Positions 1-64,000 of a DNA stretch of 64,000 nucleotides are shown here, piece after piece. Under the pieces are notes generated by a model, which made no database searches, was not told the origin of the DNA, and was given only the letters and a program-made list of their open reading frames with translations. The position numbers and the translations under genes are program-made. The stretch comes from Acidobacteriota bacterium (GTDB lineage: Bacteria > Acidobacteriota > Terriglobia > Acidiferrales > UBA7541), in assembly GCA_003166795.1 (NCBI GenBank), contig PMUS01000096.1, positions 1,619 through 65,618 of the forward strand. The letters are read 5' to 3'. Each line of letters opens with the position of its first letter. The stretch's first letter is position 1.

Positions 1-1071
1 TGATTCCGATTCAGTTTCCAGCATGTCCGAGGACCAGGCTTCTCCCGGCGCCGCAGCGGGAACATCGGCCTCGCTCGATGATGGAGCCGGCGCTGCAGCC
101 GCAACGGGAGCCGCAGGAGTCGCGGCCGCGGGCTCAACGGGCGGCGCAGCAGCTTTCAGTGTTTCCAATCGCTCACCCAAAACATCGGCGAGCAGATCGA
201 TGATGAGTTTCGCGCCGCTGCCGTCAGGATCCCTCGTGGGATTGTATGCCGTGATCTCAATCGCGGCGAGATGTTTCTGCTTCGCGAAGACCGCGAGCGC
301 CTCGCGCACTTGTGCGAGTGTCAAACCGCCTTCGCCAGGATAATTCGTGGCCTGGAAGCCTTCGATGACGTCCACATCGAAATGCAAAATGAACTCGTTG
401 CCATTGCCGTGGATGCGCTCGATGGCGACTTGCGCGGCAGCCGCGGGACCAAGGCGCTGCACGTCCGACGCGAGATAGCGGCGAAGCGGCGTGCGATCGA
501 GCACTTCCTGCTCGGCCAGGTCGAGGCGGGCGACTCCAAACAGCGCCAGGTCCGGCTCGCGAATCAGCGGCGGCTCGCCCCAAAAACGCACCAGCTCGGC
601 GGCGCCGCGCCCCACGATGTGCGACACCACCATTCCATCCACGCAGCCCGACGGCGACGTCGCTGGAATATTCAGATCGGCGTCGCGATCCATATAAATC
701 ATGCTGATGTGGCGGAAATAGCGGCGGGCTCCGGCAATTGTCGCGAGTGCTATCGAGCAATCGCCGCTCAGAATCACCGGCAGCGCGCAGGATTTCACGG
801 CTTGCTCGACGCGCGGCTTCAGCGCTTCGAGCGCAGCGATCACGCGAGGAACATTGCGTGCGCGCGGGCTCTCTTCGTCTACTTGAAAAAGCTGGGAAGG
901 ATCATCGCCAAGATCGGTGACTTCGTAGCCAATCGAGCGGAGACGGTCAATTAATCCTGCGGAGCGTAGCGCCGCGGGCGCGCCTTCGTGGCCCAGGGAC
1001 ATTGCGGCCGCGCTGGTGGGCGATCCCAGGAGGGCAATCTTGTTCGGCTGGCGGGCGATTTTGACCGCCAC
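1..1071 (-). CDS. arginase/agmatinase/formimidoylglutamase (ureohydrolase) family protein; 3' end runs off the window
   Basis: My own translation of the minus frame from GTG at 1071-1069. It gives ...PVILSGDCSIAL..., ...MIYMDRDADLNIP... and ...ILHFDVDVIEG..., which align to the three ureohydrolase metal-binding blocks. The frame is open to position 1, so the ORF track (complete ORFs only) omits it. The tail is Ala/Pro-rich. Confidence 0.7.
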   Translation of the reverse strand, partial: MAVKIARQPNKIALLGSPTSAAAMSLGHEGAPAALRSAGLIDRLRSIGYEVTDLGDDPSQLFQVDEESPRARNVPRVIAALEALKPRVEQAVKSCALPVILSGDCSIALATIAGARRYFRHISMIYMDRDADLNIPATSPSGCVDGMVVSHIVGRGAAELVRFWGEPPLIREPDLALFGVARLDLAEQEVLDRTPLRRYLASDVQRLGPAAAAQVAIERIHGNGNEFILHFDVDVIEGFQATNYPGEGGLTLAQVREALAVFAKQKHLAAIEITAYNPTRDPDGSGAKLIIDLLADVLGERLETLKAAAPPVEPAAATPAAPVAAAAPAPSSSEADVPAAAPGEAWSSDMLETESES

Positions 1072-1124
1072 TCAATGACTCCTTACCGTTGGTTTGGTGC
1101 CGCTGGACGAAGGCCGAGTCAGCT

Positions 1125-2105
1125 TCAATTCGCGGCCCGGCCCAACTTGGCGGCCAGCTCGGCCGGAAGCGTGAACCGCACATCTTCGCGAATCAGATCC
1201 AGGTCGCGGTGGTTCGTGAATCCGAATCCGGAAAGACGCTGGCTCACCTGCTCGACCAAAACCTCCGGAGCGGATGCGCCCGCGGTCAGGCCGATGGATT
1301 TCACGCCTTCGAGCGCCGCGGCGTCAATGTCGTTCGAATCCTCAATCAGCCGCGCTGCAACTCCCGCGCGCTGCGCCACTTCCACAAGCCGGTTCGAATT
1401 CGAGCTGTTCGCCGAGCCCACGACCAGAATCAATTCCACTTCGCGAGTGAGCGCCTCGACCGCTTCCTGGCGATTCTGCGTCGCGTAGCAGATATCGTCC
1501 GACGCCGGACCGACAATCGACGGAAATTTCTGTCGCAGGCGCGCAACGATTTCCTGCGTGTCGTAGAGCGAGAGAGTAGTCTGCGTCAGGAACGCCAGAC
1601 GCGTCGGGTCGGGCACTTGCAGTCGGTCCACTTCCTCGACGGTTCCGACTACTATGGTCTGATCGGGCGCTTCACCCGATGTGCCGACGATTTCCTGATG
1701 GTCTCGGTGGCCGATCAGAATGAGCGTGCGGCCCTCGCGCGCGAATTTCAGCGCTTCCAGATGAACTTTGGTGACGAGCGGGCAGGTCGCGTCAATCACG
1801 CGCAGCTCTCGCTCCTTCGCTTCGGTCCGCACGCGCGGCGGAACGCCGTGCGCGCTGAAAACCAGCACCGCGCCGACCGGCACTTCGCCGATAGTCTCGA
1901 CGAAGATCGCGCCGCGTCCGCGCAACTGATCCACAACGTAGCGGTTGTGCACGATTTCGTGGTGCACGTAGACGGGGCTGCCGTAGGCCTCGAGCGCTAG
2001 CTCGACGATATCCACCGCGCGCACAACCCCGGCGCAAAATCCTCGCGGCCGCACGCGGACCAGCGTCTTGGCCCCGTTCGTTCCCTGAATGCTAGTAAGC
2101 GTCAA
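1125..2105 (-). CDS. ispH: 4-hydroxy-3-methylbut-2-enyl diphosphate reductase
   Basis: 326 aa. RPRGFCAGVVRAVDIVE, VYVHHEIVHN, ATCPLVTKVH and GSANSSNSNRL are typical IspH/LytB blocks with the three Fe-S Cys contexts. Confidence 0.95.
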   Translation of the reverse strand: MTLTSIQGTNGAKTLVRVRPRGFCAGVVRAVDIVELALEAYGSPVYVHHEIVHNRYVVDQLRGRGAIFVETIGEVPVGAVLVFSAHGVPPRVRTEAKERELRVIDATCPLVTKVHLEALKFAREGRTLILIGHRDHQEIVGTSGEAPDQTIVVGTVEEVDRLQVPDPTRLAFLTQTTLSLYDTQEIVARLRQKFPSIVGPASDDICYATQNRQEAVEALTREVELILVVGSANSSNSNRLVEVAQRAGVAARLIEDSNDIDAAALEGVKSIGLTAGASAPEVLVEQVSQRLSGFGFTNHRDLDLIREDVRFTLPAELAAKLGRAAN

Positions 2106-2290
2106 TGGCTTCTCCGCAAATCACAGTAATATTACCTGAAGCGTAGCTTCCCTGCCACTTTGTTCGAGATGACCGTGTGTCCTTCTTGGTTCTTGGGCCG
2201 CGGGCGGAACTTCGGCTCTGCGGGTGTGGTGGAGATTGCGTTATCTTCCGAATCGGTGTTGAGGCGAAATTGACGGGAGAACCGCGCCGT

Positions 2291-2455
2291 TTAGTGCAAA
2301 TGCAGGTGGCCGGTAAAATAGAGGGCCAGAAGAACCAGCACGATCGCACTCACCGCGACGGGGTAATAGCCCCAGTTCTTGCTGTGCGGCCAGATTGGAA
2401 GACTTCCCACAAGGGCAATGATGATAACTACGGCGAAAACGAATAGGAGCGTCAT
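2291..2455 (-). CDS. DUF3309 family small membrane protein (54 aa)
   Basis: My own translation: MTLLFVFAVVIIIALVGSLPIWPHSKNWGYYPVAVSAIVLVLLALYFTGHLHLH. It is too short for the ORF track. It is a paralog of 5382-5546, and the two differ mostly by synonymous changes, which argues for real coding sequence. Confidence 0.75.
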   Translation of the reverse strand: MTLLFVFAVVIIIALVGSLPIWPHSKNWGYYPVAVSAIVLVLLALYFTGHLHLH

Positions 2456-2636
2456 GGTTGGGCGGTATCCTTGAGCTTTGCCGCGCGGTCATTCGCGGTT
2501 TCTATTTGGGACGGATCGGCGATGCGGGGAATCGGCACTATTGGCCACACGCCGGAGAGCGCTTCCGGGCACCAATGCTTTCTTGTTTTGTCGTTGGGCA
2601 TATGCGGATGATGGGCCTGATATTTCGACTACCGAC

Positions 2637-3092
2637 CTAACCTTCGCCGACGCACTCGTTCCAGAGTCCCGGATGCGCGCGCTGAAACTTGGCCATCATT
2701 TCGATGCACTCCGACGAGGCCAGATCGAGGATATCGAATCCTTTTTCGCGCAGCCAGGCGACGCCACCTTGCGCGTTGACGCTGTCGCCGACGATCACCT
2801 GCTTGAAGCGGAACTGATGGATCAACCCCGTGCAATACCAGCACGGCGCGAGCGTGGTCACCAGAATCAGGTCGCCGTATCTGGGCTGGCGCCCCGCGGC
2901 GCGAAAGGCGTCGGTCTCGCCGTGCATCGAAGGGTCCCCGTTCTGGACCAAGCGGTTGCGCCCCGCTCCCAGCAGCGTGCCGTCGGTGCGAAAAATGGCA
3001 CCGCCGACGGGAATGCCTCCTTCGGCGAGTCCAATGCGGGCTTGTTCGATAGCGACGGCCAACATGCCGTGCGCGTCCAATGCGGGATTCAT
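2637..3092 (-). CDS. FCY1-type cytosine deaminase (CMP/dCMP deaminase zinc-binding family)
   Basis: EGGIPVGGAI, MHGETDA (HxE) and TTLAPCWYCTG (PCxxC) are present, and the end ...LWNECVGEG parallels yeast Fcy1. I placed the start at the internal ATG (M13 of the 163-aa ORF). Confidence 0.85.
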   Translation of the reverse strand: MNPALDAHGMLAVAIEQARIGLAEGGIPVGGAIFRTDGTLLGAGRNRLVQNGDPSMHGETDAFRAAGRQPRYGDLILVTTLAPCWYCTGLIHQFRFKQVIVGDSVNAQGGVAWLREKGFDILDLASSECIEMMAKFQRAHPGLWNECVGEG

Positions 3093-3198
3093 GCGCAAAG
3101 TGTAGCACCGCCGATCCGCTTGACTCAACGGCGCTGCCCGCAGCAGACTAAGCGCTCCATCCAGAAACCGAAATCGGATTCACGAAAGAGTCCGCGCG

Positions 3199-4626
3199 TT
3201 GGCGCCAGAGACCAAGCGAGATTTATACCCGGTCGAACCTGAATCCGCAGCCGAGGCGAGCCAACCCCACTATGGCTTGCAGCGGCATGTGCTCGGGCCG
3301 CTGGAAACGCTTGCACAATCGGTCTCGACCATGGCTCCGACTTGCTCGGCTGCCCTGACCGTGCCGCTGGTATTTGCCACGGCGGGAAATGGGACGTGGC
3401 TGGCGTATTTGTTGGCGACGGTGTGCACGCTGCTGGTGGCGCTTTGCATTGCACGTTTCGCACAACAATCGGCCTCTCCCGGATCGCTCTACACCTACGC
3501 CACAATTTCCCTGCCGCCGGTGCTGGGAAGCGCTGCGGCTTGGGCTTTGCTGCTGGCGTATGTGGCCACGGGCGCTTCGGTCGTGGGCGGATTCATCCAC
3601 TACGCAAATGTTGTGCTGCGCGAGTTCGTCGGCCTCGCCGCGCCGGGCGTTCCTCTGGCCATTTTCGCCGTCCTCGTCTCGATCTGGATTGCGTATCGAG
3701 ACGTGAAAGTTTCCGCGCGGCTGATGGTCTGGGGCGAGCTGGCCTCCGTGCTGCTGATCGGCGTGGTGTTCGCGGTGCTGGTGTGGCGGCGCGGCCCGCA
3801 TCTCGATCCGTCGCAGTTGTCAGTGCGCGGTGTGAAATTTTCCGGCGTGCGGTTGGGACTGGTGCTGGCCATGTTCAGTTTTGTCGGATTTGAAAGCGCG
3901 ACGACGCTGGGCGAGGAAGCGAAACATCCACTGCGCTCCATTCCGCGCGCCGTCATTCAAAGTGTGGTGTTCTCGGGATTGTTTTTCATCGCGGCGTCGT
4001 ATACAGAAGTGCTCGGGTTTCCCGCGTCCGCGGGGACGCTGGATCAGAGCGACGCGCCGATGAGCGTGCTCTCGACCGCGGCAGGCATCAGCAGGCTCGG
4101 CCCGGTGATTGACATCTGCGCGATGGTCAGCATGTTTGCCTGCACGCTCGCGTGCGTCACTGCGGCGGCGCGTGTACTCCTGCTGATGGCGCACAACGGG
4201 CTGGCGAGTCGCGCGCTGAGCAAAATACACCCGCGCAATCAGACGCCCTACACTGCCGTCCTGGCCACCGGCGCCGCAACGATGCTGCTGTCTGTGGCTC
4301 TGGTGGTCGCCAAAGTTAGCGGTGAGACCATCTACGATTGGATGGGATCGCTCGCGACGTACGGATTTCTCAGTGTGTATGCGCTGGTGGCGATTGCGCT
4401 GCCCTTGCACCTGCGGCGATTGCGAAGCCTGACGTTCGGGAGTCTTCTGCTCGCAATTCTAGCCGTGGCCGCCATGGCGACGGTGCTTGCTGGAACGCTT
4501 TATCCGATTCCCGAGCCGCCCAAGAACTGGCTGCCGTATCTATTTCTGTTGTATCTGGCGGCAGCGATTGGCTGGCATGCGTTGCGTTCCGGGCCGAAAG
4601 AAAACAGTTTGTCGGCGGACCGGTGA
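3199..4626 (+). CDS. APC superfamily amino acid/polyamine-type permease
   Basis: 475 aa with about 12 hydrophobic segments. The N-terminal LQRHVLGPLETLAQSVSTMAP is a typical APC opening. It is divergent from the deaminase. The TTG start is not certain. Confidence 0.85.
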   Translation: MAPETKRDLYPVEPESAAEASQPHYGLQRHVLGPLETLAQSVSTMAPTCSAALTVPLVFATAGNGTWLAYLLATVCTLLVALCIARFAQQSASPGSLYTYATISLPPVLGSAAAWALLLAYVATGASVVGGFIHYANVVLREFVGLAAPGVPLAIFAVLVSIWIAYRDVKVSARLMVWGELASVLLIGVVFAVLVWRRGPHLDPSQLSVRGVKFSGVRLGLVLAMFSFVGFESATTLGEEAKHPLRSIPRAVIQSVVFSGLFFIAASYTEVLGFPASAGTLDQSDAPMSVLSTAAGISRLGPVIDICAMVSMFACTLACVTAAARVLLLMAHNGLASRALSKIHPRNQTPYTAVLATGAATMLLSVALVVAKVSGETIYDWMGSLATYGFLSVYALVAIALPLHLRRLRSLTFGSLLLAILAVAAMATVLAGTLYPIPEPPKNWLPYLFLLYLAAAIGWHALRSGPKENSLSADR

Positions 4627-4981
4627 GTTGAAAAATCGCGGCGCTTCCGTACGCCGGCGAAGTCGTGTCCAATGACAAGTTTTTTCACAGACTGTACCCC
4701 GAAGCTCAGAAGACGGGACGCGTGAAGGCTAAACTGTTGAGTAACGGCGATTTCCTCAAACGATTCTAGGGTCGTTCGTGCGTTCGTTACTTTGGCGAAC
4801 GCGAAGCAAGCAAATCGATCACCTGTACTGTTTCTGTTCGTTGTCCCAGCTTTCCCCCGCGACAAATCCTGCCAGAGTGAGTCGGGGCAGTTTTCGGGCC
4901 CGCTTTCAGACGCGCACGCGTCTCGGCCCTCCTGGCGAGGGCTGGCTGCTCTTTGAAAACGGACGATGCGATCAGCATAGG

Positions 4982-5022
4982 CATCCCGAGCGAGCCCCGA
5001 ATAATTCGGGGCGAGACGAAGG
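4982..5022. repeat. CCGAGCG...GAAGG element carrying a hairpin insert (copy A)
   Basis: The sequence is catcccgagcgaGCCCCGaataattCGGGGCgagacgaagg. Related copies lie at 30426-30454 and 63588-63634. Confidence 0.6.
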
Positions 5023-5050
5023 CACTCCATTTCCTCGGTCGCGGCCCAAT

Positions 5051-5254
5051 TTCTAATCGACACACGGGCGATTGGAGACAGCTGAAACTGTCCGAAATTA
5101 CACGATGGGGACCACTTCTAATCGACACCAAACCGGCGCTTGGCGCGCGTTCTTTTCGCGGATAGCAGCCCGAACTAAGTGACACACCATGCTAAGTAAA
5201 TTCCGGCGTAACCTATTGAAAACAAAGAAAAGCGACACCCACAAAGTGACACAC
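5051..5254 (+). repeat. array of paired GACAC-anchor repeat units (two units)
   Basis: TTCTAATCGACAC occurs at 5051 and 5116 (65 nt apart). AAGTGACACAC occurs at 5177 and 5244 (67 nt apart). The interior TTGAAAACAAAG block is shared with the copies at 28618 and 63449. Confidence 0.8.
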
Positions 5255-5381
5255 TTTTCGAGGGCTCGCGACGCACGAGCGACAGCTAGCGCCAGCACCT
5301 TGCTGGCGGTTTTGATTTACATCATGCCCGAAATTCGCCACCAGGATGGTGGCGCTGCGTGATTCAGGAAAGCCGCGCACT

Positions 5382-5546
5382 CTAGTGCAAATGCAGGTGG
5401 CCGGTAAAATAGAGGCCGAGAAGAATCACGATGACCACGCTTATTGCCAGGGGGTAATAGCCCCAACTCTTGCTGTGCGGCCAGATTGGAAGGCTCCCCA
5501 CAAGGGCTATGATAATAACCACCGCGAAAACAAATAGGAGCGTCAT
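5382..5546 (-). CDS. DUF3309 family small membrane protein (54 aa)
   Basis: MTLLFVFAVVIIIALVGSLPIWPHSKSWGYYPLAISVVIVILLGLYFTGHLHLH, read from the internal ATG of the 73-aa ORF. The WGYYP core is typical of DUF3309. Confidence 0.8.
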   Translation of the reverse strand: MTLLFVFAVVIIIALVGSLPIWPHSKSWGYYPLAISVVIVILLGLYFTGHLHLH

Positions 5547-5645
5547 GGTCTGGCGGTTTCCTTGAACTTGGAGGTTTCGTTCACCATACGCGGGTGATGG
5601 CACGCGGACGGAAGCAATACAATTCCACTCTGCGCGCCAGCTTCA

Positions 5646-6029
5646 TTATTTGCGGCGGTTCACGTTTTTTGGTTCGGCGGTGACGGTAACATCAACGCGA
5701 GATCCCTTTTCGAGCTTGGCGTCATCGCCATGTTCGTCCGTCAGAGTATTTTCGATCCGAAGATTTCGATACAGGCGGTCGGCGCCTTCAACGGCTATCT
5801 GCGCCCTCTCAGGCTTGCTCGGACGCGGGGACGAGATGATTTTGGCGACGGTTCCCGGCAGGGTGACACTCGGTTGTTCTGCAATTCGGGCACGGTCCAG
5901 ATTCAGCTCCGCTATCCTTGCTGACCTGGCCATGCGCGGCTTCGCCATCTCCGCCGCGGTGCTGGCGTGTATTGCTTTGTTGGCGTGTGTCTCTCTAGCG
6001 GACTCGCTCTTCTTTTTCTTGTGTGGCAT
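5646..6029 (-). CDS. hypothetical protein (basic N-terminus, charged C-terminal domain)
   Basis: 127-aa ORF with coherent composition and no competing ORF. I did not recognise a family. Confidence 0.55.
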   Translation of the reverse strand: MPHKKKKSESARETHANKAIHASTAAEMAKPRMARSARIAELNLDRARIAEQPSVTLPGTVAKIISSPRPSKPERAQIAVEGADRLYRNLRIENTLTDEHGDDAKLEKGSRVDVTVTAEPKNVNRRK

Positions 6030-6136
6030 TCACCTATCATCACGCCGAGATGCAAGCCGTGCAGTCCCATTTTGCACAGTTGTCAAATACCCGGTCACGG
6101 AGACGTATAGGCTTGTAGTTCTTATCGCTCCAGGCG

Positions 6137-8206
6137 CTAGTGCGGCGGGCCGGTCACCGAACGCGGGGCGTTCGGATCTGACGGCCCGCTCGGCCATTCA
6201 CGGGGGCCGTAGTGCGGGATGGGGCGGTCAAGTTCGTAGGCCCCGAGGTCAGGGGCTTTGCCGGTGAACTCGTCGTTGATGGTGGGAATCACGACGCCCG
6301 CGTCCACTGCGGCTGAACCGGGCTTGAGGCGAAAGTCAAAATCCTCAGGATTATAGAGGCGCTGCGGGTCGGATTTGTCCGGCATCTTTACGTTGACGAA
6401 AATATCGTAATCGACGAGGACGCTGTGCTGATCCTGTTTGGTGGCCTGCTGATAGTCCGCGAGCGACTTGAAATTGCGCGTGACGAGCTTTCCGGCGAAA
6501 TCCGCGGGCGTCGCAAAATCCGGCGAAGTCCACTCGAAGGAATTTTCGACGCCGGGATTCGGGCGGAAGCCGTTGTAATCGGAGCTGGAATAATTCGTGA
6601 ACGTGCGCAGATTGAAGACGGGATCGGCCCAACCGTCGCCGAGAATCAAATTATTGAGGAAATGAATATTCGACGCCGGACCCATCAGGCGGCCCTGGCC
6701 GAAAAAAGTGTTCTGGTAGATCAGGACGCCCGCGGGCGTATCAATTAATTTCAGCGGACCGCCCGTCGTATTGTCGTACGCGATGTTTTGATAGAAATAG
6801 AGCGGGCCGCCGAACGTTGGTTGCGCGCTGAACGCGCCGCCGGCTTCGTTGAAGCACCGGTTGCGGAAGACGCGGATGTTGTGTGCGCCACCATCGGCCT
6901 CGAAGCAGTTGTCCGCCATGTTGTAAATGTCGTTGTTGTAGAAATCAATCGAGACGGGCACGCGGTCGCGCAGTTCGTTGGGCGTGCCGTCGGGATCGCC
7001 GTAAGTGGCGATGTCAATTCCGTCGTGCCAGTTGGCCACGTAGTTGTAGGCGACCACGTGCCCCTGGCCGTAAATCTTGATGGCGTACTCCGACGTAATC
7101 AGCGCTGGATATCCGGGAAACTTCGCCCATACCGCGGGCGTCCACCAGCTTTGCAACTTGGTTGGGTCGTGGCGGCCGATGAACACATTGTCCGCGATGT
7201 AGAAATTCTTCGAGCCGGACCAATCGTCCTCGATCGCGCGGCCAATGTTTTCTATCCGCGAATGTTTCAGCGTGAAGCCGCTGGACCCGGCGATGTTCTT
7301 GATCCCCAGCAAGAATGCGACGTTTGTATTCCGGACTGTGATGCCCTCGAAATAATTGTAGTTCCCGCCCATCAGATTGAAAAGATTCTGGCAGCCGTCG
7401 CCGTCGAAAATCACTTCCCCATCGCCTGCGCCCTTGATGACGATTGGTTTTTCCGGCGTGCCGCTCTGCGTCAGATAGTAAGTGCCATCGAACGGAGTGC
7501 CGTACGCTGCGATGGTGCGATCGAACCCGCTATAAACGAAGCGATTGTCCCTGTAGAGTCCCGCGTGCACCAGGATGATATCGCCCGGCTGGACGCGCGG
7601 CGGAAATGCGTTCGAATGATCGGAATGGTCGGAGCCCATATAATACGCGGCCATCAATCCGGTGAATGAAGGCTCCAGTTTGGTGCCCTTATACCCGAAG
7701 GGATACACGTGATAGACGTGACCGCCTTCCGCGGGCATCGGTTCCTTGCGCGTGCGCACGATGACGGTCTTTTCAGCTTTCCCTTTCACGCCATCGGGAT
7801 CAGAAAGAACGAAACGGCATTCATATTCGGTGTCGGGGTCGAGATTCAGCAGGCTGCCGGCGAACATATTGGGGGCCACATAGCTGAAATAATGGCCGGA
7901 GCCTTCGCGCGGCGTCCCACCGGGCACGGATTCATGCTGCAGCCGCAGAAGCGGCAGCCCTTTGCGCCATTGCTGCTCGCCTTTTTTGCGGAATGTCACC
8001 TCCACGCTCGCATTCCGATTGTCGTCGCCCAAAATGCGCCATTCGAACCCGAGCGAAACGAGCGTGGGCGGATCAATTACGAATTCGCCCGCGACGGTGG
8101 TCGTTTGGGAAAACGAAGATGGTGGAAAAAGAACGGCGGACACGACCAAGAGAAGTATTGCGCGCAGAGACTGAGTGAGATGAATGGGCAGAATCCGAGG
8201 CCGCAT
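6137..8206 (-). CDS. secreted right-handed parallel beta-helix repeat protein (pectate-lyase fold; possible polysaccharide-active enzyme)
   Basis: 689 aa. The signal peptide is MRPRILPIHLTQSLRAILLLVVSAVLFPPSSFSQ. The central part has many N/G/D-rich beta-helix turns (NNDIYN, FRNRCFN, YQNIAYDN, LNNLILGD). Confidence 0.75.
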   Translation of the reverse strand: MRPRILPIHLTQSLRAILLLVVSAVLFPPSSFSQTTTVAGEFVIDPPTLVSLGFEWRILGDDNRNASVEVTFRKKGEQQWRKGLPLLRLQHESVPGGTPREGSGHYFSYVAPNMFAGSLLNLDPDTEYECRFVLSDPDGVKGKAEKTVIVRTRKEPMPAEGGHVYHVYPFGYKGTKLEPSFTGLMAAYYMGSDHSDHSNAFPPRVQPGDIILVHAGLYRDNRFVYSGFDRTIAAYGTPFDGTYYLTQSGTPEKPIVIKGAGDGEVIFDGDGCQNLFNLMGGNYNYFEGITVRNTNVAFLLGIKNIAGSSGFTLKHSRIENIGRAIEDDWSGSKNFYIADNVFIGRHDPTKLQSWWTPAVWAKFPGYPALITSEYAIKIYGQGHVVAYNYVANWHDGIDIATYGDPDGTPNELRDRVPVSIDFYNNDIYNMADNCFEADGGAHNIRVFRNRCFNEAGGAFSAQPTFGGPLYFYQNIAYDNTTGGPLKLIDTPAGVLIYQNTFFGQGRLMGPASNIHFLNNLILGDGWADPVFNLRTFTNYSSSDYNGFRPNPGVENSFEWTSPDFATPADFAGKLVTRNFKSLADYQQATKQDQHSVLVDYDIFVNVKMPDKSDPQRLYNPEDFDFRLKPGSAAVDAGVVIPTINDEFTGKAPDLGAYELDRPIPHYGPREWPSGPSDPNAPRSVTGPPH

Positions 8207-8501
8207 TATGATGTCTCCTTATTTCCGACCGAATACCACGAGCACGTCAACCGAGCGCGCCTTCGAAAACGGGTAGCCGGCGCTCGCCGACTTCGCACCG
8301 AGTTTTTTTCTCGGCGATTCCCCCGAAGCGGTGAAAGAGTAGCAGATTATGGCGGCCGGTTGACATCGCGCTGGGAGTACGTTAAGAAAACCGTTGCCGT
8401 GCGCACGTTCGCGCGAGACAATCTGCATCCCGCGACTCGTGGGTGACGAATCGGCGGGAACCCATTCGAGCTAAACTTCACACTCAGGGAAGGAATTCGC
8501 C

Positions 8502-8765
8502 ATCGTTACGAATCTCGTAGTTCCCAAGACGGGCGGCATGAACACGACGAAAGTCACCATAGTCCGCTGGATCAGGAGCGAGGGCGACGCGTTCAAGCAG
8601 GGAGAACCCATCGTCGAGCTTGAGACAGAAAAGGTGAGCTACGAGCTTGACGCGCCCGTTGACGGCGTGCTGCTCAAGATATTGGTGCGCGAGCCGGCGG
8701 AAGTCGAGGTCGGCGGCCTGCTCGGATATATCGGCAAAGCGGGAGACGCCGTACCAGCATCCTAA
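8502..8765 (+). CDS. free-standing lipoyl/biotinyl attachment domain protein (lipoyl carrier)
   Basis: VELETEKVSYELDAPVDGVL contains the E-T-E-K lipoyl-lysine context. The track ORF starts at ATG 8538, which would delete the first beta-strand. AAGGA at 8490-8494 sits 7 nt upstream of in-frame ATC 8502, so the 5' end is uncertain. Confidence 0.7.
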   Translation: MVTNLVVPKTGGMNTTKVTIVRWIRSEGDAFKQGEPIVELETEKVSYELDAPVDGVLLKILVREPAEVEVGGLLGYIGKAGDAVPAS

Positions 8766-8791
8766 GGAATCGTAAGGCGGAGGAATCAGCA

Positions 8792-9823
8792 ATGCCAAAT
8801 TCAAGCCAGCTCTCGAGAGATCGCCTGATCTGGATGTACACGCAGATGTGCCGGATCCGCGAGTTCGAGGAACGCGTGAAGCGAACTTTCGTGGAGCATC
8901 CTGGCGTGATTCGCGGCCACGCGCATCTTGCGGACGGCGCGGAGGCAAGCATCGTGGGCTGCCTCGCGACGCGGCAGGAAAACGACCTGGTGATGCCGAG
9001 TTACCGCTGCCACGGTTATCCGCTTGTGCTGGGCACGCCCGCGCGAGCTCTGATGGCGGAGATATACCAGCGCAAAGATGGCGTCTGCAAAGGATTCGGC
9101 GGGTCCATGCACCTGGCCGATCCGACGCGCCATTTTCCAACAGCGTCGGGGATCATCGGCCAGGGAATCGCGCATGCAGCCGGCGCCGCGTACGCCGCGC
9201 AGGTGAAAAAAACAGGACAGGTGATTTATTCTTTCTTCGGCGACGGCTCGTCGAAGCAGGGAGCGTTCTACGAGACGCTGAACATGGCGGCTGTGTGGAA
9301 GCTGCCGGTCGTTTTTGTTCTCGAGAATAACGAATACCAGGCATACACGCACGTGAGCCTGGAAGACGCGAACGCCAAGGCCGGCGATCCACTGTCGCAA
9401 AAGGCGAAAGCGTTCAGCATTCCGGGTGTGACCGTGGACGGTACGGACCCGCTTAAGGTGTACGACGCAGTGGGCACGGCCGTGGATCGCGCGCGAGCCG
9501 GCGAGGGACCGTCGCTGATCGAGTCGAAGTTCTACCGCATGAGCCCGCACGGAAACGCGATCACGGTGCCGCCCGTGCCGACTCAATTCCAGGAACACGA
9601 GTCCATCGAGGTGTACGGCAACAAGGCCGAGTTCGAAGCGGCGAAGAAAAACGATCCGATCGGAAAGTTCCGCGCGCACCTGATTGGCAACGGCACTTTC
9701 GCCGATGCGGACGCCAAGAAAATCGAAGAGTCCGTGCGCGCCGAGATGGAAGACGTGGTGAAGTTCGCGCTGGCGAGCCCATTGCCGTCGCCCGCGGACG
9801 CGCTCAATTACGTGTGGGCGTAG
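8792..9823 (+). CDS. thiamine diphosphate-dependent 2-oxoacid dehydrogenase E1 component, alpha subunit
   Basis: 343 aa. The TPP motif is FFGDGSSKQGAFYETLNMAAVWKLPVVFVLENNEY. A GGAGGA Shine-Dalgarno precedes the ATG. Confidence 0.9.
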   Translation: MPNSSQLSRDRLIWMYTQMCRIREFEERVKRTFVEHPGVIRGHAHLADGAEASIVGCLATRQENDLVMPSYRCHGYPLVLGTPARALMAEIYQRKDGVCKGFGGSMHLADPTRHFPTASGIIGQGIAHAAGAAYAAQVKKTGQVIYSFFGDGSSKQGAFYETLNMAAVWKLPVVFVLENNEYQAYTHVSLEDANAKAGDPLSQKAKAFSIPGVTVDGTDPLKVYDAVGTAVDRARAGEGPSLIESKFYRMSPHGNAITVPPVPTQFQEHESIEVYGNKAEFEAAKKNDPIGKFRAHLIGNGTFADADAKKIEESVRAEMEDVVKFALASPLPSPADALNYVWA

Positions 9824-9853
9824 AAAGTACGCCGGGAAATCAAGGAGGCAGGC

Positions 9854-10834
9854 ATGCCGCGCGAAATGATGTTTGCTGAAGCGATCGCCGTGGCGATCAC
9901 GGAAGAAATGCAGCGCGACGCGAACGTCGTGTTCTACGGCCAGAACATGGCGATGACGGACCGGGATCCGTTCGTGCGTAAATTCGGGAAAGACCGCGTG
10001 CGAATCACGCCGATTTCCGAAACCGCCGAGCTGGGTATTGCCGTCGGCGCGGCGATGATGGGACTGCGTCCGATCGTCGAGCTCTACATGAGCGAGTTCA
10101 TGCTCGTGGCGTTCGACGAAGTGATCAACGAAGCGCCGCGGCTTCGCTACATGTCCGGCGGACAGGTCAAAGTGCCGACCGTTTTCAAGGCAGGATTCGG
10201 ATTCGCGGCCGGCTGGGCCGGGCAGCACTCGAATTGCATTTACGGCCCGCTGATGGGCATTCCCGGTCTCAAAGTGGCAGTTCCTTCCAGCGCCGCCGAC
10301 GCGCTGGGATTGATGAAGTCCGCGATCCGCGACGATAATCCGGTGGTCTATCTGCACCACTACATGCTGATGCTCGACAAGTGCCCGGTGCCGGACGGAG
10401 ATTATTTGGTGCCATTCGGAGTGGCGGACATCAAGCGCGCCGGAACGGATGTGACCATCGTGGCCACCGCGTGGATGGTGAAAAAATCGCTGGCTGCGGC
10501 GGAAACCCTGGCGAAGGAAGGCATCAGCGCGGAGGTGATTGACCCGCGCACGCTTTCGCCGCTCGACACCAAGACGATCATCGAGTCCGTGAAAAAGACG
10601 GGCCGGCTGGTGCTGGTGGATCAGGCGCCGAAGCATGCGTCGGCTGCCATTGTGATCGCGGGCGAAGTGGCCGAGCAGGGATTCAAATATCTGAAGGCGC
10701 CGGTGAAGATGGTGACGGCGCTCGATACTTCGGTTCCCTACAGCGAGCCGATGGAGAGTTTCGTCCTGCCGAGCGAAGAGAAAATCATAAGCGCAGTCAA
10801 ATCCGTAGTCGGTGCGCGAGTGGCGGCGGATTAA
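9854..10834 (+). CDS. 2-oxoacid dehydrogenase E1 component, beta subunit (transketolase-like)
   Basis: 326 aa. ITPISETAELGIAVGAAMMGLRPIVE and the C-terminal IDPRTLSPLD are typical E1 beta blocks. Confidence 0.9.
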   Translation: MPREMMFAEAIAVAITEEMQRDANVVFYGQNMAMTDRDPFVRKFGKDRVRITPISETAELGIAVGAAMMGLRPIVELYMSEFMLVAFDEVINEAPRLRYMSGGQVKVPTVFKAGFGFAAGWAGQHSNCIYGPLMGIPGLKVAVPSSAADALGLMKSAIRDDNPVVYLHHYMLMLDKCPVPDGDYLVPFGVADIKRAGTDVTIVATAWMVKKSLAAAETLAKEGISAEVIDPRTLSPLDTKTIIESVKKTGRLVLVDQAPKHASAAIVIAGEVAEQGFKYLKAPVKMVTALDTSVPYSEPMESFVLPSEEKIISAVKSVVGARVAAD

Positions 10835-10867
10835 CGCCAGAGGCGCTTCCCGGCGGCAGCGCGGGAT

Positions 10868-11719
10868 CTAGCGCGGAAATTGCGCAATCGTGGTATTAAA
10901 CGCGCCGGTGGAGGCCTGCTCGAGCGTTTTCTTCCGCAATTCTTCGTTCAAGACTTCGATTCCCCACGGTCCTTGGTAGCCGGCTTTCTGAATGGCGGCC
11001 ACGAAGCCCTTCACGTCAAACTCCCCTTCTCCGCATAGCCTTCGATGGTTGATCGTATCTTCGTGCAGGCTCCAGGGACATTCAAACGTGCCGTCGTTGA
11101 TCTCCACGCCCAGCATGTATTTCAGCGGCACACGCGCGACCTTTTCGTACGGGATCTTCAGCTTCACGATGTGCCATAGGTCGAAGCAAATTCCGCCGTT
11201 CTTGGCACCCGCGCCGTCCACGAGCGCGAGAGCCTTCTCGACGGAATCCAAATCGCAGAAAGGCATCATCTCGTAGATAATCCGCGTGCCATGATTTGCC
11301 CCGTCCGTGCATAGCGCGGAGAAAGCCTCGATCATGCGCGGCATCGCGACATTCGTCTTCTCGAAGTGCCCCACTTTGATGTGCCGCGCGCCGAACACTT
11401 CCGCGGCAGTCAGCAGCAATTTCCTCGCAATATCCGATTGTTTTTTCTCCTCGCCATCCAAAAACCAGCCGGTTAGAAATTCAAGCTCGACGTGCTTGAT
11501 GCCATTGTCGTCGAAAATCTGCTTCATTTCCTTCAGGCTGCGCTTCTTGAGCGTGTGGGCCAGGTCCGAGTGCCAAATCCCGATTCCCTTGAAACCGGCG
11601 CGCGCGGCGGCTTCTACGCGGTCCTTGAAATCAAACGGGCTGTAGTCCTTGTCCGTGTGCGGTTCGGCAGCGCCTGCAAGCGTCCAGTACGAGCCGAGCA
11701 AATCCACATTCGTCGCCAT
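10868..11719 (-). CDS. sugar phosphate isomerase/epimerase (xylose isomerase-like TIM barrel) family protein
   Basis: 283 aa. GFKGIGIW, HVELEF, ARHIKVGHF and FDLWH follow the AP-endonuclease-2/TIM-barrel pattern. Confidence 0.75.
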   Translation of the reverse strand: MATNVDLLGSYWTLAGAAEPHTDKDYSPFDFKDRVEAAARAGFKGIGIWHSDLAHTLKKRSLKEMKQIFDDNGIKHVELEFLTGWFLDGEEKKQSDIARKLLLTAAEVFGARHIKVGHFEKTNVAMPRMIEAFSALCTDGANHGTRIIYEMMPFCDLDSVEKALALVDGAGAKNGGICFDLWHIVKLKIPYEKVARVPLKYMLGVEINDGTFECPWSLHEDTINHRRLCGEGEFDVKGFVAAIQKAGYQGPWGIEVLNEELRKKTLEQASTGAFNTTIAQFPR

Positions 11720-11866
11720 CGTTGATTTCCCCCGTGAGAAACGCGCCGTGCGGCATCCTATTCCCTGCTCGCGGCCGAGTCAATGACCGTGGCCTGCCTC
11801 GGCGTGTGGCTCTGCAAATTTTGATGAGCGATGTTATCCTCTGAAATTCATTTCCACGGAGAGAAC

Positions 11867-12649
11867 ATGCTGCTCAAGGGACAGGTAGCGATCGTGACTG
11901 GCGGAGGGCGCGGAATCGGCCGCGCCATCGCGCGGCGATTTGCGGCTGAGGGCGCAGCGGTAGTCGTCGCGGCGCGCAGCGAGCACGAAATCAAGCAGGT
12001 TGTCGCGGAAATTCAGGGCGCCGGAGGCAAGGCGGCGGCGGTGCAGGCCGATCTGTCGCGGGAAGCAGATTGCAAGAAAATCGTGGATGGCGCTCGCGTC
12101 GCGTTTGGCGCGGTCCATATTCTCGTCAACAACGCCGCGATCTACGGGCCGATTCAGCCCATCGAGAAATTTCCGCTGCGTGATTGGGACGAAGTGATGG
12201 CCGTGAACTTGCGCGCGCCGCTGGTGCTCTCCCAACTCGTGCTCCCGGAAATGTACGCGCGCAAATCGGGTTCGATCTTGAATATCTCTACGGTCGGAGC
12301 GAAAGCCGCGTTTTCGTTGAGCGGCGCCTACACCGCGTCCAAGGCTGGACTCATCGGGCTGACGCGCACGACGGCCGCGGAAGCGGCGCGCCAGGGGGTG
12401 CGCGTCAACGCCATCTGCCCCGGGCCGGTGACGGAAACGAAAATGTCGCAAGATTTGACGCGCGAATTCGCGGCCCATTTCCAATCCGGGGGCGACGAAG
12501 TACTTAAGCAGATGATGCAGAGTATTTTGCAGGGAAGACCGCAGACGGCTGATGAAATTGCGTCCGCGGCCTTATTCCTGGTTTCCGATCAAGCCAGCGC
12601 GATTACTGGGCAGACTCTGAATGTGGATGGCGGAATGGTTTTTTACTGA
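11867..12649 (+). CDS. SDR family oxidoreductase
   Basis: VTGGGRGIG (TGxxxGIG), NNAA, YTASKAG (YxxxK) and the end LNVDGGMVFY. The start is placed at the ATG preceded by GGAGAG. Confidence 0.9.
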   Translation: MLLKGQVAIVTGGGRGIGRAIARRFAAEGAAVVVAARSEHEIKQVVAEIQGAGGKAAAVQADLSREADCKKIVDGARVAFGAVHILVNNAAIYGPIQPIEKFPLRDWDEVMAVNLRAPLVLSQLVLPEMYARKSGSILNISTVGAKAAFSLSGAYTASKAGLIGLTRTTAAEAARQGVRVNAICPGPVTETKMSQDLTREFAAHFQSGGDEVLKQMMQSILQGRPQTADEIASAALFLVSDQASAITGQTLNVDGGMVFY

Positions 12650-12944
12650 TTTCTTCGAACGTGCTGTAGCCGCGACGCGCCGAACTCGCTACCACGCGGG
12701 CTCCGGCTTCGGCCCAACCCCGGCCGTTCACTCCAACCGTGCCGACAACATAGAAAAATGCCGCCAGCGCAAACATGAACGCGAACAACATTCCGAAAAG
12801 TAGTTCCGCGGCGATTAATTCGCGCACGAAATAAAGTTGCAGGACGAGGAAGATTGCCAGGCCCCAGCCCACACGGTTTCTAACTTTCTTGTTCTGCCAG
12901 AAGCTGCTTGCCAACTCTTTCAGTTCCCCTAAGACGGTTTTCAT
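12603..12944 (-). CDS. hypothetical small membrane protein
   Basis: MKTVLGELKELASSFWQNKK is followed by two hydrophobic segments. Its 3' end overlaps the convergent SDR gene by 47 nt. Confidence 0.45.
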   Translation of the reverse strand: MKTVLGELKELASSFWQNKKVRNRVGWGLAIFLVLQLYFVRELIAAELLFGMLFAFMFALAAFFYVVGTVGVNGRGWAEAGARVVASSARRGYSTFEEISKKPFRHPHSESAQ

Positions 12945-13187
12945 CGATCCTCTCGTGACTTCCACTGGATTAGATGCACGGTTGATTCCAAACGGACCAA
13001 GGGCTAAGTGATTGAAATATTGGAGGCTTGCGCGGCTTTCCCGAGAGGTAATGGAAAATAGTTTCTGCTTTTTGGGAAGGGCGGCGGGCGGCAAGCTGTT
13101 CCATTTCGAGACGCTTGCGCCGACAGTTTATGTCATCACGAAGGGAGCGATTCGGTTTTATTTCGCGCGACGAAAATCACAGAACGA

Positions 13188-14966
13188 TCAGCGTCCTTCA
13201 AACGGGTAGCGGTCCTGCGCGAGAACCGCTTCGGCAACGCGAGTCCGGAGCGCGATCGTGTCCACGGGCGCGTGCTTCGCGAGCCGCCGGAGCGCGGCAA
13301 GCTGCGTGACGAGCGCGTCGCCTTCCGACGTGGCAGCGAGCGCCGTTCGCGCTTCCTTCTCGATGCGGTCCATCGCGTCGTAGCCAAACGAGCGAGCGGC
13401 ATCGGCCATCGGCGAATTCGCGGCCGCAGATTTCTGCGCGCGCCGCAAACTGGATTCGATGGCGTACACGTCCATCACGATATTCGAAAGCGCGGCGACA
13501 ATTTCCTGGTGGTCCGCAAGCTTGTCGCGGAACTTCTCGACTGCCGCGCCGGCGGCCAGCAGAAACACTTTTTTCGCCTGCGCGAGCGAGCGCTCTTCCT
13601 CGGCGAACGCCCCCGTGGACGGCTCCTCGAAGGAAGGCCCGGCGAGCAATTCGCCGGCGAGTTTCTTTGCGGCCGGAATCAGAGGCAGCGCGCCGGCCAT
13701 GGCGCGCTTCATCAGCATTTGGATAATCAGCATTCGGTTGATTTCGTTCGTGCCCTCGAATATCCGGTTGATACGGCTATCGCGATAGGCTCGCGCCATC
13801 GGATAATCCTCGTGGAAACCGTAGCCGCCGAAAATCTGCAAGCCCTCGTCCACGCAAAAGTCCAGCGTCTCGCTGCCGGCCACCTTGGTGATCGAGCTTT
13901 CGATGGCGTACTCCTCGAGCACCAGCATGGATTGCTTGACCTTGTCGGCGCCGCCGGTGGAAATCGCGGCTTCCATCATTCCGGCCGTGCGATAGATCAT
14001 TGATTCGAGCGCATAGATGCGAATTGCCATCTCGCCCAGCTTCGCCTTGATCAGGCCGAACTCACTGATTGACTTCCCGAACGCGACGCGCTCCCTGGAA
14101 TATTTTGAGGCCTCCTGAAGCGCCTTCTTCGATCCGCCCATGCAGGACACTCCCAGCGTGTACCGCCCGGCGTTGAGCGTATTGAATGCAACGATGTGGC
14201 CGCGGCCGATTTCGTGGAGAAGATTTTCCTTGGGCACCGGCGCATTTTCAAAGAAGAGCGGCACGGTGGAACTGCCGCGAATGCCCATCTTGTTTTCCTC
14301 GGCGCCCACGGTAAAGCCCGGCGTGCCGCGTTCGACGATGAAAGCCGAAAATTTCTCGCCATCCACTTTCGCGAACACGATGTACACATCGGCGAATCCG
14401 CCGTTCGTGATCCACATCTTCTGCCCGTTGAGAATCCAGTTCTTGCCGTCCGGCGAGAGCACAGCCCGCGTGCGCGCCGCGAGCGAATCCGATCCCGCTT
14501 GAGGCTCCGACAGACAATAGGCGGCGAGCAACTCGCCGGAAGCAATCTTCGGCAGGTATTTCCTCTTCTGCTCCTCGGTGCCAAAACTCGCGATGGGAAT
14601 CGTGCCGATTCCGGAGGTGCCCCCGAACGCAACGGCAAACGAAGCGTACACGCTGATCTTTTCCGTCAGCACCGTCGCGGAAATTTTGTCGAGCTCCGAC
14701 CCGCCGTATATCTCGGGAATGCCCGCGCCGAGAAGCCCGATCTCACCGGCTTTTTTCAGCGCCTGCGCCATCAGGCCTTCTTTGTGTTTTTCGAGGTCGG
14801 GTATCAGCGGGACAATTTCTTTCGCGACGAATTCCGCTGCCGTTTGGCCGATCAGACGCTGATCGTCCGTGACGTCCGCGGGCGTGAAAATTTCCGCCGG
14901 AGCGATCGGCGCCACCAAAAATGCGCCGCCGCGATTCACGGACTGCGAAACTGTTGTCGTCGCCAT
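13188..14966 (-). CDS. acyl-CoA dehydrogenase (long, FadE-like)
   Basis: AYCLSEPQAGSD, MWITNGGFADVY and the C-terminal helical domain are present. The start is at ATG 14966, preceded by AAAGGAGAG. Confidence 0.9.
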   Translation of the reverse strand: MATTTVSQSVNRGGAFLVAPIAPAEIFTPADVTDDQRLIGQTAAEFVAKEIVPLIPDLEKHKEGLMAQALKKAGEIGLLGAGIPEIYGGSELDKISATVLTEKISVYASFAVAFGGTSGIGTIPIASFGTEEQKRKYLPKIASGELLAAYCLSEPQAGSDSLAARTRAVLSPDGKNWILNGQKMWITNGGFADVYIVFAKVDGEKFSAFIVERGTPGFTVGAEENKMGIRGSSTVPLFFENAPVPKENLLHEIGRGHIVAFNTLNAGRYTLGVSCMGGSKKALQEASKYSRERVAFGKSISEFGLIKAKLGEMAIRIYALESMIYRTAGMMEAAISTGGADKVKQSMLVLEEYAIESSITKVAGSETLDFCVDEGLQIFGGYGFHEDYPMARAYRDSRINRIFEGTNEINRMLIIQMLMKRAMAGALPLIPAAKKLAGELLAGPSFEEPSTGAFAEEERSLAQAKKVFLLAAGAAVEKFRDKLADHQEIVAALSNIVMDVYAIESSLRRAQKSAAANSPMADAARSFGYDAMDRIEKEARTALAATSEGDALVTQLAALRRLAKHAPVDTIALRTRVAEAVLAQDRYPFEGR

Positions 14967-14997
14967 GAATATCTCTCCTTTCCCCGCCGTTACCGAA

Positions 14998-16200
14998 TCA
15001 AGCCGCGCGTTCGAAAATGCCCGCCGCGCCCATGCCGCCGCCAATGCACATCGTCACCAGTCCGTACCGCGCATTGCGCCGCTCCATCTCGCGCAGGATC
15101 GTGGCCGTGAGCTTCGCGCCGGTGCAACCAAGCGGATGGCCGAGCGCGACCGCGCCGCCGTTCACGTTGACACGCGCTGGATCGAGGCCCGCGACCTTGA
15201 TCACCGACATCGCCTGCGCGGCGAATGCCTCGTTCAACTCGATCACGTCAATCTGATCGAGCTTCAATCCCGCGATTTTGAGCGCCTTTGGAATTGCATA
15301 CACCGGGCCGATGCCCATCTCTTCGGGCGGAGCTCCGGCGGTTGCGTAGGCAACGAAACGCGCCAGCGGCTTCAGACCCAACTCTCGCGCGCGCTCGGCG
15401 CTCATCACCACCGACGCCGCAGCGCCATCGCTCATCTGCGAGCTATTCCCCGCCGTCACCACGCCGCGCGCGTGAAACGCGGGTTTCAACTTGCCGAGCG
15501 CTTCGACCGAGGTATCGGCTCGCGGGCCTTCGTCGGTATCGAATGTAATGTTCACCGTTTTCGGCCTCGCGCCGCTTCCGGAACCGTTCGCGCTGGCTTC
15601 AAGAACGGTGTAGCTCACGGCCACCGGTACGATCTCGTCCTTGAACTTGCCCGCGGCAATCGCCGCGAGCGCTTTCTGATGGCTCGCGAACGAGAATTCA
15701 TCGGCCTGCTGGCGCGTGATCCCGTATTTCTTCGCCAGATTTTCGGCCGTCAAGCCCATGTTGATGTAGGCGTCCGGATAATTGTCCATCAGCCACGGAT
15801 TCGGCGCGATTTTGTGCCCGCCCATGGGAACCATGCTCATGGACTCAGCGCCGCCCGCGATGGCCACGTCGCCCTGTCCCGCCATGATTCGCTCCGCCGC
15901 GATCGCGATGGATTGCAAACCCGACGAACAAAACCGGTTGACGGTCATCGCCGAGACGCTAACGGGCAATCCCGCGCGCAGCGAGGCAATTCGCGCGAGA
16001 TTCATTCCCTGCTCCGCTTCCGGCGTCGCGCAGCCGATGATTACATCCTCGATGTCCTCAGGATTGACGCCCTTCGCGCGCGCCAGCGCTTCCTTGATCA
16101 CGAGCGCAGCCAGATCGTCCGGGCGCGTCGCGCGCAGCGTTCCCTTCGGCGCCTTGCCCACGGCCGTCCGCACCGAGCTCACAAGCACCGCTTCTCGCAT
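14998..16200 (-). CDS. acetyl-CoA C-acyltransferase (thiolase)
   Basis: 400 aa with [10 protein letters not shown] (active-site Cys), [27 protein letters not shown] and CIGGGMG. Confidence 0.95.
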
Positions 16201-16348
16201 GGCTCACCTCAGAGGGGATGCAGGCTCCATCGTCACTTCCTGCTCCATTGGATGCCACTGGACAAAAAAAAGCAACCGCACAGGGATTTCGAGCCGTACG
16301 AAAAAGCAGCGTCAACGGAACTGGAAGTATCGGAGCTACGATCGATCG

Positions 16349-18184
16349 CTATTTGTGGAACTGGATCGTCACCGTAGTTTGCACGGTTACCGGCTCGCCG
16401 TTCAGCATCGCGGGCTGATACTTCCAGCGGCGCAGTGCGTCCACCGCGGCCTGGCGAAGTATCGGCGGACCCGAGATCACTTTCGTGGCTACCACGTTGC
16501 CGGCCAGACCTATTGACGCTTCGACCACAACGTTGCCTTCGATTCCGCTTGATCTCGCGATCGAGGGATACACGGGCAGAACCGAGGTCACCAGTTTCGG
16601 CGGTCTGACAAAGCCACCGAGACGCAGCGGAGGAGCAGCGGGCGGCGGAGGCGCCACATCGGAATTGGCACCGATACCTTGAAGCTCGCCATTCGGAGAA
16701 GCTGCGCTTGCGTCAACGGACGGTGCAGAATCCGCGTCGTCCGAAGCAGAGCGCTGCGCGGAAACGGGATGAGCGTTCAGGGTGGCCGACATATCGGGCA
16801 TTGCTTTAGCGACTTTCTGACTGCCGGGCGCGCTCGGTTGCGCGCGCGCGGGAGCAGAAACCCGCTCAGCATTTAGAGGTGTCGCATTGCCGACGTGAAT
16901 CGCAACTCCGGCGCCGGTCGCGGCGGCGGAGGGATTCGACTGGTTCACTTGCGCCGCTGAGTTCGATGCGGAAGGTTGGCCGGAATTGCTCTCACCGTTC
17001 GAAGTGGAGTCGAGGGCCGCAGGCGGAGCCACCGGAGCAGACACGGACGCTGACCTCGCGTGTGAGTTCGCGGCAGGCCACACGTGGAAATAGAAGGCTC
17101 CGCTTGCTCCAACCACGAATAGCGCCGCAATTCCAGTCGCGATCAAAAACCAATTTGGGCCCGAATCCTTGGCGACCGCTGCTACGTCCTCGGAGACATC
17201 GAGCGCGGTCGAATTGAATCGCGCGCCGAAGGCTTTCTGCGGTGCGGAATGTGCCCCGACGGAAGTGGCGCCCGCCGCGAGACTGCCGAACGTCGCGGCT
17301 GGCTTCTCCTGCGACGATTCCGCGAGGTCCTCCGATATATCCGTCATCTCGCCAGGGACACCCGCGCCCATGGAAATGGAAATCGGCGCCGCCACGTGCG
17401 CATCTCCGCGCAACTCGGTCATCGAAAGAGACGCTACCGGAGCGGTGAACCGCTCCGCGTTCTTCTTGCTGGAAGTTGACGACGCTGCCGGCTGCACGTC
17501 CTCTTGCGCGCCGATCGCGACGAACGAAGATGCGGGCTTGCTCACCTGCGCGATATGCTCCCTCAACGCGCTTGCGGCCGTCACAGGGCTTACGGAGACG
17601 ACTGGCTCGGCAAGCTTCCCAGTCGTCGCTTGCAGATTAGCGGCGGGCGCCCACGAAATTTCCTGCCCGGGTTTCGCTTCGGCTTTTTCGGCAGGCGCTT
17701 CGGCGACGATGGGCACAGGCGGCGGAGGGGGTGGAACAAATGCCTTTACGGGTTCAACTCCGTCGCTGGCGAAATGAACGCCCCAATATCCCGGCTGGCG
17801 ATTCGTGAACTCCAGTTCGACGTAGCTCTGAGTCTGCGCGTACGCGCGCACCTTCACGACGCGGCAAATGGCATCGTGCCCGGATTTCAGATTCGTGAGC
17901 ACCACCATTTGTCCCGCGGCCACGCCGGTGGACATTCGCAGCACTCCGCCCTGCGGAAATACGATCATGGTGGAGGTCTGCTCTTCGAATGGCTCGGTGT
18001 GCGGCGTAATCCCGCGAATCACTTCCGTCACGCGCGAGCCGTGCACCTTCACAGGCACATCCAGCGAGACCGCGTCGGCGCGGAGCTGGCCAGTATCTGA
18101 CTTCGGCCGCTCGCTCACCTGCGTCGTCGTGGCTTCAGCGACGGGCGCCGCGGCTTCCAAAGTATCTTTGAGTGGCGTCATCAT
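16349..18184 (-). CDS. TonB C-terminal domain protein with unassigned N-terminal globular domain and long Ala/Pro/Ser linker
   Basis: The C-terminus PVYPSIARSSGIEGNVVVEASIGLAGNVVATKVISGPPILRQAAVDALRRWKYQP is a TonB_C fold. There is one TM segment (WFLIATGIAALFVVGASGAFYF). Confidence 0.8.
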   Translation of the reverse strand: MMTPLKDTLEAAAPVAEATTTQVSERPKSDTGQLRADAVSLDVPVKVHGSRVTEVIRGITPHTEPFEEQTSTMIVFPQGGVLRMSTGVAAGQMVVLTNLKSGHDAICRVVKVRAYAQTQSYVELEFTNRQPGYWGVHFASDGVEPVKAFVPPPPPPVPIVAEAPAEKAEAKPGQEISWAPAANLQATTGKLAEPVVSVSPVTAASALREHIAQVSKPASSFVAIGAQEDVQPAASSTSSKKNAERFTAPVASLSMTELRGDAHVAAPISISMGAGVPGEMTDISEDLAESSQEKPAATFGSLAAGATSVGAHSAPQKAFGARFNSTALDVSEDVAAVAKDSGPNWFLIATGIAALFVVGASGAFYFHVWPAANSHARSASVSAPVAPPAALDSTSNGESNSGQPSASNSAAQVNQSNPSAAATGAGVAIHVGNATPLNAERVSAPARAQPSAPGSQKVAKAMPDMSATLNAHPVSAQRSASDDADSAPSVDASAASPNGELQGIGANSDVAPPPPAAPPLRLGGFVRPPKLVTSVLPVYPSIARSSGIEGNVVVEASIGLAGNVVATKVISGPPILRQAAVDALRRWKYQPAMLNGEPVTVQTTVTIQFHK

Positions 18185-18323
18185 AGTACGAACGGCCGCA
18201 TGCCGTTCCCCCTGAAAAAGCCTGATTTATGGCTGCTATTGCAATTTTCGGCGAGAGGAATAGTTGCGGCAATAGTACCTTCGTACCCCCGGGAAACATT
18301 CGCCTCGAAACGGCTCGGGAAGA

Positions 18324-20750
18324 CTAATTTCGAAGGGGTTTGCCGGTCTTCAGAGTGTGGGCGATGCGCTCCTGCGTCTTGCGCTCGCCGCAGAGGCTGA
18401 CGAATGCCTCGCGTTCGAGATCGAGGACGTACTGCTCGGGGACGATTTGCGCTGCGGTGATGCCGCCACCGGCGAGGATATACGCGAGCTTTCGCGCGAC
18501 GACTCCGTCATATTCCGTGGCGTACTCGCCGCGAATCATCATGTGCACCGCGAGTTTCGCGAGCGCGAGGAATTCCTCACCAAGCACGCGAATTTCCGCG
18601 GGAGCCGGTGGATGATATCCGGCGCGAACCATCGCGAGCGCCGTCTGCTTCGCGTCGGCAATTTGCCGGTCGCGATTCATGGAGATCAGATCAGAGGGGC
18701 GAAGATAGCCGAGCGAACGCGCCTCCTCGGCGCTGGTGGACACTTTCGCCGTGGCGATGTTTTCGAAGATGGGCCGCAGCGCGTGCGTCAAGTCAAGGCT
18801 GTCGCCGCTCGCCGCGTGCTCATTCGCGCGGATCAGCATCTCTTTCGTTCCGCCGCCGCCGGGAATCAGACCCACGCCAACCTCGACCAGACCGATGTAA
18901 GCCTCCGCCGTGGCGTGAATTCTTGCGGAGTGGAGATTGATTTCGCATCCGCCACCCAGGGCCATTCCCTGGGGCGCGGAGACCACGGGCCGCGGCGCGT
19001 ATTTGATGGCCATATTTACGCGCTGAAATTGGCGCACCGCGAGGTGTATGTCGTCCCACTCGCCCTCCTGCGCGGTCATCAGCAACAACATCAGGTTCGC
19101 GCCAGCGGAAAAATTCGGGGCCTGATTCCCGATTACCATGGCTTCGAATTCGGTTTCCAATCGCGCGACGCCCGCGTGCAGCATCGCGACGAAATCTCCG
19201 CCGATCGCGTTCATCTTCGCGTGGAACTCGCAGCAGAGCACTCCGTCGCCCAGGTCAATCAAGCTTGCGCCGGAATTCTCCTGCACCACCGGCGTGCGGT
19301 CCTTGAGCGACTTCAGAATTAAGACTCCCGCAGGTTCTGGCTCCGGCACGAGCGCGCATGATGCCAGATCGAAGTAGCGCGAGCTTCCCTTCCCGGTTTG
19401 GTAGAACGACTTCTTGGGCGAAGCGAGCACTTTCGCGACTAGCGGCGGCAGAGTCTTCCCTTCGCGCTCGAGCGCTTTCGCCATGGGCTCGACACCGATC
19501 GCGTCCCATATTTCAAACGGCCCCATTTCCCATGCGAATCCCCACTGCATCGCGTGATCCACGTCCGCCACGGAATGGGCGATTTCCGGCGCGCGCCTCG
19601 CGGCGTAGAGGCACATCTCGCTCAGGCCTGACCAAAGAAATCGGTTCGCCTTGTCGCCGCTCTTGCCTTCCAGCGCGGGTCCGGCGAGCAATCGCAGCCG
19701 CTCGCGCGTGTCTTCGATGGCTTTTCCGGCCTCGATGGAGGGAAATCTCGCTTTCTGCTGGGGCCGGTATTCCATCTTCTGCCAGTCGAGCGTCAGGATT
19801 TCCGACTCGCCTCCCGCGCCCTTCACGCGCTTATAGAATCCGCTGCCGGTCTTTTCGCCGAGCCATCCGCGCTTCATCATTTCTTCGACCAGCGGCGGCA
19901 CGCGAAACATTTCGCGCGATTCATCCTCCGGAATGCTGTCGTAGATGTTTCGAATCACGTGGACGAGTATATCGAGCCCGACGATGTCCGCCGTGCGGAA
20001 CGTCGCCGATCTCGGCCAGCCCACGGCTGGCCCGGTGCACACGTCCACTTCCTCAATCGTCATCTCCAGCGCCTGCATCAGTCGAATCGCGTTCAGCATC
20101 GAGAACGTGCCAATGCGATTGGCGATGAAGTTTGGCGTGTCCTTCGCAAGGACGACGCCCTTGCCGAGCCGCACGTCGCAGATTTCGTCGAGGGATTCGA
20201 GCACGGCCGGCAGCGTCTTCGGTCCGGGGATCAGTTCGACCAATTTCATGTAGCGCGGCGGATTGAAGAAGTGCGTGCCCGCCCAGTGCTGTTGAAAATC
20301 CTCCGAGCGTCCCTCGGCGATCAGCCGGATCGGCAAGCCCGACGTGTTCGACGTCACGATCGTTCCCGGCTTTCGCACCGCGTCAACGCGCTCGAGCAGC
20401 TTGCGCTTGATCTCGAGGTTTTCCGCGACCGCCTCGATGATCCAGTCCACGTCGCCGCACCACGCGAGGTTGTCGTCGAAATTGCCGGGCGTGACCAGCC
20501 GCGCCGTCTCGGGCGTAAAGAACGCCGCCGGCCGCGCTTTCTTCGCCGCATCCAGTCCCGCCAGCACGATGCGGTTCCGCACGGCGGGCTTTTCGAGCGT
20601 CAGGCCCTTGCGCTTTTCATCGGCATTCAGTTCCGGCGGGACGATATCCAGCAGATAACAGGGGATTCCTGCATTGGCCAGGTGAGCCGCGATGCGCGCG
20701 CCCATCGTGCCGGCTCCCAGTACCGCCGCTTTTTCGATCGGGCGTCTCAT
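18324..20750 (-). CDS. 3-hydroxyacyl-CoA dehydrogenase / enoyl-CoA hydratase family protein (FadB/FadN-like, 808 aa)
   Basis: AVLGAGTMGARIAAH is an NAD Rossmann motif near the chosen start MRRPIEK. The C-terminal half is crotonase-like (ALGGGCEINLH). The 81-codon upstream extension in the track ORF looks non-coding. Confidence 0.9.
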   Translation of the reverse strand: MRRPIEKAAVLGAGTMGARIAAHLANAGIPCYLLDIVPPELNADEKRKGLTLEKPAVRNRIVLAGLDAAKKARPAAFFTPETARLVTPGNFDDNLAWCGDVDWIIEAVAENLEIKRKLLERVDAVRKPGTIVTSNTSGLPIRLIAEGRSEDFQQHWAGTHFFNPPRYMKLVELIPGPKTLPAVLESLDEICDVRLGKGVVLAKDTPNFIANRIGTFSMLNAIRLMQALEMTIEEVDVCTGPAVGWPRSATFRTADIVGLDILVHVIRNIYDSIPEDESREMFRVPPLVEEMMKRGWLGEKTGSGFYKRVKGAGGESEILTLDWQKMEYRPQQKARFPSIEAGKAIEDTRERLRLLAGPALEGKSGDKANRFLWSGLSEMCLYAARRAPEIAHSVADVDHAMQWGFAWEMGPFEIWDAIGVEPMAKALEREGKTLPPLVAKVLASPKKSFYQTGKGSSRYFDLASCALVPEPEPAGVLILKSLKDRTPVVQENSGASLIDLGDGVLCCEFHAKMNAIGGDFVAMLHAGVARLETEFEAMVIGNQAPNFSAGANLMLLLMTAQEGEWDDIHLAVRQFQRVNMAIKYAPRPVVSAPQGMALGGGCEINLHSARIHATAEAYIGLVEVGVGLIPGGGGTKEMLIRANEHAASGDSLDLTHALRPIFENIATAKVSTSAEEARSLGYLRPSDLISMNRDRQIADAKQTALAMVRAGYHPPAPAEIRVLGEEFLALAKLAVHMMIRGEYATEYDGVVARKLAYILAGGGITAAQIVPEQYVLDLEREAFVSLCGERKTQERIAHTLKTGKPLRN

Positions 20751-20849
20751 CAATTTTAGCCTCTGGCAGGGGACATGGTTGCAAAAGCGCCATCGCCGGT
20801 CAACCGGAAACGCCCCGCGATCCGCGAAGTTTGCTAAAGTGTCCGATAG

Positions 20850-21758
20850 GTGCGGGGGCATCCGATGGGAACGGCAACAAAATGGATCCATAAAGCCGTG
20901 CGAGGCCTGCGATCGTTTGCCTACGCAGGCGAAGGCGTGCGCCCCAGGGTGGGACTGGCCCTCGGCGGCGGATTCGCGCGCGGGATCGCGCATATCGGCG
21001 TGCTACGCGTGCTTGAGGAGCACGAGATCCCGATTGACTTCATTTCCGGGACCAGCGTAGGCGCCCTCATCGCCGCCACGTACGCCAGCGGCACGCCACT
21101 CGACGAAATGGAGCGTCAGGGATTTGCCACCCGCTTCAGCGACTTCGGCCGTTGGACGCTCTCACGCATGGGTATGGCATCGAACGAGCGTCTCGAGCAC
21201 TTCCTGCACAAATTCACGCCCGCTGAATTTTTCAGCCAGATGAAACTTCCACTGAGCATTGTCGCCACCGACCTGATGACCGGAAGATCGGTGCATTTCA
21301 CTGACGGCGAAATCGGCCCGGCGCTGCGCGCCTCGTGCGCCTATCCGGGACTTTTCCTGCCCGTGGAATATCGCGGCCGCATTCTCGTGGACGGATTTCT
21401 GACGGAGACGGTCCCGGCGGAAGCGGCGCGCGATTTGGGCGCGGAGATTGTCATCGGCGTGCACCTCGAGCCGGGACTCCTTCACTCGGCTCCGCGCAAC
21501 ACGATCGAGGTCATCAGCCGCTCGTTCTCGATTATTCAGACGTCCGCGACCCAGGTCTGGCACAGCGACGTGGATGTGCTGATCGAGCCTGAGGTTCATC
21601 ACATCCTGTGGGATGAATTCGTGAAAACGCCGCAACTCGTCGCCGCGGGAGAAGCAGCCACACGCGCCGCGATGCCTCGCATCCAGGCCGCGCTCGCCGC
21701 CGAACCCAGGAAGTTTCCCCGCCTTCGGAACACCCGTCACTTGCATGACATCGAGTAG
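20850..21758 (+). CDS. patatin-like phospholipase family protein
   Basis: LGGGFARGIAHIGV (oxyanion GGxR) and ISGTSVGALIAA (GxSxG) are present, and DGF supplies the catalytic Asp context. Confidence 0.9.
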   Translation: MRGHPMGTATKWIHKAVRGLRSFAYAGEGVRPRVGLALGGGFARGIAHIGVLRVLEEHEIPIDFISGTSVGALIAATYASGTPLDEMERQGFATRFSDFGRWTLSRMGMASNERLEHFLHKFTPAEFFSQMKLPLSIVATDLMTGRSVHFTDGEIGPALRASCAYPGLFLPVEYRGRILVDGFLTETVPAEAARDLGAEIVIGVHLEPGLLHSAPRNTIEVISRSFSIIQTSATQVWHSDVDVLIEPEVHHILWDEFVKTPQLVAAGEAATRAAMPRIQAALAAEPRKFPRLRNTRHLHDIE

Positions 21759-21961
21759 GAGGATTTTGAAGAATCCTCGCTACTGAAGTGAGCTTTTCGG
21801 ATCGCGCCCGCGGAACGCCCCGATTGCTAACGATCTGGGCTGCCCTGCGTCAAAACCAGTAGAGAGCCGAATCTCTCTCGACATGACTTTCGCAACGCCC
21901 CAATCATGCGGCGAGGGCATTCGGCTCTTCATTGAATCCGGGCGAGTCGCATCTGCGATCT

Positions 21962-22225
21962 TCAGCGCGCCTCGCGAAGCTCCACCACCACTGCGGCGCC
22001 ATTTCCTTTGCCGCGCTTCGTGAACCATTCGCTCATGGCCGCGGCCAGCCGCGCCGGATCAACGCTTAAGCCCGCTTCGAGCATCCCTTCGCCCTTCGGC
22101 AGGGTGTCGTCGAATTCCGCGGAGCCCGTGAAATTGCGCATACAGAAGCTGTCGAGCCATTCGAGCGGCACCGGCCGCCGCTCGGCGCCGATCGTCATCT
22201 CAGCTGCCAGCTTTCTCGCGTACAT
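21962..22225 (-). CDS. hypothetical protein (87 aa)
   Basis: Third-codon-position GC is very high across the ORF, consistent with real coding sequence. No family recognised. Confidence 0.5.
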   Translation of the reverse strand: MYARKLAAEMTIGAERRPVPLEWLDSFCMRNFTGSAEFDDTLPKGEGMLEAGLSVDPARLAAAMSEWFTKRGKGNGAAVVVELREAR

Positions 22226-22412
22226 TTCAGGCGAAGTATAACATCGGGCACTTGCGCCCGGTTTCCCTGCCGCGCTCGCCTTGCATTTCCGGCCTGCGTG
22301 CCCTAGAATTTTTTCTTACGACTAACTAAGATTAAGGTGTCATGTTCGACGCGATGCGCGAGAACCGAATCGCGCCGAGCGGCGTTCCTGCGAAAGAGTC
22401 CTGGGAGGTAGG

Positions 22413-24173
22413 GTGTCCACACCACTGGAAAGCTGGGTAGAGGAATCAGCGCGCCTGACGAAGCCGGCGAAGATCGTCTGGTGCGATGGTTCCGAAGCCG
22501 AAAGCGAGCGATTGACGGCTGACATGCTCCGCGACGGCACGTTCCTCGAGCTGAACCAGAAAACCCATCCTCGCTGTTACCTCCATCGCAGCAACCCCAA
22601 TGACGTGGCCCGCACCGAGCAACTAACCTTCATCTGCACCCGCCAAAAAGAGGACGCCGGCCCCACCAACAACTGGATGGACCCGTCCGAGGCGAAAGAA
22701 AAGCTCCGGCCGCTTTTCGACGGCGCGATGAAGGGCCGCACGATGTACGTCGTGCCGTATATTCTCGGCCCGGCGAAATCACCCTATAGCAAGATCGGCG
22801 TGGAGATCACCGACAGCGCATACGTCGCCGCGAACATGCGGATTATGTCCCGCATGGGCAAGCCCGCGCTCGATCGGCTCGATAATTCCGCGGATTTCGT
22901 CCCCGGACTTCATTCGCTGGGGGATCTGGACCCCAGCCGCCGCTTCATCATGCACTTCCCCGAGGAAAAGTTGATCTGGAGCGTTGGCTCCGGTTACGGC
23001 GGCAACGCCCTGCTCGGCAAAAAGTGTTTCGCACTGCGAATTGCCAGCTGGATGGCGCGCGATCAGGGCTGGATGGCGGAGCACATGTTGATTCTCGGCC
23101 TGGAAGATCCTTCGGGCAAAGTGACGTACATGGCCGCGGCGTTCCCCAGCGCTTGCGGGAAGACCAACCTCGCCATGATGGTTTCGGCGCTGGAGTCGCA
23201 GGGCTATCGTGTCTGGACCGTCGGCGACGACATTGCCTGGATGCACATCGCGTCGGACGGCACGCTGCGCGCCATTAATCCCGAGGCCGGATTTTTCGGC
23301 GTCGCTCCCGGCACGAATGCAAAAACAAATCCCAACGTAATGACCGCGGCGAATCGGAACACGATCTTCACCAACGTCGCCATGACACATTCGCGCGAAC
23401 CCTGGTGGGAAGGAATCGACGGCCCGCCCGCCGACGGGCTGACGAACTGGAAGGGTGAACCGTGGACGGCGGGATCGGGTCCCGCAGCTCATCCGAACGC
23501 GCGCTACACGGTGCCCGCTTCGCAATCGCCCTCGCTTTCGAAACATTGGGAAGACCCCGAAGGCTTGCCCATTTCCGCATTCATTTTCGGAGGACGCCGC
23601 GCGCATCTTGCGCCCCTCGTGTATGAATCGCGGAACTGGCAGCACGGAGTTTTCGTCGGCGCGACGATGGCGTCGGAAACAACGGCGGCCGCGACCGGCG
23701 CCGTCGGCGTCTGCCGCCGCGATCCAATGGCCATGCTTCCCTTCTGCGGCTACAACATGGGCGACTATTTCGGGCACTGGCTGGCCATGGGCGCCAAGCT
23801 GAAAAATCCGCCGAAGATTTTCCACGTCAATTGGTTTCGCAAGGGAGCGGACGGGAAATTCCTTTGGCCCGGCTACGGAGAAAATGTGCGCGTGCTGAAG
23901 TGGATGCTGGACCGCATCGAAGGCCGCGCGGCCGCCACGGAAACGCCGATTGGCAACGTGCCCACGCCTTCGTCACTCACTCTCGATGGCCTTTCGATTT
24001 CGCGCGACACGCTGAATGAATTGCTGAGCGTGGATTCAAGCGATTGGCTGGCGGAAGATCGGGCCGTCGGCGAGTTTTTCGCAAAGTTCGGCAGCCACAT
24101 TCCCCCCGCCGTCACCCAGGAACAAAAAGCCCTCGCTGGTCGTCTTACGCGCGCCACCGTCTCAGCAAAATAA
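22413..24173 (+). CDS. pckG: phosphoenolpyruvate carboxykinase (GTP)
   Basis: 586 aa with a GTG start. SVGSGYGGNALLGKKCFALRIAS, FPSACGKTN and WFRKGADGKFLWPGYGEN are typical GTP-PEPCK blocks. Confidence 0.95.
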   Translation: MSTPLESWVEESARLTKPAKIVWCDGSEAESERLTADMLRDGTFLELNQKTHPRCYLHRSNPNDVARTEQLTFICTRQKEDAGPTNNWMDPSEAKEKLRPLFDGAMKGRTMYVVPYILGPAKSPYSKIGVEITDSAYVAANMRIMSRMGKPALDRLDNSADFVPGLHSLGDLDPSRRFIMHFPEEKLIWSVGSGYGGNALLGKKCFALRIASWMARDQGWMAEHMLILGLEDPSGKVTYMAAAFPSACGKTNLAMMVSALESQGYRVWTVGDDIAWMHIASDGTLRAINPEAGFFGVAPGTNAKTNPNVMTAANRNTIFTNVAMTHSREPWWEGIDGPPADGLTNWKGEPWTAGSGPAAHPNARYTVPASQSPSLSKHWEDPEGLPISAFIFGGRRAHLAPLVYESRNWQHGVFVGATMASETTAAATGAVGVCRRDPMAMLPFCGYNMGDYFGHWLAMGAKLKNPPKIFHVNWFRKGADGKFLWPGYGENVRVLKWMLDRIEGRAAATETPIGNVPTPSSLTLDGLSISRDTLNELLSVDSSDWLAEDRAVGEFFAKFGSHIPPAVTQEQKALAGRLTRATVSAK

Positions 24174-24200
24174 ATTCCGCGTCGCATCCGTACCGGCCAC

Positions 24201-24266
24201 CTGTCACGATTCTCGTGTCCCAACCTATCGTGTCGCGCACGCGGCTTTTCACATTCGTGTCGCGCA
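24201..24266 (-). repeat. GACAC-anchor repeats in reverse orientation
   Basis: TCGTGTCGCGCA occurs at 24228 and 24255 (reverse complement TGCGCGACACGA). Further GTGTC/GTCAC motifs lie at 24215 and 24201. The spacing is shorter (27 nt) than at the other loci. Confidence 0.5.
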
Positions 24267-24281
24267 GGTGAGCGCTTTACG

Positions 24282-24316
24282 GTGAAAGCGTGGGGCTTCA
24301 GCCCCACGAAAAGCAC
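24282..24316. repeat. GTGAAAG-hairpin element (single copy)
   Basis: gtgaaagcGTGGGGCttcaGCCCCACgaaaagcac closely resembles the core of the tandem units at 63278-63414. Confidence 0.65.
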
Positions 24317-24372
24317 GCCAAAATTTCTCGGGCTTTAGCGCTGGCGGCTTTTTACCCGGCGCGAGAACCTCA

Positions 24373-26379
24373 CTACTCGCCGTTAATTTTCGTGTACGCC
24401 AATTGCTGCTTCACCATGTCGCGCGGATAGCTGACCGTGACATCCATCTTGCCGCCCGCGCCCCTGCGGAGTTCGAGATCGGGGTTGATTCCCGCCCAAT
24501 CGTTGGGAATGTCGAGCGTCTTGTAGCGCGCGACCACCTGATCGCGCCAAGCCGTATTGAAATGGATGCCGTATTGCGTGATCAGAGCTTTCGCTGCGTC
24601 GTAGTCACCTTCCGCCTTGATGCGCATCAACTCTGCCAGCAGCATTCCCACGCCCTCGCGCATTTTCGCGTAGTCTGTGACGACCAGATAAACTTTGCCG
24701 TCCTGCTGGACGGGCTGGATCGCTCCGGTCTTGTCGCGAATATAATTGACGATCAGCTGCGTGCCCCGGCGGTGATCCTCTTCGATCGTGTCGCCGGTGG
24801 GTACCTCGTGAAGCTGCGAGAGCGCGCCGCGCGCTTCGGAGTCGTAGGCGGCTTTGGCGACATCGTCATTCGGCATCACTCCCATCTGTATCAGCTTCGG
24901 ATCCCAGAAATTCCACAGGGCCATCAGGTCGGCGCGCGACTCCTCGAGCGTCGAGTAATATTCCTTGATGTAATAGGCTGGCTCGCGCGTGATTTTCGGT
25001 CCGACCTTTCCGGAGCCGTGGCCAATCACTTCGTGCATGGCGGTCATAAGGTTCTCGGCAAGATCGCCGTACTGCATGGCGCGATCCTTTTCAGCCTGCG
25101 TTGACGCGAACTCGCCGGAAACGGCGTTCCCGCCGGCGCTGGTGATCGCGCGGATCGAAGCGGTGAGCACGAAACTCTTCGACCCGTACTTTGCGTGAAT
25201 CTCATCTTCGTTCGGCAGGTTGTCGCCGGTTGTGCTCACATCGAAATCGCCGGTCTCCGCGAGCATTTCCACGGCATTCACGATCGGCGGCTTGGGATTC
25301 GGGTTCTTGTATTTGTCGTCCCACGGCGCGCGCTGCTCGAAGTAGGCCGCGTTCGCGGCAAATCCGGTCATCAAATGATTCATCTTCTCGTCCACGATGC
25401 TGACGAAGCCTTGTATTGCCCCCTTCAACCCGCGCGGGTCCTTGTAAACTTCGACGAAGCCGTTCGAAAAATCCGGATTCGTTTTGTCCTGAACCCAATC
25501 GATTTGGCAGCGGATCCAATCCGCGTGTTCGCCGGTTTGGTAGTACCGGATGAGATCGTTAATTACCTTCGTCTGCTGCGGAGGCGAATAACGCAGCGCC
25601 TGCTGCAGGTTTCGGATCGCCAGGCCCAGCTCGCGCGCGTAGCGGCCCGGAGGCACCGTTCCATCCGGCGTGCCCGTGCGATAGACATCTTCCACAAGTT
25701 TGCCATCCTGCTTGGTCAGCCGCGAATTCAGCGCGTAGTGTTCGGTAAACCCGACCAGATCCTTGAGTGTGACGTCCGAATAATAATTGTTGCTGCTGGC
25801 TTCGAGCGGATCCGCGCCGTTCGGCGGGTTTTTGTTGATCAGCATCGGCTCGAAGGCCGGATCGAAGAAAGGCTTGTCGAGTTCCTGAAGTTCCCGCGCC
25901 AGCGCTGTCGTTGATCCAAGCACCGCGCCGTTCTTGCTCGCCTGCTCTGCAGCGGCGCTTAGCTCGGCGGACGTGAAGTCCGGCAGAAATTTCACTGAGG
26001 TATTCGTGTTGTGATTTCCGTGATTCCCCCAGAAAAGCATCGTGTAATCGGTAACCTTCTTCAGCACCGCCGGGTCCACGCCTGTCGGGTGAGTCAAAAT
26101 CGATTCGAGCAGATGCTTCTCGCGCAAGCCGTCGGCGGAATTCTGGTCGTAAGCGATCGGGTCAACAGCGATGGCCGCCCGGTAAAGCCAATAAGCGTCC
26201 ATTTTCTGGTCCGCGGTAAGGCCGTTGAAGCTGTCGGCAGTCAATTGGAGGAATCCCGTGTCGTGTACGCGGGCGACCAGGCTCGATTCCGCCGTTTGCT
26301 GATCGGCCGCCGGCGCGGCTGCCGCCGAATGCAAACAGAAAACGGACGCCAAAGTCATGAGTGCTAATCGCAACAGCAT
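24373..26379 (-). CDS. peptidase family M49 (dipeptidyl-peptidase III-like), secreted
   Basis: HEVIGHGSG (HExxGH) and EESRADL (EExRAD) are present. The signal peptide is MLLRLALMTLASVFCLHSAAA. The start is at ATG 26379, preceded by GGAGGA. Confidence 0.85.
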   Translation of the reverse strand: MLLRLALMTLASVFCLHSAAAAPAADQQTAESSLVARVHDTGFLQLTADSFNGLTADQKMDAYWLYRAAIAVDPIAYDQNSADGLREKHLLESILTHPTGVDPAVLKKVTDYTMLFWGNHGNHNTNTSVKFLPDFTSAELSAAAEQASKNGAVLGSTTALARELQELDKPFFDPAFEPMLINKNPPNGADPLEASSNNYYSDVTLKDLVGFTEHYALNSRLTKQDGKLVEDVYRTGTPDGTVPPGRYARELGLAIRNLQQALRYSPPQQTKVINDLIRYYQTGEHADWIRCQIDWVQDKTNPDFSNGFVEVYKDPRGLKGAIQGFVSIVDEKMNHLMTGFAANAAYFEQRAPWDDKYKNPNPKPPIVNAVEMLAETGDFDVSTTGDNLPNEDEIHAKYGSKSFVLTASIRAITSAGGNAVSGEFASTQAEKDRAMQYGDLAENLMTAMHEVIGHGSGKVGPKITREPAYYIKEYYSTLEESRADLMALWNFWDPKLIQMGVMPNDDVAKAAYDSEARGALSQLHEVPTGDTIEEDHRRGTQLIVNYIRDKTGAIQPVQQDGKVYLVVTDYAKMREGVGMLLAELMRIKAEGDYDAAKALITQYGIHFNTAWRDQVVARYKTLDIPNDWAGINPDLELRRGAGGKMDVTVSYPRDMVKQQLAYTKINGE

Positions 26380-26561
26380 TTTTCGCAAGTCGAATTCCTC
26401 CCCCGGACAACCATTGGACGGTGCGCGACTGGATTTGTCACCCGCGCGGTAGGCGTTTCGCCCGGTTTCCACCCTTCGGAAATATACACTGCGCTGCCTG
26501 TGAATAGAACGCGGCTCTGCTTCGCGTCGACAAGCTCTTCCCGCGGCGTTAGAATCCGGAC

Positions 26562-27017
26562 GTGCTCGTTCGAAAGACATTAGCCGCGCTTCTGACGGTC
26601 GCCCTGCTCGCGGTGTCGGTCGCGGCGTCGCCTTGCAATTTGCCGAAGCCATCGTCGCGATGTTGTCCCTGTTGCCCGGCCACGCCTGCGAGTCCGCCGG
26701 GAACGCTCGGAGCCGGTGCGCCGCAGCTTCACGTGAGGATGTCGGTTCACGCGAAACAGCTGCTCCAGGGCGCCGCGATCCTGCCCGACGAAACCAATTC
26801 CCCGCGCCTTTGCGATGGCGAATTGTGCGTTCGAGCCACTGCTTTCGAGCGCCCAGTCGTCACCGTGGATCCCGCGCCGATTGCGTCAGGCCCCTTGGCG
26901 GCGAGCGGTGTTTTCAGGCTCCCCGCGACGTCCGCCAGCCCGCTAGGTAGTGTCCATGAAACTCCGCCGCCAGCACAAACGGCTCTCGGCCCCCTCTCAG
27001 TAAGTCTCAGGATTTAG
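26562..27017 (+). CDS. hypothetical secreted Cys-rich small protein
   Basis: GTG start. The signal-like N-terminus MLVRKTLAALLTVALLAVSVAA is followed by SPCNLPKPSSRCCPCCP. Third-position GC is moderately high. Confidence 0.45.
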   Translation: MLVRKTLAALLTVALLAVSVAASPCNLPKPSSRCCPCCPATPASPPGTLGAGAPQLHVRMSVHAKQLLQGAAILPDETNSPRLCDGELCVRATAFERPVVTVDPAPIASGPLAASGVFRLPATSASPLGSVHETPPPAQTALGPLSVSLRI

Positions 27018-27081
27018 CACACCCCTCCACTCGTCGGTCACACGCTAGTCGTTCATCAAATTTCGCTTGAGGGATCGTGCT

Positions 27082-28437
27082 ATGAAATCAATGTGCATCG
27101 TGGTGCTTTCGCTTCTCTTCTCATCGTCGTTCGCGGCGGCTCAGCAAACGAACGGCACCGGCCCAATGCCGGGCATGCAGGGAATGGACATGAGCCAGAT
27201 GCCGGGCATGAAGATGGGCGCGAACGACCAAATGAACATGGCCCCGCAAACCTTCGTGCAGGAAATTCTCGCGCACGATACCTCTGGCACGAGCGCGGAA
27301 CCCGATTCCACCCCTGCTCCCATGCTGATGAAAATCAAAGGCGCGTGGACGCTGATGTTTCACGCGAATGTGTTCGTGCTCGACGAGCAGCAATCGAGCG
27401 CGCGCGGCGGCGACAAATTTTTCTCGACCAACTGGTTCATGGGCATGGCTCAACGCGACCTCGGCCCCGGCAAATTCACCGTGCGGGCGATGCTGACCCT
27501 TGAGCCGGCGACGATTACCGGCGAACGCTACCCGCTGCTCTTCCAACAGGGCGAGACAGCCTACGGCGTCCCCATCGCGGACGGCCAGCATCCGCACAAC
27601 TTCGTCATGGAACTCGCCGCGCTTTACGACGCGAAACTTGGCGCGAAAGGACTGCTGTCCTTCTACGCTGCGCCGGTCGGCGACCCAGCGCTCGGTCCCA
27701 CCGCGTATCCGCACCGCGCGTCCGCCGCCGAGGACCCGGTCGGCGCCCTCGGCCATCATCAGGAGGATTCCACGCACATTGCGGCGGATGTCGTCACCGT
27801 GGGGCTCACCTACGGCATCGCGCGTATCGAAGCATCCGGCTTCCACGGCCGCGAACCGGGCGAAGACCGATGGGACGTTGACCAGGGCAACATCAACTCG
27901 TGGTCCACGCGCCTGACTATTCAGCCGGGGAAAAACTGGAGCGGGCAGTTTTCCTACGGCCGCATCAAGAGTCCGGAAAGTCTCTTCCCTGCTGAAGATC
28001 AGGAGCGCATGACCGCGTCCGCGATGTACAACCGCCCGCTGCGCGATGGGAACTGGACGAGTACCATTCTGTGGGGGCGCACGCGTTCACTGCAGGACGA
28101 CGCCATATTCGATAGCTACCTCGTCGAATCCACCGTGCGCTTTCGCGCGCGCAATTACGCGTGGACCCGAATTGAAAGTGCGGAACGCTCGAACGAGCTC
28201 ATCCTCGGCGAGAATCCGCTGCCGCCCGGCTTCGAGGAAAAACCCATTGGACAAGTGCAGGCCTACACGCTCGGCTACGATCGAGATTTCGATCTGATTC
28301 CCGACCTCGCGTCCGCCATCGGCGCGCAGTTCACCACCTACGGCGTCGCGGATATCCTGAAGCCTATTTACGGTTCGCACCCCGTGGGCGTCGCCCTGTT
28401 CATCCGATTGCGGCCGTTCTCGGGCAAAGACCGCTGA
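27082..28437 (+). CDS. putative outer-membrane beta-barrel protein with Met-rich (Cu-binding-like) N-terminal region
   Basis: The signal peptide is MKSMCIVVLSLLFSSSFAAAQQ. It is followed by MPGMQGMDMSQMPGMKMGANDQMNM. The rest alternates in an amphipathic way, rich in G/Y/W/R, and ends in ALFIRLRPF. Confidence 0.6.
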   Translation: MKSMCIVVLSLLFSSSFAAAQQTNGTGPMPGMQGMDMSQMPGMKMGANDQMNMAPQTFVQEILAHDTSGTSAEPDSTPAPMLMKIKGAWTLMFHANVFVLDEQQSSARGGDKFFSTNWFMGMAQRDLGPGKFTVRAMLTLEPATITGERYPLLFQQGETAYGVPIADGQHPHNFVMELAALYDAKLGAKGLLSFYAAPVGDPALGPTAYPHRASAAEDPVGALGHHQEDSTHIAADVVTVGLTYGIARIEASGFHGREPGEDRWDVDQGNINSWSTRLTIQPGKNWSGQFSYGRIKSPESLFPAEDQERMTASAMYNRPLRDGNWTSTILWGRTRSLQDDAIFDSYLVESTVRFRARNYAWTRIESAERSNELILGENPLPPGFEEKPIGQVQAYTLGYDRDFDLIPDLASAIGAQFTTYGVADILKPIYGSHPVGVALFIRLRPFSGKDR

Positions 28438-28539
28438 GAGTTTAAGCACGTTGGCCAGCTTTTCTATCCACACGAGGTCGGAGTCGAGTCCACAGAACTC
28501 CACGCTTGCGCTTCAGATTTTCTGCACTAAGATGGACGC

Positions 28540-30402
28540 GTGATGAGAAAACCTGGATTCGGCGGGCGGTTCACCGGCCCCGCAGCGCGGAGCGGCCGCG
28601 GTAGTTCACTGCCCCACTTACTCGACACTCGCTGCCGAGTAGATTTCGAGCTAAGTTGTTCAAAACAAAGGACGGCGGACACAGTTACTCGACACAGAAA
28701 ACGAGCTAGCGTACTGCAAACTTCTGCCGTCTTTTTTCTACTTTCCGCCTTCGTCGCCACAGCCGCTTTTTCGCAATCGTCCCAGAAGCTCGTCGTCGCG
28801 CCCGATATTGCGGCAACGTTCGCGAAATTCAAGCCCGTCAAGATGCCCTTCGATTCGAGCCACCTGAGTGATCGCGAAAAGCAGATGGTCGCGAAACTTG
28901 TGGACGCCGCCGGCCTGCTCGATTGCATCTATTGGCGGCAAAGCGATCCTGAAGGACTGAAGCTTTTTGTCTCGCTCGCGAATAGCAACGACTCGCGGGA
29001 CCAGATGCTGCGCGAACTATTGAAAATAAACGGCGGACGCTATAACCAGATCAACAATGGTAAGCCTTTCGTCGGGACCGAGCCTGCACCACCCGGCCGC
29101 GGCCTCTTCCTTCCTCAAGAGACGCAAGAGCACCTGGATCAACTGATCAAGGATAAGAAGCTCGAAAAATCCGCCGTCTACTCGCCATATACGATCGAGC
29201 AGATTTGTCCGGGCGGCAAGGCAAGCGGTGCCTCCGTCCCCTGCTTCGTGCCCTACCATGTCAAATTCCAGGAATTCGTAGTGCCGATGGCGAAGGACCT
29301 CTACGATGCAGCCGATCTGAGCGACGATCCGGCATTTGCAAAGTTTCTGCGCCTTCGCGCCGGCGCGCTGCTTTCCGACGATTACTATCCAAGCGATCTC
29401 GCCTGGATGGATCTTGAGAACCCGAAATTCGACGTCGTCTTCGCGCCCTACGAGGTCTATCTCGACGGGCTGCTCGGCGTGAAGACTTCGTACGGCGCGG
29501 CCATCATGATTCGCAACGACGCGGAAAGCCAAAAGCTCGCCCTATTTCAGAAGTTCGTTCCGGAGCTGCAGGAATCTCTCCCGCTCGCGGCCGAGGATCT
29601 GCCTTCCGAGCGCGGAAAACACCAGCCGATGGAAGTGGTGGATGCAATCTACCGCGCGGGCGACCTGCTGCACGGCTATCAGCCCGTCGCCGACAATCTA
29701 CCGAACGATCCGCGCGTCCATCAGGAGAAAGGCTCCAAGAAAATCTTCTGGAAGAATTTCATGGATGCGCGCGTCAACTTCATCATTCTGCCGCTGGCCG
29801 GGCGCCTGATGCCGGCGGATCAAGCAAAAATGGTCACCGGCGAAGGCACGCTCGACTTCATAATCCTGCACGAAATTTCCCACGGCCTCGGCCCCACCTA
29901 CGTTCATGGATCGAACGGCAAAATGGGAATCGGCGAGGCCATCGGCCCGCGGTATTCCGCGCTGGAGGAATCGAAGGCCGACATCACGGGCATGACGTGC
30001 GTGAAATGGCTGGTGGATCACGGCGCGATCCCGAAGGAAAGACTGGACGGGATTTACGCATCATTCCTCGGCGAGACGTTCCGCACCATTCGCTTCGGGA
30101 TAGCCGAATCGCACGGCGCCGGCGCGATGATGGAGATCAGCTACCTCACGGAACAAGGCGCCATCCATCGCGATCCATCCACCGGACTCTACGCCGTGGA
30201 TTTTCAGAAAATGCCGGTGGGGATAGCTTCTCTCGCGAAAGAATTGCTCGAACAGGAAGCAACCGGCGACCGCGCGCGCACCGAGAATTGGTTCAAGAAA
30301 TACGCCGTGATGCCGCCGGAGCTCGCCGCGGCCCTCGCGAAGGGTTCCGACATCCCCGTGGACGTGGACCCAGAGTTCGACTTCCATCCGCCGGTTCGCT
30401 AG
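28540..30402 (+). CDS. M49-like zinc peptidase with HExxH variant motif
   Basis: ILHEISHGLGP and EESKADITGM are present. A hydrophobic signal/anchor VLQTSAVFFLLSAFVATAAFSQ appears only after about 57 residues. The 5' end is uncertain (see findings). Confidence 0.75.
   Translation: MMRKPGFGGRFTGPAARSGRGSSLPHLLDTRCRVDFELSCSKQRTADTVTRHRKRASVLQTSAVFFLLSAFVATAAFSQSSQKLVVAPDIAATFAKFKPVKMPFDSSHLSDREKQMVAKLVDAAGLLDCIYWRQSDPEGLKLFVSLANSNDSRDQMLRELLKINGGRYNQINNGKPFVGTEPAPPGRGLFLPQETQEHLDQLIKDKKLEKSAVYSPYTIEQICPGGKASGASVPCFVPYHVKFQEFVVPMAKDLYDAADLSDDPAFAKFLRLRAGALLSDDYYPSDLAWMDLENPKFDVVFAPYEVYLDGLLGVKTSYGAAIMIRNDAESQKLALFQKFVPELQESLPLAAEDLPSERGKHQPMEVVDAIYRAGDLLHGYQPVADNLPNDPRVHQEKGSKKIFWKNFMDARVNFIILPLAGRLMPADQAKMVTGEGTLDFIILHEISHGLGPTYVHGSNGKMGIGEAIGPRYSALEESKADITGMTCVKWLVDHGAIPKERLDGIYASFLGETFRTIRFGIAESHGAGAMMEISYLTEQGAIHRDPSTGLYAVDFQKMPVGIASLAKELLEQEATGDRARTENWFKKYAVMPPELAAALAKGSDIPVDVDPEFDFHPPVR
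28618..28695 (+). repeat. paired GACAC-anchor repeat unit (inside the annotated 5' end of the CDS)
   Basis: TTACTCGACAC occurs at 28618 and 28685 (67 nt apart). The interior tagatttc...ttcaaaacaaagga is homologous to the units at 5177 and 63449. Confidence 0.75.
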
Positions 30403-30425
30403 TTTTCGAAGGCTCGCAAACGCTC

Positions 30426-30454
30426 GTCATTCCGAGCGCAGCGAGGAATCTCTC
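30426..30454. repeat. CCGAGCG...GAGGAATCTCTC element (copy B, no insert)
   Basis: gtcattccgagcgcagcgaggaatctctc lies directly downstream of the stop of the 28540-30402 gene. Confidence 0.6.
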
Positions 30455-30464
30455 TTGCATTTTG

Positions 30465-30707
30465 TTACAGCACGGATTGAATGTCGTCGTCGATGGAGAT
30501 ATGCGTCTGCGGAAATCCGTTGATCGCGTAATTCGCGCCGGCCGCGCACTGGAAGTGAATGAAGCGGCTGATGTGGTAGTCCTCGTCGAACTGGCCGAAC
30601 GTGCGCTCGATTTCCTCGCGCGACAGCCCCAGCGATGCAAGCGCCGCGGCCTTCCCGTAGCCGCCCGCGACCGCCAGATACTTATCAACCACTTCGCGCA
30701 ACGTCAT
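30465..30707 (-). CDS. hypothetical protein (80 aa)
   Basis: Third-position GC is about 85% across the ORF, which strongly suggests coding sequence. No family recognised. Confidence 0.65.
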   Translation of the reverse strand: MTLREVVDKYLAVAGGYGKAAALASLGLSREEIERTFGQFDEDYHISRFIHFQCAAGANYAINGFPQTHISIDDDIQSVL

Positions 30708-30813
30708 CGCCCGTCTCCGGCCCAGCCCGCCAATATCAGGCGTATCGTATCAGATCGGTCGCCAGATTTCCGCGTACGCCGCTTTTCGGCAGCGAGCAAT
30801 TTTCAACTCTGTT

Positions 30814-31251
30814 TCAGCGCGACCCTAGTAGGAGAAACAGAAATAAGACGAAGGCCGCGATGCTCAGGACGCTGCGGACCGCATGCAGGCGGCCCCAGCG
30901 TTGCAAAAGATGTCCGGCTTCTTCGGAACCCAAGTCGAGTTCCCGGCTTTCCAGTCGTTTGTTGATCGGCCGAATTACGATCAGGGTAAACGGAATGATG
31001 AACAGCAGAAGTAGCCCGCCGACGAGCCAACCGTAACGCCGGTCAAACCACCACGATGCGATCGCCGCAACAGAGCCGATCGCAGCGAGCGGAGCTTGCA
31101 TGGCGGCGCCTCGATTGTAGCTGGGCCTCCACTGCGTCACCGCCAGCTCGACGCCGCAGGAAAGCCTCGCGGGTTGCTCAACGACGTTGACGTACAGGGC
31201 GGCGCCGGCAAAGATGCCTGAGGCGAGCGCGGCAATTATCTCCGGAACCAC
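30814..31251 (-). CDS. DUF1772 (anthrone oxygenase-like) membrane protein
   Basis: 145 aa with four hydrophobic segments. FAGAALYVNVVEQPAR and the PINKRL pattern are typical of DUF1772. Confidence 0.7.
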   Translation of the reverse strand: MVPEIIAALASGIFAGAALYVNVVEQPARLSCGVELAVTQWRPSYNRGAAMQAPLAAIGSVAAIASWWFDRRYGWLVGGLLLLFIIPFTLIVIRPINKRLESRELDLGSEEAGHLLQRWGRLHAVRSVLSIAAFVLFLFLLLGSR

Positions 31252-31391
31252 GCCTCAGTATATGCCTGGGTGCGCTTCTCCCGAACTGGTCTTCCGCTTC
31301 GATCCGCGCGACCGAGCCTGACTCTTCCACAACCGGCTGCCAGATATTCAAACCAGATTACTGCGTCTTTTCTGCGACACGGTACACGGTC

Positions 31392-31421
31392 TTGCGTTTC
31401 CGGGGCCTCGAAGCTTATACT
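31392..31421 (+). promoter_or_regulatory. sigma-70-like promoter candidate upstream of rimP
   Basis: TTGCGT (31392-31397), an 18-nt spacer, then TATACT (31416-31421). Confidence 0.45.
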
Positions 31422-31450
31422 GGTGCGCTTCCAGATAGGTCGCACAAACC

Positions 31451-31474
31451 GGTGGGCGCGAGCCCACTTTTTTG
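31451..31474 (+). terminator. intrinsic terminator/attenuator in the rimP-nusA leader
   Basis: The hairpin GTGGGC-gcga-GCCCAC is followed by TTTTTTG. It lies about 30 nt after the candidate promoter and 67 nt before the rimP ATG. Confidence 0.6.
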
Positions 31475-31540
31475 TTGGCCGGGCGATGTGGAAAGGGCGC
31501 GGGAGTCTCTGGCGGGGATAAATGCCGCCCTTAGAAGAGC

Positions 31541-32026
31541 ATGGACCTCGATCGGATTCGAGAGGCGGCGGATCGGGTGGCCCGTTCGTTGGGGCTGGAG
31601 ATCTTCGACGTCGAATGGAAGGTGGGCAAGGAGCGATTCCTGCGGGTCTATATTGACCGCCTGCCGGACGCGGCCAACCCCGGCATTTTGGGGAATGGCC
31701 CGGGTGTCACTCATAAGGATTGCGAGCGAGTCAGCGAACAGTTGAGCGTGATTTTGGATGTAGAAGACCTGGTACCGGGACCGAGCTATACGCTGGAAAT
31801 AAGTTCGCCGGGCCTCGATCGGAAATTGATCAGGCCGGGCGACTACGAACGGTTCACGGGACGGCTGGCGAATATTTGGCTGAACGAACCGGTGGAGAAC
31901 CAAAAGTATTTTCAGGGCCGGCTGGCGGGTTACGCGGACGGGATCGTGAAGGTGACGGTGCGCGATCGGGAAGTCGCGGTGCCGTACGCCGGGATTCGCA
32001 AAGCGAATCTGGTGGTGGAGCTGTGA
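31541..32026 (+). CDS. rimP: ribosome maturation factor RimP
   Basis: 161 aa. LGLEIFDVEWKVGKERFLRVYID and LEISSPGLDRKL are RimP blocks, and the gene sits directly upstream of nusA. Confidence 0.9.
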   Translation: MDLDRIREAADRVARSLGLEIFDVEWKVGKERFLRVYIDRLPDAANPGILGNGPGVTHKDCERVSEQLSVILDVEDLVPGPSYTLEISSPGLDRKLIRPGDYERFTGRLANIWLNEPVENQKYFQGRLAGYADGIVKVTVRDREVAVPYAGIRKANLVVEL

Positions 32027-32051
32027 CGGGTGGGAGCGAGGAGAAACAAGG

Positions 32052-33623
32052 ATGGCGAGTCTGCTGTACCAGACAATCGAGCAGATCAGCCGGGAGAAGC
32101 ACATCGAACCGGAGATCATCGTTGCGGCCATTGAGGACGCGATGGTCGTGGCGGCGCGGAAATATTACCGCACCGAGGAAGATCTCCGTTCGAAGTTCAA
32201 TGCGGAGAGCGGCCAGATAGACGTGTTTTCGGTGCACACGGTCGTGGAAGAAGTCGCGGATCCATTGCGCGAGATTTCGCTCGCCGACGCCCGCAAGCAG
32301 AATCCAAGCATTGAAGTGGGCGGCGAAGTGACCGCGGTGAAGCCGACCGACGTGCTGGGAAGAATCGCGGCGCAAACCGCCAAGCAGGTGATCCTGCAGA
32401 AGGTGCGCGAAGCGGAGCGCGATACGATCTACAACGAATTCCACACGCGCGTAGGCGAGCTGATCAATAGCGTGGTGAAGCGCATGGAAGGCCCGGACCT
32501 GATCGTGGACCTCGGGCGGACGGAAGCGCGCCTGCCGAAGCGCGAACAATCGCGGCTGGAAGCCTACAACGTGGGAGACCGCCTGCGCGTGACGATTCGC
32601 GCGGTCGAGCGCGCCGCCAAGGGCCCGCAAGTAATCGTTTCGCGCGCAGATCCCGCCTTGGTGCAGCGCCTGTTCGAAATGGAAGTGCCGGAAATTTACG
32701 ACGGCACGGTGCAGATTCGCGCAGTGGCGCGCGAGGCGGGCGAGCGCACGAAAATCGGCGTCGAAAGCCGCGACAAGGATGTGGATCCGGTGGGCGCGTG
32801 CGTGGGCATGAAGGGCATGCGCGTGCAGTCCATCATCCGCGAGCTGCGCGGCGAGAAAATCGACATCATTCCGTGGAGCGAAGAGACGATCGCATTCGCG
32901 CAAAAGGCGCTGAGCCCCGCGAAAGTGACGCGTGTGCAGATCATTGACGCCGAAGAAAAGCGCCTGGAAGTGATCGTCGAGGATACGCAACTGTCGCTCG
33001 CCATCGGCAAGAAGGGTCAGAACGTGCGGCTGGCCAGCAAGCTGATCGGCTGGAACGTGGATATCAAGAGCGAAGAGGAAAAGCGCCGCGAGATCGAAGC
33101 GCAGATGGCCGCTCTTACCGCGCCGGGTACGCCTCTTACGGAACTTGCGGGCGTGGGACCGAAGACGATCGAAAAGCTCGAAGCGGCCGGGATTACGTCG
33201 GTCGAGAAGCTCGCCGATATGACGCCGGAACAGCTCGTCGAGATTCCGGGCATCGGCGAGAAAATGGTGGAGAAGATTCACCAGTCCGTCGCCGCGTACT
33301 TTGAAGCGCTGGAATCGCAGGCGACGGCGCCGATCGAACCTTCGACCGAAGACGAGGCGGCTGCCGAGAGCGTGGCGACGGATCCCGAAGCGACGGAAAC
33401 AACCGAGCCAACCGAGCTAACCGAAGCGGGCTCGACGGAAGCAAGCGAGGCATCGTCGAGCGAGGCTTCAGCAAGCGAGGCGTCCTCAGGCGACGTATTG
33501 CCAGGCGAGGCGGAGACGGCAAGCGCAGAAGAGACTCCGGAAGATGAAGAAACGACTCCGGAGGACAAGTCGGCTGCAGCTGTAGTGGACGAAAGCGCGG
33601 AGAAGCAGGAAAAGTCTGAGTAG
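32052..33623 (+). CDS. nusA: transcription termination/antitermination factor NusA (with long acidic C-terminal tail)
   Basis: It has an N-terminal domain, S1, two KH domains (GVESRDKDVDPVGACVGMKGMRVQSI; QLSLAIGKKGQNVRLASKL), HhH repeats, and an E/S/T/A-rich tail. Confidence 0.95.
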   Translation: MASLLYQTIEQISREKHIEPEIIVAAIEDAMVVAARKYYRTEEDLRSKFNAESGQIDVFSVHTVVEEVADPLREISLADARKQNPSIEVGGEVTAVKPTDVLGRIAAQTAKQVILQKVREAERDTIYNEFHTRVGELINSVVKRMEGPDLIVDLGRTEARLPKREQSRLEAYNVGDRLRVTIRAVERAAKGPQVIVSRADPALVQRLFEMEVPEIYDGTVQIRAVAREAGERTKIGVESRDKDVDPVGACVGMKGMRVQSIIRELRGEKIDIIPWSEETIAFAQKALSPAKVTRVQIIDAEEKRLEVIVEDTQLSLAIGKKGQNVRLASKLIGWNVDIKSEEEKRREIEAQMAALTAPGTPLTELAGVGPKTIEKLEAAGITSVEKLADMTPEQLVEIPGIGEKMVEKIHQSVAAYFEALESQATAPIEPSTEDEAAAESVATDPEATETTEPTELTEAGSTEASEASSSEASASEASSGDVLPGEAETASAEETPEDEETTPEDKSAAAVVDESAEKQEKSE

Positions 33624-33651
33624 CGTAGCAAGTTCCGAAAGACAGAGGCTG

Positions 33652-36498
33652 ATGGTAGATTCCAAGCAAGTCCGACTGAACGAACTGGCGCGAGAACTTG
33701 AGATCAAGGCCAAGGTGCTGATCGACTACCTGCCTGAGATCGGCGTCAAAGAGAAGAAGACGCACTCGAGTTCGATTGATATCGAGCACGCCGAGCTGGC
33801 ACGAAAACATTTCCTTGGTCTGGCAGAGGCGGAAGTAGCGGCGGAAGCCGCGAAGACCGCGGCGGCCAAAGCAAAGACCGCGCGTCCGGCGCCTGCAGCT
33901 GCTCCGGCACCGGCCCCCGTAGCGGCCCCACCGAAACCGGCCGGGCCGGCGGCTGTACCACTTCGCGGAGCGCCTGTGGCCCCGGCCGCTCCCGTGCGAG
34001 CGCCAGCGGGAGCGGCCGCCGCGCCCGCGGCTGCTTCACCTAGTGGCGTTCCGGTGCGACCCGCTGCAACTCCGTCCGCGCCTCTTGCGGCAGCTGGACA
34101 TCCGACTTCGCATCCGACCGCAGCCAGGCCCGGCGTCGCTCCCGGAGCGACTGCGCCGAGACCCGGCGCGTCTCCGGCGCAACGCCCAGCGGCGGCGAGT
34201 CCCGCTGCAGGTAGTTCGACAGGTGCGCCCGGAGCTCCACGTCCGCCAGGCGCGCCGCCAACAGGCCAGAGATTCCCTGCGCGCCCAGGCCAGTCGGGCC
34301 CTTACCAAAATCGCCCCGGCGCTCCCCAGGGAATGCGCCCCGCGGCAGCGCCAGGCCAAATTCGGCCCAGCGGTCCACCGAGACCGGGTGGCCCACCTCG
34401 TCCCGGCGGCCCTCCATCGAGATTTCCACCCCGGCCAGGAGGCGGAGGACGTCCCGGAAACGAACCCATTGGCAGCCAGCGGCCCGGGGCCACAGGCGGA
34501 GTTCCGAAAGCTGAGCCTGGAAAGCCCCTGTATGCACGTAAGCCTCCCCCGTCGCGCGGGCGGCCGACAATCGAAAAGCGATATGCGGAAGGTGAGCGCA
34601 GGCTTCACCCAGTGCGAACACGCGCCGGAGTGGGCGCAGGCCGCGCCGCGCACGTAGAGCCCGTCGCGCCGGTCCAGCGAGAGCCGCGTGCGGTGACCGT
34701 CACCGAAGGAATCACGGTTCGCGAGCTCGCCGAGAAGCTCGATATCCGCGCCAAGGAATTGCTGAAGACTTTGCTCGATAAGGGCGTTTTCGCGAGCATT
34801 AACCAGGCGCTCGACGTGCAGACTGCGACCAGTCTCGCTGAATCGTTCAATGGAATCGTGCAGGTGGTGACGTACGAAGAGCAGCTTGTCGAGGAAGAAA
34901 AGATCGAGGAGGGGCGCACCGGAAATCTGCTGCCTCGCGCCCCGGTTGTCACCGTGATGGGGCACGTAGATCACGGCAAGACCAGTTTGCTCGACGCCAT
35001 TCGCGAAACCGAAGTCGCCGCCGGAGAAGCCGGCGGGATCACGCAACACATTGGGGCGTACGAAGTGCACGCGGGCGATCGCCGCATCGTGTTTATTGAC
35101 ACACCGGGCCACGAAGCGTTCACGCGCATGCGCGCGCGCGGCGCGAAAGTGACCGACATCGTGGTGCTGGTGGTGGGCGCGGACGACGGCGTGATGCCGC
35201 AGACCGAAGAAGCGATCGCGCACGCGAAAGCCGCGAACGTTCAGATCGTCGTGGCCATCAACAAGATTGACAAGCCGAACGCCGAGCCCGAAAAAGTGAA
35301 ACGCCAGCTCGCCGACCGCGGCCTGATGCCCGAGGAGTGGGGCGGCACGACCGTAACGGTGGAAGTCTCGGCCAAAACGAAAAAGAATTTACCGCGTTTG
35401 TTGGAGATGATTTTGCTCGTGGCCGATTTACTCGAGCTAAAGGCTGATCCCGATGCCCCGGGAAGCGGTACGGTGCTGGAATCGCGCATGGACAAGGGCC
35501 GCGGCCCAGTCGCCACAGTGCTCGTGCAAAACGGCACGCTCAACGTCGGAGACGTCTTCATCGTTGGCGCCGTGTACGGCAAGGTCCGCGCGATGTTCGA
35601 CGATCGCGGCCATTCAATCTTGAAAGCGGTGCCTTCCACGCCGGTTGAGGTTCTCGGTTTGCAGGGCGTGCCCGAAGCGGGCGATCAGTTCCAGGTGGCG
35701 GACGAAGCGAAGGCGCGGCACATCGTCGAATACCGCCAGGCAAAACAGCGCGAGGCCGCGCTCGCCAAGACAGCTTCCTCCGGGCGCCTTACTCTCGATC
35801 AGCTGCACGCGCAGTTGCGCGCCGGCGAGGTGAAAGAACTGGCCGTGGTTGTGAAGGCGGACGTGCAGGGCTCGGTCGAAGTACTGAACGAGATGCTCCC
35901 GAAGCTTTCTAACGACCAGGTGACGCTAAAGGTGATGCAGGCCAGCGTGGGCGCAGTGACGGAATCCGACGTGATTCTCGCGTCCGCTTCGAACGCCGTG
36001 GTTATTGCGTTCAACGTGCGGCCGGAGCGAAAGGCTTCCGAGCTGGCGCAGCGCGAGGGCGTGGAAATCCGCCTGCACACGATTATCTACGAATTGCTCG
36101 ACGAGCTGCGCAAGGCCGTGGCCGGATTGCTCGCGCCGGTGATCAAGGAAGTGTATCTGGGACGCGCCGAAGTCCGCGACACGTTCCGCGTGAAGGGCTC
36201 CGGAGTAATCGCGGGCTGCTCGGTGCAGGATGGAATCATCAAGCGCAACGCGGACGTGCGGGTACTGCGCGACGGCGCGGTGGTCTACACCGGGCAAGTA
36301 AGCTCGCTGCGAAGATTCAAGGAAGACGCGGGCGAAGTGCGCGCGGGATTCGAGTGCGGCGTGGGAGTTTCGAATTTCAACGACGTGAAAGTGGGCGACA
36401 TCCTCGAATGCTTCAAGATCGAGAAGTCGTCGCCGCTCGAGGCCGTCGTGGTGCCCGACCGCGGGCGACCGGAAGCCGCTGAAGCGCGGCGCAACTGA
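33652..36498 (+). CDS. infB: translation initiation factor IF-2
   Basis: 948 aa with a Pro/Ala-rich N-terminal region. The G domain carries [22 protein letters not shown] and NKID. Confidence 0.97.
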
Positions 36499-36544
36499 GA
36501 TCGTACCGATTTAATCGTCTCCGCTGGGTTTCGATGGGGCGCGC

Positions 36545-36838
36545 ATGCCGATCGGCCTCCTCACTCTGGAAATTCACATCCCCGATGCGCGGTCGCTGAA
36601 GGATAAGCGGCAGGTGCTGCGCAGCCTGAAAGACAGCTTGCGCGCCCACTTCAACGTGGCCGTCGCCGAGCTGGAGCATCAGGAACTGTGGCAGCGGTCG
36701 CGCGTGGGAGTGGTGAGCATTTCAGGCGACGGAAAACATCTGGAAGAGTCGCTGCAGGCGATTGCCGAGGAATCCGAGCGCTTGCTCGGGCGCGATCTGG
36801 TGTCGCGCGAAATTGAGTACTTCGAGGATGAATCATGA
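36545..36838 (+). CDS. DUF503 domain protein (YlxP-like)
   Basis: 97 aa. LTLEIHIPDARSLKDKRQVLRSLKD matches the family, and the gene holds the conserved position between infB and rbfA. Confidence 0.85.
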   Translation: MPIGLLTLEIHIPDARSLKDKRQVLRSLKDSLRAHFNVAVAELEHQELWQRSRVGVVSISGDGKHLEESLQAIAEESERLLGRDLVSREIEYFEDES

Positions 36839-37197
36839 CGGTCGGGGGATTCCGCCCGGAACGGATTGCCGAAGAAATCCGGAACGAAGTGATGCTGATG
36901 CTCGCGGGAGAATTGAAGGACCCGCGCCTGGCCGTGCCTCTGATCGTCACGGAGGTGCGCGTGGCGCCGGGCATGCGCACGGTGCGCGTGTTCATTCAAC
37001 TCGAGGGCGATAAGAAGGAGCGCGCGGAGGCGCTGGCAGGATTGAAGGCTGCCTCGAAATATGTCCGCCACGAATTGGTCGAACGGCTGCGGCTGAGGCG
37101 CGCGCCCGACGTGCTGTTTTTTCCCGACGACTCGGAAGAATACGGCCACCACATTGACGAGCTGTTGCGAAAAGTGAGCCACCCGGAGAAATCGTAG
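36835..37197 (+). CDS. rbfA: ribosome-binding factor A
   Basis: 120 aa. RIAEEIRNEV...LKDPRL...ITEVRV is the RbfA pattern. There is a 4-nt ATGA overlap with the upstream gene. Confidence 0.9.
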   Translation: MTVGGFRPERIAEEIRNEVMLMLAGELKDPRLAVPLIVTEVRVAPGMRTVRVFIQLEGDKKERAEALAGLKAASKYVRHELVERLRLRRAPDVLFFPDDSEEYGHHIDELLRKVSHPEKS

Positions 37198-37251
37198 CGG
37201 GGCGCGCAGCCCTTGCAGTTGACCGGCTCGAATCCGGCGCTACGAAGCGAA

Positions 37252-38226
37252 ATGCCGCGAACCCCACAACCTGCGTCCATTGACGGAATTCTTGTCGTTT
37301 ACAAGCCACGCGGGAAAACCTCGCACGACGTGGTGGAAACCGTGCGCCGCATGGTTGGCTTTCGCCAGATCGGCCATCTCGGCACGCTCGATCCGCTGGC
37401 GACCGGCGTGCTCGTGCTCGCTCTGGGGCGGGCCACGCGGCTCGCGCGCTTCTACGGCGGCCGTCGAAAACGATACACCTGCTCGGTGCGCTTCGGATTC
37501 GCGACGGACACATACGACGCCGATGGAGACGCGCTCAGCGAAGATGCCGCGCCGTCGCTTGATGCGGAGGCGATTCAGGCGCTCGCCGACGGTTTCGTCG
37601 GGAAAATTCAGCAGATGCCGCCTTCGTTTTCGGCGAAGAAAATCCACGGGCGTCCCGCGCACGAACTCGCGCGAAAACACAAGCCGGTGAAGCTCGATTC
37701 CGTCGAGGTGGAAGTGAACGAATTCCGGCTCACGAGTGTGGAAGGATCCGCCGCGCGCTTTACGGTGGAATGCGGGTCGGGCACGTACATTCGATCGCTC
37801 GCGCACGACCTGGGAAAGTTGCAAGGAACGGGCGCGCACCTCGCGGAGATCGTCCGCACCGCCGTGGGTGAGTTCACTCTCGATCATGCCGTCACGCTCG
37901 CGGAGCTGGCCGAGGACGCGAAGGCCGGAAAGCTGGATGCGCGCGTGATTCGACTGGAAAACATGCTGCCGGAATTGCCAAGAGCCGTGGTGCTGCCAAT
38001 CGTGGAGAAGCGCGTGCGGCACGGCGCGAAATTCAATCTTCCGCTCGCTCAAATTCAACCGGGCCGCACGATCGCAGCCCAAGGAGCGCCCGCGCGACTG
38101 GATTCCGGCGAATGGCAGCCGTCGCGGCTACGCGTATTCAACCAGCAGGGACAGTTGATCGCAATCGCGGAGCCCGTCGTGCCCCGCACGTACCAGCCGG
38201 TGGTTGTCCTCGAAGCCACGCCATAG
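37252..38226 (+). CDS. truB: tRNA pseudouridine(55) synthase TruB
   Basis: GILVVYKPRGKTSHDVV and GHLGTLDPLATGVLVLALGRATRL (catalytic Asp) are present. The start is at ATG 37252 rather than the upstream TTG. Confidence 0.92.
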   Translation: MPRTPQPASIDGILVVYKPRGKTSHDVVETVRRMVGFRQIGHLGTLDPLATGVLVLALGRATRLARFYGGRRKRYTCSVRFGFATDTYDADGDALSEDAAPSLDAEAIQALADGFVGKIQQMPPSFSAKKIHGRPAHELARKHKPVKLDSVEVEVNEFRLTSVEGSAARFTVECGSGTYIRSLAHDLGKLQGTGAHLAEIVRTAVGEFTLDHAVTLAELAEDAKAGKLDARVIRLENMLPELPRAVVLPIVEKRVRHGAKFNLPLAQIQPGRTIAAQGAPARLDSGEWQPSRLRVFNQQGQLIAIAEPVVPRTYQPVVVLEATP

Positions 38227-38335
38227 CCACATTCCGCAATTTTTGAGTGCGAGGTGGGCGCAGGAAGCAGCGCCCCTACGGCCGAACACCCGCGCCTCGC
38301 GTGGCTCCTCCGTGCTGATGCTTGGCCAACAGCGC

Positions 38336-41300
38336 CTACTGTTGCGGCGGAGGCTGCGGAGCAGGCGCTGGCGGCCCGGGGGCAGGTTCCGCCGGCGGCG
38401 GAGGCGCCGCTCCGGGCGGCACCGGCTGGCCGGGAGGCGGCGTGAAGACCGGCGCAGCTTCGGCTCCGCCTGGACCTTCGAGCGAACCCTGGCCGGCATA
38501 GACGACGTGGTCCTTGCGCGGCGATAGCCGGACCAGGCGCGGCGTCACGAGAATCAGCAGTTGGCTATCTTGTTTCTGGTTGTTCTGATCCTGGTCAAGC
38601 AAGCCGACGCCGGGAACTTCGGCGACTCCAGGGTTTCCGGTGATGGCGTTCGAGAGTTGCGTTTCGCGAAATCCAGCGACGATGGCTGTTTCATTCTGCT
38701 TGAGCCGCACGGTCTGCTGCACGGACTCGTTGCTGATCACCGGGATCGCATTGAAGCTCTGCGCGGTCACGCTGCTGATCTCGAACGAGAGATCGAGCGT
38801 CACGTCATTATCCGGATGGATGCGCGGCGTGGCTTTCACCTTCAGTCCGATGTCGAGATATTGCGCGCCGGGGAACTGCGTGCCCGCCGAGCTGAGCCCC
38901 GAACCGAGAAGGTCGATCGAGTTCAGGATCACGGTGGCCTCCGCGGATCCATTATCCGCGGTGGCGGCGTCTGGCCTGCCGTCACCATTGAAATCGGCCG
39001 TGACGATGGAAACAGGATCCGTGCCGACCGGTATCTCGGGAATGGTAGAGGTGAAAACGCCGGTGCCCTCGTTGAAAAGGATCGTAACCGCGTTGTCAGT
39101 GGAATCCGACAGCGCGATATCGGGGAAACCGTCCTGATTGAAGTCGGCCACCGCGATTGACGTCGGTCCGGTCCCGGCAGCGTAGGTGGCCGGGGCGGTG
39201 AATGTCCCGTTTCCTGTGTCAATCTGGTTCGGATTCGGATTCCCGAAAAAAATTGTAACGCTGTTGCCGGTTACGCCGGTGCCGTTCGTTGCGGTGGAAG
39301 GCGCTCCGCTATTGGCGATAGCGAGATCGGTCACGCCATCTCCGTTGAAATCCGCGGTGGCCACAAAAGCGGGCGTGTTCCCCACCACATAAGGCGACTG
39401 CGGTGCCTGAGTGAAGGTGCCATCGCCATTGCCGAGCAAGATCTGCACGATGCCTGCATTGTTGCTGACGGTGGCCTCCTCGGTGACAACCAGGTCCGTG
39501 TGGCCGCTATTGGTGAAGTGCCCCGTGGCGAGCGAGGTTGGTGCGAAACCCGAGGGGAGCTGGACCAGGGTGGGTGGCTTGAAGGTGCCGTCGCCATTCC
39601 CCTGATAGATCGTAATCGTGTCATCGGTCTGATTGGCGACGGCAAGATCCAGGAAGCCTGTTGCCGCGATATCGTGAAAATCGGCGGCAACGACGCAAAC
39701 GGGCGCCTTGCCAGTCGGTATGTCGGTGCCGGCAACGAACGTGCCAGTCGCGGTGCTGGTGCTGTCCTCCTGTCCGAGAAGAATCGAAACCGTGTTCGAT
39801 CCCTTGTTGGCGACGGCAAGATCAATGGTCGGGTTGTTGGTTGCATCGAACGAGCCGGTTGCGATCCAGACCGGATCGGTATCGGTGGTCGCGCCCAGCG
39901 GGTAGGCCACTTGATTTGCGAATGTGCCGTCGCCATTGCCGAGCAGAACCGAGACGGTATTGTCCGCCGAATTCGCGACGATCAAATCATAAAAGGTGCC
40001 GTCAACAGTGCTATTGCCGCGCAGGATGTTGGTGGCCACGAAGGACGGCGAATTCCCTGTCGCATAATTCACGAGCGGATTGGCAATCGTGCCGGGACTG
40101 TTCAGCGTCCCGTTCAGGAGACTGGGAGAAAAAGTGGAAAGCGAAACGGGAATGCGGTCGCCGACAAAAAACGTGGCGGGCTGGCCGTCCTGGACGCGGA
40201 GGAGAACCCGGCGGCCGTGGCGCACGAGCGAAAGCATTTGCGCGAAATTCGCCGAAGCGCCCGGAAGCTGCGCGAAAAAAGTCGTCAGGCCCCCGCCGAA
40301 AGCGATCACATTCGGAGTCGAGGTTCCCAGGACCTGCTCGATCACGTCAATGAGACCCTCCTCGGACGCCGCGGCTTGCTGAATCTGCTGCGAACTGACC
40401 GTGAACACCTGCGCGCTCTGCGGAGGGGTGATGCCGAGATTCAGCGCGTTCGTGCGATCCACTTCAAGGATTTCGATTTCCAGAATCAGCTCGCCGGTGG
40501 GCCGCTCGAGATCGTCAATCAAGTCCGTGGCCAGAGCGACAGCCTGCGGCGACGCGCGCAACGTGAGCGTGCGAGCGCGAGGATCGAGTTCCGAGCGTGT
40601 GATGCCCGCGACTTCGCGCACCAGGCGTGTAATTTCGGTCATCTGCTCGGGCGTTTCAGAAGCAGGCAGCAGAACGGTGCGGACGACCGATGCTTCGTAC
40701 TCCTTGCGCTTCTGCGGAGTATTTTCGGTGACGAAAAAAAGGCGCGGCGTCAGCGCTCGCCAAAAGGTTCCGGTCATGTCGCCCAGCAGCCTCGCGGCCG
40801 TCGGAAAATCAACGTCGTCGTAGTGGAATCGAATCTGCCGCGAATGCAGATCCACGTCGAAGGCAACTTCCAATCCGAACTGGCGCCCGAGTTCTTCGTA
40901 GGCTCCCTCCGTGTCCCCGCGATAATCGAAGTTCCGGTTACCGGTCTGATACTCGAGGTGCGGCTCGCCGGCCAGTTCAACCACCGGCGTCTTGGGGAGT
41001 TGGCCGGCCTCTGCGACGGCCAACTGCGCCAGCCGCTCGCGCACCGTCGAGCTTAGGGGGTCCAGGAAGCTCGCGCTGAGCAATTGCTTGCGCGCGTCAT
41101 CCAGGCGGCCGGAAATCGCGTCGCGCTCCGCGGCGTCCATTTTGGATTGAACCAGGCGGCTCTTCGCAATTTCGCGGTGCAGGGCATATTCACGATTGGC
41201 GGGCGCCCAGTTGGCGGCATCCGTGTAGGCGGTGTAGGCCGCATCCCAGTCTTGCTGCCGTTCGGCTTGAGTTCCCTGCTCGTATGCGGTCTTGGCCTTC

Positions 41301-41482
41301 TTGACGTCCGCCTTGTCCGGCTTGTTGGTGGAAACCGGAACGGGAGATTGTGACGGTGCCTGCGTGCGCGCGGACGGCGCTAGAAAAATGGCGATGACGA
41401 CCGGCACGAGGATGGCCCTCGTCCAAGCATGGAAGGTGCGCGAGGCGCCGGAGCGGTCTGCGGAATAAGCTCTAATTACCAT
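38336..41482 (-). CDS. secretin-family outer-membrane protein with an internal seven-blade FG-GAP/VCBS propeller and a Pro-rich C-terminal tail
   Basis: 1048 aa with a signal/anchor AILVPVVIAIFLAPSARTQA. The two secretin C-domain halves are ELILEIEILEVDRTNALNLG...FFVGDRIPV and YLDIGLKVKATPRI...NPGVAEVPGVGLL...LLILVTPRLV. Between them lie seven repeats of the ADFNGDG...LLGNGDGTF type. Confidence 0.85.
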   Translation of the reverse strand: MVIRAYSADRSGASRTFHAWTRAILVPVVIAIFLAPSARTQAPSQSPVPVSTNKPDKADVKKAKTAYEQGTQAERQQDWDAAYTAYTDAANWAPANREYALHREIAKSRLVQSKMDAAERDAISGRLDDARKQLLSASFLDPLSSTVRERLAQLAVAEAGQLPKTPVVELAGEPHLEYQTGNRNFDYRGDTEGAYEELGRQFGLEVAFDVDLHSRQIRFHYDDVDFPTAARLLGDMTGTFWRALTPRLFFVTENTPQKRKEYEASVVRTVLLPASETPEQMTEITRLVREVAGITRSELDPRARTLTLRASPQAVALATDLIDDLERPTGELILEIEILEVDRTNALNLGITPPQSAQVFTVSSQQIQQAAASEEGLIDVIEQVLGTSTPNVIAFGGGLTTFFAQLPGASANFAQMLSLVRHGRRVLLRVQDGQPATFFVGDRIPVSLSTFSPSLLNGTLNSPGTIANPLVNYATGNSPSFVATNILRGNSTVDGTFYDLIVANSADNTVSVLLGNGDGTFANQVAYPLGATTDTDPVWIATGSFDATNNPTIDLAVANKGSNTVSILLGQEDSTSTATGTFVAGTDIPTGKAPVCVVAADFHDIAATGFLDLAVANQTDDTITIYQGNGDGTFKPPTLVQLPSGFAPTSLATGHFTNSGHTDLVVTEEATVSNNAGIVQILLGNGDGTFTQAPQSPYVVGNTPAFVATADFNGDGVTDLAIANSGAPSTATNGTGVTGNSVTIFFGNPNPNQIDTGNGTFTAPATYAAGTGPTSIAVADFNQDGFPDIALSDSTDNAVTILFNEGTGVFTSTIPEIPVGTDPVSIVTADFNGDGRPDAATADNGSAEATVILNSIDLLGSGLSSAGTQFPGAQYLDIGLKVKATPRIHPDNDVTLDLSFEISSVTAQSFNAIPVISNESVQQTVRLKQNETAIVAGFRETQLSNAITGNPGVAEVPGVGLLDQDQNNQKQDSQLLILVTPRLVRLSPRKDHVVYAGQGSLEGPGGAEAAPVFTPPPGQPVPPGAAPPPPAEPAPGPPAPAPQPPPQQ

Positions 41483-41608
41483 CGTATCTAGGATGCATAT
41501 TGTACAAGGATCGGCTTCCGCGGGCAGGGGCCTGAATGTGCTTGATTTTAATGGGTCGGAAATATAGACTCGAATCGTAGTTGAAACCGATTTACAACTG
41601 GGATACTC

Positions 41609-42871
41609 ATGCTTTCCGCTCTTTTGGTGGCCCTCCGGGAAGGCGTCGAAGCCGCGCTTGTCGTCGGCATTGTACTCGTTTATCTAAATCGTAGCGGACG
41701 GCGCTCCCTGAAGGTGTACGCCTGGGCTGGCGTCCTGCTGGCCTGCGCTGCAAGCGTTGCCGCTGCCCTGTTACTCCAACGCTGGGCCATCAGCGAGGAT
41801 GGCTTTGAGGGCCTGCTGATGTTGCTGGCGGCGGTGCTCGTTGTCACCATGATCGTGTGGATGAACCGCGTGGCGCGCACCCTGCGAAAGGACATCGAGC
41901 GGCGCGTCGAGGCATACGCGCAGCAGTCCACGCGGGCTGCCGGGTGGGGCGTCGGGGCGTTCGTGTTCTTCATGGTGGTGCGCGAGGGCGCGGAACTGGT
42001 CCTGATCCTGCGCGCAGTGGAGCTTTCGACTGCCGGCGTGCAAGTCTGGATCGGAACGCTGTTGGGGATCGCCATCGCGGTCGGCGTGGGATACTTTTTC
42101 TTTCAGGGCACGCTGCGGATTCCGCTGCACCGATTTTTCACGGCGACAAGCGTCATTCTGACGGTGGTCGCTTTCCAACTGGCGCTCACAGGGGTTCACG
42201 AGTTGAGCGAGGCGATGTGGATCTGGTCGAGCAAGACGGAAATGGCATGGGTCGGGCCGGTCGTCCGCAACGAGGTTTTCTTTTTCGCCTTGATTCTGGG
42301 TGTGGCGGCGCTGGTGGTGCTGCGGGAATGGTTCAGCGCCCGGCGGCCAGCCGACGATTCCGCGGCAAATCCCGCCGAGCGGCGCATGCGCGAATGGGAA
42401 TTCCGCCGACAGCGGCGATGGAGTTTTGCGGCCGCCATCCTGTGTTCGCTCGTGGTGGTTTCGCTCGCGGCCGAGTTCGCCTATGCCCGCGCGACGAACG
42501 CCCCTTCACCGGGGAAAATGCTCGCCGTAGAAAATAATCGCGTCCGCATCCCTCTTTCCGAACTGACCGACTCGAGCCTGCATTTTTATACCGCCGAGGT
42601 GAACGGCACCGTGATCCGTTTCCTGGTGATCCACCAGACGAATGGCGATTACGTGACGGCTCTCGATGCATGCCAGATATGTGGCCGCAAAGGATACCGC
42701 CAGGAAGGGCAGAACATCATCTGCCGGAATTGCGGGGCGTCCATCTACGTTCCTTCAATCGGCGACCACGGCGGTTGCAATCCCATCCCCGTGAAATCGA
42801 GTGTGGCAGGGGGAGAAGTGATCGTAGATCTTTCGGCGCTCGCGGATGCCACCGCGATGATTCACTCCTAG
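41609..42871 (+). CDS. FTR1-family iron permease fused to a C-terminal DUF2318 (Cys-rich, Cj1660-like) domain
   Basis: Two RExxE motifs (REGVEAALVV, REGAELVLIL) sit in the TM region. The C-terminus is ALDACQICGRKGYRQEGQNIICRNCGASIYVPSIGDHGGCNPIPV. Confidence 0.8.
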   Translation: MLSALLVALREGVEAALVVGIVLVYLNRSGRRSLKVYAWAGVLLACAASVAAALLLQRWAISEDGFEGLLMLLAAVLVVTMIVWMNRVARTLRKDIERRVEAYAQQSTRAAGWGVGAFVFFMVVREGAELVLILRAVELSTAGVQVWIGTLLGIAIAVGVGYFFFQGTLRIPLHRFFTATSVILTVVAFQLALTGVHELSEAMWIWSSKTEMAWVGPVVRNEVFFFALILGVAALVVLREWFSARRPADDSAANPAERRMREWEFRRQRRWSFAAAILCSLVVVSLAAEFAYARATNAPSPGKMLAVENNRVRIPLSELTDSSLHFYTAEVNGTVIRFLVIHQTNGDYVTALDACQICGRKGYRQEGQNIICRNCGASIYVPSIGDHGGCNPIPVKSSVAGGEVIVDLSALADATAMIHS

Positions 42872-42872
42872 C

Positions 42873-44153
42873 ATGTTTGCCCGCCTCGTACGCGAGTCCT
42901 TCGTCCGCAATCCGCGCCGCAAGGTGCTGACAGCCGCGGCGCTAGTCGTGGGCATGGCCGTGGCGACGGCGACGCTGACGGTGGCGCTGGAAGTGGGCGA
43001 CCGCCTCGCGCGGGAATTTCGCAGCCTCGGCGCCAACCTGATCGTCACCCCCGAATCGGACACTTTGCCGCTGGAAATTGGAGGCGTTGATTACCGCCCG
43101 GTGGATGAAGGCGCATATCTGTCCGAGGCCGATCTCGGCAAGCTGAAGACGATTTTCTGGCGGCACAATATCCTCGGCTTCACGCCATTTCTCGACGTAC
43201 CAACGATCGCCGCAGGCATGCGCACCACGATGGTCGGCACGTGGTACGAACATGAAGTGCCTGTGCCGGACGGCACGAGTTTCGAGACCGGTCTGAAAGC
43301 TACGCACCCCTCGTGGCAGATTGAGGGCCGGTGGTTCCGCGACGGCGCGGATGAAGTCGTCGTGGGCGCGGCGCTCGCCGCGCGGAATCCGGATGCCTTC
43401 GCCATCGGGAAAACAATCCAAGTCACCCAAAGCGAACCGTCGGATGCGGCGCGGGCGCTGGTGATCACTGGAATCGCGACGACGGGCGACTCGGAGGACA
43501 ACGCCATTCTCGTTCCCCTCTCGTTCGCGCAGCAATATTCGGGACACCCGGGGCAATTCCGGCAGCTTTTCGTGAGCGCTCTGACAAAACCAGCCGATGC
43601 GCTTGCGAATCGCGATCCGAAATCGCTGACGCCAACGGAGTACGACCGCTGGTTCTGTTCGCCCTACATCTCTTCCATCAGCTATCAGATCCGGCAGGTA
43701 ATTCCGGGCGTTGACGTGCGCGCGATCCGCAAAGTGGCGGATTCGGAGGGAAAGATTCTGTCGCATGTGAGCACACTGCTCTGGATCGTGACGCTCGCGG
43801 CTCTGATTGCGGCGGCGCTCGCCGTGGCGGCGACATCGGCGACAACCGTGATCGAGCGGCGCGGAGAAATCGGCATCATGAAGGCGATTGGAGCGACGAA
43901 CGCCATGGTCGCGGGACTTTTTCTGGCGGAGCAGCTGATGCTCGCGGTTGTGGGGGGCGCTATCGGTTTTCTTTTCGGAGCCGGCCTCGCTAGAATTCTG
44001 GGCGCAAGCGTGTTTGGCACGCCGGCCGCGCCGCGCGTCGTGCTGCTTCCGGTGGCGCTTGGAATCGCCGCGCTCGTTGCATTGATCGGCAGCCTGATTC
44101 CCCTGAGGCGGGCGGCGCGATTCGATCCCGCGCCGATTCTGCGGGGAGAGTAA
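42873..44153 (+). CDS. ABC transporter permease, FtsX/MacB-type
   Basis: 426 aa: an N-terminal TM, a large periplasmic domain, and a C-terminal FtsX bundle (MKAIGATNAMVAGLFLAEQL). The ATG lies 1 nt after the upstream stop. Confidence 0.85.
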   Translation: MFARLVRESFVRNPRRKVLTAAALVVGMAVATATLTVALEVGDRLAREFRSLGANLIVTPESDTLPLEIGGVDYRPVDEGAYLSEADLGKLKTIFWRHNILGFTPFLDVPTIAAGMRTTMVGTWYEHEVPVPDGTSFETGLKATHPSWQIEGRWFRDGADEVVVGAALAARNPDAFAIGKTIQVTQSEPSDAARALVITGIATTGDSEDNAILVPLSFAQQYSGHPGQFRQLFVSALTKPADALANRDPKSLTPTEYDRWFCSPYISSISYQIRQVIPGVDVRAIRKVADSEGKILSHVSTLLWIVTLAALIAAALAVAATSATTVIERRGEIGIMKAIGATNAMVAGLFLAEQLMLAVVGGAIGFLFGAGLARILGASVFGTPAAPRVVLLPVALGIAALVALIGSLIPLRRAARFDPAPILRGE

Positions 44154-45313
44154 TGTTCGGGCGCCTTCTCTGGAAATTACTTCGAGGCAATCGCGGGCGG
44201 CTGACGGTGGCGCTGGTGGCCGTGATCAGCGGCGCTGCCGTAATTTCCGCCCTCTTGAATCTCGAATTTGACGTCGAACGCAAGCTGACCCAGGAATTCC
44301 GCCTGCTCGGCGCAAACATCGTAATTTCGCCCGGCAACCCCGCGCAAGCGAACGACGCACCAAGCAATTCGCCTGCGACCTCCGCGTCGCCCGCTCTGAT
44401 GAGCGAGGCTGCGGTCCTTCCACAGGTTGACCGCATGCGCACGAGCGACGTGGTGGCATCCGCGCCTTACGTCTATATCGTGGCGCGCGCGCACGATACT
44501 CCCATTGTGGTTGCCGGGACGTGGCTCGACGAGGCGCGCAAGCTCGAGCCAACCTGGAAGCTCGAAGGAGAGGCGATCGCATCGCGCGGTGACGCGACAC
44601 AGTGTTACGTGGGACGCGACGTGGCGCGTCAATTCGACGTGGCGCCCGGCGGTCAACTTGAATTGGATTATCTGGGGCGAAGCGCGCGGCTGACTATCGC
44701 CGGTGTCGTGGATGCCGGAGGCGCCGAGGATAGTCAGGTGTTCGTGAATCTTGCGGTTGCGCAAAAGCTGGCGGGTCTGGAAGGCCAGATTCAATTCGTG
44801 CAATTAAGCGTGAGCGGAACTGCCGCAAGCATCGGCGGCTATGCCGGGCGATTGGCGAATTCCCTGCCCGGCTACGACGTGCGCCCGATCCGGCAGGTGA
44901 CCGAAGCGGAAGGCAATCTGCTGAGCCGCACGCGGCTGCTGATTGCCTCGATGGTGGTGCTGATCCTGGCGCTTACGGCGCTGTGCGTGCTGGCGACAAT
45001 GGCCGCGCTCGCGATGGAGCGGCGCGCGGACGTGGGCCTGATGAAGGCTCTCGGCGGAACAATGTCGCGCATTGTAGGATTGTTCCTCGCCGAAGTGGGC
45101 GTGCTCGGCGCGGCTGGCGGATTGATCGGATGCGTCGCGGGCGTGGCGCTGGCGCAGTGGATGGGGCACCGCGTCTTCGGGACCTCCATCACCCCGCGCT
45201 GGGAAATCTTCCCGCTTACGATCGCTTTGATGATAGCCGTGGCCATGATGGGCGCGCTGCCCCTGCGACGATTAGGGAAAGTGAAGCCGGCTGTGATTCT
45301 GAGGGGCGAATAG
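44153..45313 (+). CDS. ABC transporter permease, FtsX/MacB-type
   Basis: 386 aa with the same architecture (MKALGGTMSRIVGLFLAEVG). There is a TAATG stop/start overlap with the upstream gene. Confidence 0.85.
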   Translation: MFGRLLWKLLRGNRGRLTVALVAVISGAAVISALLNLEFDVERKLTQEFRLLGANIVISPGNPAQANDAPSNSPATSASPALMSEAAVLPQVDRMRTSDVVASAPYVYIVARAHDTPIVVAGTWLDEARKLEPTWKLEGEAIASRGDATQCYVGRDVARQFDVAPGGQLELDYLGRSARLTIAGVVDAGGAEDSQVFVNLAVAQKLAGLEGQIQFVQLSVSGTAASIGGYAGRLANSLPGYDVRPIRQVTEAEGNLLSRTRLLIASMVVLILALTALCVLATMAALAMERRADVGLMKALGGTMSRIVGLFLAEVGVLGAAGGLIGCVAGVALAQWMGHRVFGTSITPRWEIFPLTIALMIAVAMMGALPLRRLGKVKPAVILRGE

Positions 45314-45978
45314 TGGCTGTGCTGGTCCAAATCGAGAACCTGCGAAAAGAGTTTGGGAACGTGTGCGCGCTCGACGGCGTGACGTTCGATGTGCAAGCAG
45401 GCGAATGGATCGCCATCATGGGGCCTTCAGGCTCGGGCAAGACGACACTGATCAATATTTTGGGCGGGCTAGACACGCCAACTTCTGGGCGAGCGATAGT
45501 GGACGGCGCGGACGTGGGGCGGCTCGACGAAAGCGGGCTAGCGCGATTTCGTTCGGAGAAGATCGGCTTCATATTCCAGCAATTTCATCTGGTGCCGTAC
45601 TTGACGGCGATTGAAAACGTGATGCTCGCGCAGTATTTTCACAGCACGACGGACGAAACCGAGGCCCGCGAAGCTCTCGGGCGCGTGGGCCTCACCGATC
45701 GCGTCGAGCATTTGCCGGGACAGCTTTCCGGCGGCGAGCAGCAGCGCGTGGCCGTGGCGCGGGCGCTGATCAACCACCCTAAATTAATTCTCGCCGACGA
45801 GCCCACCGGAAATCTCGACGAGGCGAACGAGGGAATCGTGCTGAAGCTCCTGCGCGAGTTGCATTCCGAGGGGCACACGATCCTGATGGTGACGCACGCT
45901 GCTTCGATCGGGCAATTGGCCGACCGCCGAATCGAGCTCGCGCACGGCCGCCTCGCGCAGGTAAACGTACGAGTCTAA
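45313..45978 (+). CDS. ABC transporter ATP-binding protein (MacB/LolD-like)
   Basis: GPSGSGKTT (Walker A), LSGGEQQRVAVARAL and ILADEPTGNLD are present. The GTG start overlaps the upstream TAG (TAGTG). The in-frame region upstream in the track ORF is not coding for this protein. Confidence 0.9.
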   Translation: MAVLVQIENLRKEFGNVCALDGVTFDVQAGEWIAIMGPSGSGKTTLINILGGLDTPTSGRAIVDGADVGRLDESGLARFRSEKIGFIFQQFHLVPYLTAIENVMLAQYFHSTTDETEAREALGRVGLTDRVEHLPGQLSGGEQQRVAVARALINHPKLILADEPTGNLDEANEGIVLKLLRELHSEGHTILMVTHAASIGQLADRRIELAHGRLAQVNVRV

Positions 45979-46055
45979 TCACAGGCTTGCATTCTTCGTG
46001 CAGCTAACGGGTGCGCTCGTGGGCCCTCGATTGTCCCCGGGCTTATACTTCCGGA

Positions 46056-46715
46056 ATGGAAGAACGCATACAAGTTGATGTGAGCCAATACTCCTTCGAT
46101 GAATTCATTTCATTCCTGTTCGCTCGGGGTGTTCCTGGCAAGACTGAGGAATACGATCCTTGGTATTTCCATGTCGAAGTGACATTTGCGCCTCGGAGGG
46201 TCTGCGACTATTACCTTCAACTGTTTCGGCAGCCGGAATTTCTTCTCAAACGGTTCTCCAAAGATCAAATTGAGGAGGGTTTCTGGGTAATTCAAGGCCC
46301 CAATCTTGACTGTTCAGTATCCCGTCTAATCTGGAACGCCGATGTAGAGTTTCCGGTGCGAGAAGAGTGCGTACGAACCATGTTCGATCTATATAAGCGC
46401 CTTTTCGCCGTTGAACATCTGGATAGCTCGGCTCAGATGTGGTGGGATTCAATCTGTTACGACTGGCACTGCGGTAACAGGAATCGCGACAGAGGTGGTG
46501 AGGATTTGGAGATGCAGGATGTCATATTTGAAACGCTCTCCAGAATTCTCTCGCTGGGCTCTGAGTTCTGCCAGCGTGCTGCGCTTCACGGCTTGGGTCA
46601 CCTTCACCATCCCGAGACGCAAGAACTTGTTGATTTATATCTGAAATCGCATCTTTCGCTGAGCGAGGAATCTAGGGCGTACGCTCTCGCTGCCGCTAAG
46701 TTTGAAGTGTTATGA
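46056..46715 (+). CDS. hypothetical protein in a low-GC islet
   Basis: 219 aa from MEERIQVD. GC counted on two 60-nt lines is 48-50%, versus about 65% in the flanks. No family recognised; LHGLGHLHHPETQELV looks like a HEAT-type helix pair. Confidence 0.6.
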   Translation: MEERIQVDVSQYSFDEFISFLFARGVPGKTEEYDPWYFHVEVTFAPRRVCDYYLQLFRQPEFLLKRFSKDQIEEGFWVIQGPNLDCSVSRLIWNADVEFPVREECVRTMFDLYKRLFAVEHLDSSAQMWWDSICYDWHCGNRNRDRGGEDLEMQDVIFETLSRILSLGSEFCQRAALHGLGHLHHPETQELVDLYLKSHLSLSEESRAYALAAAKFEVL

Positions 46716-46780
46716 AAAAATCAGAGACGAGCTGATCTACGGACTGGTCGCTCAGGAGTAGCGCTGGACGGGTGCAGAGG

Positions 46781-47167
46781 CTAAGAGTCGGTGAGCATCT
46801 TGTATTGAACGGAAGTGAGAGGAACGACCGAGAGTCTGCCGATGCGCACGAGAGGCGAATCGGCGAAAAGCTTGTTGGACTTGATTTCGGCGAGCGTGAC
46901 CGGCTTCGCCAACGCTTTTCCGGCTTTAATCTTAACTTTGGGATTCTTGGGATCCGATGCGTTCACCGACACTACAGTAGCCGTGCCCACGGCGCTCTTG
47001 CGGTCACCCGTCTCGTAAATGATCAGCCGCGTTCCCGGCGTCATCTCCCGGAGATTTTTCACCGCGGTGGGATTGGAGACGCCGTCCCAGACCGTCGCAC
47101 CGTCGCGCTGAAGATTCTCGAACGAATATTCCGAAGGTTCTGTTTTAAGCAGGTAGTCGGCGGACAT
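46781..47167 (-). CDS. EVE (PUA-like) domain protein
   Basis: 128 aa. YLLKTEPSEYSFENLQRDGATVWDGVSNPTAVKNLREMTPGTRLIIYETG is a typical EVE/DUF55 opening. Confidence 0.8.
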   Translation of the reverse strand: MSADYLLKTEPSEYSFENLQRDGATVWDGVSNPTAVKNLREMTPGTRLIIYETGDRKSAVGTATVVSVNASDPKNPKVKIKAGKALAKPVTLAEIKSNKLFADSPLVRIGRLSVVPLTSVQYKMLTDS

Positions 47168-47272
47168 GGCATCCTCGCATTAAGAGTATGACGCGGCACC
47201 ATTCTACATGCGGGCGCGGCAATCTCGAGCGAAAGTAGAGCGCGCCGCGCGATCTGCTAGAATGATGTCGAA

Positions 47273-47659
47273 ATGCCGCTGCCAATTGATTCGCGGAAAA
47301 AACCGACCGACGTGAAAGTGTTCGTGACGACGGGCGAGGGCGTCGCGATCGCGTGGTCCGACGGGCACGCCAGCCGGTACACGTTTCCCTACTTGCGCGA
47401 CGAGTGCCCGTGCGCGACGTGCAGAGACGAGCGCGAAAAGAAAGCTCAGGACAAACCGGCCGCCGCGAATCCTCTGCCGATGTTCAAGCCGCGCGTCACA
47501 GCCAAATCGGCGACGTCCGTCGGTAACTACGCGATACAAATTCAGTTTTCCGACGGTCACTCCACGGGCATTTACAGCTTCGACGCGCTTCGGGAGTTGT
47601 GTCCCTGCGAGGCATGTGCGAAAGAGTTTCGGCACGCGGCGAAGGAAACGACCGCATAA
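47273..47659 (+). CDS. DUF971 (gamma-butyrobetaine hydroxylase-like N-terminal) domain protein
   Basis: GVAIAWSDGHASRYTFPYLRDECPCATC and IQFSDGHSTGIYSFDALRELCPC are both present. Confidence 0.8.
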   Translation: MPLPIDSRKKPTDVKVFVTTGEGVAIAWSDGHASRYTFPYLRDECPCATCRDEREKKAQDKPAAANPLPMFKPRVTAKSATSVGNYAIQIQFSDGHSTGIYSFDALRELCPCEACAKEFRHAAKETTA

Positions 47660-47704
47660 ATGCACCGCCGCGATTCAGCAGAGCGAGACTGCGAACCCGC
47701 GGAA

Positions 47705-48142
47705 CTAACTGGTGCGCACTTCCGAGGTGCAGGCTGGGCAGCGAATGGCCTTCAGAGGAATCGCCGAATAGCAATACGGGCATTCCTTGGTCGTCGGCGC
47801 GGCTGCCGGCGCCGGCTTGCTCCAGCGGTTCACCTGGCGGACCAGCAGAAAAATCACGAGCGCCACAATCAGGAAATCGAGAACTGTGTTGAGAAACACG
47901 CCGTAGTTGATGGTGGCCGCGCCCGCAGCTTTCGCTTGCGCCAGCGTCGGATAGGATGTGCCGGAAATATTCAGGAAGAGGCTCGAAAAATCCACTTTGC
48001 CAATGAGAAGGCCGAGCGGCGGCATGATGATGTCGCTGACGAACGACGTGATGATCCGGCCGAACGCAGCGCCGATGATGATTCCCACCGCCATATCAAG
48101 CACGCTGCCACGCATCGCAAACGCTTTGAATTCCTTGAACAT
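47705..48142 (-). CDS. mscL: large-conductance mechanosensitive channel MscL with a C-terminal CxxC...CxxC extension
   Basis: [42 protein letters not shown] is the MscL opening. The tail is [24 protein letters not shown]. Confidence 0.9.
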
Positions 48143-48295
48143 GATCGTCCTCCTGGAATCGAGCGGTTTAGCGGACGGATGTTGCCGGAAGAATACGATC
48201 TAGAACGTTCGCCTCAGTTGCTACGACCCCACCGCGCACGAGGTTAGCGAGAACCGGCGGCGCTGACAAGCATAAAGGAAGCTTCGCTCGCAGCC

Positions 48296-48655
48296 TTACG
48301 ACCCGCGCGCGAGAAGGACGCCGCCCAGGAGGCCCCTGATCACGAGGACGCCGCCCGCGACAGCCAATAGCAGCGCTGCATGACGCAAAGGCAGAAAACG
48401 CATCCCGAGTATCATTAAGCCCACGAGAACGAGCGAGCCAGCGCGGATTCGAACCTGCAAACGATTCGCCTGTAGCTCGGGTCGCGCCAGGGCGCGAACG
48501 CCCCAATAAATCAGCACCACGCCAAGAATCACCAGCGCCACGGGGCGCGCCGGCAGCCCGACGGGCCTTGTGAGCGCCAGCAGGATCAGCAAGGCGCCAA
48601 GCAGAAGCATGATGAATTCGCTCAGGAGTCGAAAAAGCGTCGCAGGGCTCGGCAT
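48296..48655 (-). CDS. hypothetical membrane protein (four predicted TM segments)
   Basis: Strongly hydrophobic 119-aa product from MPSPATLF. No family recognised. Confidence 0.5.
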   Translation of the reverse strand: MPSPATLFRLLSEFIMLLLGALLILLALTRPVGLPARPVALVILGVVLIYWGVRALARPELQANRLQVRIRAGSLVLVGLMILGMRFLPLRHAALLLAVAGGVLVIRGLLGGVLLARGS

Positions 48656-48804
48656 AGTTGTCTCCGGCTCGGGCGGAATTATCGCGCGCGAACGCTGCGC
48701 AAGCAAGCCGATGGCAGCCAGGGTGCGGGATTGCTATACTGAGCTTGGTTTGGGCGCTGAATCGAATTGCTGCCTGCAGGAATCCAATCGCACAGGAGAA
48801 ACAA

Positions 48805-49728
48805 TTGCATAAGGTGATCATAATCGGCAGCGGATGCGCGGGATTGACTGCGGCGATCTACGCGGCGCGCGCGGATTTGAAGCCGCTTGTGCTGGATGGC
48901 TACGAGCCGGGCGGACAACTCGCCCTGACCACGGAGGTTGAGAATTTCCCCGGATTCCCCGAGGGCATTCTCGGGCCTGAATTGATCGAGCGGACGCGAA
49001 AACAGGCGCAGCGATTCGGCGCGGAGTTCCGCGCCGGCGCCGTCGCTTCAGTTGATTTGAGCAAGCGGCCGTTCACGATCGCGGCGGGAAAAGAAACCTA
49101 CGAGAGCGAGACGCTGATCGTCGCGGCCGGAGCCTCGGCGCGAATGCTCGGCATCGAATCCGAGCGGAACTTGCTGGGCCACGGCGTGTCCACTTGTGCG
49201 ACGTGCGACGGCGCTTTCTTTCGAAACCGCGACATCATCGTGGTCGGCGGAGGCGACACGGCCATGGAAGAGGCGACCTTTTTGACGAAGTTCGCCAAGA
49301 AGGTGATGCTGGTCCACCGGCGAAGCGAATTTCGCGCGTCGAGGATCATGCTGGATCGCGCCCGCGCCAACGAGAAAATCCAGTTCATGACCCCGTTCGA
49401 AATCGCGGAAGTCCACGACGTGACAAAGAAATCCGTCGAGCTGGTCACCCTGAGAAACACCGAGACCGGCAAGACCGAGACCGTCGCCACCGAAGGCGTG
49501 TTCGTCGCCATCGGCCACGATCCGAACACGAAAGTCTTCAGGGGCCAGCTCAAGATGGACGAGAACGGCTACCTGATCACCCACGATGGCCCTAAGACCG
49601 ACGTCGAGGGAGTCTTCGCCGCGGGCGACGTTCAGGACCATCATTACCGCCAGGCGATTACGGCGGCAGGTTCCGGCTGCATGGCGGCCATCGAAGTCGA
49701 GAGATTCCTGTCCGCGGCGAAAAGCTGA
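48805..49728 (+). CDS. trxB: thioredoxin-disulfide reductase
   Basis: VIIIGSGCAGLTAAIYAAR, the CATCDG redox centre and VVGGGDTAMEEA are present. The TTG start at 48805 has AGGAGA 6 nt upstream. Confidence 0.92.
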   Translation: MHKVIIIGSGCAGLTAAIYAARADLKPLVLDGYEPGGQLALTTEVENFPGFPEGILGPELIERTRKQAQRFGAEFRAGAVASVDLSKRPFTIAAGKETYESETLIVAAGASARMLGIESERNLLGHGVSTCATCDGAFFRNRDIIVVGGGDTAMEEATFLTKFAKKVMLVHRRSEFRASRIMLDRARANEKIQFMTPFEIAEVHDVTKKSVELVTLRNTETGKTETVATEGVFVAIGHDPNTKVFRGQLKMDENGYLITHDGPKTDVEGVFAAGDVQDHHYRQAITAAGSGCMAAIEVERFLSAAKS

Positions 49729-49808
49729 TTACAGTTCGAAGTGTTATTCCGCTGGAAGATTACGGCGCACTTCATGCATTTCAGGCCCGCGCTATAGAAG
49801 AAGCTTTT

Positions 49809-50408
49809 TCAATTGCCCACGGATGACGTCGCGCCCTGACGGTTCTGGGAATTCCCAGCCAGCAAGATCAAGCGGATTGCCTGCACGAACGCATCCTTCG
49901 ATTTCTGCCCGACGAAGTACCGGGCCAGGTGGCCATCCCGCGCGTAGAAGTCCGTTTGCGGCATGGTGCCTCGCCAGTCGGGATTCACGCCCTGATAAAA
50001 TGCATCCGCGTCCACTCCAGGCTTCTGGCGAAAATTGGGAAATCCCGGGTGGCTTTTGTCGAGGAACTGGCGAACCAGCCCCAGATCGGCGTCCTCATCC
50101 AAGGTCACGCCCACGACGGCCAGACCCTGCGGGCCATACTCCTTGGCGAGCTCAATGATCATGGGATATTCCTCGCGGCAAGGCTGGCACCAGGTGGCCC
50201 AGAACGTGACCAGCAGTCCTTTACCCTGATACTTAGCGACCATATCTTTGTAGCCGGCAAGGTCAACAAGCTGCGGATCTCCCGCGAGCGTGTCGGTGTG
50301 AGAAGCTGAATTGGCCGCGGCGACCGGCGGCCGTGCAAAGCTGAAAGCCGCTAGAGCGACGAGCCCAAGCGTCGCAACCGGGAACAGGCATCGCCATAAT
50401 ATGCGCAT
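49809..50408 (-). CDS. TlpA-family thiol:disulfide oxidoreductase (thioredoxin fold), exported
   Basis: FWATWCQPCREE is the active-site motif. The signal/anchor is MRILWRCLFPVATLGLVALAAFSFA. Confidence 0.85.
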   Translation of the reverse strand: MRILWRCLFPVATLGLVALAAFSFARPPVAAANSASHTDTLAGDPQLVDLAGYKDMVAKYQGKGLLVTFWATWCQPCREEYPMIIELAKEYGPQGLAVVGVTLDEDADLGLVRQFLDKSHPGFPNFRQKPGVDADAFYQGVNPDWRGTMPQTDFYARDGHLARYFVGQKSKDAFVQAIRLILLAGNSQNRQGATSSVGN

Positions 50409-50667
50409 GATCTCCCCCCAACGATATTTCACATTCTATCGGTTCCCGAGCGGCGGCGGCAACTGAGGCGGCGCAAACAAGTAACGGGCTGCTAGCGCGG
50501 GCATCCGGCCCTTGTGCATGGCTTGCGCGGCCGGGGCCGATCCGTCGGGGTGGGAAGCCTGATCGCGCTCGCGAATTTGGATATACAAAAATTAGTTTCA
50601 AGGTTGTATCCTTGTGCGCAGGCGCGAGCATCTCATCAAGGCAGCGCACACTTTAGGAGAAAGCTAG

Positions 50668-50931
50668 ATGGCTTACGTAATCGCCGAGCCGTGCATCGGA
50701 ACCAAAGACTCCGCTTGCGTGGATGTCTGCCCGGTGGACTGCATTCATCCGCGCAAGGACGAGGCGGAATTTGAAGCTGCGCCCCAGCTATACATCAACC
50801 CGGACGAATGCATTGACTGCGGAGCGTGCGTTCCGGTCTGCCCGGTGACGGCGATTTTCGCGCTGGAAGATCTTCCGGAAAAGTGGTCCAGCTACACGAA
50901 AATCAACGCCGATTATTTCAAGAAGGCGTAA
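50668..50931 (+). CDS. ferredoxin (FdxA-like 7Fe type)
   Basis: [27 protein letters not shown] and [13 protein letters not shown] are present. Confidence 0.9.
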
Positions 50932-51008
50932 CGAGTCTTGCGTGTGCGCGCTAAGCGGCGCGAGGCAAGTTCCAGAAACCGGCAACAAGAACAACGCAAT
51001 CCTAACTG

Positions 51009-51047
51009 AACGCGGCGGATTCTCTCATCCGCCGCGTTTCTTTTTCC
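51009..51047 (+). terminator. intrinsic terminator downstream of the ferredoxin gene
   Basis: A 12-bp stem AACGCGGCGGAT/ATCCGCCGCGTT with loop TCTCTC is followed by TCTTTTTCC. It overlaps the last codons of the convergent DUF309 gene. Confidence 0.65.
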
Positions 51048-51417
51048 GGCCTGCTTGCGTGACCAGGCGGATGCGGAGCGGTCTTTGCGCCTCGAGATCG
51101 TTGCCACCGCTTAACGTTGCCGCCCACTGTTCTGCATCCGCTCGAAGCTTCGCGACCGCAATTCCACGATGATCGTCCGGGAAACGCCCCAATTTGGCGA
51201 GCCCGGCGGCGAGGAGCGATTGCGCGCCGCGCCGGTTACCGCGGCCGTGATGATGGCAGGCGGCAGCCAGCTGAATCAGCCCCTGCAGGAAAGTCTTCTC
51301 CGGCTCGGGTTCGACGAGCCACAACTCCTCCCATACCTCGTGCGACTCGAAAAACTTGCGCGCGTTGAATAGCGCGATGCCTTTCCGGAATTGTTCGGTT
51401 TCTTTCATCGCGCGCAC
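51025..51417 (-). CDS. DUF309 domain protein
   Basis: FNARKFFESHEVWEELW...FLQGLIQLAAACHH is the DUF309 signature. Confidence 0.8.
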   Translation of the reverse strand: MRAMKETEQFRKGIALFNARKFFESHEVWEELWLVEPEPEKTFLQGLIQLAAACHHHGRGNRRGAQSLLAAGLAKLGRFPDDHRGIAVAKLRADAEQWAATLSGGNDLEAQRPLRIRLVTQAGRKKKRGG

Positions 51418-51517
51418 ATCCGATTCTCGATAGAATTCCCAGTGTATTGTTGCGGCCGGGCAACGACAGCCAGCGTGAGAATCGCGATCATATCAGCCCT
51501 GGAACCAGCGAGCGACG

Positions 51518-52168
51518 ATGGAAATTCGTGTCGGACTGCCGGATGTGAAGCTCGGAGTGGTGGAAGCTGATGGTGTGCTCGTCGCGCCAGCTGACGAGAG
51601 CCTCGCGCGGCTGATGGACGAAGTCTGCGATCGAAAGCGCCGGGAACTCACCGTCGAGAGCCTCGCAGAGGCCGAGCCGACCCGCGCCGTCCGCGCGATG
51701 TTTCGTGCCTGGGACATCGACCCCTCGAAGTATCGCCCTTCCTCCGAGGCGCTGGTCAGGCGCGTCGTCCAGGGGAAAGGGCTGTATCGCGTGTCAAACG
51801 TCGTTGACATCGGTAATGTCGGCTCGATCGAAACCGGATGGCCGTTTGGATGTTACGACCGCGGCCGGATTCACTCGCCAGTGGCATTTCGCCACGGAAT
51901 CGCCGGCGAGAGTTACGAAGGCATCGGAAAGCGCACATGGCACCTGGAAGGAAGGCCCGTTCTCGCCGACGCGGACGGTCCCTTCGGCAGCCCCATCAGC
52001 GATTCGACGCGTACCATGATTACCGAGGCCGCACGCGACGTGCTTATCGTAATTTACGCACCTGCCGGTGCGCCGCATGCGTCCATAGAAGTGGCGATGG
52101 CGCGGCTTGGCGAACGCCTCGCGCAATTTGCTGGGGCAAGCGCGATACGCGCTGCCACGAACGCATAA
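51518..52168 (+). CDS. B3/B4 tRNA-binding domain protein (PheT-related)
   Basis: 216 aa. RPSSEALVRRVVQGKGLYRVSNVVDIGNVGSIETGWPFGCYD follows the B3_4 pattern. Confidence 0.7.
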   Translation: MEIRVGLPDVKLGVVEADGVLVAPADESLARLMDEVCDRKRRELTVESLAEAEPTRAVRAMFRAWDIDPSKYRPSSEALVRRVVQGKGLYRVSNVVDIGNVGSIETGWPFGCYDRGRIHSPVAFRHGIAGESYEGIGKRTWHLEGRPVLADADGPFGSPISDSTRTMITEAARDVLIVIYAPAGAPHASIEVAMARLGERLAQFAGASAIRAATNA

Positions 52169-52228
52169 CCAAGTTCGGCCAGCCGGCGCAAAGTCTGTGC
52201 CCGAGGTTCGCGGGAATCGGGTTATCCT

Positions 52229-54361
52229 GTGAAGCGTTCGCGAGGTCCGCAGGTGCGGAAATTCGAGCTGGTTCTCCTGATTCACGCGCACCAACCGGTC
52301 GGAAATTTCGACGACGTACTTGAACGCGCCTACAAAGATTCCTACCTGCCTTTCATCGAAGTGCTCTCGCACCATCCCTCAATTCGCATGGGGCTCCATT
52401 ATTCGGGTCCGCTGCTTGAATGGATCGAGCGCGCGCACCCGGAATATTTCGATCGTCTTCGAGCGCTGGTCGCCAGCGGCCAGGTGGAAGTGGTGGGCGG
52501 CGGATTTTACGAGCCGATTCTGGTAACGATTCCGCCCGAAGACCGTCTCGAGCAGATCGCGCGGCTGGCCGCGTACGCCGAAAAGCATTTCAAGTCCCGG
52601 CCACGCGGAGCGTGGCTTGCCGAGCGCGTATGGGAACCGCAACTTCCCTCTTGCCTTGCGCCCGCGGGTGTCGAGTACACCCTTGTTGACGACAACCATT
52701 TTCTCGGCGCGGGATTTGAGCTCGAGCAGCTTTTCGGCTACTACATCTCCGAGGATTTGGGCCACACCGTGAAAATCCTTCCCGGGCTGAAGGCGCTGCG
52801 ATACCTGATTCCCTTCGCGGACGTTGGCCAGACCACGGAATTTCTGCGCGGCGCCGCAAGCAGGCATCCTGGCGGTTTTGCGGCCATGGGCGACGACCTC
52901 GAAAAATTCGGGGTGTGGCCGGAGACGAACAAGCTTTGCTACCGCGAAGGATGGCTCGACCGTTTTTTCACGGCGCTGGAAAAAAGCGGCGACTGGCTTG
53001 CCACGTCCACGCCCTCGGACGCGGTGGCTTCGCACGCGCCGATTGGCCGCGCGGATTTGCCTGCCGCTTCCTACACGGAAATGATGGAGTGGTCACTGCC
53101 CACGCCCGCGCGCGAGCGCTTTCACAGTCTCCTCGATCAGTTTTCGTCCCGCGCGGACCTGATGCCCTTCCTGCGCGGAGGAATCTGGCGAAGTTTCTTC
53201 ACCAAGTACTCGGAAGCGAACCTTCTGCACAAAAAGATGCTCCACGTCTCGCGGAAAATACGCCGGCTTTCGCGGAGCCGCCGCTTCGATCGCGCTTTTA
53301 AAATGGCGCGTCAGGAAGCCACGAAGCTCCTGCTGCGCGGCCAATGCAACGACCCTTACTGGCACGGTGTTTTTGGCGGATTGTACTCGCCTCACCTGCG
53401 CACGGCCGTCTGGCGCTCGCTCGAGCAAGCCGAAACGATTGCCGACGCCCTCGCGCACCACAAGAAGCCCTTCGCTCACGCCGCGACGCTCGACTACAAC
53501 GCCGATGGCCGCGACGAAATCTATCTCACGTCCGACCGCTACGCCGCACTCGTCGCGCCGGACGATGGAGCCACGATCGCCGCGCTCGATTTCCGGCCGC
53601 CGAATGTGACGCTGATCAATTCATTGACGCGCCGGCTTGAGACCTATCATGCCAAGCTTCGAACCCTTTCCTCGCAGCGAGCCCATGGCGCGCAATCCAT
53701 ACACGAGCAGACGCGCGTTAAGGAAGAGGGCCTCGAGCGCTGGTTGAACTACGACCGCTGGCCGCGAAGCTCCTTCCGGCTGCTTCTCTTCGGCCAGGGA
53801 AAATCTCACGAGGACTACGCAGCTGTCCGATTGGACGAGGATGCGGCGCTGGCGGGCGGACGATATCGCGTAACCGGTTTATCCTCGACAAACGTCGCTC
53901 TCGCTTCCGAGGGCAGCGCGGATTGGCTGGCGGAAAAAAACATTTCGTTCCTTCCAACTTCGGCGGGATTCGACATCATCTGCGACGTCGTGTTGCGCCG
54001 CCGGGCCTCTGGCGCTGCCTCGGTGAACGTCGGCATTGAGGTGGTCGTTAATTTTCTGGCGCCTTCTGAAACGAACCGCTATTTCGAGGTGGATGGCCGG
54101 CGATACGAGTTGCGGTGGTCCGCGGCCACGCCGGCAAACGAGTTACGCGCGGTGGATGAGTGGCAGCGGGCGGCCGTAACGCTGGAAGCGCCCGCGGCGC
54201 AGAATTTCTGGGTTGCCCCGATCGAAACAGTGTCGGAATCGGAAGACGGCTTCGAGCGGATTTACCAGGGCTCGCAGATCGCCGCCGTGTGGCCGGTGGA
54301 ATTCGAAACCGGCGCGGAATGGAAAGCGCAGTTAATCCTTAGGGCGGCGTCGCTGAGCTGA
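52229..54361 (+). CDS. glycoside hydrolase family 57 alpha-amylase/4-alpha-glucanotransferase-like protein
   Basis: 710 aa. LVLLIHAHQPVGNF, GQVEVVGGGFYEPILVTIP and WLAERVWEP are present, followed by DUF1925/1926-like C-terminal regions. Confidence 0.8.
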   Translation: MKRSRGPQVRKFELVLLIHAHQPVGNFDDVLERAYKDSYLPFIEVLSHHPSIRMGLHYSGPLLEWIERAHPEYFDRLRALVASGQVEVVGGGFYEPILVTIPPEDRLEQIARLAAYAEKHFKSRPRGAWLAERVWEPQLPSCLAPAGVEYTLVDDNHFLGAGFELEQLFGYYISEDLGHTVKILPGLKALRYLIPFADVGQTTEFLRGAASRHPGGFAAMGDDLEKFGVWPETNKLCYREGWLDRFFTALEKSGDWLATSTPSDAVASHAPIGRADLPAASYTEMMEWSLPTPARERFHSLLDQFSSRADLMPFLRGGIWRSFFTKYSEANLLHKKMLHVSRKIRRLSRSRRFDRAFKMARQEATKLLLRGQCNDPYWHGVFGGLYSPHLRTAVWRSLEQAETIADALAHHKKPFAHAATLDYNADGRDEIYLTSDRYAALVAPDDGATIAALDFRPPNVTLINSLTRRLETYHAKLRTLSSQRAHGAQSIHEQTRVKEEGLERWLNYDRWPRSSFRLLLFGQGKSHEDYAAVRLDEDAALAGGRYRVTGLSSTNVALASEGSADWLAEKNISFLPTSAGFDIICDVVLRRRASGAASVNVGIEVVVNFLAPSETNRYFEVDGRRYELRWSAATPANELRAVDEWQRAAVTLEAPAAQNFWVAPIETVSESEDGFERIYQGSQIAAVWPVEFETGAEWKAQLILRAASLS

Positions 54362-54441
54362 GAAAAATGGGCCGGCTCCACGCGGTTGCCTCGCGGCGCG
54401 CTGGCCTGCTAAAGTCGTAGAATCGATCCCGGAGGAAACGC

Positions 54442-54615
54442 ATGGCGGTGTCAAAGGAACTGCTCGACATTCTGGTTTGCCCGGAGTGCAAAACGCCCGT
54501 CACACCAACGGCTGACCAACAGGGACTGAAGTGCGCGACTTGCAAACGCGTCTATCCCGTACGGGGCGACATTCCTGTCATGATCGTGAGCGACGCCCGG
54601 ATTGACCCCGAGTAA
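54442..54615 (+). CDS. Trm112/YcaR family small zinc-ribbon protein (57 aa)
   Basis: My own translation: MAVSKELLDILVCPECKTPVTPTADQQGLKCATCKRVYPVRGDIPVMIVSDARIDPE. GGAGGAAA lies upstream. The product is below the ORF-track size cutoff. Confidence 0.8.
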   Translation: MAVSKELLDILVCPECKTPVTPTADQQGLKCATCKRVYPVRGDIPVMIVSDARIDPE

Positions 54616-54626
54616 CTCAGGCTTCC

Positions 54627-55094
54627 TTACGGCCGGTCGAACTGCGGTGGCGGAAACTGCACCGAACGATCCTTGAACTGAACCCACAACCGAACTTCCT
54701 TCGATTTACTCTGCCGCAGCGCGTCATCTTTTTCCGGGTACGGCTGGTAGGGGCTCACGTCCACGATGACCACCACGCCGGACGACCCGTTGGGCGGACG
54801 ATAGGTATCCGTGACGTTGAAACTTTTCACCGGACCGTAGTATCCGTCCGGTCCCCAATCGCCTTCAAAATCCTTCAGCGAGTACGAAGGTGAAGGGCTC
54901 CACATGTTGTACGCCTGCTGCATATTTCCGGCCGCGACGGCGTTCAGAAAGTGATACACCGCCGTTTTCTCGGCGTGGTAGCGCAAGAGCCACCAAAGGC
55001 CGCCGCCACCGAGCAGCACGAAAACCAGAATCGTGATCAGATAGCGCCGCAGCTTTGATGCCGGATGTTCTTCAGTTGTGTCCAAGAGACCCAC
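54627..55094 (-). CDS. hypothetical membrane-anchored protein
   Basis: 155 aa with a single N-terminal TM (YLITILVFVLLGGGGLWWLL) and a globular C-terminal domain. Confidence 0.55.
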   Translation of the reverse strand: MGLLDTTEEHPASKLRRYLITILVFVLLGGGGLWWLLRYHAEKTAVYHFLNAVAAGNMQQAYNMWSPSPSYSLKDFEGDWGPDGYYGPVKSFNVTDTYRPPNGSSGVVVIVDVSPYQPYPEKDDALRQSKSKEVRLWVQFKDRSVQFPPPQFDRP

Positions 55095-55109
55095 GTGGAC
55101 TCCTTGAGA

Positions 55110-56231
55110 TTACAGTTGGCGCTTGAATAGCGCCATGATGCCCGTAATCATCAGCGCTGAGAACCCGCTCAAAATTAGCACGTCCACGTAAATACCTTCA
55201 ATGCCCGTGTTTTTGAGCGTCAGATTCCGCAGCGCGTGCACCGTGTACGTGAATGGATCAACCACGGAGATCCAGCGCAGCCATGGCGGAAACGCTTCCG
55301 TGGGGTAGACAGCGCCGGACGGGAAAAACAGCAGCATGTTGAGCACGCCGAAAATCGCGCGGGGCACGAGCGGGTCGTCAATGCGCACCATCACCAGAAA
55401 CATCAAGCTAATCATCGCTAACGACGCCGCCAGGAGGACAGTCGAGAGATACAAGAGTCGCAACGGGTGCCAGAGTCCCGAGATGCCCGCGATTAACCCG
55501 CCGATAATCGTTAACGACATTCCCGCCATGAACGCCTTCAGAGTTCCCGAGGCGATGAGTCCCGCGACCAACTCCGACTTTCGAATGGGCGTCAGAAGAT
55601 AGCCCTCGTGCAGGCCGCGCGTTTTGTCGTCAATGTATGTGATGCCGCCGCCGATCATGGCGGTGATGAAAATACCCATGGCGATCGAACCGGCGAGCAG
55701 GTACTTAATGTACTCGATGTAGGGGTAGACCTCGACGACATTGAGTTCGACCTGCCCATCAAGGCGCGACGACGCCACATCCGGCGTATTGAGTTCCGTC
55801 GTCATGTCCTGGACGCCGGCGAGAAGCGAACTCGAGATGAACTGATCGGTGTTGTCCTCCGTGAATACGAGGCGCGGCCGGTCATGCTGGTAATAACGGC
55901 GCGAGAAATCGTGCGGGACGTCCACGACGGCCTTCACGAAGCCCGCGTGCAGATCATCCACCGCGCGAGGAAAGGAGTCGTACGGGACCACGCGGAACGT
56001 CTGCGGGCCCGCTTTGATTCCGTCGAACATCTCCTCGATCCGGCGAGACTGGACGGAATGGTCTTCGTCCACGAACGCGATGTCCGCGTTCTTGATCTTC
56101 CCCCCGAAGGCATAACCCAGCACCACCAACTGCACGAGCGGAAAAAGGAGTGAACTCAGCATGAGCGCGGGGCTGCGGAAGAACTTCCGCATGTCCCGCT
56201 CGACCAGAGCCGAGACGCGATAGAGCTTCAT
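55110..56231 (-). CDS. ABC-2 type transporter permease
   Basis: 373 aa: an N-terminal TM, a large loop and five C-terminal TMs, matching YbhS/YbhR-like topology. It sits in an operon with the ATPase. Confidence 0.85.
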   Translation of the reverse strand: MKLYRVSALVERDMRKFFRSPALMLSSLLFPLVQLVVLGYAFGGKIKNADIAFVDEDHSVQSRRIEEMFDGIKAGPQTFRVVPYDSFPRAVDDLHAGFVKAVVDVPHDFSRRYYQHDRPRLVFTEDNTDQFISSSLLAGVQDMTTELNTPDVASSRLDGQVELNVVEVYPYIEYIKYLLAGSIAMGIFITAMIGGGITYIDDKTRGLHEGYLLTPIRKSELVAGLIASGTLKAFMAGMSLTIIGGLIAGISGLWHPLRLLYLSTVLLAASLAMISLMFLVMVRIDDPLVPRAIFGVLNMLLFFPSGAVYPTEAFPPWLRWISVVDPFTYTVHALRNLTLKNTGIEGIYVDVLILSGFSALMITGIMALFKRQL

Positions 56232-56252
56232 GGCTGCTGATCCTCCCTGCGC

Positions 56253-57257
56253 TCAGCGGGAAAACGGGCTGGGTTCATGCGTCGCCTTCTGCGGCGCGTC
56301 ACGCAACGCGCTGCCCGTGTAATGCAGAAACACGTCGTCGAGCGTGGTGCTTTGCACGATCACCCTCTTCACGGTCACCTTGCGTGCGCGAGAGAGATCC
56401 ATCAGCGCCGCCACGGTAGCTGGGCCGTCGCTGGAAGTAATGTGGACCACATCCTCGCGCGGCGAGACGCCGGTGGCATGCGACAGGCCGCGAAGCTGCT
56501 CGATCCAGTCCGGCGGCTCGCCCACAAATTCCGCTTCCACGATTTCCGTTCCGGGCACGTTGTCCTTCAGGCGCGAAGGTGTATCGAGCGCCGCAAGTTT
56601 TCCGTGGTCCACGATCGCGATGCGGTCGCAGAGCTTGTCGGCCTCATCCATATAGTGAGTCGTGAGCAGAATGGTCAGCTCCGACCGGTCGCGCAGGGAT
56701 CGAATCATCTCCCACACGTTGGTGCGCGAGACGGGATCGAGGCCCGTGGTCGGCTCGTCGAGAAACATGATTTTCGGCGAATGGACCAGCCCGCGCGCGA
56801 TTTCCAGGCGCCGGCGCATGCCGCCTGAAAACGTGCGCACCAGTGCATCGCGAAATTTCAGCAGCTCGACGGATTCGAGCAAACCGTCAATCAGCGCGTC
56901 CCGCTTGTCGGCGGGCACGCCGTAGAGCTTGGCGTGAATGGTCATGTTCTCTTTCGCGGTCAGCTCCGGATCGGAAGTGAACGCCTGGGGAATCACGCCG
57001 AGCGTGTTGCGCACGCCGTCTGGGTCCGTGCGGACGTCGTGGCCGCCGATCCGCGCCGTGCCGGAGGTGACCGACAGCAGCGTCGTCATCATGCGGATCA
57101 GGGTGGTCTTCCCCGCACCGTTGGGGCCCAGCAGGCCGAATATTTCCTGCTGCGCCACGTTGAAGCTCACGTCGTTCACAGCGACGAAATCGCCGAACTT
57201 TTTAGTCATGTGATCGACTTCGATGGCGTTCATACGGACGAATTCCTCTTGAGTCAC
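56253..57257 (-). CDS. ABC transporter ATP-binding protein (DrrA/YbhF-like)
   Basis: GPNGAGKTT, FSGGMRRRLEIARGL and MFLDEPTTGLD are present. Confidence 0.92.
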   Translation of the reverse strand: MTQEEFVRMNAIEVDHMTKKFGDFVAVNDVSFNVAQQEIFGLLGPNGAGKTTLIRMMTTLLSVTSGTARIGGHDVRTDPDGVRNTLGVIPQAFTSDPELTAKENMTIHAKLYGVPADKRDALIDGLLESVELLKFRDALVRTFSGGMRRRLEIARGLVHSPKIMFLDEPTTGLDPVSRTNVWEMIRSLRDRSELTILLTTHYMDEADKLCDRIAIVDHGKLAALDTPSRLKDNVPGTEIVEAEFVGEPPDWIEQLRGLSHATGVSPREDVVHITSSDGPATVAALMDLSRARKVTVKRVIVQSTTLDDVFLHYTGSALRDAPQKATHEPSPFSR

Positions 57258-58327
57258 AGGCGCGCGAACCAGCTCTTCCGCTCAGGCGGCGGCAGCAGCA
57301 CCGTCGCCGTCATGCCCGTGAACAGCCTGCGGCCCTGATTTGGCAGGGACACTTTGATCGCGAATGTCTTGATGTCGCGCTTCGTGCGGCTGACGTCGCG
57401 CTGCGTCGCGAAATCGTTTTCCACTCCCTTGAAAAACACCTGTCCCTGTAGAACGTCGCCCGAAGGAAGCCGCACGCGGAGCGTTTGGTTGAAGCTGACC
57501 GAATCAATATAGCTTTCCTCCACGTCGGCGCGCACCCATAGATGGTCCACGTCCACCACCACGACGATCGGCGAGCCCTGCGCCACGACTTCGCCCTGCT
57601 TGGCCACGCGCACGGACACGATGCCGTCAATCGGCGCGTAAATCTTCGTGTAGCCGAGCTGCGTTTCGGTTTCGACAGCGGAAGCGCGGGCCTGTTCCAG
57701 TTGCGCGATGGTCGTGGCAATCTCGCTGCCGCGCACATCCACTTGCTTGCGGTTCGCCTGCGCGACGCCGAGCCCGGCTTCCTGCGCGTTCACGGAATCT
57801 TCGAGCGATTTAACATTGGCCAGCGAAGCATTGAGGGTCGCCTGCGCGTGATCGCGGTCTTGCGCTGATTCGACGCCGCTATCGAACAACTTCTGCATCC
57901 GGTCATGGTCCGTTTGATCGCGCCACAGATTTGCGCGCGCCTGGTCGAGTTGCGCCCGCGTGGAGGTGAGCATCGCAACCGCTTGCTTCACCGACGCCCC
58001 GGTTTGGTCGTCCGTCATTGAATAATTGTGATTCGCTTCGCCGACTTGCGCTTGCAGGCTGGCCACATTCGCGTTGGCGGCCGCCAGGCTCGCTTCAAGT
58101 TCTTTCGGGTCCAGCTCGGCGATCAGATCTCCCTTTTTCACGTCGGAGCCTTCATCCACCGTAAGCAGGATAATGCGGCCCGTGATCTGCGGGCTTACGA
58201 TCACTTCATTTCCGTCCACGATGCCAGTGAGCGGGATTTCCTTTCCCCACGGCGTCGAAAACAGATAGAACACCAGCGAGATGACAAAAACGATTCCGAT
58301 AATGGCGAATGTCTTCCAGCTGTTCAT
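57254..58327 (-). CDS. HlyD-family membrane fusion/adaptor protein
   Basis: It has an N-terminal TM, a lipoyl-like GDLIAELDP segment, long coiled-coil segments and a beta-barrel C-terminus. There is a 4-nt overlap with the ATPase gene. Confidence 0.88.
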   Translation of the reverse strand: MNSWKTFAIIGIVFVISLVFYLFSTPWGKEIPLTGIVDGNEVIVSPQITGRIILLTVDEGSDVKKGDLIAELDPKELEASLAAANANVASLQAQVGEANHNYSMTDDQTGASVKQAVAMLTSTRAQLDQARANLWRDQTDHDRMQKLFDSGVESAQDRDHAQATLNASLANVKSLEDSVNAQEAGLGVAQANRKQVDVRGSEIATTIAQLEQARASAVETETQLGYTKIYAPIDGIVSVRVAKQGEVVAQGSPIVVVVDVDHLWVRADVEESYIDSVSFNQTLRVRLPSGDVLQGQVFFKGVENDFATQRDVSRTKRDIKTFAIKVSLPNQGRRLFTGMTATVLLPPPERKSWFARL

Positions 58328-58962
58328 TAGGCCTTGGCTCCTTGGGGCATCAGAGCGTAATGCAGAAAATCGAGCAGCGCGCGCTTCCGCGCTGCAATCG
58401 CCTTCGGCGCCAGCAGATCGCGCCCCATCAGACTTCTCAGGATTGCCGCGCCGGCGAAATACGATGTCGTCATTTGCAGCGTCATCAGGGCGGTCTGATC
58501 GGGGTCAACGTCCCGAAACTCACCGTCCGCTTTTCCTTCCGCGACCGTCCGGGCAAGCTCGCGATGCAGCGGACGGAAAAACTCCGTCACCATCCACTTG
58601 AATTCCGGGCCTGCCTCCATCGCTTGCCGCTGAACCAGTCGCGGATAGTTCGGGTGCATGGCCAGAAAATCGAAATAGCCGTTTACCCCTGCAAAAAATC
58701 TGTCGCGCGGAGAAAGTTTCTTCCTCGCGGGTCCGAAAACCGCCGCGCGAAGCTGTCGCAACAAATTTTCCAGGACCGCGCGATGCAGGCGCCGTTTATT
58801 GCCGAAATAGTAGTAAAGCATCGCCTTGTTCGCGTGCGCGGCCGTGGCGATTTCCTCCGTGCGCGCTCCCGCCAGACCCTGCGCGGCAAAATGCTGCTCG
58901 GCCGCGGCCAGAATTCGCCTCGCCGTCGCCGGGTCTTCAACTCTTCTACGCCCGCTGGCCAT
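58327..58962 (-). CDS. TetR/AcrR family transcriptional regulator
   Basis: The HTH is ARTEEIATAAHANKAMLYYYFGNKRRL. It is the first gene of the efflux operon (CecR-YbhGFSR-like layout). Confidence 0.9.
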   Translation of the reverse strand: MASGRRRVEDPATARRILAAAEQHFAAQGLAGARTEEIATAAHANKAMLYYYFGNKRRLHRAVLENLLRQLRAAVFGPARKKLSPRDRFFAGVNGYFDFLAMHPNYPRLVQRQAMEAGPEFKWMVTEFFRPLHRELARTVAEGKADGEFRDVDPDQTALMTLQMTTSYFAGAAILRSLMGRDLLAPKAIAARKRALLDFLHYALMPQGAKA

Positions 58963-58969
58963 GATTGTT

Positions 58970-59953
<984 letters not shown>

Positions 59954-60057
59954 GAATTCCTCCTCAGCGACTATGCATTCTTCAACTAAACGGTTAGTTT
60001 AATCAGGAGCAGCGGCTCTGTCAAGCGAACCCAGACACGGATAGCCGGATACTCTGA

Positions 60058-61182
<1,125 letters not shown>

Positions 61183-61453
61183 GCGGGAAAACATTCCCGG
61201 AGCACAAGGCCCGAACGGCGGGCAATGCGAGAGTGATTCCACTTGCCCGGTAAGTCGTGGGAGCTCATCAGACGTTAGTGGCCCACCCCGGCAGATGACG
61301 TGGCGCCTCTCATATCGTTGCGTTGACAATCTTGCGCCGCGCTCTCTAAAACCGGCTTTTCCTTCCTCTCGATTTTGGTAGCCTATCCGCAGGCCATCCA
61401 TCGCACTGTTTAGTCGTCACTCAAGCTTCTAACGCTAAACGAGGCACCGAACT

Positions 61454-63049
61454 TTGCCACAAGATCTAAAAGCGCCGTCCAGCGTGCCCGCACCGACATT
61501 GTCCCGGAAATCGGCAGCGCCGGTTGCGGGAACCGGACAAGCCGGCGGGACGGTCGCGACAACCAAGCCTGACAAGCATGACGAACTGCGCTTGCTCGTG
61601 AATTCGCGCCACCCGCTCATTACCGTGGAGACGCCCGAAGAAGAGCGCCTCGAGCAGATGCTGCTCGAAGTTGCGACGGAATTAGGCGTACCGCTTTATG
61701 AGTGGACCGTCACGGCAGGGCTGGCGAAATACCGAGGCGGGGCGATTTACAACACGGAGCAGCCCGAGCAGGCGCTGGCGAATATTCCGTTGATACAGGG
61801 CGACACGATCTTCTTGCTTAAGGATTTTGCGCGCTACTGCGACAACGACAGAATCTGCCGCCGATTAAGGGATCTCGCGGAACAATTCAGGGCGGTGCGG
61901 CGAGCGATTGTGATTTCCGCCGCGTCGCTGCAATTGCCGGCGGAACTTGCGTCCGAAGCAGCGCCGTTTGAGCTGGGCCTACCCACGCCGGAGGAGTTGT
62001 TGCCGGGAGTCCGGGACATGCTTGCCGAAATAAATCGAGAGCAGCGCATTCCTGTGGCTCTGGATCTCGCGGGCATGGGACAAGTCGCGCGCAACTTGGC
62101 CGGACTTTCCGGAGAAGAAGCCATGCGCACGCTGCGGATGTGCGTCCTGTCGCGGGGACGCGCCGATGCCGGATTGCTGGACGACGTGCTGAACGCAAAG
62201 CGCCAGGCGCTGCGGAACGAAGGATTGATCGAGAGCGTGCGGCGCGATGCGTCATTTGCCGACGTGGCCGGACTGAAGCGCTTGCGTGAGTGGATCGACA
62301 AACGCAAAAGTGCATTGACGCCGGAAGGCCAGCGATTTGGACTGGTGCCGCCGAAGGGGATATTGATTACGGGCGTGCAGGGATGCGGGAAGAGCCTTGC
62401 AGCGCGGGCAGTGGCAGGCGAGTGGGGATTTGAGCTGGTGCGTCTGGATGCCGGAGCGTTGTACGACAAGTTTGTTGGGGAGAGCGAGAAGAATCTGCAC
62501 AAGGCGCTGGAACTGGCGCAGAAGCTAGCGCCGGTGGTGCTGTGGATCGATGAAATCGAGAAAGCGTTCGCGTCTGCAGGCGCAAGCGGGGACGCCGACG
62601 CGGGATTGTCGCAGCGGCTCCTGGCGACCCTGTTGACCTGGATGCAGGACCGCGAGGGCGGCGTCTTCTTGGCGGCGACGTCAAACAACATTACAGTTTT
62701 GCCGCCGGAGATGATGCGCAAGGGGCGATTCGACGAGATTTTCTTCGTGGACCTGCCCAGCGCTGAAGTTCGCGCGGCGCTCTTCGAGCTGCATTTGAAA
62801 AAGCGCGGGCGCGACGCGGCCACGTTCGATTTGACGAAACTCGCCGCCGCAAGCGAGGGCTTTTCCGGAGCGGAAATCGAGCAGGCGATTATCGCCGGGC
62901 TTTATACGGCGTTCGCGCAGAAGCAGCAACTGACAACCGACATTCTCCTCGCGGAGATGCGTTCGACCCAGCCACTCAGCGTGACTCGCGCTGAAGAAGT
63001 GGAATCGATCCGGCAATGGGCCAAGACGCGGGCCGCACCGGCCGATTGA
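61454..63049 (+). CDS. AAA+ ATPase, single classical AAA module with Ycf46-like N-terminal region
   Basis: GILITGVQGCGKS (Walker A), VLWIDEIEKAF (Walker B) and MRKGRFDEIFFVDLP are present. The N-terminal LLVNSRHPLITVETPEEERLEQ resembles Ycf46-type proteins. The start is TTG. Confidence 0.85.
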   Translation: MPQDLKAPSSVPAPTLSRKSAAPVAGTGQAGGTVATTKPDKHDELRLLVNSRHPLITVETPEEERLEQMLLEVATELGVPLYEWTVTAGLAKYRGGAIYNTEQPEQALANIPLIQGDTIFLLKDFARYCDNDRICRRLRDLAEQFRAVRRAIVISAASLQLPAELASEAAPFELGLPTPEELLPGVRDMLAEINREQRIPVALDLAGMGQVARNLAGLSGEEAMRTLRMCVLSRGRADAGLLDDVLNAKRQALRNEGLIESVRRDASFADVAGLKRLREWIDKRKSALTPEGQRFGLVPPKGILITGVQGCGKSLAARAVAGEWGFELVRLDAGALYDKFVGESEKNLHKALELAQKLAPVVLWIDEIEKAFASAGASGDADAGLSQRLLATLLTWMQDREGGVFLAATSNNITVLPPEMMRKGRFDEIFFVDLPSAEVRAALFELHLKKRGRDAATFDLTKLAAASEGFSGAEIEQAIIAGLYTAFAQKQQLTTDILLAEMRSTQPLSVTRAEEVESIRQWAKTRAAPAD

Positions 63050-63277
63050 TTCGCCGGCCACTTGAGTCGTTACCCACGCACGGGACGCCGTATCTCTAGC
63101 GTGTTCTGATTCCTGCCAGCGTGCGTATTTCCCACAATAGACAGCTCTGCCAAAACAGATTAGCGTGAGCAGGGGCAGTTTTTCGCCCCGCCACAAGTCG
63201 AATATGTGCCACCGCTCTCTAGATGAGAGCCGGATGCTCGTTGACAACTGAATAAAGCAGAAACGCCAGCGCCGGTC

Positions 63278-63414
63278 ATCAGGTGGAAGTGGGCCCTAAG
63301 GCTCACGAAACGCACCCCGGTAATCATGGTTTCGGCCAGGGGATATCAGGTGAAAGGGTGGGCCTTAAGGCCCACGAAACACACTCCCGGTAATTATGGT
63401 TTCAGCCATGGGAT
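63278..63414 (+). repeat. two tandem 67-bp units, each with a GTGGGCC-TTAA-GGCCCAC type hairpin
   Basis: Unit 1 starts at atcaggtggaagtgggccctaaggctcacgaaacgcac.... Unit 2 starts at 63345 with atcaggtgaaagggtgggccttaaggcccacgaaacacac.... The period is 67 nt. Confidence 0.85.
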
Positions 63415-63448
63415 ATTGCGTGCCGCCACTGCTCGCAGATCACCAACA

Positions 63449-63535
63449 AAGTGACACACCATGCAAAGTAATTTCTCGCGTAACGTCTTGAAAACAAAGG
63501 AAAGCAGCACCCGCAAAGTGACACACTTTCGACGA
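63449..63535 (+). repeat. paired GACAC-anchor repeat unit (AAAGTGACACAC type)
   Basis: AAAGTGACACAC occurs at 63449 and 63516 (67 nt apart). By eye the interior is about 80% identical to 5188-5242. Confidence 0.8.
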
Positions 63536-63587
63536 CCCTATAACAGGCCTCCCAGGTCGACGGTAAGTCGAGCCTGGGAGATCAATT

Positions 63588-63634
63588 GTCGTCCCGAGCG
63601 AATCCGCCAAGGCGAACGAGCCGAGGGATCTCTC
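63588..63634. repeat. CCGAGCG...GAGGGATCTCTC element carrying a hairpin insert (copy C)
   Basis: The sequence is gtcgtcccgagcgaatccgccaaggcgaacgagccgagggatctctc. A separate 12-bp-stem hairpin precedes it at 63549-63580. Confidence 0.6.
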
Positions 63635-63643
63635 GGAACTCAT

Positions 63644-63721
63644 TTCTAATCGCCACTGTGGCGATTAGAAACGCCCCCAAACCGCTGCAAACACAGAACG
63701 GCGGCCCTCTCTAATCGACAC
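63644..63721 (+). repeat. paired anchor unit (TCTAATCGNCAC type) whose first anchor forms a perfect 13-bp palindrome
   Basis: TTCTAATCGCCAC-t-GTGGCGATTAGAA spans 63644-63670, and CTCTAATCGACAC lies at 63709 (65 nt apart). Confidence 0.75.
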
Positions 63722-63794
63722 TCATCGGCCCCTCTCGAGAGTGCGGAAAAGTCGTCTAACAACGGAGGGGGAACCAGATCTTTGGGAGAGACGC

Positions 63795-64000
<206 letters not shown>

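What the first reader, a model, noticed from the sequence alone, without database searches (positions are those of the whole stretch)
5051..5254. Dispersed repeat family built from paired GACAC anchors 65-67 nt apart that co-vary within each pair
At four intergenic loci an 11-13-nt motif ending in GACAC recurs after a fixed 65-67 nt. The pairs are TTCTAATCGACAC at 5051/5116, AAGTGACACAC at 5177/5244, TTACTCGACAC at 28618/28685, AAAGTGACACAC at 63449/63516, and TTCTAATCGCCAC/CTCTAATCGACAC at 63644/63709. A reverse-oriented short variant, TCGTGTCGCGCA, occurs twice at 24228/24255. The two anchors of a pair match each other, while pairs differ from one another. Interiors are homologous between loci: TAARTTYC ... 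TTGAAAACAAAGRAAAGC in one subfamily, GGCGATTRGARAC ... AAAC in the other. In the GTGACAC subfamily a third short repeat (CTAAGT or CAAAGT) also co-varies with the anchors. In the TCTAATCG subfamily the anchor pairs with an inverted copy just downstream; that palindrome is a perfect 13 bp at 63644-63670. Within-pair co-variation of direct repeats at fixed spacing is not what simple REP hairpins or tandem duplication produce. It could reflect target-site duplication by a tiny non-autonomous element, concerted conversion, or a phased protein-binding array (66 nt is about six helical turns).
Basis: seen in the sequence. Interest (0 to 1): 0.62.

Follow-up and report, generated by a model that had tools for sequence, protein, structure and literature searches.

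The report
Twin-anchor dispersed repeat of soil Acidobacteria
The paired GACAC motifs belong to a real, apparently undescribed non-coding repeat of about 100 bases, present in 3 to about 100 copies in one genus-level group of uncultured soil Acidobacteria; its repeated arms change together over evolution, most likely because one protein must recognise all of them.

Summary
All five units sit at the stated coordinates. A profile search finds 71 units in this 3.9-Mb genome, all outside the long ORFs I called as genes.

Each unit has this layout: anchor DR1 (TA-N3-G-N-CAC), 3-4 nt, an inverted copy (IR), an almost invariant core TAA-N4-TTGAAAACAAA, then anchor DR2 65-67 nt after DR1, then a G-rich tail.

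Within-unit anchor identity is 0.77, against 0.61 between units (z=10). It is not absolute: only 24 of 71 units have identical 11-nt cores, and hybrid units exist.

Co-variation also appears at 15 orthologous loci in a sister species. Both anchors changed at the same position 25 times (9.7 expected), 17 of them in a fully coordinated way.

The family was found in all 24 same-genus genomes searched (3-98 copies) and in none of 16 genomes from other families of the order. One species has about 80 copies dominated by one near-identical variant. Orthologous sites are either filled or empty.

Target-site duplication, a known RNA family, a CRISPR-like array and a REP cognate to the local RAYT-like genes were each tested and not supported.

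Best reading: a REP/BIME-like non-autonomous element with two hairpin modules in direct orientation around an IHF-like A-tract.

The parts
5045..5139 (+). Unit 1 (TAATCG type). DR1 5051-5063, imperfect inverted copy about 5070-5079, degenerate core, DR2 5116-5128.
   Evidence: Sequence; nhmmer hit C78:6663-6757, E=2.3e-13; alignment.
5170..5266 (+). Unit 2 (AAGTG type). DR1 5177-5187, inner GCTAAGTAAATT, core TTGAAAACAAAG 5216-5227, DR2 5244-5254, tail TTTTCGAGGG.
   Evidence: nhmmer hit C78:6788-6884, E=1.1e-21; CM hit, 84 bits.
28613..28705 (+). Unit 3 (ACTCG type). DR1 28618-28628, IR GCCGAGTAG, core variant TTCAAAACAAAG 28659-28670, DR2 28685-28695. It lies inside the open 5' extension of the M49 peptidase ORF.
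   Evidence: nhmmer hit C78:30231-30323; orthologous unit in G003 locus L089; the frame is open in both species.
63442..63532 (+). Unit 4 (AAGTG type). DR1 63449-63460, core 63488-63499, DR2 63516-63527. A near-identical twin lies at C55:5541.
   Evidence: nhmmer hit C78:65060-65150; comparison with the C55 copy.
63640..63728 (+). Unit 5 (TAATCG type). DR1 63644-63656 forms a perfect 13-bp palindrome with IR 63658-63670; core is degenerate (CTGCAAACACAG); DR2 63709-63721.
   Evidence: nhmmer hit C78:65258-65346.
63283..63400 (+). NOT part of the unit. Two tandem copies of a different hairpin repeat ('module A': GTGGGCCTTMAGGCCCAC ... CATGGYTTCRGCCATGGGA) directly upstream of unit 4. The same module flanks the RAYT-like genes of this genome.
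24228..24266 (+). NOT a family member. The 12-mer TCGTGTCGCGCA occurs twice, 27 nt apart, next to a module-A copy at about 24282-24345.
   Evidence: no profile hit.

Best explanation
The anchors are the arms of a genus-restricted, non-coding dispersed repeat of about 95-105 nt. It is found in Ca. Acidiferrales-type Terriglobia and behaves like a REP/BIME-type non-autonomous element.

Anatomy (shown). A 13-16-nt motif built on TA-N3-G-N-CAC occurs three to four times. DR1 and an adjacent inverted copy (IR) form a palindrome or hairpin with 9-13-bp arms. DR2 lies 65-67 nt after DR1. In young copies DR2 is followed by a second, degenerate inverted copy. The unit is therefore two hairpin modules in direct orientation. 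Between them lies an almost invariant A-tract core, TAA-N4-TTGAAAACAAA. On the other strand this reads TTTGTTTTCAA-N4-TTA, the core of the IHF consensus TCAANNNNTTR preceded by a T-rich tract.

Dynamics (shown). Copy number ranges from 3 to 98 among congeners. One species has about 80 copies dominated by one near-identical variant. Orthologous sites are filled in some species and empty in others. Species have their own dominant anchor variants.

Mechanism (inferred). One sequence-specific protein, a recombinase/transposase or a nucleoid protein, must recognise every arm. An IHF-like bend at the core would bring the DR1/IR palindrome and DR2 together. Only copies whose arms all fit that protein are propagated or retained. 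Template switching within the quasi-palindrome and between the two direct copies could also homogenise the arms in place. Either process makes DR1, IR and DR2 change together while the interior drifts.

The core is about six times more conserved than the rest of the unit at orthologous loci. It is therefore constrained in place, either because the host uses it (for example for DNA bending) or because it is continually converted.
For: Census and anatomy: 71 units, all outside the long ORFs I called as genes, with one shared alignment.

DR1-IR pairing: 78.8% of cells are paired. Two-sided changes are seen at 8 of 10 pairs, for example AU 27 / UA 17 and CG 28 / UA 14. 0 of 500 shuffles reach the observed score.

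Anchor co-variation within genomes: 0.765 against 0.611, z=10.2. The direction is the same in 8 further genomes.

Across species, the 3' half of the anchor is the same in both DRs of a unit: GATAC/GATAC in 18 units and GATCC/GATCC in 6, with 0 discordant, in G016; GCAAA, GCAA and GACAA variants in other genomes.

At 15 loci orthologous between G000 and G003, both DRs changed at the same position 25 times in 238 positions (9.7 expected), and 17 of these were fully coordinated. Divergence is 0.04 in the core against 0.18-0.26 elsewhere in the unit.

Distribution: 24 of 24 same-genus genomes have the family (3-98 copies); 0 of 16 genomes from other families of the order do.

Filled and empty sites: the sufB-sufC spacer carries a unit in 7 genomes plus a partial one, and is empty (32-50 nt) in 5. 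Whole islands are present or absent between G003 and G000.

Second hairpin module: visible in G016.

IHF-like core: 29 of 71 units match TCAANNNNTTR at a fixed position, against 0.006 expected per unit length. BIME-1 linkers of E. coli frequently carry an IHF site (PMC3333891).
Against: No protein partner was identified.

No autonomous element with these ends exists in this genome. The 5' and 3' halves occur apart only in three 5'-half-plus-other-module cases and a few low-scoring or gap-truncated hits.

The Y1/RAYT-like genes examined are flanked by other repeats.

No clean single-unit insertion with an exactly defined empty site was seen. Between sister species whole islands of 500-650 nt differ, and strain-level contigs were identical.

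The AAGTG subfamily, about a third of copies, keeps only about 5 bp of DR1-IR pairing yet persists.

The IHF match is to a proteobacterial consensus and misses one consensus position. The A-run is conserved far more strictly than IHF sites usually are.

In the lineage control the excess is modest (0.765 against 0.688). Several coordinated changes at orthologous loci could come from replacement of a unit by another copy; the L077/C105 pair is only 58% identical.
Confidence: 0.55

Rival explanations
1. A structured cis-regulatory or small RNA. The inverted copy would pair alternately with DR1 or DR2, a switch-like leader or 3'-UTR element, which would explain three-way co-variation through base pairing.
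For: DR1-IR is 78.8% paired and IR-DR2 is 66.9% paired, both with two-sided changes. Units lie in the same orientation as co-directional flanking genes 28 times against 13. Many sit 1-130 nt upstream of a start codon, for example in the sufB-sufC spacer. In unit 2 the first terminator-like hairpin on the + strand lies after the unit, so the unit could be co-transcribed.
Against: There is no Rfam match at gathering or E<=1 level. RNAalifold finds no consensus fold on either strand. G-T wobble shows no strand asymmetry, 68 against 81. The most conserved positions (G-N-CAC, TGAAAACAAA) are unpaired. The 3' half of the anchor co-varies between DR1 and DR2 without a partner in the IR (G016). 30 of 68 units abut the 3' end of an opposite-strand gene. 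The AAGTG subfamily has lost most of the pairing.
Confidence: 0.12
2. A miniature derivative of an IS200/IS605-type element (a PATE) or another single-strand-DNA element. The two direct hairpin modules would be the left and right subterminal hairpins recognised by a Y1 (HUH) transposase supplied in trans.
For: The unit has two hairpin modules in direct orientation and no target duplication. Y1_Tnp genes are present in 21 of 24 same-genus genomes. Several Y1 genes lie within about 2 kb of a unit in G003, G012 and G016 (coordinates).
Against: The Y1/RAYT-like genes examined are flanked by different hairpins: GCGCCTACGGCGC-type REPs in G016 and G000 C37, and module A in G000 C61 and C32. That explains their proximity to units, because units share islands with those repeats. 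Three genomes with 6-13 units have no Y1 match, and Y1 genes are equally common in families of the order that lack the unit. No tnpA-bearing element with unit ends exists in G000. Orientation in the one-contig genome G016 shows only a weak split: 15+/26- in the first half against 22+/17- in the second (my count, origin position assumed, no statistical test run).
Confidence: 0.1
3. A tiny element that makes a 13-nt target-site duplication on insertion, or a copy-from-one-template element (a greater-than-unit-length copy of a 66-nt circle, LTR-like) that regenerates both anchors at each copying event.
For: The direct repeats lie exactly at the borders of the most conserved segment: the twin units C78:65060 and C55:5541 are about 96% identical from DR1 to DR2 and diverge just outside. 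Six or more anchor variants are each shared by both DRs. The unit is about 1.4 periods long.
Against: The anchors are not random targets. They are a few related motifs, and the internal IR matches them. Five empty sufB-sufC spacers hold nothing anchor-like. No permuted units and no 2.4-mer or 3.4-mer arrays were seen. 47 of 71 units have unequal anchors, and orthologous units change anchors in place.
Confidence: 0.07

Closest known systems
REP/BIME elements of Enterobacteria and Pseudomonas, especially BIME-1 (the 'RIP/RIB' class, named from my own knowledge) with an IHF site in the linker (PMC3333891, PMC2817692, PMC3733652)
   Same: Short intergenic palindromic repeats at high copy. They are assembled into mosaic islands with other repeat modules. 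A conserved linker carries an IHF-type site between two copies of the palindrome motif. Consensus sequences are species-specific. Copy number varies among relatives.
   Different: The two hairpin modules are direct, not inverted as in BIMEs and REPINs. No invariant GTAG or CGTC tag is present; only TA is invariant, and GTAG sits inside the 3' arm in about half the copies. The local RAYT-like genes are flanked by other repeats, not by this one. The central A-run is far more strictly conserved than a BIME linker.
IS200/IS605 ends and their miniature derivatives (PATEs); Y1 HUH transposition through single-stranded DNA (PMC6006769, PMC3333891)
   Same: Subterminal hairpins of like sequence at both ends in the same orientation. 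No terminal inverted repeats and no target duplication. The two ends must co-vary because one protein reads both.
   Different: No cognate tnpA element with these hairpins was found. The second hairpin is degenerate in most copies of this genome. No conserved flanking tetranucleotide or clear replication-strand bias was shown.
Correia/NEMIS elements of Neisseria and other MITEs with a central IHF site (from my own knowledge)
   Same: An intergenic element of about 100-150 nt, with repeated ends around a central IHF-type site, often next to or inside transcription units.
   Different: Correia elements have 26-bp terminal inverted repeats and a TA duplication. Here the ends are direct and there is no duplication.
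Quasi-palindrome and direct-repeat template-switch mutagenesis (from my own knowledge; Ripley-type templated mutation)
   Same: It offers a purely mutational route by which an inverted copy and two direct copies are corrected against each other, giving several coordinated base changes at once.
   Different: It is a general process, not an element family. By itself it does not explain why many loci in one species move toward the same variant (AATTACTCGACACAC in G003).

Membership tests
REP/BIME (RAYT-associated) | 20-40-nt imperfect palindrome, intergenic, many copies | tested here: met
   The DR1+IR palindrome spans 27-33 nt. There are 71 copies, all outside the long ORFs I called as genes.
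REP/BIME (RAYT-associated) | Conserved GTAG or CGTC tag at one end of the palindrome | tested here: not met
   Only T28/A29 are near-invariant. GTAG occurs inside the 3' arm of the ACTCG and ACCCG types; the other types have TTAG or GTAA there.
REP/BIME (RAYT-associated) | A RAYT gene flanked by the same repeat | tested here: not met
   Of the four Y1 genes of G000, C37 is flanked by a CGCACCTACGG-type repeat and C61 and C32 by module-A hairpins. The flanks of the fourth (C19) were not read; its nearest unit is about 4.6 kb away. A G016 Y1 gene is flanked by GCGCCTACGGCGC repeats.
REP/BIME (RAYT-associated) | Palindromes paired in alternating (inverted) orientation | tested here: not met
   The two hairpin modules of a unit are direct.
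BIME-1 / IHF-binding class | An IHF binding site in the conserved linker | tested here: inconclusive
   A sequence match to TCAANNNNTTR at a fixed position is found in 29 of 71 units, and the full 13-mer consensus in none. Binding is not testable with these tools.
MITE | Terminal inverted repeats plus a target-site duplication | tested here: not met
   The ends are direct repeats that belong to the consensus. Empty sites lack them.
MITE | A related autonomous IS with the same ends | tested here: not met
   Half-profiles find no separated 5' and 3' ends in G000. Other genomes were not searched exhaustively.
IS200/IS605-derived PATE | Like hairpins at both ends on one strand, with no target duplication | tested here: inconclusive
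   The first hairpin is strong. The second is clear only in G016 and is reduced to CGAGGGG in G000.
IS200/IS605-derived PATE | Orientation bias relative to replication | tested here: inconclusive
   In G016 the strand counts are 15+/26- in the first half and 22+/17- in the second (my count from the coordinates). The origin position is assumed, not mapped, and no statistical test was run.
Known RNA families (Rfam 15) | Covariance-model match | tested here: not met
   There are 0 hits at gathering score in the whole window. The only hit at E<=1 is E=0.6, outside the units.
CRISPR-like mini-array | Repeats flanking variable spacers, related to a CRISPR array or cas locus | tested here: not met
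   The 'spacer' is the most conserved part of the unit. My k-mer scan found no CRISPR-like array in G000.

The most novel reading that the evidence does not exclude
The unit could be the integrated, greater-than-unit-length (about 1.4-mer) copy of a 66-nt replicating or excising circle, or more generally an element that rebuilds both terminal anchors from a single template each time it is copied, as LTR elements do. That would be a new, very small class of bacterial mobile DNA. It would explain directly why at least six different anchor variants are each shared by both ends, and why the anchors mark exactly the borders of the best-conserved segment.
Probability: 0.06. Interest if true: 0.85.

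Novelty: new variant of a known kind. Interest (0 to 1): 0.45.

Why it matters
Dispersed palindromic repeats are best understood in Proteobacteria. This family comes from an uncultured, abundant soil and peat lineage of Acidobacteriota and has a distinct design: two direct hairpin modules around a nearly invariant A-tract.

It also gives unusually clear evidence that the arms of one element evolve in concert, even at orthologous loci between sister species, while the interior drifts. That makes it a tractable case for an old question about REP-like repeats: are species-specific consensus sequences kept by a co-evolving binding protein, by templated conversion, or by turnover?

In practice, the units and the islands they sit in break MAG assemblies. 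They also mark rearrangement breakpoints: at sufB-sufC, G003 differs from G000 with the breakpoint inside the unit. They can sit inside operons and even inside an open reading frame. Annotators of these genomes should know about them.

Tried and rejected
1. Target-site duplication: rejected.
2. Known RNA family, promoter or terminator: nothing found inside the units. RNAalifold on all 71 units, both strands, gave no consensus structure.
3. Strand-specific RNA pairing inferred from wobble pairs: no asymmetry.
4. CRISPR-like mini-array, prompted by the 65-67-nt period and the ATTGAAA-like core: no arrays found, and the 'spacer' is conserved.
5. REP cognate to a RAYT: the RAYT-like genes are bracketed by other hairpin repeats.
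6. Autonomous parent element: half-profile searches found none in G000.
7. Synteny downstream of the permease in G041: not conserved, so uninformative.
8. Strain-level empty site: four metagenome contigs carrying the DUF3309 gene had an island identical to the window.
9. Clean single-unit gain or loss between G000 and G003: only whole islands differ.
11. A literature search for an Acidobacteria repeat of this kind found nothing relevant. Earlier scan notes hold no look-alike sequence.
12. One script mis-sliced two units at contig ends. Only its per-unit counts and spacings are used, not its means.

Full report
OBSERVATION
The window is C78:1619-65618 of a 3.92-Mb, 115-contig, 60% GC assembly. 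Across the genome, exact 10-mer direct repeats are in excess at non-multiple-of-3 distances. There are 34 at 65 nt, 95 at 67 nt and 69 at 68 nt, against roughly 3-17 at most other such distances. Part of the 68-nt count comes from an unrelated 68-nt tandem array. Listing these repeats shows one recurring element. A profile built from 42 exact-pair units recovers 71 units at E<1e-5, all outside the long ORFs I called as genes.

ANATOMY
Aligned units read, 5' to 3', as follows:
- a variable lead-in; in about 15% of units this is an array of heptamer words (TCACGAR)n with spacings of 7, 14 and 21 nt;
- DR1, 13-16 nt, built on TA-N3-G-N-CAC;
- 3-4 nt;
- an inverted copy (IR, for example GTGCCGAGTAG);
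- about 10 variable nt;
- the core TAA-N4-TTGAAAACAAA, with columns 90-100% conserved over 168 units from 12 genomes;
- about 15 variable nt;
- DR2;
- four A/T bases, then CGAGGGGG.

Only G12, C14, A15, C16, A41, A52, G79, C81, A82 and C83 are invariant in G000. The anchor types (ACTCG, ACCCG, AATCG, AAGTG) share that frame.

DR1 and IR are 78.8% paired over 10 positions. Two-sided changes occur at 8 of these, for example AU 27 / UA 17, UA 24 / AU 18 and CG 28 / UA 14. None of 500 shuffles reaches the observed score, and slid controls give 29-54% pairing. IR can also pair with DR2, at 66.9%. The AAGTG type keeps only the AATTA/TAATT part of the stem.

In the young copies of genome G016, DR2 is followed by GTGGCGAT(ATT)TAGA. 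This is a degenerate copy of the IR GTGACGATTAGAA. The unit is therefore about 1.4 copies of a 66-nt period, that is, two hairpin modules in direct orientation. In G000 the second inverted copy has decayed to CGAGGGG.

IS THE WITHIN-PAIR CO-VARIATION REAL?
It is real, but statistical rather than absolute.
- In the unbiased set of 71, DR1/DR2 identity over 16 nt is 0.765 within units and 0.611 between units (permutation z=10.2).
- 24 of 71 units have identical 11-nt cores, against 7% for random pairs.
- 47 units differ in the core, and hybrids such as ACTCG...AAGTG are common.
- As a lineage control I compared each DR1 with the DR2 of the unit whose interior is most similar. This gives 0.688, still below 0.765 (p=3e-4).
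- The excess is in the same direction in 8 further genomes.

Across species, the 3' half of the anchor does not pair with the IR yet is the same at both ends of a unit. G016 has GATAC/GATAC in 18 units and GATCC/GATCC in 6, with none discordant. GCAAA, GCAA and GACAA variants occur elsewhere.

The strongest test is free of family structure. G003 is a sister species: SufC is 99% identical and genes are about 85-90% identical at the nucleotide level. At 15 loci orthologous between G000 and G003, both anchors differ between the species at the same position 25 times in 238 positions, against 9.7 expected under independence. In 17 of these cases DR1 equals DR2 in each species. Some of this could come from replacement of a unit by another copy; the L077/C105 pair is only 58% identical.

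At the same loci, divergence is 0.18-0.26 in the anchors, IR, interior and tail, but 0.04 in TGAAAACAAA. The core is therefore constrained in place.

The 24228/24255 pair is not a member of the family.

DISTRIBUTION AND DYNAMICS
A covariance model finds the family in all 24 same-genus genomes searched, with 3-98 copies. It finds none in 16 genomes from other families of the order.

G016 has about 80 copies dominated by one near-identical variant, which looks like a recent burst. G003 is dominated by AATTACTCGACACAC, even at loci where the G000 orthologue differs.

The sufB-sufC spacer holds a unit in G000, G003, G011, G013, G041, G001 and G049, and a partial unit in G017. In G021, G054, G052, G047 and G010 the spacer is 32-50 nt with nothing anchor-like. 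In G003 the 5' half of that unit and everything upstream differ from G000, which points to a rearrangement with its breakpoint inside the unit. Between G003 and G000, whole islands of 500-650 nt are present or absent, for example L076 against a 96-nt gap and L092 against a 38-nt gap.

GENE CONTEXT
- Flanking-gene orientation (5' side, 3' side, relative to the unit): same/same 28, same/opposite 17, opposite/opposite 13, opposite/same 10.
- By my count from the table, the unit's 3' end lies within about 130 nt of a gene boundary in 42 of 70 cases. That boundary may be a start or a stop codon. The 5' side is that close in only 2 of 69 cases.
- The 5' side is usually occupied by other repeat modules.

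WHAT IT IS NOT
- Not a target-site duplication.
- No Rfam family, sigma-70-like promoter or intrinsic terminator lies in the units.
- RNAalifold finds no consensus fold, and wobble pairs show no strand asymmetry (68 against 81).
- My k-mer scan found no CRISPR-like array in the genome.
- Y1/RAYT-like genes are common throughout the order, including in genomes without units, and are absent from three genomes that have 6-13 units. Those I examined are bracketed by other hairpins. G000 C37 and a G016 gene are flanked by CCTACGG-type REPs. G000 C61 and C32 are bracketed by 'module A' (GTGGGCCTTCAGGCCCAC ... CATGGCTTCAGCCATG), whose last hairpin even encodes the protein's C-terminus.
- Module A often sits just upstream of AAGTG-type units, as at window 63283-63400. 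This explains why Y1 genes tend to lie near units.
- Half-profile searches find no separated ends in G000, so there is no autonomous parent there.

HOW IT MOST LIKELY WORKS
Shown: three to four copies of one motif in a fixed geometry around an invariant A-tract; concerted change of those copies; bursts and patchy occupancy.

Inferred: one sequence-specific protein reads all the arms. The core reads TTTGTTTTCAA-N4-TTA on the other strand and matches the IHF core consensus in 29 of 71 units, against 0.006 expected per unit length. It would be a bend site that brings the DR1/IR palindrome and DR2 together, as in intasome- or transpososome-like complexes. E. coli BIME-1, whose linker carries an IHF site, is a comparable case (PMC3333891, read). 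Copies whose arms all fit the protein are the ones propagated or kept. Template switching in the quasi-palindrome and between the direct copies may correct the arms in place.

I put 0.55 on this REP/BIME-like, protein-read, non-autonomous element. The rivals are a structured RNA (0.12), an IS200/IS605-type miniature (0.10), and duplication or copy-from-one-template models (0.07).

COMPARISON AND NOVELTY
The family works like REP/BIME elements but fails several membership features: no invariant GTAG/CGTC tag, direct rather than inverted pairing, and no cognate RAYT. It shares the like-oriented hairpin ends of IS200/IS605 miniatures but lacks a parent element. It is not a MITE. I rate it a new variant of a known kind.

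LIMITS
Gene calls are my own rough ORF picks.

Noticed in passing
window 63283-63400 and 24282-24345; G000 C61:1800-2340 and C32:300-900: A second repeat family, 'module A' (GTGGGCCTTMAGGCCCAC-GAAAC...CATGGCTTCAGCCATGGGA), brackets the RAYT-like (weak PF01797) genes of this genome. The gene's last codons (PWLKP*) are the second hairpin. This looks like the true REP/RAYT pair of this organism. At the orthologous site in G003 the gene is absent, and an island containing a GACAC unit sits in its place.
   Followed up: partly
window 28540-28720 (unit 3) and G003 locus L089:1400-1668 (- strand): The M49 peptidase ORF stays open through the whole unit, in the same frame, in both sister species. G003 has an in-frame ATG inside the unit (AGG ATG GCG) just before the signal peptide, where G000 has ACG. 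DR2 encodes the positively charged stretch (TRHRKR / TRHTK) ahead of the hydrophobic core.
   Followed up: partly
upstream of about 11 of 71 units, e.g. G000 C46:2620-2695, C105:5600-5640, C68:99790-99850; G016 loci L013, L024, L035: Arrays of heptamer words lie directly 5' of units: (TCACGAR)n in G000, with spacings of 7, 14 and 21 nt. G016 has different words (CCACTAR / CACTCGC). The words share the (A/G)TCAC ending with the anchors.
   Followed up: partly
G000 C85:32480-32600, C39:26310-26420, C58:17750-17920: Three loci have a unit's 5' half (DR1+IR), then another repeat module (...GTCCCGAGTCCGCCACGGCGGAGG.GCCGAGGGATCTCTC...), then a complete unit. The DR1-IR part is thus present twice around the inserted module.
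   Followed up: no
G000 C113:115155-115330 and C80:1330-1450: Tandem arrays with periods of 68 and 70 nt are built from the 'GAAGGATCTCTC / ATCGTCATCCTGAACC' module. It is unrelated to the GACAC unit but contributes to the 68-nt peak in the repeat-distance histogram.
   Followed up: no
G000 C69:10562-10697 versus G003 locus L046: In G003 sufB is no longer upstream of sufC. The sequence switches from orthologous to unrelated inside the unit, between the IR and the core. The repeats therefore seem to serve as recombination breakpoints. Likewise, the orthologue of the window's AAA-ATPase gene in G003 is joined to the unit that is orthologous to G000 C55:49500 (L073).
   Followed up: partly
window 4923-5020 and G000 C71 upstream of 7592, C32:1850-1900: Another shared island module (CCTCCTGGCGAGGGC..GCTCTTTGAAAA...GCATCCCGAGCGAG) begins with a terminator-like hairpin at 4923-4945. 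It has a weak sub-threshold Rfam match to Pseudomon-Rho (E=0.6).
   Followed up: no

What the first reader, a model, noticed from the sequence alone, without database searches (positions are those of the whole stretch)
38336..41482. Orphan secretin whose C-domain is split by a complete seven-blade FG-GAP propeller
Residues about 331-450 (ELILEIEILEVDRTNALNLG ... LRVQDGQPATFFVGDRIPV) and about 873-985 (QYLDIGLKVKATPRIHPDNDVTLDLSFEISSV ... GNPGVAEVPGVGLL ... LLILVTPRLVRL) read as the two halves of one GspD/PilQ/pIV-type secretin domain. Between them lie about 410 aa (nt about 38888-40120). This insert contains seven FG-GAP/VCBS-like blades, for example FVATADFNGDGVTDLAIAN, IAVADFNQDGFPDIALSD, IVTADFNGDGRPDAATAD, with blades closing on LLGNGDGTF-type turns. 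As I recall the pIV/GspD alignments, the short loop between the VGxxVP strand and the following xxVGxxLxV strand belongs to the inner gate hairpin. If that holds, every protomer of a 12-15-mer ring would carry a roughly 45-kDa propeller at or near the gate. A conventional channel could not accommodate that. The protein also has a TPR-like N-terminal segment and a C-terminal poly-Pro tail (PPPGQPVPPGAAPPPPAEPAPGPPAPAPQPPPQQ). No T2SS, T4P, Tad, T3SS or filamentous-phage partner gene lies within the window. Its only close neighbour is the divergently transcribed FTR1 iron-uptake cluster, across a 126-bp shared upstream region.
Basis: partly seen in the sequence, partly recalled or inferred. Interest (0 to 1): 0.78.

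Follow-up and report, generated by a model that had tools for sequence, protein, structure and literature searches.

The report
Secretin with propeller inside its gate
An outer-membrane channel protein (secretin) of uncultured soil Acidobacteria carries a complete integrin-like seven-bladed propeller spliced into the tip of the hairpin that normally seals the pore. The arrangement is conserved in hundreds of species, is undescribed in the searched literature, and cannot fit a conventional closed secretin channel.

Summary
ORF 38336-41482 (-), 1048 aa, is a secretin whose C-domain is interrupted by about 410 aa. Pfam Secretin matches only profile positions 46-169; deleting the insert in silico restores 16-169 and a colinear alignment to GspD. 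Alignment to M13 pIV puts the insert between the Gate 1 hinge glycines (G441, G879, invariant in 146 sequences). It replaces the loop that lies at the pore centre.

The insert is a seven-bladed integrin-alpha-like FG-GAP propeller (pLDDT about 95). It is under purifying selection as strong as the barrel and is held by two short, length-constrained tethers. At least 421 species genomes encode a relative; the 80 best are essentially all Ca. Acidiferrales/Terriglobia.

Insert-less positional orthologues with a normal 40-aa Gate 1 exist. Other members add Big_2, He_PIG or PKD-like Ig domains at the same site. No T2SS, T4P, Tad or T3SS partner is nearby, and no curated secretin subfamily model is met. 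FTR1 adjacency is inherited synteny, decoupled from the propeller.

Twelve to fifteen propellers cannot fit inside a secretin barrel. My best, inferred, reading is a crown of adhesin-type domains displayed at the extracellular mouth. I rate it a new variant of a known kind, with high interest.

The parts
38336..41482 (-). Whole CDS, 1048 aa: TPR-like region, N0-like domain, N3-like domain, and a secretin domain with a propeller inserted in Gate 1
   Evidence: ORF list. Pfam. A 100% identical protein, P0001, is seen on 51 contigs.
41360..41482 (-). N-terminal signal-like segment, aa 1-41, with hydrophobic stretch AILVPVVIAIFLA and no lipobox Cys
   Evidence: Read directly from the sequence. AF2 helix at 25-32. 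No signal-peptide predictor was run.
41003..41314 (-). TPR-like helical region, aa 57-160
   Evidence: Five helices at 60-159, pLDDT about 90. Weak hits to TPR_14 and to SGT TPR structures, E 0.044. Homologues carry TPR_2, TPR_11, TPR_14 and TPR_19 hits.
40718..40945 (-). N0-like periplasmic domain, aa 180-255
   Evidence: AF2 strand/helix order E183-190, H191-201, E205-208, E216-224, H226-237, E239-243, E248-253; pLDDT 85-93. The assignment as N0-like is inferred from topology.
40499..40693 (-). N3-like (Secretin_N) ring-building domain, aa 264-328
   Evidence: Secretin_N scores 17-20 bits, below the 28.2 cutoff. Beta-alpha-beta-beta-alpha topology in AF2. Aligns to the N3 domain of GspD structures.
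40145..40492 (-). Secretin domain, N-terminal half, aa 331-446. It ends with the inner-barrel strand and Gate 1 hinge glycine G441 (codon 40160-40162).
   Evidence: G441 is invariant in 146 sequences.
40076..40144 (-). N-side Gate 1 arm plus flexible tether, aa 447-469
   Evidence: pLDDT below 50 at 449-467. Family-wide length 18-29 aa, median 24. dN/dS 0.38-0.86.
38918..40075 (-). Seven-bladed FG-GAP, integrin-alpha-like beta-propeller, aa 470-855, 38.8 kDa. Three blades carry DxNxDGxxD loops: 711-719, 780-788 and 830-838.
   Evidence: FG-GAP_3 E 2e-40. pLDDT about 95. Foldseek hits to integrin alpha at E 1e-11 and to the LGI1 EPTP propeller at TMt 0.76. dN/dS 0.09-0.22. Mass.
38864..38917 (-). 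C-side tether plus Gate 1 arm, aa 856-873
   Evidence: pLDDT below 50 at 861-871. Family-wide length 15-23 aa, median 18. dN/dS 0.12-1.14.
38513..38863 (-). Secretin domain, C-terminal half, aa 874-990: hinge glycine G879 (codon 38846-38848), inner-barrel strands, Gate 2 region (conserved N911, I913, P914) and the last outer-barrel strands
   Evidence: Pfam Secretin profile 46-169. pIV mapping. Invariant columns.
38339..38512 (-). Conserved post-barrel motif DHVVYAGQGS followed by a variable Pro-rich tail, aa 991-1048
   Evidence: Y995, G997 and G999 are conserved. The tail has pLDDT below 50.
41483..41608 (.). 126-bp divergent intergenic region shared with the FTR1 cluster
   Evidence: Sequence. 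No Fur-box match within 3 mismatches. No sigma-70-like site.
41609..45978 (+). Context only: FTR1/FtrD-like gene, two MacB-type FtsX permeases and an ABC ATPase. A functional link was not shown.
   Evidence: Pfam families. Adjacent in 63 of 71 loci but absent next to group A insert-less orthologues and next to some propeller-bearing ones.
37213..38226 (+). Context only: truB, the last gene of the rimP-nusA-infB-DUF503-rbfA-truB operon, convergent. It is the oldest syntenic anchor of this secretin gene.
   Evidence: Adjacent in 67 of 70 loci.

Best explanation
SHOWN. This is a member of a distinct, orphan secretin clade of Acidobacteriota (Terriglobia, Ca. Acidiferrales). Its architecture is a TPR-like region, an N0-like domain, an N3-like domain and a secretin domain. 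A complete seven-bladed, integrin-alpha-like FG-GAP propeller is spliced into the tip of the Gate 1 hairpin, exactly where canonical secretins have the 15-25-residue loop that closes the pore centre. The insert is a discrete, selected, modular unit. Close relatives have no insert and an ordinary 40-residue Gate 1. Other relatives add Ig-like adhesin domains at the same site.

INFERRED. The protein still assembles as a 12-15-mer double-walled ring. Twelve to fifteen propellers of 38.8 kDa cannot be packed inside the barrel, and each is tied within a few nanometres of its Gate 1 tip. The Gate 1 hairpins are therefore most likely held in the raised, open-like position. Opening is known to pivot them upwards and outwards. 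The propellers would then emerge at the extracellular mouth as a crown of Ca2+-binding adhesin- or receptor-type domains, and this crown, rather than the loop tips, would cap the channel. On this reading the secretin barrel serves as an outer-membrane anchor and as the conduit for its own passenger domains. That is logically similar to an autotransporter or intimin, but built on a secretin scaffold. The fused N-terminal TPR region may substitute for a separate pilotin. The ligand is unknown.
For: - Split domain and exact Gate 1 mapping.
- Hinge glycines G441 and G879, and Gate 2 residues, are invariant in 146 diverse sequences.
- Propeller fold: pLDDT about 95; Foldseek to integrin alpha at E 1e-11; PulD also matched, across the insert.
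- Purifying selection on the propeller equals that on the barrel (omega 0.09-0.22 vs 0.07-0.21). The tethers are near neutral.
- Tether lengths are tightly constrained: 18-29 and 15-23 aa.
- Spacing between the secretin halves is strictly bimodal: 8 proteins with 23-25 aa, 254 with 276-685 aa.
- Insert-less positional orthologues exist.
- Extra Big_2 (x3), He_PIG (x2) and PKD-like domains lie inside Gate 1 in P0195 and P0159. These are typical cell-surface modules.
- K+R+E is 3-4% in the propeller and tethers, against 19-26% in the periplasmic N-domains, family-wide.
- The nearest non-secretin relatives are multi-propeller proteins with Ig-like modules.
- Sterics: 5.6-7.0e5 A^3 of propeller against at most 2.9-3.9e5 A^3 of chamber. 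Inner barrel 90 A, gate aperture 40 A closed and 65 A open, and Gate 1 pivots 'upwards and outwards'. A single PilY1 fills the cavity above the PilQ gate.
- The protein evolves faster than its neighbours: 46-60% identity where FTR1 is 73-86% and TruB 71-86%.
Against: - Ring formation, stoichiometry and the side on which the propellers lie are all inferred.
- The AF2 monomer has pTM 0.49, so inter-domain placement is unreliable, and no coordinates were available.
- Moving 12-15 folded domains across the outer membrane, and sealing a channel whose Gate 1 is held up, are unsolved problems.
- FG-GAP repeats have a low-charge, Thr/Gly/Asn-rich composition wherever they occur, so the composition argument is confounded.
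- The strict conservation of hinge glycines and Gate 2 would equally fit a gate that still closes.
- All sequences come from MAGs or metagenomes, and expression was never shown.
Confidence: 0.5

Rival explanations
1. Periplasmic or luminal propellers. The propellers stay on the periplasmic side or within the vestibule. There they act as a permanent plug, a substrate or ligand receptor, or a regulated lid of an otherwise conventional channel.
For: - Secretin protomers fold and assemble from the periplasm, so no translocation of folded domains is needed.
- Gate 2 and both hinge glycines are strictly conserved, as expected if gating persists.
- A propeller contacting a secretin gate has a precedent in PilY1.
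Against: - The volume of 12-15 propellers exceeds any chamber of a canonical secretin about two-fold.
- The periplasmic side is enclosed by the N3 ring, a 74 A constriction in pIV.
- The tethers are too short (about 12-14 free residues each) to reach beyond the N-domain rings.
- The extra domains found at this site (Big_2, He_PIG, PKD) and the composition are of the extracellular type.
Confidence: 0.2
2. Conventional secretin used in trans. The protein is the outer-membrane pore of a type IV pilus, Tad or T2SS machine encoded elsewhere in the genome. The propellers swing aside with Gate 1 when the fibre or substrate passes, and they perhaps act as built-in PilY1-like corks or adhesins.
For: - The N0-N3-secretin layout, and the weak N-terminal similarity to the Amuc_1098 type IV pilus outer-membrane protein family.
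- The best PDB sequence matches are GspD and PilQ.
- Insert-less orthologues look like ordinary small secretins.
- The PilY1 cork precedent.
Against: - No partner gene lies within 64 kb here or within +/-10 kb in more than 80 loci in five different contexts.
- Scores are far below every curated subfamily cutoff, even for the contiguous orthologues: GspD 83 vs 351, PilQ 65 vs 284.
- With the gate raised, 24-30 tether chains and a crown would obstruct a 5-6 nm fibre.
Confidence: 0.15
3. Outer-membrane partner of the adjacent FTR1/MacB-type iron-uptake cluster. The propeller crown would capture an iron source and the secretin would admit it to the periplasm.
For: - The divergent arrangement across 126 bp.
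- The FTR1 cluster is adjacent in 63 of 71 species loci.
- In some relatives the cluster's ATPase carries an iron-dependent-repressor C-terminal domain.
Against: - All four combinations occur. Group A insert-less orthologues lack the cluster. Group B is insert-less with FTR1 adjacent. Propeller-bearing genes sit without FTR1 in L052, L065, L068, L072, L066, L070 and L057.
- truB adjacency is as frequent (67 of 70) and older, so the linkage looks like inherited synteny.
- No Fur box was found in the spacer.
Confidence: 0.1
4. Non-canonical assembly. The split secretin domain no longer forms a 12-15-mer double barrel. It could form a much wider ring, a partial ring, or a hetero-oligomer with another secretin that dilutes the propellers.
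For: - The steric conflict disappears if the stoichiometry or geometry differs.
- Barrel segments have only moderate pLDDT (50-88), with low-confidence loops at 351-359 and 406-417.
Against: - Barrel, hinge and Gate 2 residues are conserved as in canonical secretins and align colinearly to GspD and pIV.
- Insert-less relatives that are 70-76% identical outside the insert share the same scaffold.
- The gene appears once per assembly among the 80 loci, so no paralogous partner is evident at this locus.
Confidence: 0.12

Closest known systems
Secretin superfamily (Pfam PF00263): GspD/PulD, PilQ, phage pIV, InvG
   Same: The C-domain sequence aligns colinearly once the insert is removed. Both Gate 1 hinge glycines are conserved, as are the Gate 2 region, the final outer-barrel strands and the N3-like domain directly upstream. 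The N0-N3-secretin layout resembles pIV and PilQ.
   Different: Gate 1 is 438 residues from hinge to hinge, against 30 in pIV and 39-40 in the insert-less orthologues. It contains a folded 38.8-kDa propeller. The protein has no partner genes, an N-terminal TPR-like region, no S-domain and no AMIN domains, and it fails all curated subfamily cutoffs.
Insert-less orthologues of the same clade (P0213, P0270-P0275, P0277; 609-626 aa)
   Same: They have the same TPR-N0-N3-secretin scaffold (42-76% identity outside the insert) and the same chromosomal position next to the truB operon. They are also orphans.
   Different: They have an ordinary 39-40-residue Gate 1 and no propeller. They fall into two separate groups, so the propeller was gained or lost at least twice.
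PilY1 'champagne cork' in the P. aeruginosa PilQ secretin (PMC11525922)
   Same: [quoted passage not shown]
   Different: PilY1 is a separate protein, present once per machine and delivered on a pilus tip. Here the propeller is covalently inserted in every protomer's gate hairpin and no pilus genes are nearby. The propellers are not shown to be homologous.
Type V secretion: autotransporters and inverse autotransporters (intimin, invasin)
   Same: This is a works-like comparison only. An outer-membrane barrel carries covalently attached adhesin-type passenger domains (Big-type Ig domains in intimin; Big_2 inside Gate 1 of P0195). Those domains must pass through the barrel lumen as a hairpin.
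   Different: The barrel is an unrelated fold: a monomeric 12-16-stranded Omp85-dependent barrel, against a multimeric secretin. In type V the passenger is terminal rather than inserted in an internal hairpin. Self-export was not demonstrated here.
Integrin alpha-subunit and bacterial FG-GAP/VCBS beta-propellers
   Same: The fold is seven-bladed (Foldseek E 1e-11). FG-GAP repeats score E 2e-40. DxNxDGxxD loops of the integrin Ca2+-site type occur in blades 5-7 and are conserved.
   Different: Here the domain is used as an internal insertion in a membrane channel rather than as the head of a stalked receptor or a module of a giant secreted protein.

Membership tests
Secretin superfamily (PF00263) | Secretin C-domain HMM above the gathering score | tested here: met
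   88.9 bits against a cutoff of 27.5. The score rises to 99.6-100.3 bits with the insert removed.
Secretin superfamily (PF00263) | Contiguous C-domain with a short Gate 1 loop | tested here: not met
   The native protein matches only profile positions 46-169. Positions 16-45 lie about 410 aa upstream. Hinge-to-hinge distance is 438 aa, against 30 in pIV.
Secretin superfamily (PF00263) | Two conserved Gate 1 hinge glycines (pIV G267 and G297) | tested here: met
   G441 and G879 align to pIV G267 and G297. Both are invariant in 146 sequences.
Secretin superfamily (PF00263) | Periplasmic N0/N3 ring-building domains upstream of the C-domain | tested here: inconclusive
   Secretin_N scores 17-20 bits, below the 28.2 cutoff. 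The AF2 topology is consistent with N0-like and N3-like domains. The region aligns to GspD N3. Several homologues carry a precomputed PF03958 hit.
Secretin superfamily (PF00263) | 12-15-mer double-walled ring in the outer membrane | not testable with these tools
   Only single-chain prediction was available, and no coordinates were returned.
T2SS secretin GspD (TIGR02517) | Whole-protein score above the equivalog cutoff, and gspC-M neighbours | tested here: not met
   78.8 bits against a cutoff of 351. Insert-less orthologues score 82-84 bits. No T2SS Pfam family was found in the window or in related loci.
Type IV pilus secretin PilQ (TIGR02515) | Score above the subfamily cutoff, AMIN domains, pilMNOP neighbours | tested here: not met
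   65.4 bits against a cutoff of 284. Orthologues score 62-65 bits. There is no AMIN hit and no pil genes nearby.
T3SS secretin SctC, MshL, HofQ and Amuc_1098 families | Score above the curated cutoff | tested here: not met
   SctC 45.7 vs 238; MshL 47 vs 250; HofQ 31.7 vs 554; Amuc_1098 33.5 vs 750, N-terminal region only.
FG-GAP / integrin-alpha-type beta-propeller | FG-GAP repeats forming a closed seven-bladed propeller | tested here: met
   FG-GAP_3 E 2e-40 and FG-GAP E 4.7e-14. Seven repeats. pLDDT about 95. Foldseek hits to integrin alpha and LGI1 EPTP propellers.
FG-GAP / integrin-alpha-type beta-propeller | Ca2+ binding by DxDxDGxxD-type loops | not testable with these tools
   Motifs DFNGDGVTD, DFNQDGFPD and DFNGDGRPD are present and conserved. 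Metal binding itself was not tested.
Type V (auto)transporters (works-like comparison only) | Monomeric 12-16-stranded barrel with a terminal passenger | tested here: not met
   The barrel is a secretin domain and the passenger is internal. No autotransporter Pfam family was hit.
FTR1/P19-type iron-uptake system, as a component | Obligate co-occurrence with the FTR1/MacB cluster | tested here: not met
   The cluster is adjacent in 63 of 71 loci. It is absent in 8 of those loci and beside the group A orthologues. It is present beside insert-less group B.

The most novel reading that the evidence does not exclude
This would be a secretin that exports and displays its own gate. The multimeric channel threads the 12-15 adhesin-type domains spliced into its Gate 1 hairpins through its own lumen and holds them as a Ca2+-dependent integrin-like crown on the cell surface. 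That would be an autotransporter-like, self-contained surface-display system built on a secretin scaffold. It would need no inner-membrane machinery, ATPase or pilus, and it would have a swappable display site (propeller alone; propeller plus Big_2, He_PIG or PKD; or none).
Probability: 0.35. Interest if true: 0.88.

Novelty: new variant of a known kind. Interest (0 to 1): 0.76.

Why it matters
Gate 1 is the most conserved functional element of secretins. It seals the channel, and mutations in it make pIV leaky. Finding a folded 39-kDa domain spliced into its tip shows that the secretin scaffold tolerates, and has been repurposed for, something other than a loop-sealed pore. The evidence is that the domain is under purifying selection, occurs in hundreds of species, and has natural insert-less and multi-domain variants at the same site.

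If the propellers are surface-exposed, this would be a previously unrecognised way for diderm bacteria to anchor and present adhesin or receptor domains. It would also be an example of a secretin that works without any inner-membrane partner, and a natural blueprint for multivalent (12-15-fold) surface display.

The family also offers a direct experimental handle on gate mechanics, because near-identical proteins with and without the insert can be compared. Finally, it concerns an abundant but uncultured order of soil Acidobacteriota whose cell-surface biology is essentially unknown.

Tried and rejected
1. Single-sequence AlphaFold gave pLDDT 35.6 and was unusable. It cost one of the two structure jobs. 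The MSA-based run replaced it.

2. I looked for a regulatory link to iron in the 126-bp spacer. There was no Fur-box match within 3 mismatches and no sigma-70-like promoter. Terminator-like hits inside the gene were at chance level (4 found, 3.6 expected).

3. I tested a functional link to the FTR1 cluster. I rejected it as a necessary association because all four presence/absence combinations occur.

4. I looked for a conserved partner in loci that break synteny. The neighbours there are PolX, a methyltransferase, a Fer2/MoCo oxidoreductase, chorismate synthase, peptide deformylase, FemAB and a JAB protein. Nothing recurs that is secretion-related.

5. I expected the insert-less proteins to be a single outgroup, implying one insertion. 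This was rejected: they form two groups and never a single clan in 50 NJ bootstraps. The direction of change for group B remains unresolved, because I had only a distance tree and no outgroup.

6. A tblastn search of phages with the gate region found only one weak hit. I took pIV from M13 record V00604 instead.

7. I considered a pseudogene or an assembly artefact. I rejected both: dN/dS is 0.09-0.22, relatives are encoded in 421 species genomes (the 80 loci examined are near full-length), and an identical protein is seen on 51 contigs from three sources.

8. Six literature searches for secretin with FG-GAP, VCBS, propeller, domain insertion, orphan, or Acidobacteria found nothing relevant.

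Full report
**1. What is there**

The window contains a 1048-aa ORF on the minus strand at 38336-41482, exactly as reported. Pfam finds FG-GAP_3 (E 2e-40, six stretches), FG-GAP (E 4.7e-14) and Secretin PF00263. The Secretin hit scores 88.9 bits against a cutoff of 27.5, but it covers only profile positions 46-169, at residues 867-985. NCBIfam secretin models likewise match only their C-terminal parts.

I tested the 'split domain' claim by deleting the insert in silico. The N-terminal piece alone (aa 300-480) gives no Secretin hit. Joining aa 300-455 or 300-465 to aa 867/873-1000 extends the hit to profile 16-169 and raises the score to 99.6-100.3 bits. The same construct aligns colinearly to solved GspD structures across the junction, for example 5wq7 residues 311-572, with VGDRIPV opposite VGQDVPV. 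The secretin domain is therefore genuinely discontinuous.

**2. Where exactly the insert sits**

The f1 pIV cryo-EM paper (PMC8563730) defines Gate 1 as the loop bounded by two highly conserved hinge glycines, G267 and G297. [quoted passage not shown] Opening pivots Gate 1 'upwards and outwards' on these glycines.

I fetched the real M13 gene IV (V00604). Its mature numbering reproduces every residue the paper cites. In a MAFFT alignment, pIV G267 = G441, P271 = P445, G275 = S449, Q289 = P871 and G297 = G879. Gate 1 of this protein is thus 438 residues from hinge to hinge instead of 30. The insert (about aa 457-866, nt 38885-40114) replaces the pore-sealing tip. Both hinge glycines, P445, P871 and Gate 2 residues N911 and P914 are invariant in an alignment of 146 sequences with 36% mean column identity.

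**3. What the insert is**

The insert contains seven repeats, each ending in a conserved Asp (D499, D554, D612, D663, D719, D788, D838). Several close on GNGDGTF turns. Three carry DxNxDGxxD loops: DFNGDGVTD, DFNQDGFPD and DFNGDGRPD.

A single-sequence AlphaFold run was useless, with pLDDT 35.6. With the 146-sequence alignment the model reached mean pLDDT 78.7:

- about 95 over aa 470-855;
- 85-93 over five N-terminal helices (60-159) and two alpha/beta domains (183-253 and 266-326);
- about 50-88 over the barrel strands (lowest in the loops at 351-359 and 406-417);
- below 50 at 449-467 and 861-871, the two flanks of the insert.

Foldseek against the PDB returns seven-bladed integrin alpha propellers (E about 1e-11) and the LGI1 EPTP propeller (TMt 0.76). 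It also returns the secretin PulD, with an alignment spanning the insert.

**4. Is it a real, selected feature?**

The exact protein occurs on 51 contigs from NCBI, JGI and ENA. More than 120 clusters at 90% identity share the same length and domain set. A scan of one genome per species found 421 species genomes encoding a relative. The 80 best are essentially all Acidobacteriota (Terriglobia, Ca. Acidiferrales), apart from a few evidently mislabelled MAG contigs.

Nei-Gojobori dN/dS against five relatives is 0.09-0.22 for the propeller and 0.07-0.21 for the barrel halves. It is 0.4-1.1 for the two tethers, except one C-side estimate of 0.12. The tethers are free in sequence but tightly constrained in length: 18-29 aa (median 24) on the N side and 15-23 aa (median 18) on the C side. 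About half of each tether is the hairpin arm that the insert-less relatives also have. That leaves roughly 12-14 free residues per side.

**5. Natural controls**

An exhaustive search of 1.84 billion representatives revealed P0213 (621 aa). It has the same helical region, N-domains and both secretin halves, but no propeller. It is 42-47% identical to both halves of the window protein. Its relatives of 609-626 aa have a Gate 1 of only 39-40 residues.

Among 262 family members with both halves, the spacing is strictly bimodal. Eight have 23-25 aa and 254 have 276-685 aa, with nothing in between.

The insert-less genes are positional orthologues. They lie convergent with the rimP-nusA-infB-DUF503-rbfA-truB operon, as in the window.

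They form two groups:

- Group A (P0213, P0270-P0273, P0277) is a separate clade without the FTR1 cluster.
- Group B (P0274, P0275) is 70-76% identical, outside the insert, to propeller-bearing proteins. FTR1 is adjacent to P0275 in L089.

The two groups never form a single clan in 50 bootstrap NJ trees. The propeller has therefore been gained or lost at least twice. The direction of change for group B is unresolved.

In the other direction, over-length members carry extra domains inside Gate 1. P0195 has three Big_2 domains. P0159 has two He_PIG domains and a PKD-like domain. The Gate 1 tip thus behaves as a modular display site.

**6. Context**

Nearly every gene in the window was scanned (a few ORFs under about 140 aa were not). 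None hits a T2SS, T4P, Tad, T3SS or phage-assembly family, even at E 0.5 for the ORFs that had no hit.

The flanks are the truB operon (convergent, 109 bp away) and, divergently across 126 bp, FTR1/FtrD-like, two MacB-type permeases and an ABC ATPase. Across 80 species loci FTR1 is adjacent in 63 of 71 and truB in 67 of 70.

Several loci depart from this pattern:

- L052, L065, L068 and L072 keep truB but lack FTR1.
- L066, L070 and L057 have neither. There the gene lies between PolX plus a methyltransferase on one side and a Fer2/MoCo oxidoreductase on the other.
- Group A orthologues lack FTR1, while group B has it.

The FTR1 neighbourhood is therefore inherited synteny, decoupled from the propeller. 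No Fur box is present in the spacer. The secretin evolves faster than its neighbours: 46-60% identity where FTR1 is 73-86% and TruB 71-86%.

**7. Classification**

The protein is a member of the secretin superfamily by HMM score, hinge glycines and colinearity. Neither it nor its contiguous orthologues approach any curated system-specific cutoff:

| Model | Score (bits) | Cutoff (bits) |
|---|---|---|
| GspD | 79-84 | 351 |
| PilQ | 62-65 | 284 |
| SctC | 45-62 | 238 |
| MshL | 34-50 | 250 |
| HofQ | 30-53 | 554 |
| Amuc_1098 | 22-37 | 750 |

It is a distinct orphan clade with a TPR-like region, N0-like and N3-like domains and a secretin domain. The TPR region is supported by the model, by weak TPR hits and by clear TPR hits in homologues. 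From general knowledge, pilotins of T4P and Tad secretins (PilF, PilW, Tgl, TadD) are TPR proteins. A fused TPR could therefore make the secretin self-sufficient. That step is inference.

**8. Mechanism: shown versus inferred**

Shown: a folded, selected propeller is tethered by short linkers to the Gate 1 tip of every protomer.

Inferred from published dimensions:

- The pIV inner barrel is 90 A wide. The gate aperture is 40 A closed and 65 A open. The N3 constriction is 74 A.
- A single PilY1 of about 7.5 x 9.5 nm fills the cavity above the PilQ gate.
- Twelve to fifteen propellers need 5.6-7.0e5 A^3. A generous chamber offers 2.9-3.9e5 A^3.

The propellers therefore cannot lie inside a canonical barrel, and the gate cannot adopt the canonical closed state. 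The periplasmic side is enclosed by the N3 ring, and the tethers are too short to reach beyond it. The known direction of Gate 1 movement is toward the extracellular mouth. A radial, edge-on crown of 12-15 propellers would have a diameter of about 120-150 A at the propeller centres, which matches the barrel rim.

Four observations fit an extracellular location:

- The domain types found at this site (FG-GAP, Big_2, He_PIG, PKD) are typical of cell surfaces.
- The nearest non-secretin relatives are multi-propeller proteins with Ig-like modules.
- K+R+E is 3-4% in the propeller and tethers, against 19-26% in the periplasmic N-domains.
- The protein evolves fast relative to its neighbours.

My best reading (confidence about 0.5) is a secretin ring that displays a crown of Ca2+-binding adhesin- or receptor-type domains. 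It would be autotransporter-like in logic, with the crown capping the pore.

Weak points remain. There is no oligomer model. How folded domains would cross the outer membrane is unexplained, as is how the pore is sealed. The composition argument is confounded by the general FG-GAP repeat composition.

The rivals are a periplasmic plug or lid (0.2), a conventional secretin used in trans with distant pilus or T2SS genes (0.15), a non-canonical assembly (0.12) and a partner of the FTR1 system (0.1).

**9. Novelty**

None of the literature searches on secretin combined with FG-GAP, VCBS, propeller, domain insertion, orphan, or Acidobacteria returned a description of this architecture. Public annotations read only 'FG-GAP-like repeat-containing protein', 'hypothetical protein' or generic 'GspD/CpaC'. 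I rate it a new variant of a known kind.

The finding would surprise secretin specialists. It also comes with built-in natural controls (insert-less and multi-domain variants) that make the open questions directly testable.

Noticed in passing
window 41609-45978; L004 4898-5974; L090 5076-6152: The neighbouring iron-uptake cluster encodes FTR1 fused to a Cys-rich FtrD-like domain, two MacB_PCD/FtsX permeases and an ABC ATPase. In some relatives the ATPase carries a C-terminal iron-dependent-repressor (Fe_dep_repr_C) domain, an unusual fusion.
   Followed up: partly
window 46011-46715: This 234-aa ORF has an atypically low GC3 (0.53, against about 0.73 in neighbouring genes) and no Pfam family even at E 0.5. 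It is present only in the 100%-identical loci L001-L003, so it looks like a recent insertion between the ABC ATPase and the EVE-domain gene.
   Followed up: partly
window 33652-36498: IF-2 carries a Pro/Ala/Gly-rich low-complexity N-terminal extension of about 330 aa. Gene callers in related contigs often truncate or split this gene.
   Followed up: no
window 13188-20993: A fatty-acid beta-oxidation cluster (acyl-CoA dehydrogenase, thiolase, and a fused 3-hydroxyacyl-CoA dehydrogenase/enoyl-CoA hydratase) is interrupted by a 611-aa protein with only a C-terminal TonB_C domain (16349-18184).
   Followed up: no
window 6137-8206, 8801-10636, 27067-28437, 28540-30402: Four large ORFs (456-689 aa) have no significant Pfam family; one has a weak beta-helix hit. 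The last (28540-30402) is syntenic in many Acidiferrales loci at 66-86% identity, so it is a conserved unknown.
   Followed up: partly
L089 588-2423 and L090 10001-12955: An insert-less protein (P0275, 611 aa) and a propeller-bearing one (P0281, 984 aa) come from the same metagenome (JGI 3300038770). They are 73% identical outside the insert. Both are next to FTR1 and near truB (in L089, FBPase genes lie between the secretin and truB).
   Followed up: yes
L007, L040, L043, L049, L038, L087: These contigs are labelled Cybelea, Baltobacteraceae, Verrucomicrobiia, Polarisedimenticolia or Firmicutes. They carry the gene in typical Acidobacteriota synteny, with 75-96% identity in the flanking housekeeping genes. 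They are probably mis-binned or mislabelled MAG contigs.
   Followed up: partly
P0122 residues 647-858: One 1336-aa family member has an extra segment of about 210 aa within its propeller region that matches no Pfam family. This is a further, unidentified module at the Gate 1 display site.
   Followed up: no
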